The notes beneath the pieces were generated by a model. It saw only the letters and a program-made list of their open reading frames with translations. It made no database searches and was not told the origin of the DNA. Position numbers and translations under genes: made by a program. Shown piece by piece: positions 1 to 64,000 of a stretch of 64,000 bases of DNA (positions within the stretch are counted from its first letter, which is position 1; each line of letters starts with the position of its first letter). The DNA comes from a bacterium. GTDB taxonomy: Bacteria; Patescibacteriota; Dojkabacteria; SC72. The stretch lies in contig JAJTYH010000003.1 of the NCBI GenBank assembly GCA_021463465.1, forward strand, positions 147,549 through 211,548, in the 5' to 3' direction.

Positions 1-801
1 ATATTTAACAAGGCCATTCGTCAAACGTTATTCTTTATTCTTCCTGTGATTGCAATTCTTTTGGTTCTTAGACTCCCGATTGTAAGGTTAGTTTATGGAC
101 TAGAGAGTTGGTGGGGTACAGTTACTACTTCATGGTGCTTGGCGCTTTTAACTTTGGCAATTTTGGCACAATCTGTAGTTCTTATTACATTGAGAGCTTT
201 TTATGCATTGCATGAAACTAAATTGCCTCTGATTGCTACAGGCGTTGCTATCATTGTTAATATTGCTGCGAGTTATTACCTGACGAATTTCTTTAGCCAT
301 TACTTTGACTGGCGACCTATCCTTACCCAGATTTGGACACAGTTAAGTACCTTTAATGATGTAGGGCTTTGGGATGTTATTAAGTCTTTTGGTAGTGATG
401 TAATCAAATGGTCTATGTCTCGAAATAATTCCCCAGCCGCTGTTGGTGGATTAGCCTTAGCTACGAGTTTGGCCTGTCTGACCGAGATGATTATCTCACT
501 GTTTTTGATAAATAAGAAAGTGAAGATATTCACCTACTCTAAAAGTATTAAGCCAGTGCTTCCAATTATTTGGAATACCTGTTTTATGATTTTTGGAATG
601 TATTTTATCTTCAAACTTTCAGATTTCAATCTTGATACTAGTCGGACTGTCTATATAATTGCTTTGGTAATAATCACAACTTTTTACGGTCTAGTCTCGT
701 TTGCGTTGGGTTGTAAGGTATTTAGAATCGGCGAATTTGATATACTCCTTGGTAGGATTAAAGAATATGCTGCCCCTTTTATTAAAAAACTGTTGGGCTA
801 A
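1..801 (+). CDS. murJ: Lipid II flippase MurJ/MviN, C-terminal portion. The reading frame is open from position 1, so the gene starts upstream of the window.
   Basis: Multi-TM protein. The C-terminal motif 'RAFYALHETKLPLIATGVAIIVNIAASYYL' resembles the conserved MurJ C-terminal region. No stop codon occurs in the frame from nt 1. Confidence 0.55.
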   Translation: MFNKAIRQTLFFILPVIAILLVLRLPIVRLVYGLESWWGTVTTSWCLALLTLAILAQSVVLITLRAFYALHETKLPLIATGVAIIVNIAASYYLTNFFSHYFDWRPILTQIWTQLSTFNDVGLWDVIKSFGSDVIKWSMSRNNSPAAVGGLALATSLACLTEMIISLFLINKKVKIFTYSKSIKPVLPIIWNTCFMIFGMYFIFKLSDFNLDTSRTVYIIALVIITTFYGLVSFALGCKVFRIGEFDILLGRIKEYAAPFIKKLLG

Positions 802-1442
802 TGAAAAGCAGAATGCGTTACAAGAAAAAACCTCCTCTTTTAATACTTTCAATCCTTTCGTTACTAATTGTTATTATCCTTTCATGTTTACTGGTTTGGT
901 TAGTATTGTTGCGGGAGTATAAGGCGTGGGAAAAAGATTTTGAAGAAGGCAAAGACGAGGGTAGTTACATAGTGCTCTCCGATACGAGCTTAAGAGATAA
1001 CGCAGAGAAGAAACTTCTGATATTTTCTAAGAGTAACACTAAGGTTGATTTTGTTGAGCTTTCGGATCGTGAATTTCTCTTTCTTATTGGTGAAAGCTTA
1101 AATACATCTTTGCCACTCGGAATTCAGTACAAAAAGGGTTATGTGGAATCAAATAAAGGTTTCTGGGATGTTTATGTACAAACCAACCTTAAGAGTTTTG
1201 AGCTTCCATGGTTGGTATTTAGGCTTCAGAAAGATCAAACTGAGACACCTCAAATTTATGTCGATAGGATGTCGGTGGGAAATTTTGACTTCACTGATTA
1301 TGGAGCAGGGTTGGTGATTAATAAGATTAATAAGGGTATTAATGAGGCAATATTACTCGTGAATGAATCGGACTTTACAGGTAGGGTTTTTCAAAATATT
1401 GAATTGGAAAAGGGAAAAGTTATTATTAAAGGCGAGAAGTAG
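801..1442 (+). CDS. Hypothetical membrane-anchored protein with one N-terminal TM helix
   Basis: 213-aa ORF. Basic N-terminus followed by a hydrophobic segment (LLILSILSLLIVIILSCLLVWLVLL). No recognisable catalytic motif. Confidence 0.4.
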   Translation: MKSRMRYKKKPPLLILSILSLLIVIILSCLLVWLVLLREYKAWEKDFEEGKDEGSYIVLSDTSLRDNAEKKLLIFSKSNTKVDFVELSDREFLFLIGESLNTSLPLGIQYKKGYVESNKGFWDVYVQTNLKSFELPWLVFRLQKDQTETPQIYVDRMSVGNFDFTDYGAGLVINKINKGINEAILLVNESDFTGRVFQNIELEKGKVIIKGEK

Positions 1443-1508
1443 GTCCTGTATAGATTTTATATCGGTTTGGGTGTAAAATTTCTCCACTAAAATTTTAATT
1501 TAGCTTTT

Positions 1509-2051
1509 ATGTCTTTTACTGATACTGACAAAACACCAACTTTGGCATTGGAAACACCTGAGTTGCATACTGCTCTATATTATTTCCCTAACCTAGAACA
1601 GGATCTAAAAACATTACATCAAAGAAAGCTACAGTTAGAGAAGGCTGTTCCTGATATGGACTTAAATGTCTTGATTGATGAATATGCCAAACTATTAGAA
1701 AATAAACCTACTTTGGCGATAAGCAACGTTGGTGAAAAAGAAATCCACATGATATGCTTTTTCCGTATGTTAGACACAGAAATGGGAGTGAAAGCTCAAT
1801 ACCATTCCAGAGTCGGTGGTGAAAGAGGTTTCTATACTGATGCGCCAGGCTCAAAAGAGAAAGCAGTTTCGCTTTTACATTGTAACAAGAGGTTAGGTTA
1901 TACACAAAAGGCTAGAGAGGTCCTAGTCGCCGCAATGGCTTTAACTTTAGGGTTAGGAATGGAAAGTATGTCGCCAGAACAATTTCAAGAAATGCTTGAA
2001 TGTATCCCCCAATTGGAAAATTGTGTTGAAAGCATTGTACCCGAAAAGTAG
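1509..2051 (+). CDS. Hypothetical protein
   Basis: 180-aa ORF. No recognisable motif. Confidence 0.35.
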   Translation: MSFTDTDKTPTLALETPELHTALYYFPNLEQDLKTLHQRKLQLEKAVPDMDLNVLIDEYAKLLENKPTLAISNVGEKEIHMICFFRMLDTEMGVKAQYHSRVGGERGFYTDAPGSKEKAVSLLHCNKRLGYTQKAREVLVAAMALTLGLGMESMSPEQFQEMLECIPQLENCVESIVPEK

Positions 2052-2104
2052 TTTTAATCTTTATCTCGGATCAAGCCTTTTGACACTCGCATTACTTGTG
2101 TCGC

Positions 2105-2133
2105 TTGACAGTTAGCTTTTACACTATTAGAAT
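2105..2133 (+). promoter_or_regulatory. Sigma-70-type promoter for groES-groEL: -35 TTGACA (2105-2110), 17-bp spacer, -10 TAGAAT (2128-2133)
   Basis: Read directly from the sequence. The promoter lies about 50 nt upstream of the groES start. Confidence 0.45.
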
Positions 2134-2159
2134 TGGCAGTTAGTATATTTCTTTGCTAA
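2133..2159. promoter_or_regulatory. CIRCE-like inverted repeat (TTGGCAGTT-N9-CTTTGCTAA) with the 9-9-9 geometry of the HrcA operator
   Basis: Each arm matches the CIRCE consensus (TTAGCACTC-N9-GAGTGCTAA) at 6 of 9 positions, and the spacing is exact. The repeat sits between the -10 element and groES, as canonical CIRCE elements do. Confidence 0.35.
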
Positions 2160-2180
2160 TTAATTTTTGAGCTAATCAAT

Positions 2181-2465
2181 ATGGCTGAAGTAAAATTACA
2201 ACCTTTAGGCAAGCGAATTCTCGTTCAACCCGAAGAAGTCGAAGAGAAGACAGCTGCTGGATTATACATCCCCGCTAATGCAAATGAAGATAAGAAGCCT
2301 GCAAGTGGAAAAGTGCTTAAACTTGGAACTGCAGATAAATCTAAATTCCCTATGAAAGTTGGAGACAGAGTATTTTTTAAGAAGTATTCCCCAGAAGAGA
2401 TGATCGTTGATGGTAATAAGTATCTTATCATCGAGTGCGATGATGTAATTGCCGTAATCGGCTAA
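2181..2465 (+). CDS. groES: Co-chaperonin GroES
   Basis: 'MAEVKLQPLGKRILVQPEEVEEKTAAGLYIP', 94 aa, immediately upstream of groEL. Confidence 0.9.
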   Translation: MAEVKLQPLGKRILVQPEEVEEKTAAGLYIPANANEDKKPASGKVLKLGTADKSKFPMKVGDRVFFKKYSPEEMIVDGNKYLIIECDDVIAVIG

Positions 2466-2470
2466 TTTAA

Positions 2471-4111
<1,641 letters not shown>

Positions 4112-4117
4112 TCATTC

Positions 4118-4612
4118 TTATCCGAAGATGAAGGCGCGTAGGCGACCGTAGCCTGCGCGCTTTGCTATATGTTTCCAATTAGTTTCGAGCCAGAGATTCG
4201 AAGCCGCATACATTTTCCCAAGACCTCTTTTTTCTAACTCTTTTTCCACGACCCTTCCTTTGTGAGGATGTTCGACGGAACGCTGAAGTGGAGAGTGAAA
4301 ACCGTGAGTGTAATGAACAAGCTCATGAGCAATTGTCGCGTCAATAAGCATCTCAGGCACATCTTCACTTTTAAAAAGAGAAGTTATAGTAATTATTGAG
4401 ATTCTTTTATCATCTACAATTCTATATTCATCAAGCTTCTTTAACATCAAAGTCTTGATTTTGGCTCTAGGTGAAGCCCATTTGATTGATCCTAACTGTC
4501 TGGATGAACCTTTACCGAATTTGATTAGAACGAGGTTATGTCTAGGGACGTCGGTAAAGAAGTTTTCCCATATGAAATAGAGTCTTTGTTCGAGGTATAC
4601 GTTATCTCTCAT
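4118..4612 (-). CDS. DUF45/YgjP-like zinc metallohydrolase
   Basis: HEXXH-containing motif 'AHELVHYTHGFHSP', typical of the YgjP/DUF45 (SprT-like) family. 164 aa. Confidence 0.6.
   Translation of the reverse strand: MRDNVYLEQRLYFIWENFFTDVPRHNLVLIKFGKGSSRQLGSIKWASPRAKIKTLMLKKLDEYRIVDDKRISIITITSLFKSEDVPEMLIDATIAHELVHYTHGFHSPLQRSVEHPHKGRVVEKELEKRGLGKMYAASNLWLETNWKHIAKRAGYGRLRAFIFG
4133..4163. terminator. GC-rich hairpin (GGCGCGTAGGC / GCCTGCGCGC, one G-U wobble) followed by TTT, directly after the groEL stop
   Basis: Seen in the sequence. It overlaps the last codons of the convergent minus-strand DUF45 gene, so it could be a bidirectional terminator sitting in the 3' end of that CDS. Confidence 0.3.
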
Positions 4613-6361
4613 ATGATATTATATATCCAATATATGATACTGCCTAAACTTCGTGTTCTCACAAGAACTTTAAAATTTGTATACGATGGTAGAAAATGGT
4701 CAGTTTTGTCGAGAGAATTACTGTTAATCGTTGGTGTGTTTATAGATCTGTACAGCATTACTTTGTGGGGTAAATTCATTGATACTACTGGAGAATTTTT
4801 TCTAACTGGAACCAAGTTTATCCTTAAAGATTACTTTATATCTGATTCTTTTTTCTATTTAGCGTTGGCAACTGGATGTTGGTTGCTTTCTTTCTCAATA
4901 ATAAGACTGAGGAACTTTTTGGCAGAGGATATTCATCAGCACTTAAACTTTGCTGCCAGAACAGTCTTCTTTGAGAAGATTGCTAAATCTAATCTCGAAG
5001 ATATTGAATCCAAGGATTTTCGGGACCTTATGACGTTCACTGACTATTTTGGTCCTGCTAATCTGTGGAGTACTTACTCCACATTTACCTTAATTGTTAA
5101 AAATTTGGTGACAGGTATATCGGCATTAGCCATTCTGTCAAGCAATGTTGGACTTTGGTCACTTGCCATTGTTGTCATGGTTCTTCCTGAGACAGTTTTT
5201 GGCTATTTAGGGAGAAAGAAGATCAAGCATTATCACGATAAAAAAGTTGAGAGAATGAAGTGGACAAACTATGTAGAGAATCTGATGACACGAATTAATA
5301 CATTCCAGGAGATGAAAGTTGACGGAACTTTCACAAGTATTAAAAAAGAATACGGAGAAAAAACCTTTAGCTCTATGAGTGACGTTTTAGATTTAAATAA
5401 ACACCTGTATATCGATACGACATTCTTTTCTGTAATAGGAAAAGTATTGTTTACAATCTTTACTATCCTTATGCTCGCAGTGGCTATGGCTAAAAGTTTC
5501 ACCATTGGTTCTTTTAAAGCCATGTACGATTATTCATTAACCATCTACATGTCTTTTTATGATGTGTTTGATATGTCTTTTAACATCTTTAATTTTCTTG
5601 AATACAACGATAAGTTTTTTAAATTCAATGACTTCCAAGGTTTTGGAGATGCTGTTCATGGAGAGAAGACCTTGGGTACGAATGTACCTTCCCTGGAATT
5701 TAAGGGCATGGATTTTGAATATCCGGATGGTACTGATAAGGTGTTGGAGAATCTTAACATGAGAATTGAGCCAGGTGAAAAGGTTATGATTATAGGGGAT
5801 GATGGCAGTGGTAAATCAACCCTTATTAAAATCCTGTGTGGATTGTACAGAGTTATCGTAGGAGATTTCGAGGTTGGCGGTTACTCTATTCGAGAATTGG
5901 GCAGGGGACAACTGAAACATAAAGTATCGGTAGTTTTTCAAGATTTCGTGAACTACAACACGTCACTCAAAAAAAATATAACGATGTCCTCAGAGGGTAG
6001 TAGAATTAATCACGCCGTTTATGAGCAGGTACTTAAAATTTCTGGAGTTGATAAATTAATGAAGCATTTTGATATCTCTGAAAATCAAATTTTGGGGAAA
6101 TATACCGCAAGAGGAAAAGATGTATCTCCGGGTTTCTGGCAGCGTTTGGCTATTGCTCGTATGCTGTACCGTAATCGCCAAATCTTTATTCTTGACGAGC
6201 CTTTTACCTACATTGACGATGGGGAAGAAGATAGGATTCTTAAAGAGCTAATGGATTTTGTTGGTGACAAAACTGTTATATACATTACTAGGGATAGTCG
6301 TCATAAAAAATACTTTGATAAAATATATCACTTGAAAAAAGGTAAACTTTTTAAAATCTAA
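4613..6361 (+). CDS. ABC transporter, fused permease-ATPase half-transporter (type I exporter) with degenerate signature and H-loop. The start is uncertain.
   Basis: Walker A 'GDDGSGKST'. Signature degenerated to 'VSPGFWQ'. Walker B 'IFILDEP'. The H-loop position is 'ITRDS', with no His. An N-terminal multi-TM domain is present. The longest ORF begins at 4538 but would overlap the divergent DUF45 gene. In-frame ATGs at 4613 and 4634 are more plausible starts. Confidence 0.7.
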   Translation: MILYIQYMILPKLRVLTRTLKFVYDGRKWSVLSRELLLIVGVFIDLYSITLWGKFIDTTGEFFLTGTKFILKDYFISDSFFYLALATGCWLLSFSIIRLRNFLAEDIHQHLNFAARTVFFEKIAKSNLEDIESKDFRDLMTFTDYFGPANLWSTYSTFTLIVKNLVTGISALAILSSNVGLWSLAIVVMVLPETVFGYLGRKKIKHYHDKKVERMKWTNYVENLMTRINTFQEMKVDGTFTSIKKEYGEKTFSSMSDVLDLNKHLYIDTTFFSVIGKVLFTIFTILMLAVAMAKSFTIGSFKAMYDYSLTIYMSFYDVFDMSFNIFNFLEYNDKFFKFNDFQGFGDAVHGEKTLGTNVPSLEFKGMDFEYPDGTDKVLENLNMRIEPGEKVMIIGDDGSGKSTLIKILCGLYRVIVGDFEVGGYSIRELGRGQLKHKVSVVFQDFVNYNTSLKKNITMSSEGSRINHAVYEQVLKISGVDKLMKHFDISENQILGKYTARGKDVSPGFWQRLAIARMLYRNRQIFILDEPFTYIDDGEEDRILKELMDFVGDKTVIYITRDSRHKKYFDKIYHLKKGKLFKI

Positions 6362-7006
6362 ATGGTTGAACTTCTGCTTTGGGGAATAGTTATAGCGGGG
6401 TATCTGTTAGCCCTTTATCTTGTCTACCGTACAATTGTTTTTGGACTTTCACTTTCGCGCGAGGCACCTTTTGTGCCTTCAAACCTCAAACTTGCAACTG
6501 AAGCACTTAGACTACTAGGTATTAAGAAGGGTGATCAATTTATTGATATAGGGTCAGGTGTTGGAATGGTGGTTTTTCTTGCTTCGAAATTGAGCAAAGG
6601 AGTTGCCACATACTCTGGCATTGAGCAGAGTAAGGCTTTAACTCTTCAGTCTAAAATTAAGCAGGTTTTTTCTCGCTATAATAAGCAAATCTCCTTTGTA
6701 AATGGTGATGCTCTGGTATATAATTACACAGGTTTTAACGAAGTGTATCTGTATATGACTACTCATATGACAGACATGTTGATGCATAACCTATCCAAAC
6801 AACTTCCCGCAAACGCCAAGGTTGTTTCAGTGGCATTTGGTATGGGTTCTTTTATGAAATCTCATAAAGTAGAGGTTCATAAGGTTGTTATGGGAGACAA
6901 GGAGCATAACTTGTATTTATGGAAAAATGGAAATTCTGTACGGAAAACCGGTAGCAGACAGAATACTAAGCCGTATAAGTCAAGAAATAAAAAGTCTAGA
7001 AATTAA
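6362..7006 (+). CDS. Membrane-anchored class I SAM-dependent methyltransferase-like protein
   Basis: N-terminal TM helix, then the motif 'IDIGSGVGMVVFLA' (the GxGxG motif I of Rossmann-fold methyltransferases). Confidence 0.45.
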   Translation: MVELLLWGIVIAGYLLALYLVYRTIVFGLSLSREAPFVPSNLKLATEALRLLGIKKGDQFIDIGSGVGMVVFLASKLSKGVATYSGIEQSKALTLQSKIKQVFSRYNKQISFVNGDALVYNYTGFNEVYLYMTTHMTDMLMHNLSKQLPANAKVVSVAFGMGSFMKSHKVEVHKVVMGDKEHNLYLWKNGNSVRKTGSRQNTKPYKSRNKKSRN

Positions 7007-7766
7007 ACCTCAGTTAGACATTGTTCTTGTAGGTTCAAATCTTCCTAGCGAGAAATATGTGAAAATGAAGATGGAAAAAGCTGCCTTTATAGGTATTGAA
7101 ACTGTACTTCATCGTTTTGAAGAGGATGTCACTGAAGAAGTCTTAATAGATGAAGTGCTCCGGCTAAATGAAGCTCCTGAAGTTAATGGAATCATGGTCC
7201 AGATGCCTCTACCAAAAGGAATAGAAGTTTCAAGAGTGTTGGAAATAATTCGTCCAGTTAAGGATGTTGACGGTTTGAATATCCCATCCTTAAAAGAAAG
7301 CTTAACTGTTCCGGCGGAGAGGCACTTTCCTGCAACTGCAAAAGCTGTGATGGAGATTCTCACTTATTACAATGTGCCATTGAAAGGTAAGGTAGTTGTG
7401 GTTTTGGGATCAAGTTTGTATGTTGGTCGTCCAGTTGCAGCGGGTTTGTTATACGAGGGAGCGGAAGTAAATCTATGTGACATAAATACTGGTAATAACG
7501 ACTCTAAAATCCGTAGCGCAGATGTAGTGGTAAGTTGTACGGGAGTGTATGGAATCGTATCTGAAAAGAATGCTAAACCAGGAAGCGTGATTATTGATGT
7601 GGGAATAAACTTTATAGAGGGTAAGATGGTTGGTGATGTTGACTACACTTCGGTGACAGGTCTTTGTGCTGCGATAAGCCCTGTTCCTGGAGGAGTTGGT
7701 CCTGTAACAATCGCTTGCCTACTCTCTAATACTTTAAAGGCATATAAACAGCAGAATGAGCTTTGA
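6927..7766 (+). CDS. folD: Bifunctional methylenetetrahydrofolate dehydrogenase/cyclohydrolase FolD
   Basis: 'MEILYGKPVADRI...KMKMEKAAFIGIETVLHRFEEDVTEEVLIDEVLRLNEAPEVNGIMVQMPLP' and a C-terminal 'PVPGGVGPVT'. I chose the start at the internal Met at 6927. The ORF track begins at 6885. Confidence 0.85.
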   Translation: MEILYGKPVADRILSRISQEIKSLEIKPQLDIVLVGSNLPSEKYVKMKMEKAAFIGIETVLHRFEEDVTEEVLIDEVLRLNEAPEVNGIMVQMPLPKGIEVSRVLEIIRPVKDVDGLNIPSLKESLTVPAERHFPATAKAVMEILTYYNVPLKGKVVVVLGSSLYVGRPVAAGLLYEGAEVNLCDINTGNNDSKIRSADVVVSCTGVYGIVSEKNAKPGSVIIDVGINFIEGKMVGDVDYTSVTGLCAAISPVPGGVGPVTIACLLSNTLKAYKQQNEL

Positions 7767-8955
7767 TATAAATCAAATAAAAAATCAGTTCCCTTTATTA
7801 AAAGGCAATCCCGACCTAGTCTATTTGGATAGCGCCTCAACTACGCACAAACCCAAAGTGGTACTCAATGCTATGAACGATTTTTATATCAGTTCAAATG
7901 CGAATGTTCACAGAGGATTGTACGACTTATCTCATAAAGCCGATACATCCTGGATTGATGCACACAGAAAAGTAGCTCAGTTTATTAATGCCTTGCCTGA
8001 GGAAGTTTTCTTCGTAAAGAATGCAACTGAAGGTATAAACTGGTTTGCTCAAACTGCCAGAGATCAAATATTAAAAGAAGGTGATGTAGTTGTAATTACG
8101 CAGATGGAACACCACAGCAATATCCTTCCATGGTCAGCTATTCAACAGAGATTAGATATTCAACTAGAAAGACTAATGCTAAATAAAGATAGTAGAGTGG
8201 ATCTGGATCATCTAACTGAACTGTTTGGAAAGTATGGAGAAAGAATTAAGATTATATCGTTAGCCCATATGTCCAATGTGTTAGGTGTAACTAACGATGT
8301 TAAGTCTATTACTAAACTTGCTCGTAAGTATGGAGCAATGGTTCTGGTGGATGGGACTCAGAGTGTTGCACACCTGTCAGTAGATGTTAAAGAGTTAGAT
8401 TGTGATATTTTTGTATTTTCAGGTCACAAGATGTATGGACCTACAGGTATAGGAGTAGTATATGGGAAAAGAAATATATTAGAAAATTTAGATCCTGTAT
8501 GGCAGGGTGGTGAGATGGTAGATAATGTTTCGGAAAATGTAGTGTTCAAAAATTTACCATGGAAGTTTGAGGCAGGTACTCCGAATATTGCTGGTGGTAT
8601 CGGATTGGCTAAAGCTGCAGAGTGGTTAAATTCAATTGAAGGACGCTTTGAATATGAGAAAGAACTCTCAAACTATCTTTACTTAGCAATATCAAAGCAT
8701 CCTTCTTCAGTGAAAGTGTTATCACAACCTTCTTCAATTTTATCTTTTGTTATGGATGGTGTTCATGCTCACGATATTGCAAGTGAGTTTAACGAATTAG
8801 GAATTTGCATACGATCTGGATACCACTGCGCTCAACCTCTTCATGAAAAGTTGAAAATTAAAGGTAGTGCCCGAGTTAGCTTAGGGATATACAACACCAA
8901 AGGCGATGTCGACAAGTTTATTCAAGGCTTAGATCAGTTAAAGAGATATGAATAA
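7756..8955 (+). CDS. sufS: Cysteine desulfurase SufS (class V aminotransferase)
   Basis: 'LVYLDSASTTHKP', 'NANVHRGLYDLSHKA', PLP-lysine region 'FSGHKMYGPTGIGVVYG', active-site Cys in 'RSGYHCAQPL'. Confidence 0.85.
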   Translation: MSFDINQIKNQFPLLKGNPDLVYLDSASTTHKPKVVLNAMNDFYISSNANVHRGLYDLSHKADTSWIDAHRKVAQFINALPEEVFFVKNATEGINWFAQTARDQILKEGDVVVITQMEHHSNILPWSAIQQRLDIQLERLMLNKDSRVDLDHLTELFGKYGERIKIISLAHMSNVLGVTNDVKSITKLARKYGAMVLVDGTQSVAHLSVDVKELDCDIFVFSGHKMYGPTGIGVVYGKRNILENLDPVWQGGEMVDNVSENVVFKNLPWKFEAGTPNIAGGIGLAKAAEWLNSIEGRFEYEKELSNYLYLAISKHPSSVKVLSQPSSILSFVMDGVHAHDIASEFNELGICIRSGYHCAQPLHEKLKIKGSARVSLGIYNTKGDVDKFIQGLDQLKRYE

Positions 8956-9304
8956 AGATTTGGTAATAAGCAGGTATAAAAATCCTAAAAATTTCGGCGT
9001 AATTAAGGACTCTTTAGTGGGCGAATCGGTTAACTACTCTTGTGGAGACGAGATTAAGGTTTCAATTAAACAGACAGATGGTGAAGTAAAAGAGTGCAAA
9101 TTCAATGGAACGGGTTGTTCAATATGTATTGCTTCTACTGATTTGCTACTTGATTCTATTAAAAATAAAAAAACTAATGAGGTCCTTAACCTTCCAAATT
9201 CTTATATATTCAACCTGATTGGGATGGAATCCGAGAGTGCTCGCTGGCGCTGCGCAACTCTGGGACTGGAAGCTGTTAAGAGCGCTCTTCATAGTGTAAA
9301 ATAA
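8948..9304 (+). CDS. sufU: Fe-S cluster scaffold SufU/IscU-like (NifU N-terminal domain)
   Basis: Conserved Cys and Asp ligands: 'CGDEIKVSI', 'GTGCSICIAS', 'RWRCATLGLEA'. It overlaps the sufS stop. Confidence 0.7.
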   Translation: MNKDLVISRYKNPKNFGVIKDSLVGESVNYSCGDEIKVSIKQTDGEVKECKFNGTGCSICIASTDLLLDSIKNKKTNEVLNLPNSYIFNLIGMESESARWRCATLGLEAVKSALHSVK

Positions 9305-9312
9305 GCGTTGTT

Positions 9313-9879
9313 ATGATATTTTTAGATATTGAAACTAAAGCTGTAGAGAACTTTGACTTCAGTAAACTGAATGAGTTTCAAATTTCATATACTGGAGTTA
9401 TTGATGATAATGGTAATGAGGTTGATTTTTGGGAAGAGGACATACCTAAACTCAAACCTATTTTAGAGGCAACTGATTGGATTGTTGGTTACAACAGCAT
9501 CAGTTTCGATTTGCCTGTTATTGCCAATTACCTCGGGACGGAAGTAAACGAGTTGCCACAGATTGATTTGATGGTGGCAGTTCATAAACAGATTGGATTT
9601 CGACCTAAGTTAGACGATCTGGTGTCGGCTACTTTGGGTAGGAGCAAAATCGGAAAAGGGCTTGATGCAACTATTTATTGGGCTAATGGGGAACTTGATA
9701 AACTAAGGGAGTACTGTATGGAAGATGTCCGACTGACTCGAGATTTGTATGAATTTGGGAAGAAAAACGGTTATGTGAATTACTATGATAAGCAGGGCTT
9801 CGTTAGGCAAACCAAAGTTGACTGGGAATTAGGTAAGAAAGTGAAAAAACCAGTTGAACAAAACCTCTCACTCTTCTAA
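9313..9879 (+). CDS. Stand-alone DEDDy 3'-5' exonuclease (RNase H-like fold, PolB-exonuclease-related / YprB-like)
   Basis: Exo I 'FLDIET', Exo II 'GYNSISFDLPVI', Exo III 'YCMEDVRLTRDLY'. Confidence 0.6.
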   Translation: MIFLDIETKAVENFDFSKLNEFQISYTGVIDDNGNEVDFWEEDIPKLKPILEATDWIVGYNSISFDLPVIANYLGTEVNELPQIDLMVAVHKQIGFRPKLDDLVSATLGRSKIGKGLDATIYWANGELDKLREYCMEDVRLTRDLYEFGKKNGYVNYYDKQGFVRQTKVDWELGKKVKKPVEQNLSLF

Positions 9880-9888
9880 TATACTTAT

Positions 9889-11022
9889 ATGAATCCAACT
9901 GCCCCTCAAAACTCAACTGCAGATTTCAATTCAGATATTGCATTGATTGAAAATAAGCTTAATGCCGTTAAGCTACCTCAAGAACTTCTAGAATCTACTA
10001 CCAGAACCATTGGAAGACTTAGGCGTATGGCTTCACACGGTAACTTTTCCGCTGAATATGAATCTGTAGATAAGTATGTAGATTGGATCACCCAAGTCCC
10101 ATGGGGCAAACTTACTCAGGATAATTTGGATATTGCGAATGCCAAAAAATTGATGGATAGCTCTCATTACGGTATTGATGTAGTGAAAGACGTAATCCTT
10201 GATTATCTCTCTGTTATGAAATTGCAGATAGATAGCGGGTTTAAAAAACAAGAGATTTCCGGCGATGCAGCTATATTAAGAGGTAACTCTGCTAATGCCC
10301 CTGTAATGCTTTTTGTAGGACTTCAGGGTGTTGGTAAAACCTCTATTGCTAAATCAATCGCTCAAGCAATGGGTCGTAAATTTGTGCGTGTTTCTCTTGG
10401 TGCAATTGGGAGTGTTCAGATTTTGCGAGGACAGTCCAAAGTATTTGCCGACGCTGAACCCGGACAGATTGTGAAAGCACTTATTCGCTCTGGAACTATG
10501 AACCCACTAATTCTACTTGATGAAATCGATAAGGTAAGTGGTAGCGGGGGATTACTTTCGGATGTGATGGCTGCGTTACTTGAGATTCTTGACCCTGAGC
10601 AAAACAGTCACTTCCTTGATCATTATGTAGATTATCCGGTCGATTTGTCACAGGTATTCTTTATTTGTACTGCTAACAACCTTGGAGGACTTTCCGCAGC
10701 ACTCCTTGATCGTATGGAGATCATTAGATTTACCAGTTACACCGATGAGGAAAAGACGATCATTGCTAAGACATACTCCATGCCAAAAGTTTTGAAAAAT
10801 ACTGGACTAAGACCAGACCAGATTGTGATAGAAGAGAGTGTATGGCCAATTCTAGTTAGACCAGTGGGTTTTGATGCTGGTTTGCGTCAGCTGGAACGAA
10901 ATATTGCAACCATGATCAGAAGTGCTGCACGAATGATTGTCGAAGGAACACCTACACCCATTACTATTACTCCTGAGAATGTAAGGAAATTTGTATTGCC
11001 TGATCAGGGCCCTCTTAGTTAG
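9889..11022 (+). CDS. Lon-derived AAA+ ATPase module, lacking the N-terminal LAN domain and the C-terminal Ser-Lys protease domain
   Basis: 'YVDWITQVPW', 'SHYGIDVVKDVILDYLSV', Walker A 'GLQGVGKTSIAKSIAQAMGRKFVRVSLG', 'LLDEIDK', 'ALLEILDPEQNSHFLDHYVDYPVDLSQVFFICTANN', 'LLDRMEII'. All are collinear with the Lon A ATPase core. The ORF stops after the alpha-helical lid (377 aa). Confidence 0.7.
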   Translation: MNPTAPQNSTADFNSDIALIENKLNAVKLPQELLESTTRTIGRLRRMASHGNFSAEYESVDKYVDWITQVPWGKLTQDNLDIANAKKLMDSSHYGIDVVKDVILDYLSVMKLQIDSGFKKQEISGDAAILRGNSANAPVMLFVGLQGVGKTSIAKSIAQAMGRKFVRVSLGAIGSVQILRGQSKVFADAEPGQIVKALIRSGTMNPLILLDEIDKVSGSGGLLSDVMAALLEILDPEQNSHFLDHYVDYPVDLSQVFFICTANNLGGLSAALLDRMEIIRFTSYTDEEKTIIAKTYSMPKVLKNTGLRPDQIVIEESVWPILVRPVGFDAGLRQLERNIATMIRSAARMIVEGTPTPITITPENVRKFVLPDQGPLS

Positions 11023-12860
11023 TTTTGCTTTGTATATCCTTCAGCTTGCTTATGGAATGCCTCAGCATATAGTCCGTCGTGCTTCAAAAGTTCAGCATGA
11101 GATCCTTCCTCTATAATACTACCTTTTTCGAAAACGTATATTTTTTGTGCATTTCTCACAGTAGAGAAACGGTGGGATATAATTATGACACTTTTGTTAT
11201 TAACAAACTCATAAATTCTTTTGAAAATTTTGTACTCTGCCAGAGGGTCAATAGATGCAGTCGGTTCATCAAGAATGAGAATCGGAGAGTCTCGATAGAA
11301 CATCCTAGCTAAGGCTAGCTTCTGCTCCTGCCCACCGGAGAGGTTTACACCGCCCTCGAAGCTCTTTCCCAAAGTGGTATTGTAACCCTCGGGTAAGCTC
11401 ATTATGAATTTATCTGCTTCTCCCAGTTTAGCTGAAGCTTTTACTTGCTGAAGGTTAAATTTCTTGTCGACGCCTAAAGCTATATTTTCAGCAATAGTCA
11501 GTGAATCAAAAACTTTATAGTCTTGGAAAAGTACGCCTATTGCCGTGTAATAACTCTCAAGATTCACCTCTTTGAGGTTTATCCCATTTACCAATATCTC
11601 ACCTTCTGTGGGATCGAACACTCTGAGTAATAATTTAATGAATGTAGTTTTCCCAGCTCCGTTCTCTCCGACAATTGCAATCTCTTCAGTTGGGTTGATT
11701 GTTATACTTAAATTCTTCAAAGCATACGGTTTTGAATTAATATATTTGAAACTTACATCTTTGAATTCAATCTTTGGTGGGAATAATGTGTCGATTCTAA
11801 TATTGCCAGAGATAATCTCATTCTTAATTTCAAAGGCGGCTTTAACTTGTTCTACACCGATGGCTAAATCGAAGAGGTTCGCTACATCATTGGTCAATGA
11901 ATCAAGTTCCTGCATAAATCTATAGGCGGTTGAGGTGAAGAAACCAAATGAACCTACAGTGATTACTCCTTTAAAGAGATCGGTTAAAAAGACAACAGGT
12001 ACAACTATTTGATTAAAACCGTAAAAGAAGGATAAGAATATGTTTGATTTGGCAACATCTTTGTTGATTTTCATTTCATCTCTAACTAAAGGGGTGTTAA
12101 GTCTCTTGAAAATATTTACCAGTGTGGTGTTAGCGAGCATCACTCTGTTCTGGGTCACACTTCGGTGACTGACCAAGTAGTACTTTGCCTCGTTTCTTTT
12201 CATAATATTGTTCAAACTAGCGTTATAGAAATTGTAGAAAATGGAGACGAACCGTATCGACTGAATTGAACTGGGTATACAAGATATCAAAAGATAGATG
12301 GTGAAGATCCAGTTGTGATTGAAGAGTATGGAAAAAGATGTAATCAGCGAAACAAATCCAGTTAATATCTCAAAGAGACTCATTACATAATTACGAATCC
12401 TCCAAATATTCTCTTGTGCCTTTATTATTGCCTTGGAAGATGCAGGGTCTTCAAACCTCGCAATGTCCATCTCTGAGATTTTTATGTGCAATTCCAGCTC
12501 GTAGTTTTTTAGGTATATGACCCGAAACTTCTCGTTTAGATACCTTAACACTTCCGTAAGCACTTTCTGTACAAGCACTAGAAGGGTAATGAAGATTAAG
12601 AGTTGCATATATGGGCGTTGCAAGGAAATTGCTTCGCTGAATGTGGCGCCGCTATTAACCAGTTCAATCAAAAGGTCTAAACCTTTTGCGGAGTAAAAGG
12701 CTAATACTGTTGGAATAACGGCGGAGATAATTGTCAAAACAATAGTCAGAGCGGTATTGCCTACCGAAAGCCTGAAGGTCTCTTTTATCGTCCAGACTGA
12801 AAGTTGAAAGAACTTCTTAATATTTTCTTTGGTGTATTTTGGAGAGTTATTCTTGCTCAT
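11019..12860 (-). CDS. ABC exporter, fused permease-ATPase (MsbA/ABCB-like half-transporter) with canonical motifs
   Basis: Walker A 'GENGAGKTT', signature 'LSGGQEQK', Walker B 'ILILDEPT', H-loop 'IIISHRFS'. N-terminal six-TM domain. Confidence 0.8.
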   Translation of the reverse strand: MSKNNSPKYTKENIKKFFQLSVWTIKETFRLSVGNTALTIVLTIISAVIPTVLAFYSAKGLDLLIELVNSGATFSEAISLQRPYMQLLIFITLLVLVQKVLTEVLRYLNEKFRVIYLKNYELELHIKISEMDIARFEDPASSKAIIKAQENIWRIRNYVMSLFEILTGFVSLITSFSILFNHNWIFTIYLLISCIPSSIQSIRFVSIFYNFYNASLNNIMKRNEAKYYLVSHRSVTQNRVMLANTTLVNIFKRLNTPLVRDEMKINKDVAKSNIFLSFFYGFNQIVVPVVFLTDLFKGVITVGSFGFFTSTAYRFMQELDSLTNDVANLFDLAIGVEQVKAAFEIKNEIISGNIRIDTLFPPKIEFKDVSFKYINSKPYALKNLSITINPTEEIAIVGENGAGKTTFIKLLLRVFDPTEGEILVNGINLKEVNLESYYTAIGVLFQDYKVFDSLTIAENIALGVDKKFNLQQVKASAKLGEADKFIMSLPEGYNTTLGKSFEGGVNLSGGQEQKLALARMFYRDSPILILDEPTASIDPLAEYKIFKRIYEFVNNKSVIIISHRFSTVRNAQKIYVFEKGSIIEEGSHAELLKHDGLYAEAFHKQAEGYTKQN

Positions 12861-13089
12861 GTATTCAGACTATATTCCTTTAAAAGGGTTTTTCAGCTGA
12901 AGAGCTTGGAGCTCTTGTGGGATATTGGGATCTAGCTTTGGTTTAGGTCGCGCTTTGGGCGGTGCATTTAATGTCTGATTAGAACTTTTATCTTGCATAC
13001 TCGTTTCTGCTGCCTTAATTGCATCCAAATCACTGCTTACCAGATCAGCTGGTAGGGTACTTGGATTGACCTGGGTAGTAACCAGATAA

Positions 13090-15489
13090 TCATTCGTTAT
13101 TGGGTTGTTTGCCTGTGGTGGCGTTTGGGTCGTTGGATTCATTCTCTTGATTAAATGTAACTTCACCTTGTGGTGTGATATGCATTTTGCCTTCGTTCAT
13201 TTGGTTGCGTTGATGTACGACCTGATCGGTTACACTTTTTGGTGCGTCTTGCAAGAAAGGACTCGCGCCAACTCCGTAGGTTTGACCTTTTTCTTCAGCT
13301 TTTTGTTTCTCTTCCAGATACTGTTGATAACTTATTTTGTCTTGCACAAGTTTTTTGATATCGGTTTTTCTTTGCTCAATTGCTTGTTGAACTACGTCTC
13401 GTTGATTGACGTTAACACCTGACTTGATTGGGCGTTGGACTGCTGGAGGGTCGTAGATTTGTGCTATCTCTTCAATGGTTCGATTAGCGTTCACGCCTTC
13501 TTTGGCCATTCTTTCAAGTTCGACAGGGTTAGTAGTGATGAGCTCGTTCTCGGCAATACTTGATACCACTTGGATTGCCACATGGTTGGAACCTGCAAAA
13601 AATAATCCTTGTCCTAAATCACAAGTAAGTAGGAAGGACTTCTCTCCTTCGGAAAGGTTGAATATTTTCTGAAGTCTTTCAACTGAAGAAGGACTCTGCT
13701 TCATCAACATTTGAATAGTGGAGTTGGAGATGATGGCTCGCCCCATGTCGTTTTTCACGAAGTCATCAACATCTTGAGTGATGGTGGTAAGACCTAAGTA
13801 GTATTTTCGAGCGCGCTTAGCAATCGAATACATAAACTTAGCGGATTCAGGATATTGCATCATGTACCAAGCCTCATCAACTACTAAAATTCTGCGCTTC
13901 TTATCTTTTCGAATACGAGTCCAGATGTAATCCAACATTAGGTACATAGCCATAGGTCGGAGTTCTTCCTGAAGGTCGCGTACTGAGAATACGGTGAAGG
14001 CGTTATTTAGTTCTACGGTGCTTCTCTCGTTAAAGATACCAGCACCACTCCCCATGATGAATCGCTCTAAACGTCTCGACATATCGTGTGCTTCATTTTC
14101 TGCCATTCCTTTGAGTACTTTGTAAAGATCTTCCAATAAAGGATAGTTAGCATTACGTTGTGTAGTTGGATCAAGATTAATACCTTTCTCTCGGTATGTG
14201 AGCAGAAGAGCGCGGTCAAGGATTGACATCTCAATGTTATTTAGTCCATCAAAAAGGATTCGGAAGAACCCTTGAAGTGAGAGTAGCTTCATTCGAAGCT
14301 CATCATCTTCTGGGTCTCCTAAGCCTGAAAGTTCGAAAGGATTCATCTTGTCGCCTTTGTCTTGCGAGAACGAGATGTAGGCACCTTGTACGGCTTCACA
14401 TAGGTCTTTGTATTCATGCTCAGGGTCAATGATGATAAGTTCCGCGCCAAGCATTAGACTACGGATAGCTTCAAGCTTCACAAAATAGCTCTTACCAGCA
14501 CCAGCTTTTGCGAAGACTACTGTATTAGCATTTTCCAATGAGAAGCGGTCAAAGATAACCAAACTGCGGTTATGTTGGTTGATGCCATACATGATTCCAT
14601 GGTCCATAGTTAGCTCGGAAGTCACAAACGGGAAGGTGGTAGCAAGGGATGTAGTGTCCATGTTTCGAGTGATATATAAACGGTCCAGTCCAAGTGGTTG
14701 TGTACTTATTAAACCTTGCTCTTGCTGAAGCATGGCGGGGTTAGCAGTTACATTAATAGAAGCCAGGGGGGAGATTGCATTCTTAGCGATCTTTTCGAGC
14801 ATCTCCTGGTCTTTAGAAGATATGGTGATGTACATACCGAAGTGGAAGAATTTTTCAGTACCCTCAGCAATAGAATCTTGTAGCTGTTGAGCATCTGACA
14901 GTGCGACCTTAAGTGATGGATCGACTACTTTTCGCCCTTCCATTTGCTGATAGATGGTTGCCTCCATTTCACCAATCTTTCTCTTTAGCTTTTCTAAGAT
15001 AACCTTGGAATCTACTGGGTAATAAAAGGAGGAGATTCTAAGTGAATATTCAAAGTTGATTATAGGGGAGAGCCAGTTGGGTCCTACGAATCTGGGATAT
15101 CCGCTGACAAATAGGGTACGGTAGTATGTGTCGCCGATATGAACATCATTGAAATCTACTTCAAGGTCAATAGGGGCAATAATATCCTGAATGGTTAATC
15201 CTTCGTATGCCTTTGGAGGTTCAAGTCGTCCTGAAGGTTTATCATCTTTTTTCTTTTGAGGCTTGAACAAATCAAGCAGGAACTGCAGGGGGTTCTTCTT
15301 GTCAGTTTGCGTATCTTCGAATTTCTCCTTCTGTTGAATCAGAGTTCTTTTATCTCTATCTGCTGCGACTTCCTCATGAATTGCACGAATCTTCTCTTGA
15401 GGGTTCTCAAGCTTCTTCGCACGATCTTTCATAAGCCCTTGGGTTTTTGAGTCGTAGGTTTTAGTGAAGTTTAGTTTCTCCTCAGGCAT
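13090..15489 (-). CDS. VirB4/TrbE/CagE-family type IV secretion ATPase
   Basis: 799 aa. Walker A 'VVFAKAGAGKSYFVK', Walker B 'RRILVVDEAWYMM'. The N-terminal domain pattern 'YYRTLFVSGYPRFVGPNWLSPI' is typical of VirB4/TraE proteins. The C-terminal tail is low-complexity and Q/N-rich. Confidence 0.75.
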   Translation of the reverse strand: MPEEKLNFTKTYDSKTQGLMKDRAKKLENPQEKIRAIHEEVAADRDKRTLIQQKEKFEDTQTDKKNPLQFLLDLFKPQKKKDDKPSGRLEPPKAYEGLTIQDIIAPIDLEVDFNDVHIGDTYYRTLFVSGYPRFVGPNWLSPIINFEYSLRISSFYYPVDSKVILEKLKRKIGEMEATIYQQMEGRKVVDPSLKVALSDAQQLQDSIAEGTEKFFHFGMYITISSKDQEMLEKIAKNAISPLASINVTANPAMLQQEQGLISTQPLGLDRLYITRNMDTTSLATTFPFVTSELTMDHGIMYGINQHNRSLVIFDRFSLENANTVVFAKAGAGKSYFVKLEAIRSLMLGAELIIIDPEHEYKDLCEAVQGAYISFSQDKGDKMNPFELSGLGDPEDDELRMKLLSLQGFFRILFDGLNNIEMSILDRALLLTYREKGINLDPTTQRNANYPLLEDLYKVLKGMAENEAHDMSRRLERFIMGSGAGIFNERSTVELNNAFTVFSVRDLQEELRPMAMYLMLDYIWTRIRKDKKRRILVVDEAWYMMQYPESAKFMYSIAKRARKYYLGLTTITQDVDDFVKNDMGRAIISNSTIQMLMKQSPSSVERLQKIFNLSEGEKSFLLTCDLGQGLFFAGSNHVAIQVVSSIAENELITTNPVELERMAKEGVNANRTIEEIAQIYDPPAVQRPIKSGVNVNQRDVVQQAIEQRKTDIKKLVQDKISYQQYLEEKQKAEEKGQTYGVGASPFLQDAPKSVTDQVVHQRNQMNEGKMHITPQGEVTFNQENESNDPNATTGKQPNNE

Positions 15490-16108
15490 TTTCAGAAGGG
15501 TTATAAATATTATAGAAAAGTTCCATTAATTCTGGGTTTGTTAACTGATGCCCTGCAAGGCCCATACGTCCGAGTTGTTTTAGAATGTGGTCGCGTTTAG
15601 GATAGAGGAAAATCTTGCTTCGCTCAACCAGCTTGTCGATTTCAAGAGCAACTTTTTGGTCACTTCGCTCCTGTTTGAGAATACCTGCACTTGTAATTGA
15701 AGCAACCGGATTGTAGAAAATTACGATATAAAACTTCTTATCCAATACATCATTTTGTACGATGAGGTTTTGGATGAAGGTAGTGTAGATTTGAAGCTGT
15801 TTTTTAAGCCCCTCGCTCATGTTCGCCTGATTCTGGGCTTTGAGATAGTTAACGTAATTAGAGATGTCGATTCGGTTGGTTTTGATTAGAATTTGGATTG
15901 GAAAATTGAGGGAGTTAAGTAGTCCTGCAAAAGCATAGATTTTATTATCCTGCTCATATTCAGATAGCAAGTCAAAGTTCACCGCTGTAGTTTGTATCAA
16001 CAGAGCTGCACTACCAGAAGTCGTTACGACCAAATCATCAACGATGTCTTTCATTTCTAAGTGCTCTTGTGTTGATGCTGTGGCTCTCGCCCTAGCTTTT
16101 GGATCCAA
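15482..16108 (-). CDS. Hypothetical protein between the PrgI-like gene and the VirB4 gene (T4SS-associated by context)
   Basis: 208 aa, no TM helix. It overlaps both neighbours by a few nt, which suggests translational coupling within a three-gene operon. Confidence 0.35.
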   Translation of the reverse strand: MDPKARARATASTQEHLEMKDIVDDLVVTTSGSAALLIQTTAVNFDLLSEYEQDNKIYAFAGLLNSLNFPIQILIKTNRIDISNYVNYLKAQNQANMSEGLKKQLQIYTTFIQNLIVQNDVLDKKFYIVIFYNPVASITSAGILKQERSDQKVALEIDKLVERSKIFLYPKRDHILKQLGRMGLAGHQLTNPELMELFYNIYNPSENA

Positions 16109-16109
16109 G

Positions 16110-17075
16110 TTAGTTAGCTAATATTTTAATAGGTGGGATTTCTGGTTTATCCATTATCAATTGTATTGGCGAAAAGGTGTATCCTGATGCTTGAATTTCA
16201 ATATTATACGCGGCTGGAGTAAAAGGTTTATTGGAAAGTACATCTCCATTCGCATCTGATTGAAGCGCTGAAATTACCCTGTTTTGTTCATCCTTTATTA
16301 CTAGTACTGCCTGAGAGATTGGCTGATTTTCTTTATTTAACAGTTTGAAGTTGAGATTTCCTGCATATGGGCCTGGGTTAGTTAGGGTAGTGGTGAAGTT
16401 AGCAAGATTATCTGGGGTAAGTCGAAGTCTTTGATTAGAAACAGGAGTATTGGGTGGTTGAGAAGGTGTTGTGATTGGTGCCGTTGCTTGTGCCTGGGTT
16501 TGTACCGGTACCTGAGAGGAGGGTGTGAAAGTAGGTGAAGGGGTAGGTGTGGGAGTAGTTGCGCCAGCACCTTGCAGAACTTGATCGATTCTAGCTAGTT
16601 CAGCTTGCTCTTGTTGGTCAAACTCATCGAGTTTGCTTTGTTCGATAAACTGGGTAGTTGGTGTGTCGGCTGTTCCACCAATAATTTCGCCATTCCCTCG
16701 AGTGGCGTTTTCTCTATTCATGGTGCCTTGGGTCATATTGAATTCAGGTTTGATCTTTTGGATTTTTTCATCAATTATCTCGTTTTTCCATACTCTTTGG
16801 GTAGGGTGGGTAATGGCCCAGATGTAGTTTTTGGCAAATACGTCAGCTTTCTGGTCGTTGATGTTTATCAAACCTAAGAAAAGACCAATGCCTGAGGAAA
16901 GTAGGAAGACGGGAAAGGATACTATGCCTGGAAGCTGGCCTAGAGTATAATAGTAAAGGAAAATTCCTCCAAAACCGATGCCGGTAGCCATATAAACAAA
17001 CTCCCTTACCGTAAATTTGGTGAAGAGCTTGAACTCGATATCTAAGATATTTTGAGGAATTGCGTGCTGTCTCAT
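16110..17075 (-). CDS. VirB3/PrgI-like two-TM membrane protein, extended by a Thr/Pro-rich linker and a C-terminal transthyretin-like/CarbopepD_reg-like beta domain
   Basis: N-terminal hairpin of two TM helices (FVYMATGIGFGGIFLYYYTLGQ / IVSFPVFLLSSGIGLFLGLINI). The gene is immediately upstream of the VirB4 gene, as in Gram-positive T4SS loci. Linker 'TTPTPTPSPTFTPSS...TTPSQPPNTP'. C-terminal domain 'ANGDVLSNKPFTPAAYNIEIQASGYTF'. Confidence 0.45.
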   Translation of the reverse strand: MRQHAIPQNILDIEFKLFTKFTVREFVYMATGIGFGGIFLYYYTLGQLPGIVSFPVFLLSSGIGLFLGLININDQKADVFAKNYIWAITHPTQRVWKNEIIDEKIQKIKPEFNMTQGTMNRENATRGNGEIIGGTADTPTTQFIEQSKLDEFDQQEQAELARIDQVLQGAGATTPTPTPSPTFTPSSQVPVQTQAQATAPITTPSQPPNTPVSNQRLRLTPDNLANFTTTLTNPGPYAGNLNFKLLNKENQPISQAVLVIKDEQNRVISALQSDANGDVLSNKPFTPAAYNIEIQASGYTFSPIQLIMDKPEIPPIKILAN

Positions 17076-17121
17076 ATAACCTAAATTAGTTTACCAAATA
17101 TCCTATGTTCTTCAATGTTTT

Positions 17122-17874
17122 TTGCTATCATTAATGTATATGGGTTACAAAAGAGAGACCGTAGAAATTCTACGAAAATTTAGACAGAATATGGGTAGCG
17201 ATTTCTATCAGGAAGATGCCAGAAGGATTTTCAGGGCAAAGCTCACTGAGCTCCCTCAATCTGAAGCCTGGCCTGTAAGCGAAAAGAAACTTCAGTATGC
17301 CAGAGCTTTCTGTCAACATATGCTGGTCGGGAACTTTGTGAAGTATATCGGAGTGAGTGGGTCTGTGGCTGCGGGAATTGCAAAAGAAGAAGATGATATT
17401 GACTTATTTATTGTTGTCAAAAACAACACATTGTGGATTTATCGTGGTTTAATGCTGCTCAAAAATCTATTCAATAAAAAGCTACGACGAGCGGATTCTA
17501 CTGAGGTCAAAGATATCCTTTGCCCTAACCACATAGTAGAGGAAAGGGGTTTGAAATTTGAAGATGATGTTTTCAATTTGCATGAAATCTATTATTTAAA
17601 ACATGTTTATAATCCTGATTATTTTGACAAAATCTTAGCCTCAAACCAGTGGATCCGCAGTTGGGGAGGAGTTGTACCGGTTTCAGATATAACGCTCAAA
17701 AGGATGAGTATTTTCAGAGAAGCTATGAATCTCTACTTTTTCCTACCTCAATTGCTTTTCATGTTTCTCTCAAGGCATAAGCCTGACGTAAAACGTATTT
17801 TTCAGAACTACTTGAGTGGTAAAATTGAATTCTTTCCTGCAAATTTCAAGTCGAAAGTTTTGAAATTGCTTTAG
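17122..17874 (+). CDS. Pol-beta-superfamily nucleotidyltransferase domain protein
   Basis: 'GVSGSVAAGIAKEEDDIDLFIV' matches the GS-x(n)-DxD minimal NTase signature. Confidence 0.45.
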   Translation: MLSLMYMGYKRETVEILRKFRQNMGSDFYQEDARRIFRAKLTELPQSEAWPVSEKKLQYARAFCQHMLVGNFVKYIGVSGSVAAGIAKEEDDIDLFIVVKNNTLWIYRGLMLLKNLFNKKLRRADSTEVKDILCPNHIVEERGLKFEDDVFNLHEIYYLKHVYNPDYFDKILASNQWIRSWGGVVPVSDITLKRMSIFREAMNLYFFLPQLLFMFLSRHKPDVKRIFQNYLSGKIEFFPANFKSKVLKLL

Positions 17875-18947
17875 TTCAAATCAATTACTTGTGCTTTTTT
17901 TAATATTTCTTTAGGGATATGAGACAGTTCTATTGTTGTGATAAAGGTTTGTTGTTGGTCGAAGATCTTATCTGAAAGAATCTTTCGTGTGTTTATTGTG
18001 TCTAGTTCTGAGGGGATATCATCTAGTAGCAGAATAGGTCGAACTCCCTTTTTATCTGCAATCAACTCAAGTGTCAGGAAAATCAACTTCCCTATGGCCA
18101 TACGCTTCTCTCCTCTTGAACCGAATCGTTTTATCTCTTTCCCTTGCATAATCGTCCAATCATCTCGGTGTGCCCCAATATTAGTGAACCCAGTTGCTAT
18201 ATCCCTCTTTACTTTCTCATCTAACAATTCTCGTATAATTCGCTGTAATGATTGGGTGTCAGCTATATCCTCAAATAGATTGAGCGTGACAGAGGGATTG
18301 TAAATAACTTCCAGCTCTTTGTTCTTTAATTGCGCAATGACTTGAGATCGTTTGGTCATGATTTTTGCACTGTACTTAGCTATCTGATCACTCCAATACC
18401 CAAGCTGACTATCTTCCTTTGGCAACTCTCCTGTATCATAGAATTTCTTGGATAGACGTTTGAGATATGCATTGCGTTGCTTCAAGCTCTTGTGAAATTT
18501 GGAAATTATATCGTCATACTCGATGTCTATTTTGGAGAGGATTTGGTCGATAAACTCGCGACGTTTTGAACTAGAGATCATTAAGAGATCAATTTGTTCA
18601 GGGCTAAACATAACTGACGAGATATTCTCAAAAAACTTCTTAGAAGTAGTATTAGCCCCGTTGAGTTTGAGTTGTCTTTTTAATGAGTCACGGAAATATG
18701 CATATGCCCTTTCTTGGTTATTCTGAATCTCTATTCGAAAGTGTTTATTCTCGTCCGACTGGTCAGTGTTGAATTCGTCTTCGAAGTCAGCCCAAGGGGA
18801 TTGTCCGTTGGTGATGAGGTAAATGGCTTCTAAAATAGTGCTCTTACCCTTGGTATTATTGCCATGAATCACTATAATATTTTTCTTAAAGTCAAAACTT
18901 GTATCGGTAAACTGACGGAAGTTTGTGAGCTTAAGTTGTTTAATCAT
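17871..18947 (-). CDS. recF: DNA replication and repair protein RecF
   Basis: 'MIKQLKLTNFRQF', Walker A 'GNNTKGKSTILEAIYL', Walker B/D-loop 'ILLLDDIPSELD'. 358 aa. Confidence 0.8.
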   Translation of the reverse strand: MIKQLKLTNFRQFTDTSFDFKKNIIVIHGNNTKGKSTILEAIYLITNGQSPWADFEDEFNTDQSDENKHFRIEIQNNQERAYAYFRDSLKRQLKLNGANTTSKKFFENISSVMFSPEQIDLLMISSSKRREFIDQILSKIDIEYDDIISKFHKSLKQRNAYLKRLSKKFYDTGELPKEDSQLGYWSDQIAKYSAKIMTKRSQVIAQLKNKELEVIYNPSVTLNLFEDIADTQSLQRIIRELLDEKVKRDIATGFTNIGAHRDDWTIMQGKEIKRFGSRGEKRMAIGKLIFLTLELIADKKGVRPILLLDDIPSELDTINTRKILSDKIFDQQQTFITTIELSHIPKEILKKAQVIDLN

Positions 18948-20764
18948 GTCTTAAGAATAGCCAAAAAAGCCTCCTGCGGAATATTGACTCTTCCAATCTG
19001 TTTAAGTCGCTTCTTACCCTTCTTCTGCTTATCCCAAAGCTTCATTCGGCGAGTGATGTCGCCTCCGTATAGCTTAGCTGTAACATCTTTTCGAAAAGCT
19101 TTGATATCTTCTCGGGCAATAATTTTTCCTCCAATCGCACCTTGTAGCGGGATTTGAAACTGTTGTTTAGGTATTACATCTTTCATGATTTCAAGTAACT
19201 TAGCCGCTCGAATTCTAGCTTGTTCTCGGGTTTCTAAGAAGCTTAAGGCATTTACTTCTTCATGGTTAACAATGATACTCACTTTGACCAAATCGACAGG
19301 GAAAAAATCTATGAACTCATACTCCATCGATGCGTATCCGCTGGAAATATTTTTCAATGTGTCGAAAAAGTCGGAAATAAGGGAGGCGAGGGGCATGTCG
19401 TATTGAAGATTAACATAGATATCTCCCATAATTTTCTCGTTGGAAGTGTTCAGGTATTTGGTATTAACATATTGTCCTCTTTTTTTCTGCATTAAATCCA
19501 TTATATGACCCATGTACTTTTCAGGAGTTAAAATTTCAGTTCGTACCCATGGTTCGGAAATTTCTGTCACAGTGGAACTGTCAGGCATTTCACTTGGGGT
19601 TTGTACAATCAATTTCTCTCCATCACTTTTGGTTATGTGATACTCCACTGTTGGTGCGGTGATTACCAAATCTACCCCATATTCTCGTTCCAATCTTTCT
19701 TGCACAATTTCCATGTGCAATAGCCCTAGGAAACCACATCTGAATCCTGATCCCAGCATTGTAGAACGTTGGTCAGTGTAGGTAAGGGCTGCATCATTTA
19801 AGGCGAGTTTGCTAAGTCCTATTTTGAGCATCTCATATCCTTCTGGGTCAGATGGGAAGAAGGTCGCAAAGACGTTTGGTTGAGGGGTTTGGTATCCGGG
19901 AAGCGGAGCTACCTTGTTGTCGGTGGTAATTGTATCACCGACCGTGAAATATTTGATATCTTTAAGCCCAGTTGCCATGTATCCGACCTCTCCCGCCTTC
20001 ATGTTTCGTGTCTCTTTAAGTTCAGGAGAAAAAATTCCCACCTCGGTAGGGAAGAAGGTCTCAGATTTTTGAAGTATGTAAAGTGGTTGGTCTTTCTTAT
20101 GCGAGTAGTTGTATTGGCCATCAAAAGCACGAAGTGCTACCACGACCCCTAGGTGTTCATCGTAGAATGAGTCGAAGATTAAAGCTTTGAAGGGTGCGTC
20201 TAAATCCCCAGTAGGTACTGGAGCTTTTTCCACTATGGCATCTAGTAACTGATCGACGTTTTGTCCGGTCTTGCCTGAGACCCTTATGATTTCTTCTCGC
20301 TCGAAGTTAAGAAGACCTGCAATTTCTTGTTCACGCTCTTCTAATTTAACACCATCCATATCAATCTTATTGATTACAGGAATGATCTTAAGCCCCAGGT
20401 CGAGTGCCTTGCGAGTATTTGAAATAGTTTGAGCCTGGATGCCTTGGGTTGCATCAATCAAAAGTATGGCGCAGTCACATGCTGCAAGTGAGCGGGAGAC
20501 TTCGTAAGAGAAATCTACATGGCCTGGGGTATCGATAAGATTTAGCTCATACCCTTTCCAATTCATTCTGACAGCCTGTAGTTTTATGGTAATACCTTTC
20601 TCTTGTTCGAGATCTAATCGATCAAGGATTCTCTCGGATCGTTTCTCTCTTTCAAGTACAGAGTGGGTGAGTTCCAACATTCGGTCAGCTAAAGTGGATT
20701 TACCATGATCGATATGGGCGATGATGGAAAAGTTACGAATTTTAGACATATCAAATGAAGGCAT
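18944..20764 (-). CDS. lepA: Elongation factor 4 (LepA)
   Basis: 'IRNFSIIAHIDHGKSTLADRMLE', 'DTPGHVDF', 'NKIDM'. C-terminal LepA-specific region ending 'VNIPQEAFLAILK'. Confidence 0.92.
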   Translation of the reverse strand: MPSFDMSKIRNFSIIAHIDHGKSTLADRMLELTHSVLEREKRSERILDRLDLEQEKGITIKLQAVRMNWKGYELNLIDTPGHVDFSYEVSRSLAACDCAILLIDATQGIQAQTISNTRKALDLGLKIIPVINKIDMDGVKLEEREQEIAGLLNFEREEIIRVSGKTGQNVDQLLDAIVEKAPVPTGDLDAPFKALIFDSFYDEHLGVVVALRAFDGQYNYSHKKDQPLYILQKSETFFPTEVGIFSPELKETRNMKAGEVGYMATGLKDIKYFTVGDTITTDNKVAPLPGYQTPQPNVFATFFPSDPEGYEMLKIGLSKLALNDAALTYTDQRSTMLGSGFRCGFLGLLHMEIVQERLEREYGVDLVITAPTVEYHITKSDGEKLIVQTPSEMPDSSTVTEISEPWVRTEILTPEKYMGHIMDLMQKKRGQYVNTKYLNTSNEKIMGDIYVNLQYDMPLASLISDFFDTLKNISSGYASMEYEFIDFFPVDLVKVSIIVNHEEVNALSFLETREQARIRAAKLLEIMKDVIPKQQFQIPLQGAIGGKIIAREDIKAFRKDVTAKLYGGDITRRMKLWDKQKKGKKRLKQIGRVNIPQEAFLAILKT

Positions 20765-20803
20765 ACCTGGTAATTATATGCTATTTAGGCTAAAAATGTA
20801 TAT

Positions 20804-21361
20804 TTACTTACATAGATAATTCAATGTTTGTGCTGAATCCAAAACAGCTGATTTGGTTTTAGTGATGGTTTCAAAATCTCCAATTAGTTCCATTGCTTGG
20901 GTAGGGTGATCATATTCAAATAAGTCTAATGTAAGCGTGTGATTATCTGGACGAAATATTGCCACTGACAGTTTGTCATCTGCTAGGTTACCAGGTGCAA
21001 TTATTGCCAAGAAATATGGATTACCTTCTTCGTAACAGATTGCTAACCCTCTTACTTTATCGCCTTCGACTAAACTTTGAAGTCTCTTGTTTCGTGTTGA
21101 AGTTTGATTTAAAGCGTCAAGAACAAAATTCATAAAGTATGTTTTTAATGGCTTCATCGAAACAGGCATTAAATCTACTCTGGGGCAGACAAAGATGGTC
21201 TTTTTCTCTTCGCTTACTTTTAATTTAATGGAATTACCCAACCCTAACTCCACATACATAATTATTGACTCGGCAATTTCTTGAATTGGGGTGTTTTTGA
21301 ATACTCTTAAAACTTCAGACTTCTTTGGATGTTCTTTTACAAGAGTTACTCCTGATGTCAT
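20804..21361 (-). CDS. Hypothetical protein
   Basis: 185-aa ORF, overlapping the upstream gene by 4 nt. Confidence 0.4.
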   Translation of the reverse strand: MTSGVTLVKEHPKKSEVLRVFKNTPIQEIAESIIMYVELGLGNSIKLKVSEEKKTIFVCPRVDLMPVSMKPLKTYFMNFVLDALNQTSTRNKRLQSLVEGDKVRGLAICYEEGNPYFLAIIAPGNLADDKLSVAIFRPDNHTLTLDLFEYDHPTQAMELIGDFETITKTKSAVLDSAQTLNYLCK

Positions 21362-21801
21362 AATTCAAGTCCTGGATATTCATCAGCTCTGCAAATCTCG
21401 ACTAAATTATCCCGTGTTCCTTGAATTATTCTTGGATCTGATGTGAACGTGAAGTAGACTGCCTTTAAAGTTCCTTTGTCATTTTGTTCTGGTACTTCGG
21501 AGATAACTGGAGGAATAACATAAAACTCTTCTCTATTAAGAAATTTCGTCAAAATCAATCCTAACGTTTCCTCAACAAATTTTACCTTATCATTAAAGTT
21601 TTCGTCGTTTTGTATTGTTACAGTTATGGATATACTCTTATTCTCATCAAATCTGGTTTCTGTTGTATTTGTAAAGGCTTCTTCACTGACAGTAAGTACA
21701 CCTTCTGAAATTAAATCCTTTAATGTAGTCTCTATTTCGCTTTTGGCTTGAGTGTATCTTTGTTCTAGTGAGTGATTAGGCTCCACATGGTCAGCTACCA
21801 T
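21358..21801 (-). CDS. Hypothetical protein
   Basis: 147-aa acidic ORF, with an ATGA overlap to the downstream gene. Confidence 0.4.
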   Translation of the reverse strand: MVADHVEPNHSLEQRYTQAKSEIETTLKDLISEGVLTVSEEAFTNTTETRFDENKSISITVTIQNDENFNDKVKFVEETLGLILTKFLNREEFYVIPPVISEVPEQNDKGTLKAVYFTFTSDPRIIQGTRDNLVEICRADEYPGLEL

Positions 21802-21857
21802 ATAATAAGGGTGAATATATTATAGGGTGTTATTTTACTACTTTAAGTGGCAAAAAT

Positions 21858-22415
21858 CTATTTTTGCACTATAGTAACCTCAACATTTTCGTTGAAGCGT
21901 AAGGGGGTAGAAGTATCGAACTTCAAATACATAATATCTTTAGTTCTGTCGGGGATCCTTATATTGGCGACGTTTGTTATCCCATTCTCATCCTGTATGA
22001 GATACTCTTTCTCACGGTAAATAAGGTAAAGAGGAATATTAGTTCGGTTTGAACTACCGCCAGTGACTTCAAGGTTCATTGCGCTTTCGTAATTATTGGA
22101 AAGTTGAAGTATTGGTTTGGAGTAGCTTCCGATGTCGTGTTTAATCATCTGTGCTTCATACTTGCTAACACCTTCACTTGGGAAGCTGATTCGTTCGTCT
22201 TTGAGGAAATCATGGACTCCGCCAACCATTACGACTGAAACATCTTTCTTACTTTCAACTCCGAGTACATTGTTTACCTGATTGGAACGAGGGGAAAGGT
22301 TTACAACCGTGAGAGCAGGGAGTACGAAGACAGCAAGGAGTAAAAAAAGGCCCACAGGGTCAAGGAATTTACCGAGTTTGTTGTATACCCTTTTGAATTC
22401 TCTACTAGCCATCAT
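21858..22415 (-). CDS. Hypothetical membrane-anchored extracytoplasmic protein
   Basis: N-terminal TM helix (LFLLLAVFVLPALTVV) followed by a soluble domain. Confidence 0.4.
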   Translation of the reverse strand: MMASREFKRVYNKLGKFLDPVGLFLLLAVFVLPALTVVNLSPRSNQVNNVLGVESKKDVSVVMVGGVHDFLKDERISFPSEGVSKYEAQMIKHDIGSYSKPILQLSNNYESAMNLEVTGGSSNRTNIPLYLIYREKEYLIQDENGITNVANIRIPDRTKDIMYLKFDTSTPLRFNENVEVTIVQK

Positions 22416-22963
22416 AGATATCTGTTGCTCTCCTCTGGGTATATTCTATCAGTTTCTGACTCAAATGTCTTAAGCAAACCCCAGGTTGAAAGTAGTGCGA
22501 GTGCTCCTCCTAGGATACCCACCCAGGAATAAGTCTGCATATTAACGCTGCTTGCGATTGTTACACCGGCAATTATCCAAAGAAAAACTGTCCAAATTAG
22601 CATATTTACCAAGTTGCTTTCTTGGCTTGTGACCCATTTCAAGATGTTTAGTCTGGTCAATTTGACGACAATTCTTGGATTGCTTTGTGCGCTTTTGAAA
22701 AGTGTAAGACGAATGAGCATGTAAAAGGTCGGTAGTGCTATCACAAGCAAAGTGATAAGGTTGGAAAATGAATTTACAAAAAGAGCTGATTGAATGTCAG
22801 TTAAATAAAGTTGAATAGTGAAGATGGAAGTAACATCATTAGTTACAAAGAAATTATTCCCGAGATAGGAAATGAGGAAAAAGACCGAAAGAAACTTACC
22901 AGTCACAAGCAGTGAAGCTGGCAAGATTGCACTTTTAAGCGCTTTTCTTAGCAGTTTCGACAT
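22412..22963 (-). CDS. Hypothetical polytopic membrane protein
   Basis: At least four hydrophobic helices. Its start overlaps the rpsT stop. Confidence 0.4.
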   Translation of the reverse strand: MSKLLRKALKSAILPASLLVTGKFLSVFFLISYLGNNFFVTNDVTSIFTIQLYLTDIQSALFVNSFSNLITLLVIALPTFYMLIRLTLFKSAQSNPRIVVKLTRLNILKWVTSQESNLVNMLIWTVFLWIIAGVTIASSVNMQTYSWVGILGGALALLSTWGLLKTFESETDRIYPEESNRYL

Positions 22964-23234
22964 TGGCGGCAGTAATTAGTTTGTTTAACTTTTTAGTTAA
23001 TCTCGAAATAGTTCGACCCGTGGATTTCTTGTTGAGTATATTTCGCTGAGAAGCTTTGCCAAGTACTTTGGCGACCTTAGGAAGAGCTTCTTTAGCCTTC
23101 TCAACATTGTTAGCCACAATGTACGTGTTGAAAGATTTAACAGATTTCTTCACTCGGTTTCGAACTCTATCGTTGAAAAGAGTGCGTCGCTGCGTTCGTC
23201 TTATATCTTTTTTAGAAGATGCGAGATTTGCCAT
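22935..23234 (-). CDS. rpsT: 30S ribosomal protein S20
   Basis: 'MANLASSKKDIRRTQRRTLFNDRVRNRVKKSVK' has S20-like start and composition. I chose the Met at 23234 rather than the ORF-track start at 23246. Confidence 0.8.
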   Translation of the reverse strand: MANLASSKKDIRRTQRRTLFNDRVRNRVKKSVKSFNTYIVANNVEKAKEALPKVAKVLGKASQRNILNKKSTGRTISRLTKKLNKLITAANVETAKKSA

Positions 23235-23325
23235 TTTTACAAACAAAATTTAAGAATGATTCTGAGCCGATTATATAGTTAAATTAATGGTTTGTAAACC
23301 AGTTGCTATGTGTTAAACTGAAAAT

Positions 23326-23751
23326 ATGAGGTTTGAAACCAAAGTCGCTATCCTTTTCGCAGTTTTATCTTTTTCCCTAATCTCTGTAGCCGTCTGGTTG
23401 AGGATGCAAAATGCCCAACAAGAGCTACGTAAAAGCGATTCTCAGGTGCAAGGGACTGCAGATTACTCACTTTATCCTTCAATCACCAACATTGCTCCCA
23501 ATATTGCGGTTGTGGATCAATTATACCGTTATGACATGGTTATTGTAGACGCAGACAGTGCACCGATAAATATAAGGGTGAAGATGTTGGAAGGACCAGC
23601 CTGGCTTAATATTGATAAATTTACCTTGAGTGGCGTACCTTCCTTTCCTCAAAGTGAGGCAAGTAAGGTTGTACTTGAAGTTAGCGACGGGGAGCATGTA
23701 ATATATTCCACATTCTATATCGTAATAATGCTTCCTGATGAAAACGAATAA
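23326..23751 (+). CDS. Small secreted protein with a putative Ig-like (cadherin-like) domain
   Basis: Signal/TM at the N-terminus. 'PAWLNIDKFTLSGVPS' resembles the 'putative Ig' domain signature (L..GL.LD..TG.ISGTP). Confidence 0.35.
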   Translation: MRFETKVAILFAVLSFSLISVAVWLRMQNAQQELRKSDSQVQGTADYSLYPSITNIAPNIAVVDQLYRYDMVIVDADSAPINIRVKMLEGPAWLNIDKFTLSGVPSFPQSEASKVVLEVSDGEHVIYSTFYIVIMLPDENE

Positions 23752-24127
23752 ACTGTTGTTTATAGGTATCCTTGTAACTGCGGTTATTACATCTGGACTC
23801 TTTGCTTACTATTTCGTTTATTTACCGAATAAAACTACTAGTAATGTAGGGGGGTGTAGTCCTACTAAATTCCGCCAGGAAAAGAATGGAGAAGAGTACT
23901 TTCTCTTTTGGACAACTCTTGATGAATGCACAGGATATGTCAAATATGGCAATACAGCGGAAGCCTTTCCTTATCTGGCAGTCGATCAGCAGGGAGTGGT
24001 CAAAGTCAGGGAGCATGAAGTAAAACTCTCAGGAATAACCAAAGGCAGCACGTACTATTTTGTAATCTTTTCGAACGAGAAAAGTTTTGGGAATGAAGGC
24101 AGACCTCTAATCCTTAGTTTCGAATAG
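23738..24127 (+). CDS. Small TM-anchored protein with an FN3/purple-acid-phosphatase-N-like domain
   Basis: TM anchor, then 'YFLFWTTLDECTGYVKYG...HEVKLSGITKGSTYYFVIFS'. The same W-T-[DT] / H-x-V / Y-x-F pattern occurs at the N-termini of the 1150-aa and 612-aa proteins further downstream. Confidence 0.4.
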   Translation: MKTNKLLFIGILVTAVITSGLFAYYFVYLPNKTTSNVGGCSPTKFRQEKNGEEYFLFWTTLDECTGYVKYGNTAEAFPYLAVDQQGVVKVREHEVKLSGITKGSTYYFVIFSNEKSFGNEGRPLILSFE

Positions 24128-25970
24128 TTTTATTCTTTTCTAGTTTCTCTATAAACTTCTCTTCGAAGTATCTCTGTGGATCATTTGATTTGAGACCAAT
24201 ATTTCTTACAGTCTTTCCAAGAGTTGAATTGATTAGCTTATTGCTCACATTTAATCCGCTTTGTGAGAAGTAGAAGAAGAGTCCAAGTAATATGGTGAAT
24301 ACCGCGAGTGCTACTCGTGAAATAGTACTGTCAAATAATGCTGTCTCAGGTGAAGTACAGTTTTGAGACACTGAAACAGAGACACTACTTCTTAGGCTAT
24401 CATCATCTTTTGGTGTATTTACTGGGATTGCAATAGCCTCATTTAGGTTACTGCCTGATAGAGCCGAGGAACTAACATTAGCGCTGAAACGTATTGTAAG
24501 GCTATCTCCCGAATCTATTGTCCAACCTCCATTAGTTGAAAAGGTAATTTGCTGAGTACTTCCAACAGTTTCTACATCAATAAAATCGCTATCATCGACC
24601 AATGAACCGTTAATATAAGTAGAATTGGTCTTGTAAGTAAATCCTAACGGCAGTTTATCTTCTATACGTGTAACTCCTTCATCATCTGAATCGGTATTTT
24701 GAATTGAGATTGTGTAAGTGAGTGAGTTACTACGTTCAACACAAGCGACCGAAGCGGTTTTATCTAGTGTGAAATCAGAAGTTTCTGTTTCTTCGTTTGG
24801 TTTTTCCTCTTGAGGGTTAGTTGGCTCCTCTTCTTCTGGTTCTTCTTCGTTAGGCTCCTCAGGTGTCTCTTCTACAGGATTCTTTGGCCCTTCTTGTATA
24901 GCTGGAATCTCAAATTCTCCAATACAGTTATCTGAATTAATCAAACTACCATCGACATATACTTGCGAAGAAATATTGAGGGTACCCATTTCATCATCGA
25001 TGACTGAGAACGATTTTCCGTCAATGAAATTGGAAGCAGAGTATAGGAAGGATTTGGTAAGGACTAGAGATGAACCCGACATTTGAGACTTAATGTTCTT
25101 AGTAGTTAAAGTCTCGCCAGTTTTACCCACCGTAAACTTCACAGAGAGTGTATTAGTAGGGGTTACTGATGCCATACTTAGGTTGATTTCGTTAACTTTT
25201 GGTTTCTGATTAGTATCGTTGACAACTTCAGCTCTTAATTCAGTGCAAGTTGGAGCGTTAGGCTTGTTTACTGTCAATACGCGGTTACAAGCTTCTGAGG
25301 TAATCTGTGCACCAGTCGTTGATTGACCGAAGGCTTGAATGCTCAGGGTATCAGAAGTTGAATAATCTGGGATTGTTGTAGTGACAAGATATTCTTTGTC
25401 GACTCCGGTTCCACTAGATGTAGCTTGGTCCTTTTGCATTTCTGTCTTAGCGCCGTTAACTACAAATGAGAATCCAGAATAGAAGTCCTGGTCAGGGGTT
25501 GTAATGTTTTTTGGAGTAGTGAATTTGGCTTTGATTGTAAGTTTTTGTCCTGGTTCGACCTTATTGGCATATCGCTTCTGTGCGGTGTCTTCGATAGAAA
25601 TATCGACACATCCTGGGTTGATTGCAAAATCATCAACACGGCAGGCAAGGGTGGTTTGGTTCTCCTCCTTAAGGCTTGAGGCTGTTCTTAGGTCACAGCT
25701 TGCCGAACAATTGTTGTTGCCTTGTATTGTACCTGTCTGGAATTCATAGGCCATCTTAGGATTAGCATCAGCACAGCTTTTGACTGTGTCAGTAGCTGCT
25801 ACAAAATAACAACCACAACCTTGCGATGCATTGGTATTTTGAGGTGAAATATCGTTGATTTTAAGATAGAAATATCCGGTTATCAAACTGGCTACCGCAA
25901 GTACTGCTGTAAATACCAATATAAGCGTTACTGTTTTTTTTGTACGTTTAGCTGCTGCTAAAGGATCCAT
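24114..25970 (-). CDS. Surface protein with a DUF11 ('conserved repeat') domain, an acidic linker and a C-terminal SPETAL-TM-basic tail
   Basis: N-terminal signal anchor. Acidic linker 'EETPEEPNEEEPEEEEPTNPQEEKPNEE'. The DUF11-like segment 'DKLPLGFTY' matches the D.LP.GL.FV signature. C-terminus 'SPETALFDSTISRVALAVFTILLGLFFYF' followed by Lys-rich residues. Confidence 0.5.
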   Translation of the reverse strand: MDPLAAAKRTKKTVTLILVFTAVLAVASLITGYFYLKINDISPQNTNASQGCGCYFVAATDTVKSCADANPKMAYEFQTGTIQGNNNCSASCDLRTASSLKEENQTTLACRVDDFAINPGCVDISIEDTAQKRYANKVEPGQKLTIKAKFTTPKNITTPDQDFYSGFSFVVNGAKTEMQKDQATSSGTGVDKEYLVTTTIPDYSTSDTLSIQAFGQSTTGAQITSEACNRVLTVNKPNAPTCTELRAEVVNDTNQKPKVNEINLSMASVTPTNTLSVKFTVGKTGETLTTKNIKSQMSGSSLVLTKSFLYSASNFIDGKSFSVIDDEMGTLNISSQVYVDGSLINSDNCIGEFEIPAIQEGPKNPVEETPEEPNEEEPEEEEPTNPQEEKPNEETETSDFTLDKTASVACVERSNSLTYTISIQNTDSDDEGVTRIEDKLPLGFTYKTNSTYINGSLVDDSDFIDVETVGSTQQITFSTNGGWTIDSGDSLTIRFSANVSSSALSGSNLNEAIAIPVNTPKDDDSLRSSVSVSVSQNCTSPETALFDSTISRVALAVFTILLGLFFYFSQSGLNVSNKLINSTLGKTVRNIGLKSNDPQRYFEEKFIEKLEKNKTIRN

Positions 25971-26047
25971 GAGCAGTTAAAAGGCGTAATATTACTACAA
26001 GTTTCAGTTTAATTAATATCATTTGCACTGTCAATGAATATACGCAT

Positions 26048-26977
26048 TTAGATGCGATTTAGAAGGAGGGTTAATCCTGTTTGAGGCTCAATATTTCCGC
26101 GTTTTATTTCGAAATCGAGACTGGCCATTTTCTCGTATAAGTACTTCATTTTGCCCCACTCACTTTTTTTGGCACTCAAAGAGAGTTGCGGAAGGGTAAA
26201 TGGAGGAATCCGTAGGACTGAACTTATGGTTTTAAAATCGGTATTCTTGTCTAACAAAGTTTTGACTTGAGTCAATAGCCGCAGGTTGCGTGCCATCATA
26301 GCAATTATGAAGTTGGGATCAACCTGTTGGTTATATAACCTTTCCAAGGTGGAGAATACCTCAACTTTATTATCTTGATTGATAGCATCTGTTAAATCCC
26401 AAATATCTTGCTCGTATGTATCCGTGGTGTTTTCAGTAATAATCTCCTTGGTTAACGTTTTGATTTCTAAGATTTCATATTTGTCTACCTCGTTAATTAA
26501 TCGTTCGGGGGAGTAGTTGACGCGCTGACATAGTAGCATTAAAGTGGCACGATCGCTTTTAATCCCAGCTTTTTCCAATTGTTCGGCCGCCCATTTGTAG
26601 AAATTAGGTTTGTTCATTAGTACTGATTCTTGTATGTTTTTCTTGAAAGCCTTGAAAAACTTCGTGTTTGAAGCAATTTTATGATCCTCCCAGAATACAA
26701 AGTGGTAACTATTTTCTAAAGTATCAAAAGATGAGATTAAGAATGATACTAGATCCTCCTTCCGCTTATTGCTAAAAAGTCTTTTGAGAAAGATAATTTT
26801 TGAAGTAGAGAAGAGAGGGTTAGTAGTGACTATGCTAATGATGCTTTCCGGACTTTTATCATGAGCCTCAACCACAACGATTTCAAATTCGGGGTTTTCC
26901 TGGCGTAATTGTTCTAGAAAGCCTTTTGCTTCCCTGAGGGATAAGAATTGCTCTTTGCCATGAAAGAGTTTTTTCAT
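26048..26977 (-). CDS. holA: Probable DNA polymerase III delta subunit (HolA-like)
   Basis: 309 aa. The size and the N-terminal Rossmann-like segment are compatible with HolA. The assignment is weak and rests on resemblance only. Confidence 0.4.
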   Translation of the reverse strand: MKKLFHGKEQFLSLREAKGFLEQLRQENPEFEIVVVEAHDKSPESIISIVTTNPLFSTSKIIFLKRLFSNKRKEDLVSFLISSFDTLENSYHFVFWEDHKIASNTKFFKAFKKNIQESVLMNKPNFYKWAAEQLEKAGIKSDRATLMLLCQRVNYSPERLINEVDKYEILEIKTLTKEIITENTTDTYEQDIWDLTDAINQDNKVEVFSTLERLYNQQVDPNFIIAMMARNLRLLTQVKTLLDKNTDFKTISSVLRIPPFTLPQLSLSAKKSEWGKMKYLYEKMASLDFEIKRGNIEPQTGLTLLLNRI

Positions 26978-26978
26978 C

Positions 26979-28415
26979 TTACTCTGTGTTAGCTTGATCT
27001 ACAACTAAGGGCTTGCCTAACAAGATGCTTACATCCTCTCCATTTAGATTAGTCTTTATATAGTCAGGTTGTGTTATATTCTCAGTTTTTAGGTAAGTCG
27101 CGAATTCGTTGGCAATTATTGAGAATTTGTTTTGGTGGGAGTAAACAACATCGCCCTTTTTGTTGGGAAAAAGCGTACCCATAAAGGTAATATCCAAGTA
27201 AGGGTACTTTTTCTTCATTCGAGTTACTTTCTTTACGGCTTCATTGTAGCCAATACCTGTATCATAAACCCTTATCTTAGCTGTGAGAGAGTAGATTTCA
27301 GGTTTGGTAAGGCACAACTGCACAAGCTCTTTGACTTGGGTGTAGTTATCAATACCCGCGAGAGGGGCAATTGCGTATGCGTTAGTGTAGGGGACGTTAG
27401 TTGTAAGTAATTGGTAGCCTCCGAATGAAGGCTCTAGTACGAAAGAATAAACCTTGCCAGGTTTTTCTTGATACTTTTTGGCCATATTGATTCCTGCTTG
27501 AATATCATTGTTGGTAACTTCTGATAACTTCACGTTGTCTTGAATTGCCTGCATTATGCTCAAAATCTTTTGAGGGTTAAGTAGGGTGTCGGTTGACACA
27601 ATCTTATCCTTAAGTGCTGAAATGACCTTCTGCTGTCTTTTGGCACGAGCGAAATCAGTACCCTCATTGTTATCTGAACTGTGTCGAGATCTAGCGTATT
27701 TAAGGGCCGTTTCTCCGTCCATTTTCTGTGGTCCCTTCTTGAATGTCACTGTCTCGTAGACAGGTTTGCGCTTGGATTCAGCTGGATATTGGTAGTCTGT
27801 GAAAGAATTTTCCACATTAACTGTAACTCCTCCCACTGCGTCAACAATTTTTTTGAAGCCCTGTAGATCAACTAAAGCGTGATATTGAATCTCGATTCCT
27901 GTAAGTGAAGTAAGCACATTTCTCAAATAGTTAAGTCCGTTACCCTTCTTAAGGCTTTCTCCGTGGGCATAAAAAGAATTTATCTTACTGTACCAGCCTT
28001 CATTTGGAATCTTAACGTACAAATCTCTTGGAACAGAAATCATTGTGATGTTGCCATTCTCATGGTTATAAGTCGCAATAATCATGGAGTCGGTGTTTTG
28101 TAAATCACTTTTTGCACTTCTGGTGTCGATTCCTACGATTAAGGCGGTTGTATATTTACCAGTACTATCTCTAGTCAGCTCAGGGTCCTTTTTGATTGGG
28201 TTTAATATGTCATCAGGTTGGAATTTAATCCCCACGTTATTTGAGAACTCGATGGCTCTGTAAGCCATAAAACCACCGCCAATGAGTAGTATCAGAAAAA
28301 TCCAGAATAACCACTTTTTCAATTTAGGTTTGGGTTTTACAGGAACTTGAACGCCATTAACAGTTGTAGTAACGGGTAAAGTTTTTTTAGCGTCCATATT
28401 CAGACTCAAAGCCAT
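26979..28415 (-). CDS. LytR-CpsA-Psr (LCP) family cell-wall glycopolymer phosphotransferase
   Basis: N-terminal TM, then an LCP core: 'ALIVGIDTRSAKSDLQNTDSMIIATYNHENGNITMISVPRDLYVKIP...SKINSFYAHGE'. Confidence 0.8.
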   Translation of the reverse strand: MALSLNMDAKKTLPVTTTVNGVQVPVKPKPKLKKWLFWIFLILLIGGGFMAYRAIEFSNNVGIKFQPDDILNPIKKDPELTRDSTGKYTTALIVGIDTRSAKSDLQNTDSMIIATYNHENGNITMISVPRDLYVKIPNEGWYSKINSFYAHGESLKKGNGLNYLRNVLTSLTGIEIQYHALVDLQGFKKIVDAVGGVTVNVENSFTDYQYPAESKRKPVYETVTFKKGPQKMDGETALKYARSRHSSDNNEGTDFARAKRQQKVISALKDKIVSTDTLLNPQKILSIMQAIQDNVKLSEVTNNDIQAGINMAKKYQEKPGKVYSFVLEPSFGGYQLLTTNVPYTNAYAIAPLAGIDNYTQVKELVQLCLTKPEIYSLTAKIRVYDTGIGYNEAVKKVTRMKKKYPYLDITFMGTLFPNKKGDVVYSHQNKFSIIANEFATYLKTENITQPDYIKTNLNGEDVSILLGKPLVVDQANTE

Positions 28416-28430
28416 TTTCTTTACGGATTA

Positions 28431-29423
28431 TTATCTTAGATGGTTTGCAATATTGGTCTCGTGTTCTGCGAGAGTTTTAGCGAAATACACTTTACCATCA
28501 TTATCATGAATATAGTAGTAGTATGGATTTTTTTTCGGGTTTTTAGCTGCCGCAATAGCAGAAAGCCCTGGATTACAAATAGGGGTAGGAGGGAGGCCTA
28601 CTCGGAAATAGGTATTGTATGGTTGATCTTGTTTCTTGTCAGCTTCAGTAATTACGTGCTTCCAATCTTTGAAGTGATAAAGGATTGTGGCGTCGATTTG
28701 GAGTAACCAACCTTCATTAAGTCTTTTCTCAATTACATCAGCAATCATAGGGCGGTCAGAATTACTCAAGCCTTCTCGCTCAAGCATACTTGCAATGATA
28801 ATCTCCTTATAAGTAGCGCCGTTGGTTTTGGTTTTGAAGTTGTCCAGCATTGCTGTGATTACATACTCTGTAGTTGCTTGTGCGGGCATCAGATATTTAT
28901 CAGGAAAAAGGTAGCCTTCTAAGTCTTTTACTCCTTCAAACCCTTGAGCTTTAATAAACTGGGTATCTTTTGTGAAAGAGAGAAACTCTTTAGAAGAAAA
29001 GACTGCTCCCATAATTCCTTCGTATTCGTTTGCAATAATTTTGGCTATCTCGTCTTTACGAAGCCCTTCTGGGATAGTTACCCAAATATCTGTAATCTCT
29101 GGATTTTCAAGTAGCGTCATCATATCTTTTGGAGAGGTATTTGCAGGAACTTTGTAAGCGCCTACTTTGAAGTTAGGCTGTTTTTCTGTACGGATATAAA
29201 GCTTGAGTGCAAGTTCTTGTTGTTGATTGATGAAATTTTCAATTCGAAGTTTCGCAAGTACATTATCAGCAGTTTCTCCTTCAGTGATTTTGAAAGTCTT
29301 TACTGACGTATCATTGGAAGAAGTCGCCGTTAAAATAGCGTTGTATTTGCTGTATAGAAAGATTCCCATACACGCAAGCACAAGCAAAAATATGAAGAAT
29401 ATTCTCATGAAAAATTTAATCAC
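28431..29423 (-). CDS. mltG: Endolytic murein transglycosylase MltG (YceG-like)
   Basis: N-terminal TM. Conserved 'GLPPTPICNPG' and 'YNTYFRVGLPPTPI' (YceG signature). Confidence 0.8.
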   Translation of the reverse strand: MIKFFMRIFFIFLLVLACMGIFLYSKYNAILTATSSNDTSVKTFKITEGETADNVLAKLRIENFINQQQELALKLYIRTEKQPNFKVGAYKVPANTSPKDMMTLLENPEITDIWVTIPEGLRKDEIAKIIANEYEGIMGAVFSSKEFLSFTKDTQFIKAQGFEGVKDLEGYLFPDKYLMPAQATTEYVITAMLDNFKTKTNGATYKEIIIASMLEREGLSNSDRPMIADVIEKRLNEGWLLQIDATILYHFKDWKHVITEADKKQDQPYNTYFRVGLPPTPICNPGLSAIAAAKNPKKNPYYYYIHDNDGKVYFAKTLAEHETNIANHLR

Positions 29424-29850
29424 GAAGGCTATTTTTTGAATTTAAGTACTCTTGTAAAAAAACACTGGCTGCAAGGCTATCTATTTTACTCTTGTTAGCT
29501 TTAAAATGTTGGCCCTGTGATATTAACATATCTTTAGCGGTTGAAGTAGAAAAGCTTTCATCCCCGAAAGTTACTGGTAATGAGATTCTTTTCTTTACAG
29601 CATTTGAAAACTCTTCTATTCTTCTATTGTTTACATTTTGTCCTTCGTTGAAACTTTGTGGCTGACCAATGAGGATTGAAGCTACTTTGTATTCCTCACA
29701 TATACTTTTGATTTCACTAAGTAGTACAGATAGGTCTCGATTCTTGGTAATTGAAAGGGTAGGGAGAGGAGAAGCAATTAAGCCTTTACTATCTGAGATT
29801 GAAAGTCCAATATGTTTTCGACCGAAGTCTAATGCTAAAACTGGGAACAT
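29416..29850 (-). CDS. ruvX: Putative pre-16S rRNA nuclease / Holliday junction resolvase-like RuvX (YqgF)
   Basis: 'VLALDFGRKHIGLSISD', 144 aa, overlapping the mltG start. Confidence 0.8.
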   Translation of the reverse strand: MFPVLALDFGRKHIGLSISDSKGLIASPLPTLSITKNRDLSVLLSEIKSICEEYKVASILIGQPQSFNEGQNVNNRRIEEFSNAVKKRISLPVTFGDESFSTSTAKDMLISQGQHFKANKSKIDSLAASVFLQEYLNSKNSLRD

Positions 29851-29855
29851 ACCCT

Positions 29856-31664
29856 TTATTCAAACACAGCTTTAATTCTGCGAATTCCACTGGCTACAGC
29901 CTCCTCTTTTACGATTTTGAATTTGCCCAGTGTAGAAGTGTTTTCGACATGTGGCCCTCCGCAGATTTCAACCGAAAAAGGAGTGACTTTATTGCCAATC
30001 GTGTAAACTTTGACCACATCAGCATACTTTTCTACAAATGAAGCGTATTTGACGAGCTTTAGAGCCTCTGTTTTGCTCATCTGCTCCCATGTGACTGGTA
30101 ATGCTTCAGAGATTTTCTGATTCACTAGATCTTCGATCTGTTTAATCTGCTCTGGTGTCAATTTAGTATCGTTAGGGAAGTCCAATCTCAGCCGTTCTGG
30201 TGTTATATTACTTCCTTTTTGGAATATATGTGAGCCTAATACCTCATAAAGCGCCGCTAACAATAAGTGGTTTGCAGTGTGATACTTGGTAGACATCTCT
30301 GATGTGTCTGCAAGGCCACCTTTGAACATGCCTTTGGTCGCTTGTCGAGATTTGTCTTGGTGTTTCTCGTAGGCTTCCTGATGCTTCTGTTTAGCAGCTT
30401 GGTCGTCAAACTTAACCCCTCGATTATTCAGCTCCTCCAATGTCATTTCTAATGGAAATCCATAGGTTTCGTAAAGGGTAAAAGTTTCTCCGTTCTCATT
30501 GGTGAAGCTCTGATCTTTTAAGTCTCCGAAAATCTTTTCAAACTCTCGTAAACCTTTATCCAGCGTCTGGTTGAATTTAAGCTCTTCCTCTTCCAAGATT
30601 CTTAAGATCTCATCTTTTTTTTGATTAAGTAGGGGATGAACAGGAGCGAATTGCTTGATTGCTATTTCTCCTATCTGTCGGGTAAATACACCTTCAATGC
30701 CTAGTAATCGGGCATGTCTAACACTTCTTCTTATGAGTCTGCGAAGAATATAGCCTTGTGCGGTTCTACCAGGTACTACTCCATCGGTAATTATCCATGT
30801 AGCTGCCTTAATGTGGTCGGTGATGATTCTTTGAGATTTGACCAAATCGTTTTTGGAAAGAGATTTAACCTTCTCGTAAATTGGCGAGTAGATGTCGGTA
30901 TCAAAAATACTTTCCACCTCTTGTGAGATGAGTGCCCATCGGTCAAGACCTCCTCCGAAATCTACGTTATGCCTACCAAGAGGAGTATATTTACCGTCCT
31001 TTTTCAGGTATTCCATGAACACGTTGTTGCCTAGTTCTATATACTTACCGCAGTCGCAATTAACATTGCAATCTTTTCCGCAGGCTTCTTTTCCTGTGTC
31101 GTAGAAGATTTCCGAGCATGGACCGCAAGGACCTCCTGCTTCAAGTTCCCACCAACATTTCTTTTTTCCATATTCTTGAATTCGTTCGCCTTTACCTACC
31201 TTGGCATCAATCCCTCTCTCTTTGAAGAGCCTTTGCCATACTTTAATTGACTTACTGTCTTGCGGGGCATCGTCATTACCTTCGAAAACTGAGCCGTAGA
31301 TATTGTTGATGTCAAAGCCGAAAACATCTACGAGTAAACCAACGGTTATTCCAATAGCTTCGTCTTTGAAGTAATCATTAAGTGACCAGTTCCCAAGCAT
31401 TTCAAAAGTAGTGCAGTGACTCACATCTCCAACCTCTTCGAGGTCTTCGGTGCGAAGACATCTTTGGGAATCTGTTAGTCTGGTTCCACTAGGATGAACC
31501 TGACCAAGAAGGTATGGGACTAGTGGAAACATCCCTGAGTTCACGAAAAGTAGAGTTGGATCGTTCTCGGGTACAAGTGGAGCGCTGGGAATTTCGAAGT
31601 GTCCTTTTGAAACTAGATATTCAAGGTATTGTTTTCGTATTTGAGCGTATGAAAGCTTTTGCAT
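29856..31664 (-). CDS. alaS: Alanyl-tRNA synthetase, short form (catalytic, tRNA-binding and editing domains; no C-Ala domain)
   Basis: 'HNDPTLLFVNSGM'. Editing-site motifs 'HTANHLLLAAL' and 'CGGPHVENTSTLG'. The protein ends at 602 aa right after the editing domain. Confidence 0.85.
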   Translation of the reverse strand: MQKLSYAQIRKQYLEYLVSKGHFEIPSAPLVPENDPTLLFVNSGMFPLVPYLLGQVHPSGTRLTDSQRCLRTEDLEEVGDVSHCTTFEMLGNWSLNDYFKDEAIGITVGLLVDVFGFDINNIYGSVFEGNDDAPQDSKSIKVWQRLFKERGIDAKVGKGERIQEYGKKKCWWELEAGGPCGPCSEIFYDTGKEACGKDCNVNCDCGKYIELGNNVFMEYLKKDGKYTPLGRHNVDFGGGLDRWALISQEVESIFDTDIYSPIYEKVKSLSKNDLVKSQRIITDHIKAATWIITDGVVPGRTAQGYILRRLIRRSVRHARLLGIEGVFTRQIGEIAIKQFAPVHPLLNQKKDEILRILEEEELKFNQTLDKGLREFEKIFGDLKDQSFTNENGETFTLYETYGFPLEMTLEELNNRGVKFDDQAAKQKHQEAYEKHQDKSRQATKGMFKGGLADTSEMSTKYHTANHLLLAALYEVLGSHIFQKGSNITPERLRLDFPNDTKLTPEQIKQIEDLVNQKISEALPVTWEQMSKTEALKLVKYASFVEKYADVVKVYTIGNKVTPFSVEICGGPHVENTSTLGKFKIVKEEAVASGIRRIKAVFE

Positions 31665-31684
31665 ACCGCTGATTATATCAGATA

Positions 31685-33796
31685 TTAGGAAGGTTTTTGC
31701 GGTGTTTCTGGTGCAGGCACAACGTCAGGTGTATTTGTTGGTTCCGGCTCTTGTAGCGTCTCAGGTGTACTAGAGGTTGGTTCAGGTGAAGAGGAGGGGG
31801 CAGTTTCGTTAGGAGTTGGCAGGAACTCGCTAAACTTCTCCTCTTGAGCCTGGAGTTTTTCAGCTAAGGCTTCAAGTTCTTTATTAGTTGTATCTTCAAT
31901 ATCTACCTGTGCTTCTCCTGCAGTTATAGGGACTTCAGGTAGTGGATCTGCTACAGGAGGTCGTGGTTCTACGGATATTGGTTCTATTACAACTTTCTCC
32001 ACTTCTACCGGCTGCTCAACGGGGGTAATGGGTACTGGTGCCACTATGTTAAATTGAGGACCGATTGGTTTAACCGGTTCTTGCACTTCTGGCATTGACT
32101 CAGGCTTTGGAAGCTCTTCTGCCTGTGATGTTTGAGGTAGGTTGCTTTCTTGCCTGGGAGGGATTGTGGATTGATAAACAGTCTGATATGTAGCATCATC
32201 ATCCTCATCTTTTGACCCCCTCCATGCGAGATAGAGTAGCCAAGGTACTATCAAAGCAAGGAGCAGTATTGCTAAGCCGGCAGCTACTATTATTGCTAAT
32301 CGCTTAGGGATTTCGAACCCGATGATATTGTAGGTATCGTTACTGCCTGAATCTACAGGAAGGATAGTGAATATCCAAGACTTTTCAGTCTTATTACCCT
32401 TATCATCTTCAAAAGATACGCTCACTTTGTGTATCCCGTCACTAAATTCTTGTTCCGAAGTGTAAAGAACTGTATAAGTGTTGTCAGATCCCTCATTAAT
32501 TCTAGTTTTGCCACTTACATCATTGTCATCAAGTATAATTTTGATACTCTCTTTTTTGATTAAAGCTTGGTTTCCTGGTACTAAGGTTGCGCTGATAATG
32601 GCGTTTCGGTTCTTAATACTACTCTCATTACTTGGAGAAAGATTTATAATTTGAGCTTCTTTTATAACTACTCCGTCATCTGGTCCTGGAGTAGGTGTCT
32701 CACCGCCTTTTCCTGTGATTGTAACCTTGGAGGAGAAGCCCGAGCCAGTAGCTGGAGGATCAAAATTGTCTATAGCTCGAATTACAAATTGGTAGGTACC
32801 CTCCGCAAGATTATTGGTATCATAGACATAAGTACCTATCTTAGGGCTTAAATTCTTAGAAACAGCTACCCAGGTATTGGCATTTCCTGGGTTTGTGGCT
32901 ACATAAAGCTCGTATCTAACTATCTGGTTTAGGTCCGCACCTTCCCAGCTCACTGTGACACTTTCTCCCTTTTTGACGGTTAAATCGGTTGAAGGTTTGA
33001 TTACTGAGACTTTTGGAATGTCATTCTGACCTTGGTCTACATTTATAACCCAGGTTTGAGCTCTTAAGTGGGCATTGTAGCCGTCATGAATGAATATATT
33101 TGCCAGATAACTGCCTGGTTTATCAGGGATTCCCGTGAATTTGATGCTAAGTTTTCCTGATGTACCATTTTCGACTACAGTTGCTTTTAGCCAGTTAGCA
33201 TCAGGTGTAAAAGAAAAAGCAAAATTGATAGTATCTTTTTCCTCGTCAGTTGCTTCAAAAAGGTATTGGTAACTCTCTTTTACTTTAATAATATTTGAAG
33301 GTTGTGCTGAAGTTGGAATAGTTTTGAATTCAGGCGCATTGTTATTACTCACAACCATTACAGTTCTGTTATTCTCGACTACACAAGGTCGTGTACCCTT
33401 ATCAGTTGTAAGTGTACCTAAAACTCCGAAATCGCCAACTTCTTTAGGATTAAGTGTAAACATTTCGTAAATCTGATCCTTGCCAGTGTCATACTCTTTC
33501 TTTAAGACTTCTGTGCCGGTTCGATCCATGATTGAGACTTTGGTTATTGCTTCACCTGGTGTTTGAGCTGATACAGTGGCTTGGATGGTCTTATTGACCT
33601 CTATGCTTTGAGGGGTAACGTAAGGAAAGCTAATCTGACAACTTTCCACATCAAGAGTCACATTTGCTGCTTTGTCGCGTGTGTCAAAACTTCCTAGATT
33701 GATAATGGAATATATTGCTAAAGGAATACTTATAGCCAAAAAAAGAAGCGCTAGAAGGGAAAATTTTTTGGTTGCATGTTTTCTCATTCTTACCAA
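31685..33796 (-). CDS. Large surface protein (703 aa) with beta-rich Ig/FN3-like domains, one C-terminal TM and a Pro/Glu-rich cytoplasmic tail
   Basis: Signal anchor at the N-terminus. TM 'LAIIVAAGLAILLLALIVPWLLYLAW'. The tail is rich in P/E/V ('EPVKPIGPQ...PEPTSSTPETLQEPEPTNTPDVVPAPETPQKPS'). Confidence 0.5.
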   Translation of the reverse strand: MVRMRKHATKKFSLLALLFLAISIPLAIYSIINLGSFDTRDKAANVTLDVESCQISFPYVTPQSIEVNKTIQATVSAQTPGEAITKVSIMDRTGTEVLKKEYDTGKDQIYEMFTLNPKEVGDFGVLGTLTTDKGTRPCVVENNRTVMVVSNNNAPEFKTIPTSAQPSNIIKVKESYQYLFEATDEEKDTINFAFSFTPDANWLKATVVENGTSGKLSIKFTGIPDKPGSYLANIFIHDGYNAHLRAQTWVINVDQGQNDIPKVSVIKPSTDLTVKKGESVTVSWEGADLNQIVRYELYVATNPGNANTWVAVSKNLSPKIGTYVYDTNNLAEGTYQFVIRAIDNFDPPATGSGFSSKVTITGKGGETPTPGPDDGVVIKEAQIINLSPSNESSIKNRNAIISATLVPGNQALIKKESIKIILDDNDVSGKTRINEGSDNTYTVLYTSEQEFSDGIHKVSVSFEDDKGNKTEKSWIFTILPVDSGSNDTYNIIGFEIPKRLAIIVAAGLAILLLALIVPWLLYLAWRGSKDEDDDATYQTVYQSTIPPRQESNLPQTSQAEELPKPESMPEVQEPVKPIGPQFNIVAPVPITPVEQPVEVEKVVIEPISVEPRPPVADPLPEVPITAGEAQVDIEDTTNKELEALAEKLQAQEEKFSEFLPTPNETAPSSSPEPTSSTPETLQEPEPTNTPDVVPAPETPQKPS

Positions 33797-33865
33797 TATA
33801 CAACAGGAAAATGAGCAGGTGCAAATAAATTTGGGGCTATCGAGGCCTGTAGTGTAAAGGTTGCT

Positions 33866-35185
33866 CTACTTTACGACTTCACTGAGTCGTTGATTAATTC
33901 TATCTTGAGCATCTTTTAATGCGTCAGGAATTCTTACCCCTCGCCCTACCACATCATTTATTGCAGTTCTTAAAGACTCTTCAATGAATACTTGGTCGCC
34001 CATCTTCCAAGCTGTGAATGTAGGGGCCATTTGCATGAAGGCACCTGCATACGGGTCACTTTCTAATTCGAAACTCATGCTCTTTCGAGAATATGGCTCA
34101 CCGAAGGCACGTATTTTGGCTGAATTGGAATAAAACTCTTTCATTTGGGATTGCTCAGATAGCCACTTAACTAGTTTCCATGCCTCCAATTGGTTAGGGC
34201 TGCTTCTTGTAACTGCTTCACCCCAATACATTGCGTAGTTTACAGGGTCATTACTTGGTAGTTGTGGCACAGGTGAAATTCCGAATTCTATTGTCGCGTT
34301 GGCATTTATTATATCAAAAGCTCTCCAGCTTGGACCAAACATCATTGCTAGCTTACCTGAATAGAACATCTCTAAATCCGAAGCGAGTTCATCTCCCCAC
34401 ACTTTGTGAACTTTGGTAAAACTGGTGTAAAAGTCTAGTGCTGATTCCGACCTTGTAGAGGTAATGTTTACTTCGTCATTAGTGCTGTTAATGATTGGGA
34501 CGTTGTTTTGAAGTAGGAGCAAGGAGAAAATGTCGGCTGAGTGTTTGATATTTTTGGCACTACCCAGGGCAACTCCACCCTGTGTTATTTTGCCAGCATT
34601 ATTCTTTTTGGTGAGTTTTTTTGCAGCTTCAATAAAGGTATCCCAATCAGTTGGTGGTACGTCCATACTTGCAGCTTTTAGAAGTTTCTTATTGTAAAAG
34701 ACCGCTAAACCATCTATTTCAAGAGGGATAGCGTAAATTTCGCCGTCAGTGCCAGTAAAGTCTCTTACTGCCGTTGGATAAAAATCCTGAGAGTAGTCGG
34801 ATGCGGTCATTATTGAAGCAGGAAGAGGTGAAAGAGAGGGTTGAAATTTTGATAACCAGGCATTATTTATACGAATTACATCAGGTGCAGGTGTGTCATC
34901 AACTATGTTCTGTTGTATACGTGTAAATACGGTTGATTCATATTGTGTAAATGGCTTTTGTACATACTGGATATCAATATTAGGGTGGTCTACCTCATAT
35001 CTTTCAAAAAGCGATTGCATTGCAGATTCAGGTTCCCATAATCCCCAGTATGTCAGCACAATTTTATCAGTATTTGTGGCAGATTTAGGAGCTTTATTCC
35101 GGTTAAGGATAAAAAGCACAACTCCCACGACTAAAATTAAAAACAGCGCAGCTCCTATTAGTATTAACCTAGTTCTGTCATTCAT
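33866..35185 (-). CDS. ABC transporter substrate-binding protein (family 1, sugar-type), membrane-anchored, orphan
   Basis: N-terminal TM anchor, then 'KIVLTYWGLWEPESAMQSLFERYEVDHPNIDIQYVQ' (SBP_bac_1-like). No permease or ATPase genes are adjacent. Confidence 0.65.
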   Translation of the reverse strand: MNDRTRLILIGAALFLILVVGVVLFILNRNKAPKSATNTDKIVLTYWGLWEPESAMQSLFERYEVDHPNIDIQYVQKPFTQYESTVFTRIQQNIVDDTPAPDVIRINNAWLSKFQPSLSPLPASIMTASDYSQDFYPTAVRDFTGTDGEIYAIPLEIDGLAVFYNKKLLKAASMDVPPTDWDTFIEAAKKLTKKNNAGKITQGGVALGSAKNIKHSADIFSLLLLQNNVPIINSTNDEVNITSTRSESALDFYTSFTKVHKVWGDELASDLEMFYSGKLAMMFGPSWRAFDIINANATIEFGISPVPQLPSNDPVNYAMYWGEAVTRSSPNQLEAWKLVKWLSEQSQMKEFYSNSAKIRAFGEPYSRKSMSFELESDPYAGAFMQMAPTFTAWKMGDQVFIEESLRTAINDVVGRGVRIPDALKDAQDRINQRLSEVVK

Positions 35186-35984
35186 ATCTTTCTCCTAATA
35201 CAATTAAGCGTTTGGATGGCACACCGATCGGCCAACAGGTCATTAGTGTAATAGTCTCTTTATCACCCTGTGTTTTTAGCACTGAGAAGTCTGATGATTC
35301 AACTATTTTTTTCTTTCGAACGATGTATTTTAATTCTTTTCCGTCTTTAAATACAGATATCTCGGCACCGATATCAACTTTTTCAAGTCGGGAGAAAATT
35401 GTTTCGGGTAGATCTTTGTGTCGATTAAAGAAACTAGGTACTGCGCTGTGGCCGTAAATAAAAGAATTTCCGCCATCTCCAGGCAAGGGAGTACCTTCGA
35501 AATGGGCGAGGCCAGATTTGAGGGCAAGGTTGTAAACTTTCTCATCAAAACTCTCTACGTTTGCTGAAATGTTTACTTTGTTTATTCCTATGATAGGTAC
35601 ACTTAACATCATATCCTTCTTGTAGTTTTTATCAATTACAATTTGTTTGCTCTGTTTGGTTACTGGGTCGTAATACACTTGTTGGCCTTGGGAGAGCTCT
35701 CCTACTTGTTTGGAAAGGTTTTGGAAGTAACTAAGACCAGGGTTGTAGTATGCGAAAGAGCCAAAGAGTAGCTCTTTGTAGCTATCTGGCACGGGTCTCG
35801 CTAGGTTTGTAGCTCTCATTTCATCGACTTTGCCTTGAATAAAGGATGAAGCAAGTGGTAGTAGTTGAGAAAAAAGGAGTAGAAAGCCAAAAAAAGAAAC
35901 ACTTATTGCAATTACTGCCCGAAGTATTTTGACATTTTTGGGAACTATCTGCTGTTGTTTATCTGTATTCCAAGTGTCATCCAT
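35178..35984 (-). CDS. Sortase (transpeptidase)
   Basis: N-terminal TM. Catalytic His in 'IYGHSAVPS'. The TLXTC motif appears as 'TLMTCWP'. Conserved Arg in 'KRLIVLG'. Confidence 0.75.
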   Translation of the reverse strand: MDDTWNTDKQQQIVPKNVKILRAVIAISVSFFGFLLLFSQLLPLASSFIQGKVDEMRATNLARPVPDSYKELLFGSFAYYNPGLSYFQNLSKQVGELSQGQQVYYDPVTKQSKQIVIDKNYKKDMMLSVPIIGINKVNISANVESFDEKVYNLALKSGLAHFEGTPLPGDGGNSFIYGHSAVPSFFNRHKDLPETIFSRLEKVDIGAEISVFKDGKELKYIVRKKKIVESSDFSVLKTQGDKETITLMTCWPIGVPSKRLIVLGERYE

Positions 35985-36073
35985 TATTTCTTTATATCAA
36001 ATGAAGGGAAAATGTACTAGAAAATAGAGTAAGTTTGGGATATAATGGCCTATAATAGTTAATTGCTTTAAAT

Positions 36074-36751
36074 ATGACCACAAGAACTTATTTTAAAGGA
36101 CAAGAAAATCTTCCGTATTTATTTCAAGGTGAACCATTCAAATTCACAGATCAAATATCGGCAGAGTTTAACGAGTTCATGAATGAAGGATTTAGTAAGG
36201 TATACGATAACTTGGTAAAGGTTGGAGGAAAAGGTACAGAGGATGACAGTTACATTCGTGTTATTACGTTCAAACAGAAACTACTTGAAGGAAAAACCGA
36301 TTTAAGCCCTACTGGATCATTGATGCAGGAAGCATTTCTTTTTCAGGAGTATTTAAAAAATTTAGATGAAAATAAAAGGATTAGTGGTAGTTCTGAAGTT
36401 ATATTAAGGCATGTGAACGACCCGTTTTATGCAAGAAGAGAGCTTTTAAATAGCGCTCTAACTGCAGAGCTTTTATCAATACAGGGAGGGGCAAGAAAAG
36501 GAGCAAGCAAGCATTTCGGTCGCCTAAAAGTAGGTCTAAGCTTGGTTTTATACGAGTGTATTAGTGTAGTTAATTCCAATACAAATATAACTAAAGATGA
36601 CTTAGCTCGGATTGCAGTTGTAATGTCCGTAGTAAACTTCCTTCAACTTAGAGAAGAAGGCTTCGATAAGTCCAATGTCGCTTCAACTTTACAGTATAGA
36701 AATCTTGGTATTTGGATTAACATTGCTAAAGAGTGTTTAAAGAAAGAGTAA
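36074..36751 (+). CDS. Hypothetical protein
   Basis: 225-aa ORF with tandem TATAAT boxes upstream. No recognisable motif. Confidence 0.4.
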   Translation: MTTRTYFKGQENLPYLFQGEPFKFTDQISAEFNEFMNEGFSKVYDNLVKVGGKGTEDDSYIRVITFKQKLLEGKTDLSPTGSLMQEAFLFQEYLKNLDENKRISGSSEVILRHVNDPFYARRELLNSALTAELLSIQGGARKGASKHFGRLKVGLSLVLYECISVVNSNTNITKDDLARIAVVMSVVNFLQLREEGFDKSNVASTLQYRNLGIWINIAKECLKKE

Positions 36752-36768
36752 TATAGCCTTATCAATAT

Positions 36769-37557
36769 ATGCCACCGATTACGAATAAGAGTGAAATACA
36801 AGGTATTTATAGAGGTGTAATAGATGTCAAAGGAAATACTCCTGCAATAGCAAGATTTGCTGATATTGATATGGGTACAATCAATCAACTTGAAGCAGAC
36901 TACGAACCATTTTTAGGTGACGATTTGGACGAGTTCTCCAGTGCTGCGCGTAGGCTAGAGGAATTATCCAATAACCAGCTGCATCAAATATATGGTACAG
37001 AGTTGTTGAATTATACTGCTTTTCTTGATTTCTTGGAGCTCGTTAAAGGATATAGTCGTAACAATGAGGAGGAGAATAGACTTTGCTCAGTAGCCTATCA
37101 GCGGGGGTTGGAGCTTATAAATAATCTATTCGGATTTGTCGCTATTAACGCCATAAACACAGTCGGATATTATCGCAATGTTGCATACTCTGATAGTATA
37201 GAGCTTGCCCATAGGTATCAGGATTGCCTTAAAGAGGAAATTATACTTTACGACCAAATATTAAAAGTTTTGCTTGCAAGAGTAGAAAAAGAAGAAAAAC
37301 TTACAGTCACTGAGCTAACTTTAATTCTCAGGGCGCTTGGTAACTTTTATCACTACAAAGGTAAGGTTTTTGATATCTTGTTCACAAAAGCTACAAGTAT
37401 GAATGCCTCAACGATTGATGAGAGGATTGCAGATGTGATTGGAAGTGAACATTGGTCTAGTCTGTACACAATTTCGGCAAAACTTCGGACTGCTGCAGAT
37501 AAGTTGGAGGGGAGATATGGTCTCCCTGAATCAGTAACAATCTCAGTTGAACGCTAA
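36769..37557 (+). CDS. Hypothetical protein
   Basis: 262-aa ORF, probably helical. No recognisable motif. Confidence 0.4.
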   Translation: MPPITNKSEIQGIYRGVIDVKGNTPAIARFADIDMGTINQLEADYEPFLGDDLDEFSSAARRLEELSNNQLHQIYGTELLNYTAFLDFLELVKGYSRNNEEENRLCSVAYQRGLELINNLFGFVAINAINTVGYYRNVAYSDSIELAHRYQDCLKEEIILYDQILKVLLARVEKEEKLTVTELTLILRALGNFYHYKGKVFDILFTKATSMNASTIDERIADVIGSEHWSSLYTISAKLRTAADKLEGRYGLPESVTISVER

Positions 37558-37596
37558 CTAGCACTTCAACGCATTCTTTGCTAAAATCATGTCGGT

Positions 37597-38676
37597 ATGG
37601 AAAAACGCGATTATTATGAAGTTTTAGGTGTATCGAAAACTGCTTCTGAAAAAGAGGTTAAAAAAGCGTATCGTAAGCTGGCTAAACAGTACCACCCAGA
37701 TGTAAATAAGGAGCCAGATGCTGAGAGTAAGTTCAAAGAGGTGCAAGAGGCCTATGAAGTACTTTCAGACCAATCTAAACGCTCTGCTTACGATCAGTAT
37801 GGTCATGCAGGGACCGAGGGTTTTGCGGGTGGAAGTGGCGGTTTTGGTGGGTTTGATCCTAATAATTCTCCTTTTGATATGGGTGATATATTCTCTACAT
37901 TTTTTGGAGGTGGTTTTTCCGATTTTGGATTTGAAGGTGGAAATAAAAGGGCAAATAGTTCGAGGGGAAGGGATTTGAGGTATCGAATAAAGATGACTTT
38001 CTTGGATGCGATGAAGGGCGAAGAGGTTGAAATAAAGGTGGATAAAGAGGTGGTATGTAAGCATTGCGAAGGGACAGGTAGTGATAATATGAAGGTCAAA
38101 ACCTGTGAGACATGTAAGGGTAGTGGTAGGGTTCAGAGGGTTCAACAGAGCATTTTAGGTCGTATGGCTTTTGTTACTGAGTGTGAGACTTGTGGCGGGA
38201 GAGGAAAAGTCCCTGATAAAGAGTGTAGAGTTTGCGGTGGTGAAGGAATTAAAGTTGAAAGTGAGAAGGTTAAGATTAAGATTCCCGCAGGTGCATACGA
38301 CGGTATGATTTTGAGATTTAGAGGTAGCGGAAGTTTAAATAAGTCTGGGGTTCCTGGTGATTTGTTTATTGAAGTTGAGGTTGAACCTCATGAAAATTTT
38401 GAAAGAAGGGAAAATGATATATATTCTACTCAAGATATTCCTGTACATACCGCTGTCTTGGGAGGTGACGTAAGTGTCGATACTATAGATGGAAAAGTTA
38501 AGCTAAAAATCCCATCTGGAACGCAGTCAAGTACCATATTTAGGATAAAGGAGAAAGGTTCGCCTATACTTGGGAGGGCCAGCGAGAGAGGGAATCATTT
38601 TGTAAAGATTGTAGTAAATATTCCTAAGAAGCTCACTAGAGAAGAGAGAAAATTATGGGAAGGTTTGGCTAAGTAG
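37597..38676 (+). CDS. dnaJ: Chaperone DnaJ
   Basis: J-domain '[33 protein letters not shown]', a Gly/Phe-rich region, and four CxxCxGxG zinc-finger repeats. Confidence 0.9.
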
Positions 38677-39348
38677 TTATATCGCTTTCACACCAGTGCC
38701 AAGTACCATCAATTCTCTTGAGAAACGGTAAAATTTATTTGAATGAATTTTTCTTACTGGTCCCAATATCCTTAGTAGGTATGCAAATTGTTTAAGTGCA
38801 GGATATTTCCAATATAGTGGGTGTTGAAAAAAAAGTTCAGTTGTTACATCCTTGAAACCATATACGTTAAGTGCGTAGTTTAAACTAGTGCTATTAAAAG
38901 GTCTTTTGTGGGTAAAATCGTTGTAGAATAGTTTCATCTGTGAATACCAATCGGGTGTTAGGGTAATAATCCTCCCTCCTGGTTTTAAAATCCTAAACTG
39001 TTCTTTTAAAAAATGTTCAGGTTCGTATAAATGTTCAATCACGGATTTAGAAAAAACGATGTCGAAGGGGTTATCGTCAAAAGGGTATTTATCTTTAGAA
39101 AAGTCGAATATTTTTACATCATTCTTTGTTAATGTTGAGCCAGTTAGATACTCAATATCTCCTCCAGACATATTCATACCTAATCGTTTGAACGCGAGGA
39201 ACATATCGCCCCTCCCGCATCCAAGATCTAGTACTTTAGCTTCGTTAGGTATTGAAAACCTTTCGACCAAATGCTTGGCTAGTGCGTCTGGATAGTTAGT
39301 TACAGGTCTAACTTTTTCACTGTACAGAACTTTAAGGTACGAATTCAT
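38677..39348 (-). CDS. Class I SAM-dependent methyltransferase
   Basis: Motif I 'VLDLGCGRGDMF' and motif II-like 'FDIVFSKSVIEHL'. Confidence 0.6.
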   Translation of the reverse strand: MNSYLKVLYSEKVRPVTNYPDALAKHLVERFSIPNEAKVLDLGCGRGDMFLAFKRLGMNMSGGDIEYLTGSTLTKNDVKIFDFSKDKYPFDDNPFDIVFSKSVIEHLYEPEHFLKEQFRILKPGGRIITLTPDWYSQMKLFYNDFTHKRPFNSTSLNYALNVYGFKDVTTELFFQHPLYWKYPALKQFAYLLRILGPVRKIHSNKFYRFSRELMVLGTGVKAI

Positions 39349-39441
39349 AATGTGTCATTTTGATTTTGTGACGTAATTTTATTCCCAGGTGATTCTAATT
39401 TCAAGCAGGAGTGGTAAAAGATGGTATTTTATGGAGGTTTT

Positions 39442-39450
39442 TGGTATAAT
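39442..39450 (+). promoter_or_regulatory. Extended -10 promoter element TGGTATAAT
   Basis: TGnTATAAT read directly at 39442-39450, about 140 nt upstream of the lipoprotein gene. No good -35 element, which extended -10 promoters often lack. Confidence 0.3.
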
Positions 39451-39588
39451 CCTTCACTCTCAAAAACACTTATGTGTAGGGAGTGATCATTAAAAAGAGA
39501 GAGTAATTAGATTTGTTTTTGGGACATTAACTGTCGCTAATTTTTTGGCGGTAGCTATTGTTCCAAAAATTAAATCCAAGGAGATAGA

Positions 39589-39879
39589 ATGATGAAAAGA
39601 ATGTTGAAGTTAGTGCTCGTCCTTATGTTCGCGGTGGTGTTATGTGGTTGTGGTCCTAAGCCATCGGCTGTTTCTGGCATTGCTGTCTTGAATGGAGAAG
39701 AAACTCCATTCGTATTGCCTGTATGGCAAGTTAACAGCGGCATCCAAAATCAGTTGGTATTCAAACCTGGGGAAGTACCGACAGTCACGTGGGTAAACAC
39801 ATCATGTATGTACGATATTTTCTTGCTTGAATCTGAAAATATGTATGTGCTTAATGTGCAGTGTGACGTGAAAGAGTGA
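39589..39879 (+). CDS. Small lipoprotein
   Basis: Signal peptide with a lipobox: 'MMKRMLKLVLVLMFAVVLCGCGP'. Confidence 0.5.
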   Translation: MMKRMLKLVLVLMFAVVLCGCGPKPSAVSGIAVLNGEETPFVLPVWQVNSGIQNQLVFKPGEVPTVTWVNTSCMYDIFLLESENMYVLNVQCDVKE

Positions 39880-39886
39880 CGAATGA

Positions 39887-39912
39887 GTCAGCCCAAGCCC
39901 TCTTGGGCTGAC
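39887..39912 (+). terminator. Perfect 11-bp hairpin (GTCAGCCCAAG-CCCT-CTTGGGCTGAC) directly after the lipoprotein stop. It has no U-tract.
   Basis: Inverted repeat read directly from the sequence. Confidence 0.3.
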
Positions 39913-40006
39913 ATCATCACTTCTCTGGTTACTCTCTCTTTAAAACCTTCCTGTATTTACTACATCACTTTTTTCTGATATATTTGACATCGAAAGTTAT
40001 ATTGTG

Positions 40007-40035
40007 GAGGTGAGTATAAAAACTCACCTTTTTTT
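40007..40035 (+). terminator. Rho-independent terminator: stem AGGTGAGT / ACTCACCT, loop ATAAAA, followed by TTTTTTT, 35 nt upstream of the nusA ATG
   Basis: Hairpin plus a 7-U tract on the plus strand, read directly from the sequence. Confidence 0.55.
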
Positions 40036-40070
40036 GTATATTATTCCAAATAAGTTATTAGTTTTTAGTT

Positions 40071-41234
40071 ATGGCTATAGTTACAGATTTCCTTGCTGCA
40101 ATAAATCAAATCGCTTCAGAGCGAGGCATTGATCCTCAAAAAATTTACGATGCACTTAAAGAGGCTATATTGGTTGCATATAAGAAAGAATTCATGAAAG
40201 ATGAACCTGTTCTTGCTGAGGGAGAAGTAGGACCTGAAGAGAATCTTTCAGTAGAAATTGATAAAGAAAACGGTTCATTTAGGGTTATTGCCCGTAAAAC
40301 AATTGTTAAGAAAGTTACCGACTCTATTCGTGAGATCTCCCTTAAAGAAGGGAAGCTTATTGCAAAAGATCTTAAAGAAGGAGATGTGGTTGAAATAGAA
40401 CTTCCAAGCGCAAGTGAAGACTTTGGAAGAATTGCAGCTCAAACAGCTAAACAAGTAGTTTTACAAAAAATTCGTGAATCTGAGAAAGAAGCTATTCTTA
40501 CTGAATTCAGCGGTAAGACAGGTCAGGTATTCAATGCGCTTATGCAGAGGATGCAAAGAGGTAATGCTGTCTTTGAGATTGGTAAAGCAGTTGCAATCAT
40601 GCCACCTGAAGAGCAGATTCCTAACGAATTTTACCGAGTTGGTGAGCGATATAAGGTATTGCTTAAAGACATAGTTGATTCCCCTCAAGGGAAGGAATTA
40701 GTTGTTTCAAGAGCATCAAGTGATTTTTTGGTCGAACTTTTCAAAATGGAAGTCCCTGAAATCGAATCAGGCGTAGTTGAGGTGAAAGGTGTGGCTCGAG
40801 AAGGCGGTTCACGTAGCAAGATGGCTGTAATGTCCAATCAGGATGGAATTGACCCAATCGGTTCATGCGTAGGGCAAAGAGGAATGCGTATTGCGAACGT
40901 GATGAGTGAACTAGGTGAAGAGAAGATTGATATTATTGAATGGGATGAAGAGAGAGAAAAATTTATTGCTAATGCACTTAGTCCTGCCAAGGTAGAAAAA
41001 GTTGAAATTAAGAGTGATACAGCGGTTGTCACAGTTGCTGAGGATCAGCTTTCACTTGCAATCGGTCGTGAAGGTCAGAATGTGAGATTAGCTTGGAAGC
41101 TTACCAACATCAAGATTGATATTGTGGGCCCAGATGGTAAATCAGGTAAATCAGAATCCAAAACTGAAACCGATAAGTCAGAGGTAGTAGCTGAAGAAAA
41201 AGTTGAAGTAAAAGAGGAGGTTGCCAGTGAGTAA
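40071..41234 (+). CDS. nusA: Transcription termination/antitermination factor NusA
   Basis: 'MAIVTDFLAAINQIASERGIDPQKIYDALKEAILVAYKK', the S1 domain and two KH domains ('GSRSKMAVMSNQDGIDPIGSCVGQRGMRI', 'AIGREGQNVRLAWKLT'). Confidence 0.9.
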   Translation: MAIVTDFLAAINQIASERGIDPQKIYDALKEAILVAYKKEFMKDEPVLAEGEVGPEENLSVEIDKENGSFRVIARKTIVKKVTDSIREISLKEGKLIAKDLKEGDVVEIELPSASEDFGRIAAQTAKQVVLQKIRESEKEAILTEFSGKTGQVFNALMQRMQRGNAVFEIGKAVAIMPPEEQIPNEFYRVGERYKVLLKDIVDSPQGKELVVSRASSDFLVELFKMEVPEIESGVVEVKGVAREGGSRSKMAVMSNQDGIDPIGSCVGQRGMRIANVMSELGEEKIDIIEWDEEREKFIANALSPAKVEKVEIKSDTAVVTVAEDQLSLAIGREGQNVRLAWKLTNIKIDIVGPDGKSGKSESKTETDKSEVVAEEKVEVKEEVASE

Positions 41235-41574
41235 TGCGCTTCATGTTCCAATACGAATGTGTGCGGTTACCAGGGAGAAATTACCTAAGAGAGAACTTTT
41301 GAGGTTTGTCTGGGTTAAAGAGAGTAAACAGGTAGTATTGGATCAAGGGGAAAGAGTTAGAGGAAGGGGATTGAATATGAAACCTGATTTGGAAGTTTTT
41401 GATAAAGCTATAAAAATCAAACTTTTCGAACGTAGCTTTAAGATAACTTTTTCGCCAGAAGAACTTGCAAAATTACGCTCGCAGGTAGATGATTACATCG
41501 GTGCGAAATTTAGAGAGAAGAAAGTAGTCAGAATATCGAATGAACAGTTAGTTAACCTTAAGAAATCGAAATGA
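41221..41574 (+). CDS. ylxR: YlxR (DUF448) family RNA-binding protein
   Basis: 'RMCAVTREKLPKRELLRFV'. Sits in the canonical position between nusA and infB. Confidence 0.7.
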   Translation: MPVSNALHVPIRMCAVTREKLPKRELLRFVWVKESKQVVLDQGERVRGRGLNMKPDLEVFDKAIKIKLFERSFKITFSPEELAKLRSQVDDYIGAKFREKKVVRISNEQLVNLKKSK

Positions 41575-43091
41575 AACCTACGCGCATACCAATTGTTACA
41601 ATCTTGGGTCATGTGGATCACGGAAAGACAACTTTGTTGGATTATATTCGCGGCGCTAATGTCGTAGATTCCGAAGCTGGTGGCATAACACAACGGGTTT
41701 CAGTTTTTACCGTAGATGTCAAAGATGGTCACAAGGTTACATTTATTGATACCCCAGGCCACGAAGCCTTTGATTTGATGCGCTCCCGCGGAGGAAGTAT
41801 TGCAGATATAGTTCTCCTTATTGTGGCTGCAGATGATGGCGTTATGCCTCAGACTGAAGAATCGATTGAGATTATTAAAAACTCCAACGCCAAGCCTATT
41901 GTTGTAATAAACAAGGTAGATTTGCCAGGTATTGATATTGAAAAGATTAAAAGAGATGTGACTAACAAAGGTATTTTTGTAGAAGGTATGGGCGGGCAAG
42001 TGCCGGTGGTACAGATTTCAGCTAAGACCGGACAGAATGTTGATATGCTCCTTGAGACAATTTCGTTGGTAGCGCAGGTTGAAGGCTTAATAGAGCGACC
42101 AGATCTTCCAAATGGGTTAGTCGGGAAAGCTTTTGTACTTGAGTCAGTAAAAGATAAAAATAAAGGAAAAGTGTCTACTGTGATTATGACTCATGGCGAA
42201 CTATCACGGGGTATGTGGTTAGGATATGTATCTAAAGGTAAAACATACTCTGAGAAAGTAAAAGGTTTAATTAGCGAAAATGATGAAAACCTTGAGTTAC
42301 TAGCGGAAGGTATGGGTGGAAAGATTTTAGGACTCTCTGAGTTAATGGAGTTGGGAAGTGAAATTTTTGTGACGACAGAGAAGAAAGAGCGAAAAATAGA
42401 AGCCGTTATTGCTCAGGAAAATCTTGAAAATATTGAAGAGTCCAATGCCGTGGATCTTGCTGCGTTATTTGGACAGGCTGTAAAGGAAGAGGAAAAGACA
42501 CTTAAGGTTGTAGTCAAAGCCTCGTCAGAAGGATCTCTTGAGGCTTTGCGTAAAACTTTAAGTAAAGTTGATGAGGATGGGTATAAGGTGGAGATTGTGC
42601 AGGATGGTTTGGGGGATATTACGCAGAAGGACTTAGAGATGGCAGAAGTGACGAAATCAATCATTTTGGGTTTTGAGGTTAAAATTGAGAAGGGCGTTGC
42701 AGATCTAGCAATAAAGAAGCGAATACTGATTAAGACTTACGATTTGGTTTACAAGCTTGTTGAGGAGATTTCTGATGCGATCGTTGCCTTATCTTCACCT
42801 CAAGAGAGTGAAGAAGAGATTGGAAGCGCTACTGTGAAAGCAATTTTTACTCTTTCAAACGGTACAACTGTGATTGGCTGTCAGGTTGCATCTGGAGTAG
42901 TAAAGAAAGGCGGTAAAGCGTATATAGTCAGGGGGGATGATATCATCGGTGAAGGGAAAATAGAGTCGTTAAGGCATGAGAAGGAAACTATTAACGAGGC
43001 AAAGAAGGGAGTTGAGTGTGGGGTGATTGTATCCAACAAAATCGAGGCGATTGTAGGTGATACACTTTACTGTTACAAGGTAATCAAGTAA
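41571..43091 (+). CDS. infB: Translation initiation factor IF-2, short form lacking the N-terminal extension
   Basis: G-domain '[18 protein letters not shown]', 'DTPGHEAF', 'NKVD'. C-terminal beta-barrel '[36 protein letters not shown]'. 506 aa. Confidence 0.9.
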
Positions 43092-43121
43092 GATATACCT
43101 AAATACTTTTTCTACAGGTTT

Positions 43122-44285
43122 ATGTCGGAGGTTAATAACCTTTTTCAATTAGTTAAACCTGCCCAAAATCTTCTGCTAGTTTTAGGCGACTTGACATTTA
43201 CCCGAGATATTGATGCTCTTAGTGCTTTGCTAGCTTATCTCAAATCCGAAAATAAAAGTTTCGAACTACTTACTTTTTCCGAATTTTCTCATGAGATTGA
43301 TGATAAACTTAAGTCTCGGAATATTGTTATTAAAAATGAGATTAAGCCAACTGAATACACTGTCACAATTGATTACGGCAGTTCAGGAGTAGAAAAGGTG
43401 GTTTATGATACTGACAAGGAGGCTGGGAAATTAGTTTTTAAAATCTTACCTTCAAAGTCAGGATTTAGTTTTGACAAAATAGAATTCACGGAAGGAGGGG
43501 GCAAGTTTGACGCTACTATCTTGATTGGTATAACTAATCCTAAAACTCTTCAACCTTTTTATGATGAGAATGAGTACCTTTTCAAGGAAAACCCTTTTTT
43601 TTCTATTGCTACATACGAAGATATTTTCAGCTTGTTCATGGATTCTGAAATCGAGTGGCAGCCTCAAGCCTTAGATACTTTACTGCAAAACTATCTCAAT
43701 GGTGTCAACTTAATTGAGGGTCAACCCGATTCTCAAGCAATTAAGAATGTTATGACGCTTGTTGATAGAGGCGGGAGTATATCTGATGCTCTCAAAGCCA
43801 AGTACTACTCACATAGTCCTGAATATATCGATTTGGTTAGACAGATATTTGCAAATGTAAGAATCAGTGGCTATGTAATTTACTCCGTTCTGGAAAAAGA
43901 AAATCTTATTGGTTTGGATTTAGATGAAATATCAGGTTACGGTAGGATTCCTTTCAATCTTGCAAGTAGTTATAAATTAGCCTTTCTGTTTTACGAATTA
44001 CAGGATGGTATTAGGGTTATTGTTGAATCCAATGACCCAAAAAGTTACAGTGCATCAACAATTGCAGGGGTATTTAGTGGTAGTGGTGATGCAGGACATA
44101 GCGTGTGTGATCTTAATGATGTGAAATTGGAAGAGCTTAATAAGCGATTTTGGCCGATACTAAAGGACTTGTATAGCATTGAAGTAGACGTAGTGGCCGA
44201 TAGTAAGAATGTGGATAACTCGGCTAGGGTGTTGACAAAAGCCCGTAGAAATAGTAAAAATAAAGGCTTGAAAGATAGTAAGTAA
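43122..44285 (+). CDS. DHH/DHHA1-like protein, apparently lacking the catalytic DHH motif
   Basis: An N-terminal 'DIDALSA' segment that could correspond to DHH motif I (DxD...GS) and a C-terminal 'GSGDAGHS' (GGGH-like DHHA1 motif), but no DHH triad. It occupies the rbfA/nrnA-like slot of the infB operon. Confidence 0.3.
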   Translation: MSEVNNLFQLVKPAQNLLLVLGDLTFTRDIDALSALLAYLKSENKSFELLTFSEFSHEIDDKLKSRNIVIKNEIKPTEYTVTIDYGSSGVEKVVYDTDKEAGKLVFKILPSKSGFSFDKIEFTEGGGKFDATILIGITNPKTLQPFYDENEYLFKENPFFSIATYEDIFSLFMDSEIEWQPQALDTLLQNYLNGVNLIEGQPDSQAIKNVMTLVDRGGSISDALKAKYYSHSPEYIDLVRQIFANVRISGYVIYSVLEKENLIGLDLDEISGYGRIPFNLASSYKLAFLFYELQDGIRVIVESNDPKSYSASTIAGVFSGSGDAGHSVCDLNDVKLEELNKRFWPILKDLYSIEVDVVADSKNVDNSARVLTKARRNSKNKGLKDSK

Positions 44286-44351
44286 CTACTATAGTCTAGT
44301 GTGATTTCCTATTGTAAAAGCAAATAATTGTATGCTACTCTGATTGTATAT

Positions 44352-44615
44352 ATGTCATTAACTAAAGATAGAAAAGCCGAAATTATCAAAAAGTATGCCG
44401 CCAAAGAAGGCGATACTGGTTCTCCTGCCGTTCAGATTGCTTTGTTAACTGAGCAGATTAATGCTTTGACTGAGCACTTAAAAGGGCACAAGAAAGATAA
44501 TCACTCAAGACGAGGTCTGCTCCAAATGGTAGGACGAAGACGCCGACTTGTTGAATATTTGAAGAATTCTGATGAAACGTCCTACAAGAAGATAGTTAAG
44601 GATTTAGGGCTTTAA
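44352..44615 (+). CDS. rpsO: 30S ribosomal protein S15
   Basis: '[70 protein letters not shown]'. Confidence 0.9.
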
Positions 44616-44709
44616 ATCTTAAAACCTTTACATCTCCTCAATATACTTTCACAAAACAAAATGCTATGCTCTGTGCTGGGCATTTGATTTAATTTTTTAT
44701 GTTTAATTT

Positions 44710-46833
44710 ATGTTGTTTAACGAAAAAGTACACGAGTTTGAGATCGAAGGAAGAAAAGTTTCTTTCTCAAGTGGCAAATATGCCAGAAGATCTTCCGGCT
44801 CAGTGTTTGCACGTATGGGTGAGACTGCTGTTTTAGTCAATGTTGACTCCCAAGCACCTAAAGGCGAAGGTGATTTCTTTCCAATGACAGTAGAGTATGT
44901 AGAAAAACTCTTTGCTGCAGGTAAGATATCTTCTTCTAAATTTGTAAAACGGGAGAGATTTCCAACCGATGCCGCAATATTACGAGCTAGAATGATCGAT
45001 CGTTCATTCAGATCGCGATTTCCAGCTGATTATCGAAATGAAGTAACCATAACAATTACAGTTCTCTCTTACGATTCACAGAACGACCCATTGATTCTGG
45101 CTATTAACGCAGCTTCTGCGGCTATTATGCTTTCAAAGGTTCCTTTTGATGGACCTATTGCTGGTGTCCGAATCGGACTTAAAGATGGCAATCCAGTAGC
45201 TAAGTATGAAGTCATTGATGAGACTTCGGAAGAAGATCAGATGAACTATGTCGCTTCTGGTGACGGAAAACTTTTCACTATGGTCGATGCTGGTTGTCAT
45301 GAAGTACCTGAAAATCAGGTAGTTGAAGGTATGAAATACGGATTGGAACTCATGAATCCATGGATGGAGGCTCAACAGAAGTTTATTGATATGTTCGAAG
45401 TTCAAAAAGAAGAATATACATCTCATGCTGTTCCAGAAGAACTTTTGGCTCAGATGAAAACTTTCTTGGGTGATGAGGTGAAGCGCAATGCAACTTCTGA
45501 TAAACCAGAGCTGACAACCGAGTCGTTGGAAAAGGTTTACAAAGAGTACGAGGGAAAGTACAGCAAAGTCACAATTAGTGAAGCCTATTACAAGCTTCTT
45601 AAGAAAGAAGTACGCGCTATGATTTTGGATCGAAAAGAGCGAATTGATGGCCGCAAAGTAGATGAGATCAGAGAATTGGATATGGAAGTTGGTGTATTGC
45701 CGAGGGTACACGGTAGTTCTTTATTTACTCGTGGTATGACTCAGTCGTTAACAGTTGCAACTTTGGGCAATACTCGTGATCAACGATTGGTTGAAGATAT
45801 TGCTGGAGAGGAACTTAAATCCTATATGCATTTTTACGATGCAATGCCTTTCTCTTTAGGTGAGGCTGGGAGAATTAAGTGGATTCCAGGTCGAAGAGAG
45901 ACCGGCCATAGCGCTTTAGCTGAAAAAGCTTTAGCACCAGTAGTTCCATCTTTAGATGAGTTTCCTTACACAGTGTTGTTGGTAAGCGAAGTCTTATCTC
46001 AGAACGGTTCAAGCTCAATGGCTGCAACTTGTGCATCAACGCTTGCTCTTATGGATGCAGGTGTGCCTATCAAGCGACCCGTTGCAGGAATTGCGATGGG
46101 AGTTATTACGGACGATGAAGGCGAGAAGTTCCAAATCCTAACAGATATAAGAGATGTAGAAGATTTCTATGGAGACATGGACTTCAAGGTTACAGGAACT
46201 ACTAAAGGTATTACTGCTGTACAGATGGATAACAAGGCTGCGGGTCTTCCTATTGAAGTGTTTGAACAAGCAATTGCTCAGGCTAGACAAGCTCGAGAAT
46301 TTATCTTGGAAAAAATTGAGAAGGTAATTGCATCTCCACGAGCTGAAGTTTCTAAATATGCACCTAAAGTATTAGTAGTTAAGATTCCAGTTGAAAAGAT
46401 AGGGGAATTGATTGGTCCGGGTGGAAAGAATATAAAAGAACTCAGTGAGGGTACCGGTTGCCAGATTAATGTTGAAGATGATGGTACTGTTCAGATCTTT
46501 GGAGACGATATGGAGTCGATTGAGAAAGCTAATAAGTATGTTTCAGGCTTAGCATTTGTTCCTGAAGTAGGCGGTGTTTACAAAGGAGTTGTTGATGGAG
46601 TGATGGAATATGGTGCATTCGTTGAGATTGCTCCTAACGTGTCAGGTCTAGTTCATGTCTCTGAAATGTCTAACGAATTTGTTAAAGATGTTCGTGATTT
46701 TGTGACTGAAGGACAAGAAGTTGAAGTTAAGATCTTGGATATTGGTAGAGATGGTAAGATCAAGATGAGTATGAAAGCTGTAAAAGGCGAAGCTACTGAT
46801 AGTGGAGAAGATAGACCTCGAAGGAGAGATTAA
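44710..46833 (+). CDS. pnp: Polyribonucleotide nucleotidyltransferase (PNPase)
   Basis: Two RNase PH domains, then a KH domain ('VKIPVEKIGELIGPGGKNIKEL') and an S1 domain ('GVYKGVVDGVMEYGAFVEI'). 707 aa. Confidence 0.92.
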   Translation: MLFNEKVHEFEIEGRKVSFSSGKYARRSSGSVFARMGETAVLVNVDSQAPKGEGDFFPMTVEYVEKLFAAGKISSSKFVKRERFPTDAAILRARMIDRSFRSRFPADYRNEVTITITVLSYDSQNDPLILAINAASAAIMLSKVPFDGPIAGVRIGLKDGNPVAKYEVIDETSEEDQMNYVASGDGKLFTMVDAGCHEVPENQVVEGMKYGLELMNPWMEAQQKFIDMFEVQKEEYTSHAVPEELLAQMKTFLGDEVKRNATSDKPELTTESLEKVYKEYEGKYSKVTISEAYYKLLKKEVRAMILDRKERIDGRKVDEIRELDMEVGVLPRVHGSSLFTRGMTQSLTVATLGNTRDQRLVEDIAGEELKSYMHFYDAMPFSLGEAGRIKWIPGRRETGHSALAEKALAPVVPSLDEFPYTVLLVSEVLSQNGSSSMAATCASTLALMDAGVPIKRPVAGIAMGVITDDEGEKFQILTDIRDVEDFYGDMDFKVTGTTKGITAVQMDNKAAGLPIEVFEQAIAQARQAREFILEKIEKVIASPRAEVSKYAPKVLVVKIPVEKIGELIGPGGKNIKELSEGTGCQINVEDDGTVQIFGDDMESIEKANKYVSGLAFVPEVGGVYKGVVDGVMEYGAFVEIAPNVSGLVHVSEMSNEFVKDVRDFVTEGQEVEVKILDIGRDGKIKMSMKAVKGEATDSGEDRPRRRD

Positions 46834-47834
46834 GCTTTTTGGATGATGGCGATATAGAAAGCCATCATCCTGCTACTTGGTAAAATGCGATACGTGTCGG
46901 ACATAGACTTGTGATATGTCCGACTATTCCATTTCAATAGTCCTCTTTTAACATTGTTCTTGTAGTTGGCGAACTCAGTTGAGTTAAATAGTGGTACAGG
47001 TACGACTTTAGCCCGTGAGTACTTGTCTAAGAGATAACTCACAATCCCTTCGTTTTCATCTGGTTCAAGGGTGCAGGTAGAGTAGACCATAGTGCCACCT
47101 CTTTTAAGCGCGTTGAAACCTGATTCGATTAAATTTTGTTGGACTTTGGTTAAAGCCTTAACTTTTTTCACGTTCCAAAAGCGTAGAGCCATTGGTGCTG
47201 AAAGATAAATCATACCCTCTCCTGAACAAGGAGCATCTAAGAGCACTTTGTCGAAACTTTCCCGTTCTAACCTACCAAATAAGTTGGCATCTTCATTAGT
47301 AACTTCAGCATTTTGTACATTAAAAAGATTTAACACATCCCTCAATTTTTTTACTCTCCATGGGTCAACATCATTGGCTATCAGCACTCCTTGATTACTC
47401 ATGTAATCAGAAAGTTGCGTAGTTTTGCTCCCAGGTGCAGCACACATATCCAGTACTCTGTCAGATGGATTTGGATTAAGGAGTAGTGGAGGAACCATGC
47501 TAGAGAGATTTTGAATGTAGAAGAGACCTTCGAAATATTCCGGCAGTTTACCTACATCTGACTTATCTAAATTCACAACGATATAGGTATGGTCAATCCA
47601 CGGCACTTTCTCTAGTTGTAGGCCTAACTTCACAAGTTTGGCCTTAGTCACTTCTGGTGATTGTATAAGAGAGTTCAGTCTTATGACTGTAACAGTTCTT
47701 TCGTTAAAGAGATTATGTGCTACACCGTTTGGTACTTTTAGAATACTTGCCATCCGAGTTAGGAAGATGTCAGTCTTTGTGTAGTACTTCTTCTTATCCT
47801 TGTATCGTTGTTTGTAGCTCTTTTTTCGTCTCAA
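46830..47834 (-). CDS. rRNA cytosine-C5 methyltransferase, RsmB/RsmF (NOL1/NOP2/Sun) family
   Basis: 'VLDMCAAPGSKTTQL', 'DAPCSGEGMI', 'VYSTCT'. Confidence 0.75.
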   Translation of the reverse strand: MRRKKSYKQRYKDKKKYYTKTDIFLTRMASILKVPNGVAHNLFNERTVTVIRLNSLIQSPEVTKAKLVKLGLQLEKVPWIDHTYIVVNLDKSDVGKLPEYFEGLFYIQNLSSMVPPLLLNPNPSDRVLDMCAAPGSKTTQLSDYMSNQGVLIANDVDPWRVKKLRDVLNLFNVQNAEVTNEDANLFGRLERESFDKVLLDAPCSGEGMIYLSAPMALRFWNVKKVKALTKVQQNLIESGFNALKRGGTMVYSTCTLEPDENEGIVSYLLDKYSRAKVVPVPLFNSTEFANYKNNVKRGLLKWNSRTYHKSMSDTYRILPSSRMMAFYIAIIQKA

Positions 47835-48556
47835 AGTTGGTTATGCAGAAACTTAATAATTGATGTAGCAACAAGCGGTGTTGTTTCTGTTCTTAGTATA
47901 TTGCCAGATAATCTAACAAATTGAAAATCCATTTGTTTGAAAAGATTAAGTTCGTCAAAACTCCATCCGGACTCAGGGCCGAAAGCCATCTCGATTGATG
48001 AGTATTGTGCAATGGGAAGGGTTTTTAGATTTACAGTCGCAATATTTTCAGTAGCGAAGCAAAGCTTTAATGTCTTTTCTGAGGTAGTAGTTTTTAGGTC
48101 TTTGATTGTAATCAGTTGATTGATTACAGGTGGATTTGGGTTTCGAGACTGTTCGGTGGCATCTTTTACAATTTTACTCCATAGCTTGGACTCTTTCGTC
48201 GCTTGGTTGGGTTTAATTATTGAGTATTCGCATTGTAATGGAATTATTTCATTTACACCTATCTCTGTAATTTTTTCTAAAAATACTCCAAATTTGGAAA
48301 TGTGGCTGACTCCTTGGATTATGGTTATTTGTAAATCTAACTCTTTGACTGTGTCATTAATTTGTTTGAGTATTTCTACTTCAACTGAGTTTTTCTCTAA
48401 AAAGGTTACTTGAGCATGAAAAGTTCCGCTAGGGGACGTTACTCGAAGCAAATCCTCTTCTTTGATTCCCAACTCAATGGCAAAACGGCTGTCATTGTCT
48501 GCTAAGTGGGTGATGTCGCCTATGCTGAGCTTGTGTGGGATATAGTAATTTTGCAT
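47831..48556 (-). CDS. rsmE: 16S rRNA (uracil1498-N3)-methyltransferase RsmE-like
   Basis: 241 aa. The C-terminal 'RLSGNILRTETTPLVATSII' matches the RsmE SPOUT knot region. It overlaps the downstream methyltransferase gene by 4 nt. Confidence 0.65.
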   Translation of the reverse strand: MQNYYIPHKLSIGDITHLADNDSRFAIELGIKEEDLLRVTSPSGTFHAQVTFLEKNSVEVEILKQINDTVKELDLQITIIQGVSHISKFGVFLEKITEIGVNEIIPLQCEYSIIKPNQATKESKLWSKIVKDATEQSRNPNPPVINQLITIKDLKTTTSEKTLKLCFATENIATVNLKTLPIAQYSSIEMAFGPESGWSFDELNLFKQMDFQFVRLSGNILRTETTPLVATSIIKFLHNQL

Positions 48557-48648
48557 TGTCTGATTATATCATCAATATGAATGAAAATTGACAATTATTA
48601 TGCTAAATGGTTGTATATATACAGGCAATAATTTTGCTTTGACTGCCG

Positions 48649-51600
48649 ATGTTTAAAGTACAAGTTGGATGGGAAAACGTCAGAATTGTAGGGAGGTACT
48701 TTTTAGCCTTGCTATTACTCATTTCAATTGGTCTTATTGGTTACAAGGCGTATTATATGCTAACCAATGTCCCAAAAGAAGTTAGAGTTACGAATTTGAC
48801 AGGTACTTCTGCTACTGTTTCCTGGTATACAGACAAACCCGATAAGGGGATGGTACTTGTCAAAGAGAAAGACTCTTTTATCCCTTTGCTAAAGAAGTTC
48901 GGAGCTGTAATCGGTTATGATGACAGAGATTTGGCTTTCGCTAGAGCTTCCTTGGCGGATGAGATTACTAGGAAAGCTGCAGAGGGTTTGGATTCTAATG
49001 ATGATGCAACACTTCCCGATGGTTTCCTTGAATCGGTAAAGGTAACCAAAAAGGGTAAATACTATGTACATCATGTAACCGTGTCAGGACTAAAAGAAGA
49101 TACGAACTATTCGTTCAGAGTTGGTAATGGCCTTATCTTTTGGAATTTAAATCAGAAGAGACAGGAAACGCAAGAGTTTGAGGTTAGAGCTGTTGATAAG
49201 TTCTCTTTTAAAACGTTGCTAGAGCTAGAAGAGGTACCCACCCCGAATCCTGCTTATGGGAAATTGTACTCCTTGGCGAGGGATAAAGATGGCTACTTGA
49301 TGTCAAATCCTTCCACAGATGCAATACTGTTTTCGCTTGCAATTAAAAAAAACTCAGACGAGACGTCACTACCACTCTCAAGCGTTACAAATAAAGATGG
49401 TGGATGGTTAATTGAGAAGACTGCTTTCAGAGATAGTAGTGGCAACGTTTTAGAGGGTATGAAAGACGGCGAGGATACGTTACGCATAGTGGGGCAGTTT
49501 GAGAACCTCTCTCCAAGTGAAGCGAAGGATTTAACATGGGGAGTAAATGACTCTCCTGCAGATGCAATTTATGGAAATAGCGATGAAGAAGCTAAAGTTA
49601 GAGGTAGCTTATTGGATAAAGTTAAATTTAGCTTAAGTGATTCGTTTAAAAGCCGTACTAATAACCTAACCCTGAACGCTTTTAAGGTAAATGCAGGAGT
49701 TGATAAGCCAAGTGATTGTGATCCCAATAAAGAAGTGTGGAATTCAACGAAAAAAAGGTGTGACCCTAAATCGGCTGTGACTGGGGGCACTGATTCTAAT
49801 GGTTGTGATTTGGATTCTGAGTATTGGAACGAAGAGAAAGAAACATGTTTAGCTAAACCTGTAACTCCACCAATAGTAGTTCCACCCGTTGGTGGCATTG
49901 ATAAGCCAAGTGATTGTGATCCCAAAGAAGAAGTATGGAATAAAAATAAAAAAGTGTGCGACCCTATTGAAGATGATTCAGGGTCTACCCCACCAGCAGT
50001 TACGCCCCCGACAGTGAACCCTCAAAATGCGGATGGACCAGAAGATTGCGCTGCTATTGCTGGATCAGAATGGAATGCTCAGCAACAAGCTTGTATTAAA
50101 ACAGACAAAAAGGATAAGTATGATAAATGTACTGGCAGATTCGCCAGGACTTGTGATGAGGAACCTCTTGGGGGTAATTCAACAAACTGTTATTGTTCAA
50201 TTGGTGGAGGAGAATACCTCCCTCTTCGAGGTGTTGATTGTAGACCAGCCGCTTGTGCAAATAAAAGGAATAATGATGTGGTATGCTCTGATGGTAAATG
50301 TGAATCAAGGGTTAAAATTGACGCAAAAGGAAACGAAGTCCTGTGTGGTAGTGATTATACAACCCCTGGTTGTGGTTTTCCTGGAGATGGGAAGTGTCCT
50401 GAAGCTACGCCATATTACAATAGCGCGACAAATGCTTGCCAAACTAGCGCTCCTTCTTCTCAGCCTGAGATAACGGTAGGGGGCGAGCCTTCGGATTTGA
50501 TTCTTTGTGTATACAAAATTAATGGTAGTAGTGTAAAAGCTAGGAAAACTAAAGCTGAATGTGATGCTTTGAATGGGAGTAATGGTAGTGGTACTGTTCG
50601 ATGTGGTTTCGGTCAAAGACCTGATGGTAAAGGTGGATGTGAATGTCACCCTGCCTTCGTAGGAAATGCAAATAGTCCTGGAGGTTGTCAGATGCCTGGT
50701 AGAACTGATCAAGAGCTTAAAGATAAGAGATGTGTAGATATGGAAGGTAGGGCGCTATCGTGCGGTAGTGTAAGATATTTTGATGAACAAACTGGCCGTT
50801 ACGAAACTGTGAATTGTGGGAAGAATGGAAGTGTATCTTGTAATAGTTCGAATGAAGAGTGTATTCAAACGTTTAGGGAAAGTGCTCAGGCAGTTGCAGG
50901 TGTGTGTTCTCCCAAAGGTATTGCTGTAGGTATTTTATCGAATTACGATGGGAATAATAAAGGTCTGGTGGAGTTTGGAAATGACTGTTATCTTAAAATT
51001 GATTCAAAAGGTCAAGTCATTGATAGAACAGTTCTCACCACTCATTATAATATTGAATATCAACGGAAGATTGAACAATCAAAAGATTGGGTACAAGTAC
51101 CAATGAAATACTGTACTTCAGGACCAGTAAAGGAAGACTATCCTGGTGATATCGGAAGTAGCCTCAATAATGATGGGAAAAACAACTTTACATTACTAGG
51201 TGAGGTTAGTGCTGCTGACGAAATTGCAGTAACAAATAATACAAATTACATGATTGTTTTCCCTGAAAGTGGTAAATACAACGTTAATATAGGTGGAAGT
51301 AAATTTGAAAACATAACTGTAAATGCTGACAATGATTACTTCTTCTTTGATGACCGTAATGGAGTGAAAGGGTATCAAAGTCCTTCTGATTTGAACAATC
51401 CAAAACCAAATGAAGACTTAATGCTCTCTGTGCTAGGTGCTAAGGTTACCTTAAGTACAACTACAAAAAATCAGTCTCTGAAACTAAGTAAAGGAATGAA
51501 TATGATTTCATTTAACTACCTACCGTCTTCAAGTGAGAAAGAGTCTTTGAAGGCTTCTGAGTTTTTAGATATATCTAATAGCTCAGGACTTAAAGTTAGC

Positions 51601-52101
51601 AAGATAACATATTTTGAAGGTGGAAAATGGGTTGGCGGTATGTCAGCTATTTCTGGGGATAAAAAAGTTAAGGCTGGAAACGATTTTGCTCTAGTCCCCG
51701 GCAAAGGCTACTTGATTATTTCTTTGAAGGATACAACCGTCCAAGTTCCTGGATTTAGTATTAAAAACTCTGTACCAGTAGCACTTTCTTCTGGTTGGAA
51801 TTTAATAGGTATAAACGGATATCAAAAAACCTTCACCGCTAACTCTTTAATTGATTCAGTAAATGGTCTGTCGGGGCTAAAAGCTGATAACGTAACTTGG
51901 TGGCCTACATCTAAAGGTCGTTACGAATCTTTCCAGAAATCTGAAGGGGTTGAATATGGTTTCGATTTCCCAATTCTTAAAAATATGGGATACTTTGTTA
52001 GGTTGAGTGACTTTGAGCCGAAGGATTCATCTGCCAAGTCTGTTCTCTGGAATCCAGGAAGTTCGTCGCACGGCAAAGCTGGTTCGACCAAGGCCAATTA
52101 A
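48649..52101 (+). CDS. Giant (1150 aa) Cys-rich surface protein: N-terminal TM anchor, FN3-like domain, repeated CDP-containing modules, C-terminal beta-rich region
   Basis: TM 'YFLALLLLISIGLIGY'. FN3-like 'VRVTNLTGTSATVSWYTDKP...YYVHHVTVSGLKEDTNYSFRVG'. Two copies of 'IDKPSDCDPxxEVWNxxKKxCDP'. About 50 Cys residues in total. Confidence 0.55.
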   Translation: MFKVQVGWENVRIVGRYFLALLLLISIGLIGYKAYYMLTNVPKEVRVTNLTGTSATVSWYTDKPDKGMVLVKEKDSFIPLLKKFGAVIGYDDRDLAFARASLADEITRKAAEGLDSNDDATLPDGFLESVKVTKKGKYYVHHVTVSGLKEDTNYSFRVGNGLIFWNLNQKRQETQEFEVRAVDKFSFKTLLELEEVPTPNPAYGKLYSLARDKDGYLMSNPSTDAILFSLAIKKNSDETSLPLSSVTNKDGGWLIEKTAFRDSSGNVLEGMKDGEDTLRIVGQFENLSPSEAKDLTWGVNDSPADAIYGNSDEEAKVRGSLLDKVKFSLSDSFKSRTNNLTLNAFKVNAGVDKPSDCDPNKEVWNSTKKRCDPKSAVTGGTDSNGCDLDSEYWNEEKETCLAKPVTPPIVVPPVGGIDKPSDCDPKEEVWNKNKKVCDPIEDDSGSTPPAVTPPTVNPQNADGPEDCAAIAGSEWNAQQQACIKTDKKDKYDKCTGRFARTCDEEPLGGNSTNCYCSIGGGEYLPLRGVDCRPAACANKRNNDVVCSDGKCESRVKIDAKGNEVLCGSDYTTPGCGFPGDGKCPEATPYYNSATNACQTSAPSSQPEITVGGEPSDLILCVYKINGSSVKARKTKAECDALNGSNGSGTVRCGFGQRPDGKGGCECHPAFVGNANSPGGCQMPGRTDQELKDKRCVDMEGRALSCGSVRYFDEQTGRYETVNCGKNGSVSCNSSNEECIQTFRESAQAVAGVCSPKGIAVGILSNYDGNNKGLVEFGNDCYLKIDSKGQVIDRTVLTTHYNIEYQRKIEQSKDWVQVPMKYCTSGPVKEDYPGDIGSSLNNDGKNNFTLLGEVSAADEIAVTNNTNYMIVFPESGKYNVNIGGSKFENITVNADNDYFFFDDRNGVKGYQSPSDLNNPKPNEDLMLSVLGAKVTLSTTTKNQSLKLSKGMNMISFNYLPSSSEKESLKASEFLDISNSSGLKVSKITYFEGGKWVGGMSAISGDKKVKAGNDFALVPGKGYLIISLKDTTVQVPGFSIKNSVPVALSSGWNLIGINGYQKTFTANSLIDSVNGLSGLKADNVTWWPTSKGRYESFQKSEGVEYGFDFPILKNMGYFVRLSDFEPKDSSAKSVLWNPGSSSHGKAGSTKAN
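49691..49958 (+). repeat. Intragenic direct repeat, two copies of about 70 nt spaced 198 nt apart. The 27-nt core TTGATAAGCCAAGTGATTGTGATCCCA is identical at 49700-49726 and 49898-49924.
   Basis: Read directly from the sequence. The repeat encodes the duplicated 'DKPSDCDP' module. Confidence 0.6.
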
Positions 52102-52117
52102 TTTGAGGTAAAAAAAT

Positions 52118-52420
52118 ATGAGTGAAATACCAACATGGTACTGGATGACAATAATCGGTTTCTTAAGCGTGCTTTTGGGCATGATTTTGTACTACGTAGC
52201 AATGCTGGTTAAAGAGACAACTGCTACAATGTCTGAAGTGAGAGCAACTCTAGTTGATTCCAGAAAACTTGTTCAAAATGCCAATCAAATCGTGGAGGAT
52301 GTTCAAGAAACTGTGAGTAATGTTAAACACACGATTAATCAAGTGAATGAAGCTGTCCTCGAACCTGTCAAACAGGTGGGTGATACAGTCCGCTCACTTC
52401 TTGGTATGTTCAAAGGTTGA
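52118..52420 (+). CDS. Small membrane protein, DUF948-like (TM followed by a coiled-coil)
   Basis: 'WYWMTIIGFLSVLLGMILYYVAMLV', then a heptad-like polar region. This architecture resembles the DUF948/YtxG family. Confidence 0.35.
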   Translation: MSEIPTWYWMTIIGFLSVLLGMILYYVAMLVKETTATMSEVRATLVDSRKLVQNANQIVEDVQETVSNVKHTINQVNEAVLEPVKQVGDTVRSLLGMFKG

Positions 52421-52424
52421 AGCT

Positions 52425-52562
52425 CTATTTAAGCTGATTTCCGAAGTAGATTAGTAGTATGGATATTGCTGTTGCTGCGATAAGGATTGCAAGTGGTTCT
52501 AGGTAGTATCTCATCCGAACTGGAACATTAAACACTAATTCTTTTTCAGCTGGTTTTTCCAT
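52425..52562 (-). CDS. Possible unannotated 45-aa single-TM protein (MEKPAEKELVFNVPVRMRYYLEPLAILIAATAISILLIYFGNQLK)
   Basis: An ORF found by hand in the 196-nt gap. 'AGGAT' lies 8 nt upstream of the ATG. It is below the size cutoff of the ORF track. Confidence 0.2.
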   Translation of the reverse strand: MEKPAEKELVFNVPVRMRYYLEPLAILIAATAISILLIYFGNQLK

Positions 52563-52616
52563 CTTAATATCCTACAAATGTTTGTATAACTAATCAAGAT
52601 TAGTTATATTATTACC

Positions 52617-54455
52617 ATGTATGTGACTCCCCGACAAAGAAGAAGATACTTCTGGACCAGTATAATTTTGATACTTGGGTTACCTATAACTGCATTTGCA
52701 ACTGTAATGGCAATAAGGTACTTCACAGGAGCCTCAGGGAGCGATACACCACAAAACGTAGTAATTTCCAATCTTACTTCAAATTCAGTTTCCATCTCAT
52801 GGAGTACAGACTCAAAAGCTACAGGGGCGATAACAACGAATGCTGGAAAAGGAGATAGCACCCCCTTTGTTGATATTAGAGGCACGGATCGCCGCAAAAC
52901 TCATCATGTTGATATTGTAGACTTAGATCCATCAAAAGATTATAACTTCGTTATTCTTTCAAATAATCAAAGATACTCAGATGAAGAGGGTAAAACCTTT
53001 AAATTTCGCACTTCTCCCGTGACATCTCAAACCCCTGTTCCTTCACCTGTATATGGATTGATAGAAGGGGATAACAAGGAGGATGTATTAGTTTATGTAA
53101 CCCTGAATGGAAGGTCTAGTGTATATCCTGCTTCATCTGCAGCTACTGGCTCTGGAAAGTGGATTATTGATTTATCAGCGCTCCGTGACCCAAGCTCAAA
53201 TGAACTTATCAAGGTTGATGACAATACTGAAATCACTGTTACGGCAAAGGGAACCGATACTTTAGGGGGAACACTTTCAGGTACATATGGTGAGCTTGTT
53301 GATGACGAGGGGCAAATGTTTACCCCTCTACAATTAAGTGATGTGCCTCTTGATTCGCTTTTTGCTGCAATTCCAAGGTCGGCTCAGATTGCGTTGGTAG
53401 CCCAGTCTTCTAACCCTCCGCCTAAAGATAATCCTCCTGCCAACGAAGAACCTGAAGAAGAGGAGCCCGAGGAGGAAGAGCAACTTCCAGGGGGAGAGAT
53501 AGCATGGGGTGTTATCCCAGGTACCAATACTTCAAGTGGTGGTAGCAGTGCAGTTACTGGTGCTGATTCGGTACAAATAACTAATATAACTGATTCTGGA
53601 TTTACCGTTGTATGGTTAAGTGGAACTGCTTCTGAGGGTTCCGTAAATTACGGGACAACAGTGTCTGATCTTGGAGAGAATGCTCTTGATGAAAGAGATA
53701 GTGCTGTTAGTAAAGGTGCATACACAGCGCATAGTGTGAAGCTGTTAAGACTTTCACCTGAAACTAAATATTTCTTTGAGATAAAGGATGGGAACTCAAT
53801 TATTAATGATGGAGGAAAAGCCTTCACAGCAACAACTTTTAAAACCTTGGAAACCCCCCCTGAATTCAAAACGGTTGCGGGCAAGTTTACGGGTCCATCT
53901 GATCCTTCAGATGCGGTGGTTGTTGTCGGGGTAAGCGATGAAGATGATTCAGGAAGTAGTGGAAGCTCTAGTTTGAGTTCAACAATTCCTGATGATGGCG
54001 GTAGTTGGGTCATCACCTTGGGAGATTTGCGAGACAGCTCAGGCGCAGAGTACTTCACTTTCAGTGATGATGATACTGTTGAAGCTAATGTTCTTTCAAT
54101 TTCTAGAGGAGAAACAGAAAGCGCGAAAGTCAAGGATGTTATAGATGCTGGAATTAATTTGACTGCTTCCGCAGGAGCAAAGCGTCGGATAGTTAAAGTG
54201 TCAGCTTTGGCTAGTTACGGTATTACTATTGGCAACTTAGCTTCTGTAAACTTGGGTGCAGGTGGAGGTGGGGGAAGTAGTGAGTTAAATGTTACTGGAT
54301 CAACTACCCCCGAAACAGCCTTATCTACGCCTTTAATAGTTACACTTGTAATTGGAATGATTACCTTTTTAGTTGGAGTTTTTACATATATCAAGTCACA
54401 AGCTCGGTATAGGGTAAAAGAGAGTAAAAGTCATATGGTTTCTAGTGTTATTTAG
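52617..54455 (+). CDS. Surface protein (612 aa): N-terminal TM, FN3/PAP-N-like domain, acidic linker, C-terminal TPETAL-TM-basic tail
   Basis: 'VVISNLTSNSVSISWSTDSKATG...HHVDIVDLDPSKDYNFVI'. Linker 'PANEEPEEEEPEEEEQLPG'. C-terminus 'TTPETALSTPLIVTLVIGMITFLVGVFTYIKSQARYRVKESK'. Confidence 0.5.
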   Translation: MYVTPRQRRRYFWTSIILILGLPITAFATVMAIRYFTGASGSDTPQNVVISNLTSNSVSISWSTDSKATGAITTNAGKGDSTPFVDIRGTDRRKTHHVDIVDLDPSKDYNFVILSNNQRYSDEEGKTFKFRTSPVTSQTPVPSPVYGLIEGDNKEDVLVYVTLNGRSSVYPASSAATGSGKWIIDLSALRDPSSNELIKVDDNTEITVTAKGTDTLGGTLSGTYGELVDDEGQMFTPLQLSDVPLDSLFAAIPRSAQIALVAQSSNPPPKDNPPANEEPEEEEPEEEEQLPGGEIAWGVIPGTNTSSGGSSAVTGADSVQITNITDSGFTVVWLSGTASEGSVNYGTTVSDLGENALDERDSAVSKGAYTAHSVKLLRLSPETKYFFEIKDGNSIINDGGKAFTATTFKTLETPPEFKTVAGKFTGPSDPSDAVVVVGVSDEDDSGSSGSSSLSSTIPDDGGSWVITLGDLRDSSGAEYFTFSDDDTVEANVLSISRGETESAKVKDVIDAGINLTASAGAKRRIVKVSALASYGITIGNLASVNLGAGGGGGSSELNVTGSTTPETALSTPLIVTLVIGMITFLVGVFTYIKSQARYRVKESKSHMVSSVI

Positions 54456-54479
54456 TAGTATTTTGTTGTACAATCCAAA

Positions 54480-55847
54480 ATGAATATGGATCGTAATGAC
54501 AAATACAAGCGCTATTCAGGATTGATGCTGTTTTTATTGCTTATTGTCGGAATTTCATCCGCTATAATTGTTCCGCATTTTAACTTTGTTTCTAAGGCTC
54601 AGGGATTGTCGCAGGATTTAGCTCAAACTCCTCCGGTTACATCTGTTGAAAGCATTGAGACAGGAGAGGTGCAAGCGGCAACAACTGAAGAACAAAAAGC
54701 AAGTAAAGGGTTTGGTAAATGTATGAATGGGAGTGTATGTGATTATGTTCAAGAATTAACTTATCAACCTGTCTGTTCAATTAACGATGCAGGTGGAAGT
54801 ATGACTGGTGGAGATGCTAATGAAGGTAAGAAGTTTGTCTCAGTAAGAATGAATGCTAAGGTCGAGCCTTTTATAATAACGGTTCCTCAGGTACTACTGC
54901 AAGGGAGTAAATATGTAGAAGATGATCGTAAATTAATAAGTAAAGATTATCCTGTATATCGCGACTCACAGCACGTAATTCTCGATGATGAAGCTAGGAG
55001 AACATGTGCACCAGGTGTTGATTGCGCGGATTATGATGAGCTTTCAAAGCGTCCTGATGTACCTTTTTCGCTTCACGCTTTTATGGAGGTTAAGAATGCT
55101 GATGAAGGGGGATTTGGAGGTGATGGGAAAGCAGTAATTTACTCTTTAGATTCATTGAGATCTGCTTGTCCGAAAGTCCAAAAGGCAAAGGCCAACCCTA
55201 AAAAAGCAGGCTTTTATGCTGCTAAATTGGATGTTAAGCATCAGGCACCAGGGGTGCATGAAACCTGGAGAGATTTTGGAGGAGTGGAATGTTACAGAAC
55301 TAACCCAAATGGAATGCATTTACAGGAAGCAAAGAACTTTGTGAGCTGCGTTACAGAGGTTAAGCCGACAGATTTTGTTGTCAGCGCTGTATATAATATT
55401 GCCCAGTGGCTTGAGTGCTTAGATGGTGGGGCGGAATGCGAAGAGTATAGAGTTTTTGCAATTAGGTTAGACGCAATGTTTGGAGGCGTATTTAAATGCG
55501 CTGGTGTTGATTGCGAGATTCGTTTCTTTGATTTTGAGAAACTAAAGACCACCGCACCTGGTGATGCTCAGGAGATGATTCCTGATTATATAGATAAGTC
55601 TTTAGTTAATCCGATTCGTCCAGTTACTGAGCCTTATTACCTTACAACTCCATGTAAAATTAGGATTAATAAATGGGGGATTCATAATGTACCTTGTCTT
55701 TGGGATATCTCTCCATATCAGAGGCATTATGAAGTACAAAGATCTGCGTTAATGCCTTTAGAGCCTACGATGCCATTGACATTTGATGACTATTGGAATA
55801 ATGGGGTTGCTCCAGAGCTTAAAAAAAGATCACTATCATGTGTATAA
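54480..55847 (+). CDS. Secreted or TM-anchored Cys-rich protein (455 aa)
   Basis: TM 'LMLFLLLIVGISSAIIV', then a domain with more than 20 Cys residues. Confidence 0.45.
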   Translation: MNMDRNDKYKRYSGLMLFLLLIVGISSAIIVPHFNFVSKAQGLSQDLAQTPPVTSVESIETGEVQAATTEEQKASKGFGKCMNGSVCDYVQELTYQPVCSINDAGGSMTGGDANEGKKFVSVRMNAKVEPFIITVPQVLLQGSKYVEDDRKLISKDYPVYRDSQHVILDDEARRTCAPGVDCADYDELSKRPDVPFSLHAFMEVKNADEGGFGGDGKAVIYSLDSLRSACPKVQKAKANPKKAGFYAAKLDVKHQAPGVHETWRDFGGVECYRTNPNGMHLQEAKNFVSCVTEVKPTDFVVSAVYNIAQWLECLDGGAECEEYRVFAIRLDAMFGGVFKCAGVDCEIRFFDFEKLKTTAPGDAQEMIPDYIDKSLVNPIRPVTEPYYLTTPCKIRINKWGIHNVPCLWDISPYQRHYEVQRSALMPLEPTMPLTFDDYWNNGVAPELKKRSLSCV

Positions 55848-55875
55848 TACATAACTTAAATTTTATTTAACCGGT

Positions 55876-57306
55876 ATGTTAGTAGAAATTGCAAAATTTA
55901 TTAAAAAGGTAAGTAGCGAGCGAAAATGGGTAAACTATTTAGCTGGAATCCTTACAGTATTCATGTTCTTTAGTGTAATGAATATCTATGCTCAAGAAGC
56001 GGGTGCAACTATTAAGCTCGACCCAGTGGAAGGGTATAGAGCTGAAACGGCACTTACTAAAAATGGTACAGGTGATACGTCGTATAACAGTCAGACAACT
56101 ACAATGAACGTTATATTAGGAGCTCTAAATGGAGCACTGCAGAATATGGCTCCACAGTTGCTTAGTAACTTTGCAGCAATAGAGTCTGATCCGGCTGTTC
56201 CTGCATATGCAAAGATGGGTGCATTAGGTTTAGCTGGCGAAGGGGTTAATGCAATGATGAATAACTATAACGGCGTAAACATAGTTAATTATATGGCAAG
56301 CGAATGGGTACCCGGGTATGATAAATCTACAAGTGTTTATGCCGCTACAGATGGTTATAGTTATTTAGATGAGAGCAATGTTGATGTGTTGTGGGATAGA
56401 ATAAGGCTCATCACTTACGTGCTTTTCGTTGTTGTTTTAATAGTTGCTGGCTTTATGATTATGTTTCGACAGAAAATCGGTGGGCAACTTGCTGTTAGTA
56501 TCTTTAATACTCTTCCAAATGTAATCGTTGCACTAATACTAGTTACCTTCAGTTTCGCTATTGTAGGGCTAATGCTTAATGTGGGCGTTATGATAATCAA
56601 CGTGATGACATCGGTATTAGGTGTTGCTGACCCACTCACCATTGAGAATCCATTTAGTCTGTTTGGAACTGCTATGAATGGAGAGCTGTTGGGTGGTGGG
56701 ACGACAGCTGCTTTAGTTATTGGGCCGGCAATAATTGCAGGGTTAATTGCTGCAGTTACAGCTACAGGTGGTGCGGCTCTTCCTGCGGTTGTTGCTGCGA
56801 CTGTAACCGTAATAGTAATTGCAGTTATTCTTACGGCAATAGTTATTTATGCTTCAATTCGTGTTTACATAACCCTATTGATTGCATATTTAGGGATTAT
56901 AATAAATACAGTTATGGCGCCTATATTTTTAGCCATCTCTGCCTTCCCTGGTCAAAGTGGTATGGCATCAGATTGGTTCAGAAGAGTTTTAAAAGCCGTT
57001 CTAACTTTTCCAATTGTCTATTTTTTCTTAAACCTTGGTATGTTTATAATCAATGGAGATATTAATCTTGGTTTCCCGTCAGGAATAATGAGTGGGGATT
57101 TCACCCAGGTTGACACTAATGGAAGCCCAGTTGGAGGATTTATAAAAGCAGTATTAGTATTGTTACTCTTTTTCTTTGCTGCTGATGCACCTAAGATTTT
57201 GGATGACTTCTTACCATCTAATGAAGGTAAGGGTGTTGGTAGTGCAATTGAAGGTGCGAAGAAAGGTCTGTCCAAGATTCCTGTTGTTGGTTCCCTATTG
57301 GGTTAA
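55876..57306 (+). CDS. Polytopic membrane protein, VirB6/TrbL-like: signal peptide, extracytoplasmic domain of about 150 aa, then 5-6 TM helices
   Basis: 'LAGILTVFMFFSVMNIYAQEAGA' signal. The later TM helices are rich in Gly/Ala/Ile/Val ('TAALVIGPAIIAGLIAAVTATGGAALPAVVAATVTVIVIAVILTAIVIYA'). Confidence 0.45.
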   Translation: MLVEIAKFIKKVSSERKWVNYLAGILTVFMFFSVMNIYAQEAGATIKLDPVEGYRAETALTKNGTGDTSYNSQTTTMNVILGALNGALQNMAPQLLSNFAAIESDPAVPAYAKMGALGLAGEGVNAMMNNYNGVNIVNYMASEWVPGYDKSTSVYAATDGYSYLDESNVDVLWDRIRLITYVLFVVVLIVAGFMIMFRQKIGGQLAVSIFNTLPNVIVALILVTFSFAIVGLMLNVGVMIINVMTSVLGVADPLTIENPFSLFGTAMNGELLGGGTTAALVIGPAIIAGLIAAVTATGGAALPAVVAATVTVIVIAVILTAIVIYASIRVYITLLIAYLGIIINTVMAPIFLAISAFPGQSGMASDWFRRVLKAVLTFPIVYFFLNLGMFIINGDINLGFPSGIMSGDFTQVDTNGSPVGGFIKAVLVLLLFFFAADAPKILDDFLPSNEGKGVGSAIEGAKKGLSKIPVVGSLLG

Positions 57307-57321
57307 TGGAGCAATAATTAA

Positions 57322-60303
57322 ATGGCGAAGTCAAGAAAACCAAAAGGATTTTCAGATCCACTTGATTCCATATTTGGCTTTATTTTTACTGGCGCTAAAT
57401 CTAAACCAGTAAAGACAAGGCCAACAAGATTTACAGGGGTTAATGCAACCGAGATGTTAAGCCAAGGACTTGCTGAAATTGCAAGTAAACCTGCTAACTA
57501 TGTTAGTTCTGCTCTCATGGAACCCGTTAACCAGTTGGCAAATGGGGTGAAGATTTCAGAGTTTCATCTAGATCGATTTGATGACTCGTTGCTAAAGAAT
57601 CTTGATAACTCAGCAGGTCGTTTTAGAATCCGAGGTGGGGATTTAGCTAAGTTCATGAAGGACCCAAATAAATTTGTTGACTCGGTTTTTCAAGGTGCGG
57701 CTGAGGAACGTAAATGGGCTAGGTATCTTAATATTGGACGAGGGATGGATACCGCGCTGCTCACGGCCTGGGCGAAGAAACAAGGTTTTAGCTCTAAAGA
57801 TGCATTGCAAATAGGTTTGGCAACAAGTAATTTTTTGGGTCCTGACCAAACGCTTGAAGCTAAAAAGAAACAAGCTCAGAACTCAGTTCTAAGATATCTT
57901 GATAGTAGGAGTGGTACATCTAAAGTATCTAAAACGATTTCCAGTCAGACACTTGAAGCATTAGAAAAATATAAAGGAGCTGGGTTTAGGAGTGAGGCAG
58001 AGCTTGAAAAAGTTTTACGTACTGTCCCTGGACTTGCCACTAGAAGTGATTTCTCAACGATAGTTACTGAGATTTTTGATGGCTATGCTGACGAAGCTTA
58101 TGGTAAGAAGGATGCAACTACGGGAGAGAGAAAAGGCGGTAAATGGAATAGTATAGGTGGTGGCTGGTTAACGGATGGCAAATTAAACCGCAATGGTTAC
58201 ATCTCAGTTTTGAATGATAACTATTTACAAAGAGCGAGCCTACTTGATGCGACTGATCCACATCAAGCTCTAGAACAAAGACGGTTGTTGGCGGCAAGGC
58301 AGTCATTATCAACGCTTTTAAGGCTTAAGGGCCCCAGTTTTAATCCGATTGAGGCAAGTGCAACTTTTGGTAGCCAAATCGATAGTATTAATAAAGAAAT
58401 TGAAAAAATGAAAGCTAGGGCTGGAACAGCGGGATTAAACGCCAGACAAAAGATTTACGCATCAAATTTAGAAGGCATTGCAAAACAGATTGAAGCAGCA
58501 ATTGCTGAAGGAGATAAGGCTGCGCAAAGAAAAATGCAACGTAGATGGTTTGGTTTTCAACCTGTTGGTGATTTTTCTGCCTATAGGAAAGCTATGGTTG
58601 CGGATGTTGATTTAGAGATCGAGAGGGCTGGTTGGCAGGCGATATCCCCAGGTCTTTCAGCGTCCAAAAAGGAATACTACAAGAATCTTATAGCATCTTT
58701 AATGCAAAGAAAGAAAGAGTTGAGATCTGCTCCTCTCAGAGATTGGCGAATAATAATTGCTGATACTGTTGGGGCATATAGGTCTATAGATGGAAATATT
58801 AGACAGGGAGGATTAGCTGGTGGAATAATTTCTGGATCGATTTTTACAAATGATTACTTTAGTCCAGCACAAGGTCAAAAGTTTATTGTCAAAAGATTTG
58901 AGAAATCAACATTTGGAAAAGTATGGGAAAACGAAGTTCCAGTAATGAGGGGTGATATTAATCAGAATTATGCATCAATGACAAGCTTGTATTATTTTAC
59001 ACCTGGATCACTTGCCAAAACATTCTTTTTTAATGGTGAAGGTTTTTCTAGATTGCTATTAAGGCAAAGAGTTAATAATCTTAACTCTATTTTGACTCCT
59101 TCTGCATTAAGTAGTCTTAATGGCTTTTTAAACGCATCACCTTCACTCCTAGCTTCGTTAACAAGTGCTGGTTGGGCAAAAGGAGGGAAAGTCAATTTAG
59201 ATGTAGGCTCACTTGTTTACGATTTACCTGGCTTTATGAGCGCCGTTGAGAAAGGTGGAGGTGCTAAAGCACTAGGTCCATTATGGGGGCAACTTACTAA
59301 GGTCTATAATACTGATCAAAACGGTCCAGTGGCTCAAGCACTTCGATTTTTTGGGACACCTCAGAGGAACTTAGTTAAAGTTGCTACATGGTATGAGGCA
59401 ACATTTCGAAAACCTTTCGGCCAATTTTTACATACAAAGGTATACCCTAAAATTTTAGGTAGGAAGTTTGCGGAAAAGATTGCCCTTACAGGGAGTATTA
59501 AAGCCGCTATTTCAGCCATTGTTACTGATGCCTTGGTTGCGTTGGGTGTATCAATTGGTGGACCAATTGGTGCTGTAGCTGCATTTATAGTGACTTTTGT
59601 AGTTGAGGATGTTTTATTAAAAATAGCTAAACCATTAGTTAAACTTTTTTTCCTCGTTTTATGGTCTACGGTATTAGTTATAGTAGCCTTTATAGGTTTT
59701 GTTCTTATAATTTGGCCATCGACTTACCCACTCCCTCAGCAGCATAAACCACCCCTTGATGCGATGGCATGTGGTGGTGGAAACCCTTTTAGTGGTCTTT
59801 ATAATTTCCAAACCGTCCAAGCAAGCAATATCCCAGATGCGCCACCAGGTTCAACATGCCCTATTCTTAGCCCATCAATGTTATGTTCTCAAGGCTCGGG
59901 CCCAGGTTCTTCAAGCTATCACTCTGCAAGGCAAAGTTTGGATATAAGTGCCAGAGGTTTAGCTGATACTGTTTGGTATGCGCCTACCAACGGTACTGTA
60001 GTATCATTTTCTGCGAGAAATATATGTAATGACGGCGCTGACTATGGAGGAGCACTAGTATTTAGAGATAGTGCCGGCACCACATATACTCTTTTACATG
60101 TAAAGGCACTTGCTTCGGGTCCTGTAAGTAAAGGTAAACCAGTAGCAATAATTCAAACGGATTTAATACCTAGTGATTGTTGGACGGGTCCGCACTTCCA
60201 CCTTGACGTACAGACTGGAGGAGGGTTTGTAAATACAGAGACTTGGTATAGGGAGAAGTTAAAATGTAATATCACTAAGGCTGCACCGAGCTGTAATGGA
60301 TAA
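57322..60303 (+). CDS. Giant (993 aa) protein: hydrophilic N-terminal region of about 700 aa, 2-3 TM helices, C-terminal M23/LytM metallopeptidase domain
   Basis: TM segments 'AAISAIVTDALVALGVSIGGPIGAVAAFIVTFVV' and 'FFLVLWSTVLVIVAFIGFVLIIW'. The C-terminal domain carries 'HSARQSLD' (HxxxD), 'GGALVFRDSAGTTYTLLHVKAL' and 'GPHFHLDVQ' (HxH), the M23 zinc-ligand pattern. Confidence 0.6.
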   Translation: MAKSRKPKGFSDPLDSIFGFIFTGAKSKPVKTRPTRFTGVNATEMLSQGLAEIASKPANYVSSALMEPVNQLANGVKISEFHLDRFDDSLLKNLDNSAGRFRIRGGDLAKFMKDPNKFVDSVFQGAAEERKWARYLNIGRGMDTALLTAWAKKQGFSSKDALQIGLATSNFLGPDQTLEAKKKQAQNSVLRYLDSRSGTSKVSKTISSQTLEALEKYKGAGFRSEAELEKVLRTVPGLATRSDFSTIVTEIFDGYADEAYGKKDATTGERKGGKWNSIGGGWLTDGKLNRNGYISVLNDNYLQRASLLDATDPHQALEQRRLLAARQSLSTLLRLKGPSFNPIEASATFGSQIDSINKEIEKMKARAGTAGLNARQKIYASNLEGIAKQIEAAIAEGDKAAQRKMQRRWFGFQPVGDFSAYRKAMVADVDLEIERAGWQAISPGLSASKKEYYKNLIASLMQRKKELRSAPLRDWRIIIADTVGAYRSIDGNIRQGGLAGGIISGSIFTNDYFSPAQGQKFIVKRFEKSTFGKVWENEVPVMRGDINQNYASMTSLYYFTPGSLAKTFFFNGEGFSRLLLRQRVNNLNSILTPSALSSLNGFLNASPSLLASLTSAGWAKGGKVNLDVGSLVYDLPGFMSAVEKGGGAKALGPLWGQLTKVYNTDQNGPVAQALRFFGTPQRNLVKVATWYEATFRKPFGQFLHTKVYPKILGRKFAEKIALTGSIKAAISAIVTDALVALGVSIGGPIGAVAAFIVTFVVEDVLLKIAKPLVKLFFLVLWSTVLVIVAFIGFVLIIWPSTYPLPQQHKPPLDAMACGGGNPFSGLYNFQTVQASNIPDAPPGSTCPILSPSMLCSQGSGPGSSSYHSARQSLDISARGLADTVWYAPTNGTVVSFSARNICNDGADYGGALVFRDSAGTTYTLLHVKALASGPVSKGKPVAIIQTDLIPSDCWTGPHFHLDVQTGGGFVNTETWYREKLKCNITKAAPSCNG

Positions 60304-61345
60304 ACTATTTGAGTTTGTAAAAAACAATAAACAAATTACGATTATTACTGGTGGGATTCTAGTGCTAATTGTACTTGTAATATTTACAATTCTACCTGAA
60401 GGGACTAAAGGTGGTGTTGCGTTAATAGAACAACCACTCTACTTCTATAAATCTAAAAGGATAAGTATACCCGTCAAACTTGCCCAAGATACGAAGGTGA
60501 ACACCAAGCCTTGGAATATTTACCGTATTAAAAATGATAATCAGAATATAAAGGTTGAAGGTATAATAACCAAACTAAATATTGATAATCCTTCTAAAAA
60601 GGTAAGCGGGGGTATCTTGTATGAATGGAGTAATAAGGATGGAGATTTGGTTCAGTACGATGTTAAAACTCAAACAATGAGTTTAGTAATGCAAAATAGG
60701 ATAGAGGTTTTTCCTGAGTTAGGAGTTGCAAGTGATTCTCAGCTAATGGGGCTTTTGACCGATTTTATCCATAAATATGTTGATAACTCGTATGAGTATA
60801 AAGAAGTAAATGTAGTGAAGTTAGGAAATGGATATAAGATTGAAGGTAGAAGATTGGTTAATGGTGTGGCGCTCCAGACTCCTGGTTTAAGCAAGTATCA
60901 TGATTATATTGAGTTAGATAATCAATACAACTTGAAATTAGCGAGGGTTGTGCTAGTTGAACTTGAGAGTGAAATTGCTGATAAAATAAAACTTATTAAA
61001 CCGAATGAACTTGGGAGCGTAGTCTCAAGAGACGCCTATCCAAAGGAATTTAATCAAGACTTCCCGCAAGGATTGGATATTGATAAGGGTAAAAGTGATG
61101 ATTCAAATCAGGACAATCTGGGAGTAGAGATCCCAAAGGTTAGCAATATTACTGTTGAGTCTATGGAAGTTGTATATCTATTTAGTAATGTGGATCAGCA
61201 GTTTCTTGTTCCAGTTTATAGGCTAGAAGGCAAAAGCAGAGTGGTAATTGCTGGGAGGGAGTTTGAACTTAACAGTGTTGTACATGCAAGTGCAATTGAT
61301 CCTGACCATGTATATATACCCTCTAATATACCTTTCGCTCCTTAA
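60296..61345 (+). CDS. TM-anchored extracytoplasmic protein (349 aa), possibly VirB8-like
   Basis: TM 'ITIITGGILVLIVLVIFTIL', then a soluble domain of about 310 aa. It overlaps the upstream gene by 8 nt. Confidence 0.4.
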   Translation: MDKLFEFVKNNKQITIITGGILVLIVLVIFTILPEGTKGGVALIEQPLYFYKSKRISIPVKLAQDTKVNTKPWNIYRIKNDNQNIKVEGIITKLNIDNPSKKVSGGILYEWSNKDGDLVQYDVKTQTMSLVMQNRIEVFPELGVASDSQLMGLLTDFIHKYVDNSYEYKEVNVVKLGNGYKIEGRRLVNGVALQTPGLSKYHDYIELDNQYNLKLARVVLVELESEIADKIKLIKPNELGSVVSRDAYPKEFNQDFPQGLDIDKGKSDDSNQDNLGVEIPKVSNITVESMEVVYLFSNVDQQFLVPVYRLEGKSRVVIAGREFELNSVVHASAIDPDHVYIPSNIPFAP

Positions 61346-61372
61346 GGTATACAAAGTTTTACAAATACTGCT

Positions 61373-62560
61373 ATGATTATCAGTATGAAAAAATTGTTGT
61401 TGGCTATACTATTTTCTTTAATGTTGACTTTAGCTTTTGAGCAGGTGAGTAAGGCGTATACTTTAAGAAGTAGGGAGGAAATGGGGTTTGATGAGAGTAT
61501 TGCAGATCAAAGCCAGACCACAATCGCAGCTCCTTCGAAAATTTTTATTACTCGGGTACTAACTGCCAACGAGGAATATGAGGCTCAAACTGAAATATGG
61601 GTTAAATCATTATATTACTACTCAATTACCCGTTTAGGTTTTCTTGACTTACCATACACCTATTTAGTTGATCGGGATGGTAAGGTTTATGAAGGGAGAG
61701 CTGGTGGTATTTATACTGATCCGGAGACAGTACAAACAGGTGGGCAATTGGTAATAGGTTATCTTTCAAATAGCGAGGATGTAACGGCTTTAGCTAGTCA
61801 ATCCCTACGTCAATTGATTACAGAGATTTCGTATACATACGGTGTGACAAGGTCTGAAGTCCAGATAGGGAAATTAGATATTGCAGAAGGAGGAGAGGTA
61901 GCTAAGACTATTCTCTTAACTGATGGAAGCAGCTTTACTTCAGAGATTGAAACACTGCTTAACAGCTTTACCTATTCCGAAGTAGAGCACATTAAATATC
62001 GTGCTGCGGTTAAATCAGTTACATACGCCAAAACGGTAGAAGCTTCAGAAAAGTTTACTGTTGAAGCTACTCTTATAAATACGAATGATTTCCCCTGGTT
62101 TACTAACAACAATTATATTTATGTTTCTACTCGTAATAAACAAGAATCCCCTTTTGCAGTTAACGGAGTGTGGGATAGCTTTAGTAAACCGGTGGCAATT
62201 ACAGATAAGGTGGTTTTGCCAGGAAAGGAGTTGGTGGTAACCTTTGATATGCAGGCTATGTTACTGCCTGGCAAATACACTGCACGCTTCAATTTGATGA
62301 AGCTTCCTAATGTTCAATTCGCTGGGTCCAACTTTGATGTTGCTTTTGAGATTAAAAAAGGTAGTGCAAAGCTGGTGAGAATCATTGGAATACCATCCTT
62401 GAATGTCCGTGAGTGTATCGGTTCCAATTGTAAGGTTCTTACACAGGTTGCCGAAAATCAGGTGCTTATAATGTTAGAGAAGAATGCGGGTTGGTACAAA
62501 ATTAGATATTCCGAAAAAGCGTCCGGATGGGTGTACGGACAGTACGTTGAGCAGTTATAA
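61373..62560 (+). CDS. Secreted cell-wall-binding protein: amidase_2/PGRP-like domain plus C-terminal SH3b domain
   Basis: Signal peptide. 'PYTYLVDRDGKVYEGRAGGIYTDPE...QLVIGYLSNSED' resembles the N-acetylmuramoyl-L-alanine amidase_2 core. C-terminal 'LNVRECIGSNCKVLTQVAENQVLIMLEKNAGWYKIRYSEKASGWVYGQYV' is an SH3b-type domain. Confidence 0.5.
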   Translation: MIISMKKLLLAILFSLMLTLAFEQVSKAYTLRSREEMGFDESIADQSQTTIAAPSKIFITRVLTANEEYEAQTEIWVKSLYYYSITRLGFLDLPYTYLVDRDGKVYEGRAGGIYTDPETVQTGGQLVIGYLSNSEDVTALASQSLRQLITEISYTYGVTRSEVQIGKLDIAEGGEVAKTILLTDGSSFTSEIETLLNSFTYSEVEHIKYRAAVKSVTYAKTVEASEKFTVEATLINTNDFPWFTNNNYIYVSTRNKQESPFAVNGVWDSFSKPVAITDKVVLPGKELVVTFDMQAMLLPGKYTARFNLMKLPNVQFAGSNFDVAFEIKKGSAKLVRIIGIPSLNVRECIGSNCKVLTQVAENQVLIMLEKNAGWYKIRYSEKASGWVYGQYVEQL

Positions 62561-64000
62561 TGAACTCTGTGTCGACTGATTCAATTCTCCAAAACTTAAA
62601 TCCTCAACAGCAAGAAGCTGTGTTACATACCCAGGGTCCTTTGTTGATTTTTGCTGGTGCTGGCTCGGGAAAAACGAACACCATTACTCGTCGTATTGCA
62701 TACTTAATTGCTCACGAAGGTGTAAGCCCATACGAAATATTAGCAGTTACTTTCACAAAAAAAGCTGCTGGTGAGATGCAAGAAAGAGTGGCCAGAATAT
62801 TGAGGGAGATTGGGTATGAAGGAGATATGAGACCTGTTATGGGAACATTTCATTCTGTTGGAGCACAAATACTCCGAAAAGAAGCGGAATATCTAGGTTT
62901 AGATTCTGGGTTTTCGATTTATGATTCAGATGATTCTGAAGGTATGGTGAAAGAACTTCTGATTAATATGAATTATGACACGAAACAGATAAAGCCAGGA
63001 GTTATATCTGCGTACATAAGTAATGCTAAAAATGAATTAGTAGGTCCGGAGAATTATAAGTATGAATACAGTGGCTATATAGAAGACATTGCTGCTCAGG
63101 TCTATGAGAAGTATCAAGAACAGCTCACCTCTCAAAATGCTGTGGACTTTGGAGATTTGATTTATCTCCCAGTTAAACTTTTTAAGGAGCATCTGGAAAT
63201 TCTCAAGAAGTATCAGGAGAGGTTTAAATATATATTAGTGGATGAGTATCAGGACACTAACAAGGCGCAGTATACTTTTATTAAATTACTTTCCCAAGAG
63301 CATCAGAACATCTGTGTGGTAGGAGATGATGATCAGGGTATATATGCGTGGCGTGGAGCTGATATTAAGAATATTCTTTCATTTGAAAAAGATTTTCCAG
63401 GTGCAAAGATTATTAAATTGGAACAGAATTATCGTTCAAGTGCAACTGTAATACATGCTGCTGTGTCTGTGATTACACAGAATTCCCAACGTGCAGAAAA
63501 AGAATTATGGACCGAACGTGATTTAGGTAACAAGATAATGGTATATCAGGCTAGGGATCCGGAGGATGAAGCAAGATTTGTAGTTGACGAACTGTATTCA
63601 GTTCAGAGAGAAGGTTATACCCTTAATGACTGCGCTATTTTATATCGCACCAATTATCAATCAAGGGCAATTGAAGAGGAGTTATTACGCAGAGGTATTT
63701 CTTATCGTCTTGTCGGAGGTTTTCGCTTTTACGAGCGTAAAGAAATTAAGGACATAATTAGTTATCTCCGCTTTGCTCATAATATTAAAGACGATTTATC
63801 TATCTCACGTATTCTAAATGTTCCGACTCGTAAAGTAGGACCTAAGACTATTCAAGAACTCTTTAAAGTAGCTAGGGGTATAAACGTATCAGTGGGGCAG
63901 TTACTCGTAGCTCTGTATATCAAAGAGGAAGAGAAAAATGACTTTGAGTTTAATGCAGATGTTCTATATAAGGTTGCAAAGTTGGATAGTCTTGATAAGT
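62560..64000 (+). CDS. pcrA: ATP-dependent DNA helicase PcrA/UvrD, 5' portion. The start overlaps the upstream stop (ATAATG). The gene runs off the window.
   Basis: I translated it by hand: 'MNSVSTDSILQNLNPQQQEAVLHTQGPLLIFAGAGSGKTNTITRRIAYLI' (helicase motif I), 'ILVDEYQDTNKAQY' (motif II), 'VVGDDDQGIYAWRGA' (motif III), 'LEQNYRS'. Confidence 0.85.
   Translation, partial: MNSVSTDSILQNLNPQQQEAVLHTQGPLLIFAGAGSGKTNTITRRIAYLIAHEGVSPYEILAVTFTKKAAGEMQERVARILREIGYEGDMRPVMGTFHSVGAQILRKEAEYLGLDSGFSIYDSDDSEGMVKELLINMNYDTKQIKPGVISAYISNAKNELVGPENYKYEYSGYIEDIAAQVYEKYQEQLTSQNAVDFGDLIYLPVKLFKEHLEILKKYQERFKYILVDEYQDTNKAQYTFIKLLSQEHQNICVVGDDDQGIYAWRGADIKNILSFEKDFPGAKIIKLEQNYRSSATVIHAAVSVITQNSQRAEKELWTERDLGNKIMVYQARDPEDEARFVVDELYSVQREGYTLNDCAILYRTNYQSRAIEEELLRRGISYRLVGGFRFYERKEIKDIISYLRFAHNIKDDLSISRILNVPTRKVGPKTIQELFKVARGINVSVGQLLVALYIKEEEKNDFEFNADVLYKVAKLDSLDK

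What the first reader, a model, noticed from the sequence alone, without database searches (positions are those of the whole stretch)
48649..62560. Co-directional envelope locus: VirB6-like channel protein + giant M23 peptidase + TM-anchored protein + amidase/SH3b + Cys-rich surface proteins
From 52617 to 62560 eight plus-strand genes are separated by 15-28 nt or overlap, which reads as a single operon. The 1150-aa gene just upstream may belong to it.

The gene products are:
- two paralogous FN3-headed surface proteins
- a Cys-rich secreted protein
- a signal-peptide-bearing polytopic membrane protein whose architecture matches VirB6/TrbL/TcpH
- a 993-aa protein with a cytoplasmic region of about 700 aa, a TM hairpin and an extracellular M23 peptidase
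- a TM-anchored protein whose size and topology are compatible with VirB8/TcpC-like proteins
- an amidase_2-like plus SH3b wall-binding protein

Gene order and domain logic mirror the channel/hydrolase core of Gram-positive conjugative T4SSs (VirB6-like, hydrolase, VirB8-like). However, no ATPase, coupling protein or relaxase is present here, and the only VirB4 is about 40 kb away.

I cannot match this to a described system. It could be the missing membrane half of the VirB4 module, or a separate wall-remodelling/attachment machine of an epibiotic cell.
Basis: partly seen in the sequence, partly recalled or inferred. Interest (0 to 1): 0.8.

Follow-up and report, generated by a model that had tools for sequence, protein, structure and literature searches.

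The report
Split-off membrane half of CPR T4SS
This conserved eight-gene operon of an ultrasmall Dojkabacteria (CPR) bacterium most likely encodes the membrane channel, wall-cutting and surface parts of the type IV secretion system that such bacteria are thought to use on their hosts, sitting about 40 kb from the system's ATPase genes.

Summary
The locus is real. Eight co-directional genes (48649-62560) lie 15-28 nt apart or overlap, apart from one 196-nt gap. Their order is conserved in about 60 species-level Dojkabacteria genomes.

The 476-aa protein is VirB6-like:
- In other CPR lineages its homologues lie inside complete T4SS clusters (pilin array, VirB6-like, PrgI, TrsD-like, VirB4, M23 protein, TM-anchored protein).
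- The window's own VirB4, TrsD-like and PrgI-like genes at 13-17 kb are homologues of those cluster genes.

The 993-aa protein always follows the VirB6-like gene. Its N-terminal region and TM cluster are conserved, while its extracellular head is exchangeable (M23, CHAP, M23+CHAP or HExxH). This is the architecture of the essential SEML1_0007 of the Saccharibacteria T4SS.

The 349-aa protein is YycI/YycH/PepSY-like, not VirB8-like. The "amidase" is a PGRP-fold domain without zinc ligands, so probably a wall binder.

Verdict: this is the membrane and wall half of a split CPR T4SS, a new variant of a known system. Physical coupling to VirB4 is inferred, not shown.

The parts
48649..52101 (+). 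1150-aa surface protein. It has an N-terminal TM anchor, an FN3/Pur_ac_phosph_N head and a long region with 34 cysteines. It is a candidate adhesin.
   Evidence: Pfam Pur_ac_phosph_N 1.5e-9. TM segments and Cys count. Paralogous to the head of the 612-aa protein. Found upstream of the core in many related loci.
52118..52420 (+). 100-aa protein with one TM helix and a coiled-coil tail (weakly DUF948-like). Its role is unknown.
   Evidence: Pfam DUF948 5.4e-5, below the curated cutoff. One TM segment. Conserved at this position in 57 loci.
52617..54455 (+). 612-aa surface protein with two FN3-type domains and a C-terminal TPETA + TM + basic tail, which looks like a sortase sorting signal.
   Evidence: Pfam fn3 2.5e-10 and Pur_ac_phosph_N 1.8e-14. 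Close orthologues carry [TI]P[EK]T[AG] + TM tails. A sortase gene is present in the window.
54480..55847 (+). 455-aa secreted cysteine-rich protein, always encoded immediately upstream of the VirB6-like gene. It is the fastest-evolving member. It is a positional analogue of VirB5 or of the Cys-rich proteins upstream of VirB6 in other CPR T4SS clusters (inference only).
   Evidence: 15 Cys and an N-terminal hydrophobic segment. Nine invariant Cys across 35 orthologues. No Pfam or PDB relatives. Found in 70 loci directly upstream of the 476-aa gene. L090 and L091 have 1034- and 947-aa Cys-rich secreted proteins at the same position.
55876..57306 (+). 476-aa VirB6-like polytopic membrane protein, with a signal peptide, a helical ectodomain of about 130 aa and about 6-7 TM helices.
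57322..60303 (+). 993-aa protein with an N-terminal region of about 720 aa lacking TM segments (inferred cytoplasmic), a TM cluster at 720-805 and an extracellular disulfide-rich M23-like metallopeptidase head at about 810-993.
   Evidence: TM map. H867, D874, H926, H958 and H960 are conserved in 42-46 of 46 heads and align with a Pfam-recognised M23 domain of a T4SS-cluster protein. The head is swapped for HExxH, CHAP or M23+CHAP in orthologues. Always adjacent to the VirB6-like gene. Same architecture as the essential SEML1_0007.
60296..61345 (+). 349-aa bitopic protein with a YycI/YycH/YpeB(PepSY)-like ectodomain. Its start overlaps the end of the 993-aa gene by 8 nt. It is the proposed partner or regulator of the peptidase head.
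61373..62560 (+). 395-aa secreted protein with a PGRP/amidase_2-fold domain lacking zinc ligands, an Ig-like domain and an SH3b domain. It is probably a non-catalytic peptidoglycan binder.
   Evidence: SH3_3 1.8e-10, Amidase_2 0.03. PGRP chains in PDB at E 0.006-0.02. No His/His/Cys zinc ligands in five orthologues. Conserved at the 3' end of the locus in 56 loci.
13090..15489 (-). VirB4-like ATPase, the motor of the same T4SS, encoded 40 kb from the VirB6-like gene.
   Evidence: Pfam TraG P-loop 8.2e-29 and AAA_10. 55-57% identical to the VirB4 of the L090 and L091 clusters.
15482..16108 (-). 208-aa TrsD/TraC-like protein, a component of the CPR T4SS.
   Evidence: No Pfam hit on its own. 44-47% identical to the PF26593 TraC-like proteins that precede VirB4 in L090 and L091.
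16110..17075 (-). 321-aa PrgI/VirB3-like membrane protein.
   Evidence: Pfam PrgI 7.7e-6. Homologous over its full length to the PrgI proteins of L090 and L091.
35178..35984 (-). Sortase, the probable anchoring enzyme for the 612-aa FN3 protein. It is an accessory, not part of the operon.
   Evidence: Pfam Sortase 4.2e-21. TLxTC motif.

Best explanation
[quoted passage not shown] In Dojkabacteria this half has been separated from the VirB3/TrsD/VirB4 motor genes.

Proposed working (inferred unless marked shown):
- The 476-aa VirB6-like protein forms the membrane platform or channel. Its fold and its T4SS context in relatives are shown.
- The 993-aa protein is its obligate partner. The invariant adjacency is shown.
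- The N-terminal ~720 aa and the three TM helices of the 993-aa protein act as a scaffold on the cytoplasmic face. There they could meet VirB4.
- The extracellular M23 head of the 993-aa protein cuts peptidoglycan so that the machine can span a wall. An intact catalytic set and exchangeable hydrolase heads are shown. The substrate is unknown.
- The translationally coupled 349-aa YycI/PepSY-like protein binds or restrains that head.
- The 395-aa PGRP-like/SH3b protein holds the complex to peptidoglycan.
- The fast-evolving Cys-rich 455-aa protein sits on the outer face of VirB6, as a VirB5-like position.
- The FN3-headed proteins, one of them sortase-anchored, mediate contact with the host cell.

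Power would come from VirB4, encoded at 13-15.5 kb. No relaxase or coupling protein was seen among the window proteins I scanned. As proposed for Saccharibacteria, the system probably moves proteins or nutrients rather than performing conjugation.

For: 2. Context in relatives. Homologues at 31-32% identity lie inside complete clusters in L090 and L091. The order is pilin array, Cys-rich secreted protein, 476-aa homologue, PrgI, TraC-like, VirB4, M23 protein (L090; cut by the contig end in L091), N-anchored protein (L090 only). In L005-L007 they lie beside VirB2-like pilin arrays.

3. Same system in the window. The window's own VirB4, TrsD-like and PrgI-like proteins are 55-57%, 44-47% and 22-25% identical to those cluster genes.

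4. M23 head. It matches the L090 cluster's M23 domain at 3.8e-9, and its catalytic residues are conserved. The profile of the 349-aa family aligns over 285 columns with the gene that follows M23 in L090 (P 1.8e-4).

5. Saccharibacteria parallel. The essential S. epibionticum gene downstream of virB4 (SEML1_0007, 1113 aa) has the same architecture: a long unannotated N-part plus a C-terminal wall-peptidase fold (PMC10633639).

6. Synteny. The gene order is conserved in about 60 Dojkabacteria loci. The 476/993 pair is seen in 82 of the 90 sequences examined (89 loci plus the window). The other eight are non-Dojkabacteria CPR loci or are cut short by a contig end.

7. Weak sequence bridges. Three of 73 distant family members hit Pfam TrbL (best 5.4e-4).

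8. Literature. Quinonero-Coronel et al. note that VirB6, VirB8 and VirB1 are often undetected near virB4 in CPR.
Against: - In none of 89 loci does VirB4 lie within 10 kb of the Dojkabacteria-type module. Linkage in this lineage therefore rests on homology with other lineages, not on local synteny.
- Co-occurrence of the two loci across whole genomes could not be tested.
- The VirB6 fold match is moderate: TM-scores 0.29/0.41 and Foldseek E only 0.03. The window protein itself has no Pfam TrbL hit, and its family profile finds no PDB sequence.
- The N-terminal domain of the 993-aa protein is not detectably homologous to that of the L090 M23 protein or to anything in Pfam or PDB.
- No VirB2-like pilin gene was found in the 64-kb window or within 10 kb in the Dojkabacteria loci.
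- Some genomes carry a second, headless 476/993 pair far from any T4SS gene.
Confidence: 0.7

Rival explanations
1. The operon is an autonomous envelope machine for wall remodelling or host attachment. It descends from T4SS parts but now works without VirB4, for example as a passive VirB6-type pore plus a wall-cutting and adhesion module at the epibiont-host contact.
For: VirB4 is never within 10 kb of the module in 89 loci. No pilins lie nearby. Minimal headless 476/993 pairs sit among housekeeping genes. The locus has its own adhesin-like, wall-binding and hydrolase genes.
Against: The same genome keeps an intact VirB4/TrsD/PrgI set that is 55-57% (VirB4) and 44-47% (TrsD-like) identical to that of the contiguous clusters, although PrgI is only 22-25% identical, and no other polytopic VirB6 candidate lies next to it in the window. 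In other lineages the homologous genes are interleaved with VirB4. Known VirB6 proteins act only within ATPase-driven T4SSs (established knowledge).
Confidence: 0.17
2. It is the channel core of a classical Gram-positive conjugation system (VirB6-like, hydrolase, VirB8-like) that transfers DNA, as the gene order suggested to the first reader.
For: The VirB6-like fold. VirB6-hydrolase adjacency occurs in MPF_FATA elements (established knowledge). CPR VirB4 nests within MPF_FATA (PMC12102498).
Against: The 349-aa protein is not VirB8-like. No relaxase or coupling protein appeared in the Pfam scans, which covered most window ORFs of 100 aa or more but not all. The locus is chromosomal, flanked by housekeeping genes that differ between genomes, and appears vertically inherited across about 60 species. 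Relaxases are rare in CPR T4SS genomes.
Confidence: 0.05
3. The genes are unrelated housekeeping envelope proteins that merely lie next to one another.
For: Most have no Pfam family. The promoter and terminator scans are uninformative.
Against: The order, orientation and tight spacing, including a conserved gene overlap, persist at 15-50% protein identity while the flanking genes change. The presence of the 349-aa gene tracks the presence of a hydrolase head on the 993-aa gene.
Confidence: 0.03

Closest known systems
Patescibacteria (CPR) T4SS, e.g. Southlakia epibionticum SEML1_0004-0019 (Wang et al. 2023, PMC10633639; Quinonero-Coronel et al. 2025, PMC12102498)
   Same: Both are chromosomal, lack a relaxase and are monoderm MPF_FATA-like systems. 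Both have VirB4, a TrsD-like protein, PrgI/VirB3 and a VirB6-like polytopic protein. Both have a very large protein whose only recognisable part is a C-terminal wall-peptidase fold (SEML1_0007 versus the 993-aa protein). Small exported accessory proteins follow in both. The L090 and L091 clusters link the two by direct homology.
   Different: Here the system is split into two loci 33-40 kb apart. No VirB2-like pilin array is seen in the window or within 10 kb of the Dojkabacteria modules. FN3-headed anchored proteins and a small TM/coiled-coil protein occupy the position upstream of the Cys-rich protein and VirB6. The hydrolase head is M23 (or CHAP or HExxH in relatives) rather than M15B-like with a separate lysozyme. 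A PGRP-like/SH3b protein closes the operon.
R388 TrwI / Agrobacterium VirB6 (Pfam TrbL, PF04610)
   Same: TrwI is the best structural match of the 476-aa model in two searches. Both are polytopic with an extracytoplasmic helical N-terminal part.
   Different: Sequence identity is 9-14% in the structural alignments. The window protein has no Pfam TrbL hit. The organism is a monoderm. The 476-aa protein has a signal peptide, and some family members have a TM1-TM2 hairpin that resembles VirB2 pilins in profile searches.
Gram-positive T4SS wall hydrolases (PrgK of pCF10, TraG of pIP501, CwlT of ICEBs1)
   Same: They are membrane-associated, modular peptidoglycan hydrolases encoded beside VirB6 or VirB4. 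They use LytM/M23, CHAP and related modules (established knowledge). The same modules occur in orthologues of the 993-aa protein.
   Different: The 993-aa protein has an N-terminal region of 600-800 aa before the TM cluster with no known relatives. Headless paralogues exist. This suggests a structural role beyond hydrolysis.
YycH/YycI (WalK regulators) and YpeB (PepSY partner of the lytic enzyme SleB) of Bacillus; PDB 5coz
   Different: There is no sequence similarity. No WalK-type kinase is involved here. A regulatory role is inferred, not tested.
VirB8 / TcpC / PrgL (NTF2-like T4SS subunits)
   Same: Bitopic topology, and a position after the hydrolase gene.

Membership tests
VirB6/TrbL (476-aa protein) | Polytopic membrane protein with at least 5 TM helices and an extracytoplasmic domain | tested here: met
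   Hydropathy map and AF2 model: a signal-peptide-like N-terminus, a helical ectodomain at about 40-165 and long TM helices from 169 onward.
VirB6/TrbL (476-aa protein) | Fold similar to a solved VirB6 | tested here: met
   [not shown]
VirB6/TrbL (476-aa protein) | Significant match to the family's sequence model (Pfam PF04610) | tested here: not met
   There is no Pfam hit for the window protein. Only 1 of 61 and 3 of 73 relatives hit TrbL weakly (best 5.4e-4).
VirB6/TrbL (476-aa protein) | Encoded within a T4SS gene cluster that contains VirB4 | tested here: inconclusive
   This is met for homologues in L090 and L091. It is not met locally: VirB4 is 40 kb away and is never within 10 kb in 89 loci.
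VirB8/TcpC NTF2-like (349-aa protein) | Bitopic protein with an N-terminal TM helix | tested here: met
   One TM segment at 11-44.
VirB8/TcpC NTF2-like (349-aa protein) | NTF2-like extracytoplasmic domain as the best structural match | tested here: not met
   [not shown]
Peptidase M23 (head of the 993-aa protein) | Match to Pfam PF01551 above the gathering score | tested here: not met
   13.5 bits against a cutoff of 28.7 (E 0.087). An orthologue head scores 18.8 bits. The family profile finds no PDB sequence.
Peptidase M23 (head of the 993-aa protein) | Zinc-binding and catalytic residues (H...D, catalytic H, HxH) | tested here: met
   H867, D874, H926, H958 and H960 are conserved in 42-46 of 46 heads. 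They align with the Pfam-recognised M23 domain of the L090 protein (HMM 3.8e-9). The H-to-D spacing is 7 rather than the usual 4.
Amidase_2 / PGRP (395-aa protein) | Fold-level sequence similarity to the family | tested here: inconclusive
   Pfam E 0.03, below the cutoff. More than ten PGRP chains in PDB match at E 0.006-0.1 over the core motif.
Amidase_2 / PGRP (395-aa protein) | Zinc ligands (His, His, Cys/Asp) needed for amidase activity | tested here: not met
   The expected positions read ITR/ISR/ITQ and YG(V/I)(T/S/P/E)(R/A) in five orthologues. No conserved His or Cys is present.
CPR MPF_FATA-like T4SS (whole system) | VirB4 of the Patescibacteria type together with TrsD-like and PrgI/VirB3 proteins | tested here: met
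   They lie at window 13090-17075 on the - strand.
CPR MPF_FATA-like T4SS (whole system) | Array of VirB2-like pilins (PF18895) | tested here: not met
   No pilin-like ORF is found in the 64-kb window at E<=10, and none lies within 10 kb in the Dojkabacteria loci. The rest of the genome could not be searched.
Conjugative T4SS | Relaxase and VirD4-type coupling protein | tested here: not met
   Neither appeared in the Pfam scans, which covered most but not all window ORFs of 100 aa or more. The rest of the genome was not searched.

The most novel reading that the evidence does not exclude
Dojkabacteria may run a T4SS variant without a pilin array near the channel genes; whether pilin genes lie elsewhere in the genome was not tested. 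In this reading, a VirB6-like protein and an obligate scaffold-peptidase partner with host-matched, exchangeable heads (M23, CHAP, HExxH) form the machine. Together with a fast-evolving Cys-rich tip protein, a PGRP-like wall binder and sortase-anchored FN3 adhesins, they would breach the host's wall rather than the cell's own. The result would be a feeding conduit. Head swapping would then track host wall chemistry.
Probability: 0.2. Interest if true: 0.8.

Novelty: new variant of a known kind. Interest (0 to 1): 0.55.

Why it matters
The T4SS is essential for epibiotic growth in the one Patescibacterium tested genetically, and its function is unknown. Surveys centred on virB4 report that VirB6, VirB8 and the wall hydrolase are often missing.

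This locus contributes four things:
- It shows where those parts are in one whole class, in a separate and strongly conserved operon.
- It points to a large, Pfam-less VirB6-like family of about 5000 clusters at 50% identity.
- It defines a conserved VirB6 partner with swappable wall-hydrolase heads, together with a PepSY/YycI-like companion.
- It adds candidate host-contact proteins.

Together these give concrete targets for structure prediction, cryo-ET and genetics of how ultrasmall bacteria tap their hosts.

Tried and rejected
- Sequence profiles of the 993-, 476-, 349- and 455-aa families, and of the N-domain of the 993-aa protein, found nothing credible among PDB sequences.
- Pfam and NCBIfam gave no family for the 455-, 476- and 349-aa proteins. 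Pfam gave none for the N-domain of the 993-aa protein.
- The afdb50 fold library was unavailable.
- An active amidase for the 395-aa protein was rejected because the zinc ligands are missing.
- The HMM search for VirB4 near the module in 89 loci found none.
- The search for pilin genes in the window and in the Dojkabacteria loci found none.
- hhalign found no homology between the N-domain of the 993-aa protein and the L090 885-aa or 744-aa proteins. It also found none between the 455-aa family and the Cys-rich proteins of L090 and L091.
- The promoter and terminator scans were uninformative.
- The literature searches for 5coz/EUBREC_2869 returned nothing.
- I considered a phage tape-measure-like reading of the 993-aa protein (a long helical region, TM segments and an M23 head). 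I set it aside because the gene sits in a conserved chromosomal operon with VirB6 and no phage genes are nearby.


Full report
**Organism and setting**

The window has about 39% G+C. Its proteins match MAG proteins labelled 'bacterium IT417_...' exactly. Their nearest named relatives are Candidatus Dojkabacteria (WS6), a class of Patescibacteria/CPR.

The locus lies between housekeeping genes. Upstream are PNPase, and RsmB and RsmE on the minus strand. Downstream is a UvrD/PcrA helicase gene.

**Observation**

Eight plus-strand ORFs fill 48649-62560. Gaps between them are 16, 196, 24, 28, 15, -8 and 27 nt.

The domain calls are mostly right:
- FN3/Pur_ac_phosph_N heads are present on the 1150- and 612-aa proteins. 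The two heads are paralogous.
- Cysteine counts are 34 and 15 for the 1150- and 455-aa proteins.
- The 476-aa protein is a signal-peptide-bearing polytopic protein.
- The 993-aa protein has no TM segment for about 720 residues, then a TM cluster, then an M23-like C-terminus.
- The 349-aa protein is N-anchored.
- The 395-aa protein has SH3b and a weak amidase_2/PGRP signal.

The simple promoter and terminator scans gave nothing above shuffled sequence. 'Operon' therefore rests on spacing and synteny.

**Synteny**

Relatives at 40-52% identity of the 993-aa protein carry the whole locus, including its flanks. So does a complete 1.04-Mb Dojkabacteria genome.

A scan of one genome per GTDB species returned at least 562 loci, of which the best 80 were kept. 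Iterated HMMs on the 89 loci then held gave these results:
- The order FN3 protein, 100-aa, FN3 protein, 455-aa, 476-aa, 993-aa, 349-aa, 395-aa recurs in about 60 loci.
- The 476/993 pair is seen in 82 of the 90 sequences examined (89 loci plus the window). The other eight are non-Dojkabacteria CPR loci or are cut short by a contig end.
- A distant genome keeps only the four-gene core (455-like, 476, 993-like, 349-like) between queA and tgt.
- Flanking genes differ between genomes. This is a vertically inherited chromosomal module, not a mobile element.

**The 476-aa protein is VirB6-like**

- The AF2 model, built from 61 sequences, has pLDDT 79.6.
- Foldseek against 350,542 PDB chains put five TrwI/VirB6 chains of the R388 T4SS first (best E 0.033, probability 1.00).
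- An exhaustive profile search found 5050 clusters at 50% identity at E<=1e-3.
- Pfam sees almost nothing in this family. TrbL is hit in 3 of 73 distant members (best 5.4e-4). TrbC/VirB2 is hit in 7 of 61 members.

**Context that links it to the T4SS**

More distant homologues lie directly downstream of arrays of five to six PF18895 T4SS pilin genes (L005-L007).

In L090 and L091 the homologue sits inside a full cluster. The order is:
- six or seven pilin genes;
- a Cys-rich secreted protein of 947-1034 aa;
- the 476-aa homologue;
- a tail-anchored protein on the opposite strand;
- PrgI;
- a TraC-like/TrsD protein;
- VirB4;
- in L090, an 885-aa protein with a hydrophilic N-part of about 470 aa, a Gly-rich TM cluster and a Pfam M23 domain (in L091 the gene at this position is cut by the contig end);
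- in L090, an N-anchored protein of more than 331 aa.

The window's own VirB4 (13090-15489), 208-aa protein (15482-16108) and PrgI-like protein (16110-17075) are 55-57%, 44-47% and 22-25% identical to those cluster proteins. The VirB6-like proteins are 31-32% identical.

Relative to L090, the Dojkabacteria arrangement therefore looks like the same cluster with the VirB3-TrsD-VirB4 block moved elsewhere.

**The 993-aa protein**

Its M23-like head keeps H867, D874, H926, H958 and H960 in 42-46 of 46 orthologues, plus six conserved cysteines. It aligns with the Pfam-recognised M23 domain of L090. Pfam itself scores it below threshold.

In otherwise syntenic loci the head is replaced:
- by a Cys-rich HExxH domain of about 200 aa in 20 loci (L009 and L035 are the same contig);
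- by CHAP (L064, 5.5e-6);
- by M23 plus CHAP (L032, CHAP 2.4e-9).

Five paralogous second copies end right after the TM cluster. In the three with enough downstream sequence, no 349- or 395-aa gene follows, and no 455-aa gene was detected beside any of the five.

The N-terminal domain has no relatives in Pfam or among PDB sequences. The protein thus looks like a structural partner of VirB6 that carries an exchangeable wall hydrolase.

The essential SEML1_0007 of S. epibionticum lies just downstream of virB4. It is 1113 aa, and only residues 951-1105 are recognisable, as a DD-peptidase/M15B-M23-like fold. This is the same plan (PMC10633639). The review of CPR T4SSs also notes essential peptidase and lysozyme genes downstream of virB4.

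**The 349-aa protein is not VirB8-like**

- VirB8-family chains score 4.9-6.3 over 50-71 residues.
- Its start overlaps the end of the 993-aa gene by 8 nt here and by 8-20 nt in relatives.
- It is missing where the hydrolase head is missing.
- Its family profile aligns end to end with the gene that follows M23 in L090 (hhalign P 1.8e-4).

By analogy with YpeB-SleB and with PepSY propeptides (established knowledge), I infer that it is a partner or restrainer of the peptidase head.

**The other genes**

- 395-aa protein. It has the PGRP core motif but none of the zinc ligands in five orthologues. With its Ig-like and SH3b domains, it is best read as a peptidoglycan binder.
- 455-aa protein. It has nine invariant cysteines and no known relatives. 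It diverges fastest: phmmer cannot link it to the L008 orthologue, although every other gene of the locus links easily. It always precedes the VirB6-like gene. That is the place held by Cys-rich secreted proteins in L090 and L091, and by virB5 in classical operons. This analogy is positional only.
- 612-aa protein. It ends in TPETA + TM + a basic tail, and close orthologues end in TPKTA, TPKTG, IPKTA or IPKTG. A sortase gene lies at 35178-35984.

**Model and rivals**

The best-supported reading (about 0.7) is that this is the membrane and wall half of a split CPR T4SS that works with the VirB4 block 33-40 kb away.

The main rival (about 0.17) is that the module has become autonomous. Three facts favour it: VirB4 is never within 10 kb in 89 loci, pilins are absent nearby, and headless pairs exist.

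A classical conjugation channel is unlikely. Relaxase and coupling proteins did not appear in the Pfam scans, which covered most but not all window ORFs of 100 aa or more. The locus is also chromosomal and stably inherited.

**Novelty**

The CPR T4SS is already described (PMC10633639, PMC12102498, PMC12857230). In the library I could search, the following are not described:
- the split architecture in Dojkabacteria;
- the eight-gene operon with FN3, Cys-rich and PGRP-like accessories;
- the head-swapping scaffold-peptidase with its YycI/PepSY-like companion;
- the size of this Pfam-less VirB6-like family.

This is a new variant of a known kind and is of moderate interest.

Noticed in passing
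window 35178-35984 (-), 54300-54455 (+), 24114-25970 (-): A sortase gene (Pfam 4.2e-21) lies in the window. Two surface proteins end in [ST]PETAL followed by a TM helix and a basic tail: the 612-aa FN3 protein and a 618-aa DUF11-like protein. This looks like an LPXTG-type sorting signal with T or S in place of L. Close orthologues of the 612-aa protein show TPKTA, TPKTG or IPKTG.
   Followed up: partly
window 13090-17075 (-): A three-gene T4SS island (PrgI-like, TrsD/TraC-like, VirB4) sits among housekeeping genes. Its VirB4 (799 aa) is about 160-190 aa longer than its 606-641-aa homologues in L090 and L091, with extensions at both ends. The PrgI-like protein has a long C-terminal extracellular part that aligns with the L091 PrgI protein carrying a weak CarboxypepD_reg hit.
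   Followed up: partly
[not shown]
   Followed up: partly
L072:9710-13201, L075:1943-5473, L079:754-4531, L074, L086: Some Dojkabacteria genomes carry a second, minimal copy. It consists of a VirB6-like gene plus a 993-like gene that ends right after the TM cluster, with no hydrolase head. In the three loci with enough flanking sequence (L072, L075, L079) it is surrounded by housekeeping genes and lacks the 349-, 395- and 455-aa genes.
   Followed up: partly
L009:13344-14012, L016:13515-14120, L064:13065-14525, L032:13573-14835: The extracellular head of the 993-aa family is exchanged between otherwise syntenic loci. It is M23-like in 45 loci plus the window, a Cys-rich HExxH domain without a Pfam family in 20 loci (L009 and L035 are the same contig), and CHAP or M23+CHAP in a few.
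   Followed up: yes
window 23326-24127 (+) and 24114-25970 (-): Two small N-anchored proteins (141 and 129 aa) lie here. The second is picked up by the FN3-head HMM of the locus. They sit next to a 618-aa surface protein with a DUF11-like domain and the sorting signal. This may be a further small surface-protein cluster.
   Followed up: no
window 26979-29423 (-), 31685-33796 (-): Other envelope genes lie between the two T4SS loci: a LytR_cpsA_psr protein, YceG (MltG-like) and a 703-aa protein with bacterial Ig-like domains.
   Followed up: no
window 52421-52616: This 196-nt stretch is the only long intergenic gap inside the locus. It separates the 1150-aa/100-aa pair from the six tightly packed genes and could hold an internal promoter. 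The consensus scan placed nothing in it.
   Followed up: partly

Follow-up and report, generated by a model that had tools for sequence, protein, structure and literature searches.

We propose, as a plausible but tentative reading, that a 993-aa membrane protein encoded in the window (the whole 64,000-nucleotide stretch of DNA that we analysed) is the dedicated wall-opening hydrolase of a T4SS-like envelope apparatus specific to the Dojkabacteria, in which the link to a T4SS is one that we infer. The last ~150 residues of this protein, as judged from profile searches and from the AF2 model, adopt the M23/LytM fold, in a variant form that keeps the catalytic residues of the family.

The gene is real. 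The initial annotation had described a 993-aa protein, and the corresponding ORF was found in the ORF listing; the exact match of its product in our set of relatives is P0001. Full-length relatives (E<=1e-3) form at least 220 clusters, and the named family members belong to Candidatus Dojkabacteria/WS6. The gene is single-copy, shows a core-like chromosomal synteny across the class, and is chromosomal and vertically inherited. The gene comes from an ultra-small CPR/Dojkabacteria bacterium. The gene and the parts of its product are as follows:

57322..60303, + strand: whole gene, 993-aa membrane protein (ORF listing; NCBI 'hypothetical protein IT417_01790')
57322..57423, + strand: conserved basic N-terminal peptide, residues 1-34, predicted disordered, candidate docking motif
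57322..59499, + strand: all-alpha N-terminal domain, residues 1-726, predicted cytoplasmic (AF2 pLDDT mostly 80-96)
59500..59724, + strand: hydrophobic block, residues 727-801 (hydropathy, charge)
59725..59847, + strand: Pro-rich low-confidence linker, residues 802-842 (pLDDT <50 for 811-834)
59848..60300, + strand: variant M23/LytM peptidase domain, residues 843-993 (profile search, Foldseek, hhalign)
59920..59943, + strand: H867 (59920-59922) to D874 (59941-59943), H-x6-D, presumed first two zinc ligands
60097..60099, + strand: H926, equivalent to the catalytic His of the 'YaHl' motif of M23, invariant in 50 sequences
60193..60201, + strand: H958-F-H960, HxH motif within CWTGPHFHL, invariant in 50 sequences

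PF01551 was the sole Pfam family matched by the 993-aa protein. Its score was 18.5 bits (E 0.0023) when the 128 residues 866-993 were searched alone and 13.5 bits with the whole protein, both below the gathering score of 28.7 bits; individually, 25 of 50 family members match PF01551 (E<=0.01, best 2.5e-34). Although the Pfam score is sub-threshold, the M23 signal lies beyond chance, because a profile built from 31 orthologous variant domains, from which the canonical M23 members had been excluded, found only M23/LytM chains in the PDB (32 chains, best 9gy1, E 9.5e-8). A 50-sequence profile likewise matches M23 structures (E 1.7e-13), and hhalign pairs the variant domain with the canonical-M23 orthologues (prob 97.8%, E 9.6e-13). 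Over residues 845-990 the AF2 model has a pLDDT of ~85-97, and its top Foldseek matches in the PDB are M23 structures (prob 1.0), with target TM scores of 0.70 for StM23, 0.68 for the EnvC LytM domain and 0.63 for EnpA. The domain had been placed from residue 866 onwards; its true start is ~20 residues earlier, at about residue 843 (nt 59848), and it opens at a conserved C846-x8-C855-[ST]-Q-G motif. Six Cys are conserved in it: 846, 855, 902, 953, 982 and 991.

The interval first assigned to the domain (59917-60303, residues 866-993) does contain H867, D874, H926 and H958-F-H960. H867 and D874 are both invariant among close orthologues, and D874, invariant in 50/50 sequences, is aligned to the canonical Asp when the profile is compared with 9gy1. 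The string 'HSARQSLD' had been read as HxxxD; its spacing is actually H867-x6-D874, and across orthologues His and Asp are separated by 6, 8 or 9 residues, rarely by 3 or ~15. H926 pairs with the His of 9gy1, a solved M23 structure. The proposed HxH, 'HFH', was borne out, the invariant H958-F-H960 being aligned to TGPHLHFE of 9gy1 and ShyA, with HFD in place of HxH in one of 119 relatives (P0021). By these alignments the 993-aa protein keeps the M23 zinc-binding and catalytic residues D874, H960, H926 and H958, H867 is likely the third zinc ligand, and the gene would encode an integral membrane protein with putative peptidoglycan endopeptidase activity. The original M23 claim stands by the fold (profile, Foldseek) and by the catalytic residues, and not by the Pfam gathering score or by a literal HxxxD.

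A domain of this fold could also have lost its peptidase activity, as in EnvC, NlpD, SpoIIQ and the LytM module of PrgK, and act outside the membrane as an interaction or activator module, for instance by activating a neighbouring amidase. The canonical HxxxD is indeed absent, the first-ligand His has no alignable counterpart in canonical M23 (hhalign against the canonical-M23 orthologues), the Pfam M23 score is below threshold, and a PGRP/amidase-type gene lies two genes downstream, an echo of the EnvC-amidase pairing. We consider such a non-catalytic scaffold very unlikely: D874, H926, H958 and H960, which are lost in known degenerate LytM domains, are invariant here, a conserved His stands 6-9 residues before the Asp across the family, and orthologues substitute other catalytic hydrolase domains. 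A long His-Asp spacing is also compatible with activity, as in the M23A enzymes, which are active although they depart from x3 (PMC4356371).

The architecture that the initial annotation had outlined, with a large non-ATPase N-terminal region followed by a TM block and a C-terminal peptidase, was confirmed, as was the absence of a recognisable motif from its first part: residues 1-726 contain no Walker A/B motif and no Cys, among 50 members there is none whose N-terminal 720 residues are covered by a curated Pfam family, and Foldseek found no reliable PDB or viral fold match for residues 1-726. AF2 predicts this domain as compact (pTM 0.69), not as an extended coil. Residues 1-34 (MAKSRKPKGFxDPLDSIFGFIF..AKSKPV..RP) are near-invariant in close orthologues and have an AF2 pLDDT <50. 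The protein has no signal peptide. The TM helices claimed upstream of the peptidase correspond to hydrophobic helices at 727-801, in three segments (727-745, 746-765 and 777-801) with a conserved loop in which K767, P771 and K774 are invariant columns; AF2 places helices at 726-740 and 748-797, and because it draws 748-797 as a single helix it is uncertain whether the chain passes the membrane once or three times. K/R-rich stretches are found before TM1 and in the loop 766-776. Across the family, K+R amount to 2.8 before the hydrophobic block versus 1.1 after it, and Cys to 0.04% before versus 3.99% after. From hydropathy, charge bias and Cys distribution, we infer that residues 1-726 are cytoplasmic, that the three segments cross the membrane, and that the peptidase domain is located outside the cell. 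The near-absence of Cys from a supposedly cytoplasmic domain, for which we offer no explanation, counts against the reading that we prefer.

The M23 gene belongs to an operon whose other members are:

48649..55847, + strand: upstream operon genes, order conserved in relatives, encoding a 1150-aa Cys-rich FN3-type surface protein, a 100-aa TM coiled-coil protein, a 612-aa FN3 protein with a TM segment at each end and a 455-aa Cys-rich anchored protein
55876..57306, + strand: 476-aa polytopic membrane protein, a divergent VirB6-like candidate with a VirB2-like hairpin
60296..61345, + strand: 349-aa N-terminally anchored protein of no known family, whose start overlaps the M23 gene stop codon
61373..62560, + strand: 395-aa secreted PGRP/Amidase_2-like protein with a C-terminal SH3b domain

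In the family this operon is always situated between rsmE and uvrD, near ribosomal genes, and the M23 gene is always directly 3' of the gene for a polytopic protein of ~480 aa; the order is kept in orthologues down to ~25% identity. All of the operon products (8/8) are membrane-anchored. Large anchored surface proteins dominate the operon, and those of the FN3 type are adhesin-like. The 349-aa downstream protein has no PDB relative and no VirB8 similarity. The 395-aa PGRP/amidase-SH3b protein, encoded by the last gene, two genes downstream of the M23 gene, is the second wall-targeting protein of the operon (SH3_3 1.8e-10, PGRP 1e-5, T7 lysozyme 3e-3, SH3b 1.8e-6, PHROG amidase 3.4e-9). In orthologues at the same chromosomal position, the C-terminal domain of the M23 protein is replaced by canonical M23, by Peptidase_C39_2 or by an unknown domain, and some orthologues add CHAP. 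We count this in-place exchange of hydrolase domains, together with the PGRP/amidase-SH3b protein as last operon gene, in favour of a wall-hydrolase role.

Such a hydrolase might be a housekeeping autolysin: a membrane-anchored M23 endopeptidase with which the cell opens its own wall in order to grow or to separate its daughter cells. The large N-terminal domain would then transmit control from the cytoplasm, as FtsEX controls EnvC/PcsB/RipC, and the operon would be a module for surface proteins and wall remodelling that has nothing to do with T4SS. This proposal is a serious one, although on balance we find it doubtful. It draws on the single gene copy, which throughout the class keeps a core-like chromosomal place between rsmE and uvrD and close to ribosomal genes, on the presence of the PGRP/amidase-SH3b protein as a second wall enzyme, on an operon without ATPase or clear T4SS gene, and on the weakness of the VirB6 evidence for the 476-aa partner. 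The conserved synteny does not separate the autolysin from the T4SS reading, because the T4SS of Patescibacteria, which is of monoderm type, is itself chromosomal and core-like (PMC12102498). Against the autolysin, there are no ftsEX, ftsZ or dcw neighbours and nothing ties the gene to division, its obligatory partner is a VirB6-like polytopic protein and not an FtsX-like one, and the operon is dominated by large anchored surface proteins.

The wall to be cut could also be that of another cell. Patescibacteria are mostly obligate epibionts, with envelope machines that are essential for epibiotic growth (PMC10633639), and the M23 domain might cut the wall of the bacterial host, either tethered at the contact site or after proteolytic release, so that the host envelope is opened for the exchange of nutrients or macromolecules. 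The rapid in-situ swapping of the C-terminal hydrolase (variant M23, canonical M23, CHAP, C39_2 or unknown domain) resembles the diversification of enzymes that match varying target walls, and the FN3-type adhesin-like proteins of the operon would fit as well. Nevertheless, we think a host-attack enzyme unlikely: the linker (family median 42 residues) has only ~40 residues, and therefore the tethered domain would hardly reach past the cell's own wall; in addition, neither a cleavage site nor a means of release is evident, and the context lacks an immunity gene and anything toxin-like.

We return to the T4SS-like apparatus, for which the candidates are the 476-aa partner and a separate locus in the same window (13090..17075, - strand), 31 kb upstream of the M23 operon, with housekeeping genes between:

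13090-15489, - strand: VirB4-like ATPase (PF19044 8e-29, AAA_10, DUF87)
15482-16108, - strand: 208-aa ORF between the VirB4-like and PrgI-like genes
16110-17075, - strand: PrgI/VirB3-like protein (PrgI 26.8 bits vs cutoff 27)

Within the window, no VirB6 or hydrolase gene adjoins the VirB4-like and PrgI-like genes, and the M23 operon itself contains nothing recognisable as a T4SS gene, neither an ATPase nor a pilin array. For the 476-aa partner, the top five Foldseek matches in the PDB were all R388 TrwI/VirB6 (prob 0.66-0.97), with E ~0.1 and TM 0.28-0.42, and the chain lengths of these matches fit VirB6, not VirB5. Comparison of the partner family with six VirB6 sequences by hhalign gave prob 57% and E 1e-4 over a conserved P..FF..W..N region, weak TrbC/VirB2 pilin matches appeared in 4 of 43 homologues, and the Pfam TrbL match was insignificant. 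Thus, the putative VirB6 similarity of the partner is weak on every measure. In the 993-aa protein itself, Pfam gave no match to SLT, CHAP or NlpC, and no homology to VirB1, TrsG or CD419 was detected. In Patescibacteria, the genes for VirB1 homologues mostly lie away from virB4, and some of these homologues contain M23 domains (PMC12102498); certain classes, Microgenomatia and Gracilibacteria, have few or no VirB6 homologues (PMC12102498, PMC10633639); and one cultured member cannot grow epibiotically without the T4SS (PMC10633639). The likeness to T4SS hydrolases suggested in the initial annotation finds indirect support in these data, in that the gene follows that of a VirB6-like protein and VirB4- and PrgI-like genes are present in the window; nothing points to the T7SS that had been named beside it. 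Wall piercing in concert with a partner inside the cell, likewise suggested there, may be the role of the protein.

Phage tape-measure proteins had been named there too, and a tape-measure or ejection protein captured and domesticated by the chromosome would have an architecture of this kind, with a long helical region and M23. Foldseek against viral models produced long low-TM alignments to cyanophage proteins of ~1000 aa that are annotated as putative endopeptidase or 'Peptidase M23'; the pre-ejectosome of cyanophage A4 was matched in the same way. However, these long matches have a TM of ~0.1 and an rmsd of ~40 A, and therefore only the M23 part is truly matched; the PHROGs matches also cover the M23 domain only. 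The operon holds no phage families and has no phage-like neighbour, none of 2.9 M viral contigs matches the family motif, AF2 gives the N-terminal domain a compact shape, and the chromosomal synteny is stable. We find this origin scarcely credible, and the analogy does not hold.

Our current hypothesis for a T4SS-associated hydrolase is that the ~40-residue flexible linker would hold the disulfide-stabilised peptidase just outside the membrane, where it would cut peptide cross-links only in the cell's own wall, near the site of the protein. From its context, the same operon may encode the envelope apparatus, with the VirB6-like channel protein, the anchored surface proteins and the PGRP-type amidase, and the VirB4 and VirB3-like genes of the apparatus would be those located 31 kb away. 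Speculatively, the hydrolase may attach to the machine through its cytoplasmic domain and the conserved N-terminal peptide, and such docking would confine, and perhaps time, wall cleavage to the assembly site. A bolder version, which we hold to be improbable, makes the protein a new kind of T4SS subunit, in which a 720-residue cytoplasmic module, Cys-free, class-specific and bearing the conserved N-terminal docking peptide, would be fused across the membrane to a wall hydrolase, so that what happens at the ATPase platform in the cytoplasm would have direct control over the cleavage of peptidoglycan outside. The T4SS coupling protein has been reported as unrecognisable or mostly absent in Patescibacteria, and therefore the module might partly replace it. 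In the extreme form of this version, the Cys-free N-terminal part would itself be passed to the outside, in the manner of a tape measure, when the cell contacts its host.

If the T4SS link is true, Dojkabacteria keep T4SS parts in a second conserved operon away from virB4, with the 476-aa VirB6-like protein as candidate for the channel base and the 993-aa hydrolase as candidate for wall opening, and this operon may supply missing parts of the machine. If it is wrong, the protein would simply be a membrane-anchored autolysin, ordinary but for its unusual build, from a lineage that has received little study. Our analysis also defines a distinct M23 variant (H-x6-9-D, CWTGxHxH signature, three disulfides) that is missed by current Pfam thresholds, and indicates that one wall-hydrolase domain takes the place of another while the membrane scaffold that carries it is conserved.

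How does this protein compare with known systems? Among the 'VirB1-like' hydrolases of monoderm conjugative T4SSs, PrgK (pCF10), TraG (pIP501), CwlT (ICEBs1) and TcpG (pCW3), PrgK contains a LytM module. Like them, the 993-aa protein is membrane-anchored with its hydrolase domain predicted to be outside, is encoded beside the gene of a VirB6-like candidate, and has modular exchangeable catalytic domains, its orthologues carrying CHAP. In contrast to their short cytoplasmic N-terminus, a 726-residue novel helical domain precedes the TM block here; their active domains are SLT, CHAP or NlpC-P60, the LytM of PrgK being degenerate, whereas M23 is apparently the catalytic domain here, and the M23 operon is separated from virB4. 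In FtsEX-EnvC/PcsB and SpoIIQ, as is proposed here, a membrane complex that has a cytoplasmic component organises the action of an extracytoplasmic LytM-fold domain, but those LytM domains are catalytically dead and separate polypeptides, while here the catalytic residues are intact and the domains fused; control of the FtsEX type is exerted by an ABC ATPase, and the 993-aa protein has no ATPase motif. In the tape measure Pb2 of phage T5, a long alpha-helical region is followed by hydrophobic segments, and these by an M23 domain. This domain order, found also in the cyanophage A4 internal protein (9k2v_E), is that of the 993-aa protein, which unlike these has no phage context and shows no sequence or reliable fold similarity to them outside M23.

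Within the M23 peptidases, the M23B enzymes (LytM, lysostaphin, StM23 9gy1, ShyA/MepM, EnpA) have the same fold, the same Asp, catalytic His and HxH. They differ in their H-x3-D, which is H-x6-D here and x6-x9 across the family, and in lacking the three conserved disulfide-forming Cys pairs, the CWTGxHxH signature, the C-terminal W-Y..L.C..x..C extension, and the fusion to a TM block and a giant cytoplasmic domain. What sets the M23A enzymes (LasA, beta-lytic protease) apart from M23B is that they have disulfide bridges, that their His and Asp are further apart and variably spaced, and that they carry an additional segment at the C-terminus (PMC4356371); the domain described here shows all three traits. 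Unlike M23A, it has better sequence and fold scores to M23B, LasA being reached only at E 0.01; M23A enzymes are secreted soluble proteases with propeptides, whereas the 993-aa protein is a membrane protein, and its His-Asp spacing is intermediate (6-9 in the family), not 'several times longer' as in M23A.

Our results point to the 993-aa protein, the product of a 993-codon ORF at 57322-60303 on the + strand, as a probable wall hydrolase that is tethered to the membrane and serves an envelope machine. It combines a large N-terminal domain, a hydrophobic block and a C-terminal domain of M23 fold with intact catalytic residues, an architecture that, as first remarked, is uncharacterised. Its catalytic domain is already known, since the NCBI and JGI pipelines label some relatives 'M23 family metallopeptidase' or 'MepM/NlpD'. 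The N-terminal domain family is, as far as seen, confined to Dojkabacteria; for both this gene and its upstream partner, the relatives that carry a taxon name come from Candidatus Dojkabacteria / candidate division WS6.

Peptidase_M23 was the sole Pfam family matched by the protein, with 18.5 bits (E 0.0023) for the last 128 residues and 13.5 bits for the whole protein, both below the gathering score of 28.7 bits; taken alone, this match is suggestive and not proof of M23 identity. NCBIfam gave no match for the protein or its neighbours. A word-indexed database yielded three relatives (40–52% identity), and when their alignment was used in a full HMMER scan, at least 220 proteins scored E<=1e-3 and 103 reached E<=1e-30, mostly of 800–1100 residues and aligned over their whole length; a homologue search with the 50-sequence alignment returned four close relatives only. 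PF01551 was matched individually by half of 50 diverse family members. A profile of 31 C-terminal family domains, from which members with canonical M23 sequences were purposely excluded, matched 32 PDB chains, all M23/LytM, the best being StM23 (9gy1, E 9.5e-8), followed by LysTt72 (1.5e-6) and then by ShyA, LytM, phi29 gp13 and LasA. When the variant domains were compared by hhalign with the few canonical-M23 orthologues, the probability was 97.8% (E 9.6e-13). Finally, the AlphaFold2 model of the full protein, built with 50 sequences (mean pLDDT 84, pTM 0.69), had M23 structures as its best PDB matches (probability 1.0, TM 0.70 to StM23). Together, the profile matches, PF01551 in the relatives, hhalign and the matches of the model make the M23 fold solid, and the M23 claim of the initial annotation is real and above chance, with a sub-threshold Pfam score.

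The domain starts earlier than the position 59917 first assigned to it, at a conserved C846-x8-C855-[ST]-Q-G motif, and contains six conserved Cys (846, 855, 902, 953, 982 and 991). D874, H926, H958 and H960 show no variation in 50 sequences; their aligned counterparts in solved M23 enzymes are the Asp, the catalytic His and the two His of HxH. The HxH of the initial annotation holds. Its 'HxxxD' has to be corrected, as 'HSARQSLD' reads H867-x6-D874. Across the family the conserved His lies 6, 8 or 9 residues ahead of the invariant Asp, the canonical spacing of 3 being found in a few orthologues and one of about 15 in a single one. H867 is presumed from its conservation to be the first zinc ligand; profile alignments, which begin after the His-Asp region, did not map it to the canonical ligand His. 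The invariant catalytic residues contradict a catalytically dead LytM scaffold, which we regard as very improbable.

Residues 1–726 are predicted with high confidence by AlphaFold2 to be all-alpha with a few hairpins. As initially described, this is a large non-ATPase region without recognisable motif: no Walker A or Walker B was found in it, no Pfam family was detected in any of 50 members, and Foldseek searches of the PDB and BFVD gave nothing reliable. A likeness of residues ~258–452 to Cry6Aa/ClyA-type toxins (E 5e-6 with the 50-sequence profile) was rejected as a coiled-coil composition artefact, because, once a sub-alignment was used, Cry6Aa scored below designed helical proteins and was matched in three weak pieces. 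The first 34 residues (MAKSRKPKGFSDPLDSIFGFIFTGAKSKPVKTRP; 57322-57423) are basic, near-invariant among close orthologues and predicted to be disordered, and may form a linear docking or targeting motif. An analogy with phage tape-measure proteins had also been drawn; PHROGs, a scan of viral contigs and viral fold matches revealed nothing outside the M23 domain, and a domesticated tape-measure or ejection protein is extremely unlikely.

As anticipated from the sequence, hydrophobic segments (727–745, 746–765 and 777–801) precede the peptidase domain; K767, P771 and K774, which separate the last two segments, are invariant. Since AlphaFold2 models residues 748–797 as a single helix, one or three membrane passes are possible, and both would leave the C-terminus outside given an N-terminus inside. 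The protein has no signal peptide; in 110 relatives the 20 residues before the hydrophobic block carry 2.8 K+R versus 1.1 after it, and the Cys content is 0.04% before versus 3.99% after the block. The K+R and Cys distributions and the lack of a signal peptide argue well for the predicted location of the peptidase domain outside the membrane. Cytoplasmic proteins of the window contain 0.26–1.7% Cys, versus 0.04% in the N-terminal ~750 residues. A housekeeping autolysin under control from the cytoplasm is a somewhat unlikely explanation for such a protein.

Orthologues in the same rsmE-uvrD position end in a canonical M23 domain, a variant M23 domain plus CHAP, Peptidase_C39_2 or an unassigned Cys-containing 'NGGGYxF...RATET' domain, the last of which occurs in about 20 representatives. 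Alternative C-termini are found in these loci around orthologues (L) and relatives of the protein (P):
L017, 10001-13381
L020, 10001-12820
L018, 10001-12694
P0060, P0105, P0136 and P0071
As different C-terminal domains occupy one chromosomal position, wall-hydrolase domains are thus exchanged on a scaffold that is itself conserved and consists of the N-terminal domain and the TM block, and this exchange independently supports a wall-cleaving role of the 993-aa protein. Domain swapping would also be suggestive of an attack on a host wall by the M23 domain; the tether is short, and we find this quite unlikely. In a Dojkabacteria groundwater MAG (L012, 10001-12941), two ORFs, of 877 and 149 aa, take the place of the orthologue and the peptidase domain is cut off, through a frameshift or else an error of assembly.

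The window comes from a monoderm CPR bacterium that has genes for sortase and LCP and whose IF-2 and AlaRS are both short. The 993-aa gene belongs to a tight operon (48649-62560) flanked by rsmE and uvrD, whose eight products are all secreted or membrane-anchored:
48649-52101 (+), first gene, 1150-aa Cys-rich FN3-type protein
second gene, 100-aa TM coiled-coil protein
52617-54455 (+), third gene, 612-aa FN3 protein, each end of which has a TM segment
fourth gene, 455-aa Cys-rich anchored protein
55876-57306 (+), fifth gene, 476-aa polytopic protein, the partner
57322-60303 (+), sixth gene, 993-aa protein
seventh gene, 349-aa anchored protein, its ATG overlapping the stop codon of the 993-aa gene
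61373-62560 (+), last gene, 395-aa secreted PGRP/Amidase_2 + SH3b protein
The gene order and flanks are conserved in orthologues down to ~25% identity, and a ~480-aa gene lies immediately upstream of the hydrolase gene in every contig reaching that far. The 349-aa gene starts with an ATG that overlaps the final codons and the stop codon of the M23 gene at 60296-60303 (…TGTAATGGATAA…), and other gaps measure 16–29 nt, except for 196 nt ahead of the 612-aa gene, which is consistent with translational coupling inside one transcription unit. Rfam found nothing in the window.

Among the operon products, those of 612, 476, 349 and 100 aa lack Cys, whereas others are Cys-rich, with 34 Cys in the 1150-aa and 15 in the 455-aa protein, the latter without PDB relatives. 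The 1150-aa and 612-aa proteins are N-terminally anchored, the 612-aa protein having also a C-terminal TM segment, and bear FN3/purple-acid-phosphatase-N-type Ig-like domains; both may serve the same apparatus as adhesins. The 1150-aa gene is absent from some orthologous operons (L017, L019, L020). The 395-aa protein has a PGRP/Amidase_2-like domain, an Ig-like middle and a C-terminal SH3b; Pfam alone gave a weak amidase match, and the orthologue profile matched PGRPs (1e-5) and T7 lysozyme (3e-3). A VirB8-like identity of the 349-aa neighbour was rejected, with no PDB match and 0.1% against TrwG in hhalign.

In monoderm T4SS, a membrane-anchored hydrolase is as a rule encoded beside a VirB6-like gene (PrgH/PrgK, ConG/CwlT). 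The partner combines an N-terminal anchor with a ~140-aa helical ectodomain, about 6 TM segments and a conserved AGFMIMFRQKIGGQ...FSFAIVG motif. Its family counts 76 database members, every one of them annotated 'hypothetical' and lacking a precomputed Pfam domain, and Pfam did not match the ten most distant homologues. The five top PDB matches of the family model (pLDDT 76) were R388 TrwI/VirB6 chains (probability 0.66–0.97, TM 0.28–0.42, E ~0.1), and the length of the matched chains, 260–272 residues, fits VirB6 (342 aa) but not VirB5 (226 aa). In hhalign the family aligned with six proteobacterial VirB6 over 124 columns (prob 57%, E 1e-4), including the conserved P...FF..W...N region, and 4 of 43 homologues had sub-threshold TrbC/VirB2-pilin matches over the first hydrophobic hairpin. 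The partner is a candidate divergent VirB6-like protein.

Other T4SS-like genes lie 31 kb upstream of the operon, with recF and an ABC transporter gene as their neighbours:
13090-17075 (-) locus, 799-aa VirB4-like ATPase (PF19044 TraG P-loop 8e-29, AAA_10, DUF87)
same locus (-), 208-aa ORF of no family
same locus (-), 321-aa PrgI/VirB3-like protein (26.8 bits versus a cutoff of 27)
No VirB6 or hydrolase gene adjoins the VirB4-like and PrgI-like genes. At 20804-22963 (-) and 24114-25970 (-) there are four ORFs of 147–185 aa and a 618-aa Cys-containing anchored protein, without Pfam family; the small ORFs at 20.8–23 kb showed no pilin features or pilin-like N-termini. Patescibacteria T4SS are chromosomal, derive from monoderm conjugation systems and usually lack a relaxase; their VirB6 homologues are difficult to detect in some classes, and their VirB1-type hydrolases lie mostly away from virB4 and at times have M23 domains (PMC12102498). 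The system is indispensable for epibiotic growth of Southlakia (PMC10633639). These lines are individually weak and point in the same direction, and we consider the case for linking the 993-aa protein and its operon to a T4SS about evenly balanced; the significance of the hydrolase would be greater if this link were confirmed.

We propose that the 993-aa protein sits N-in/C-out in the membrane and that its disulfide-stabilised peptidase would be kept within ~40 residues of it, so that, held this close, it would cleave cross-links locally in the wall of its own cell. The wall would be opened for an apparatus of the other operon products, judging from their context probably a T4SS. More speculatively, the cytoplasmic domain and N-terminal peptide might dock to a VirB6-like, VirB4 or VirB3-like platform, and docking might restrict or time wall cleavage.

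M23A enzymes are said to be set apart from M23B by disulfides, by a His-Asp spacing that is longer and variable and by a C-terminal extension (PMC4356371). The variant domain described here scores nearer to M23B than to M23A, although it has all three of these features in common with M23A.
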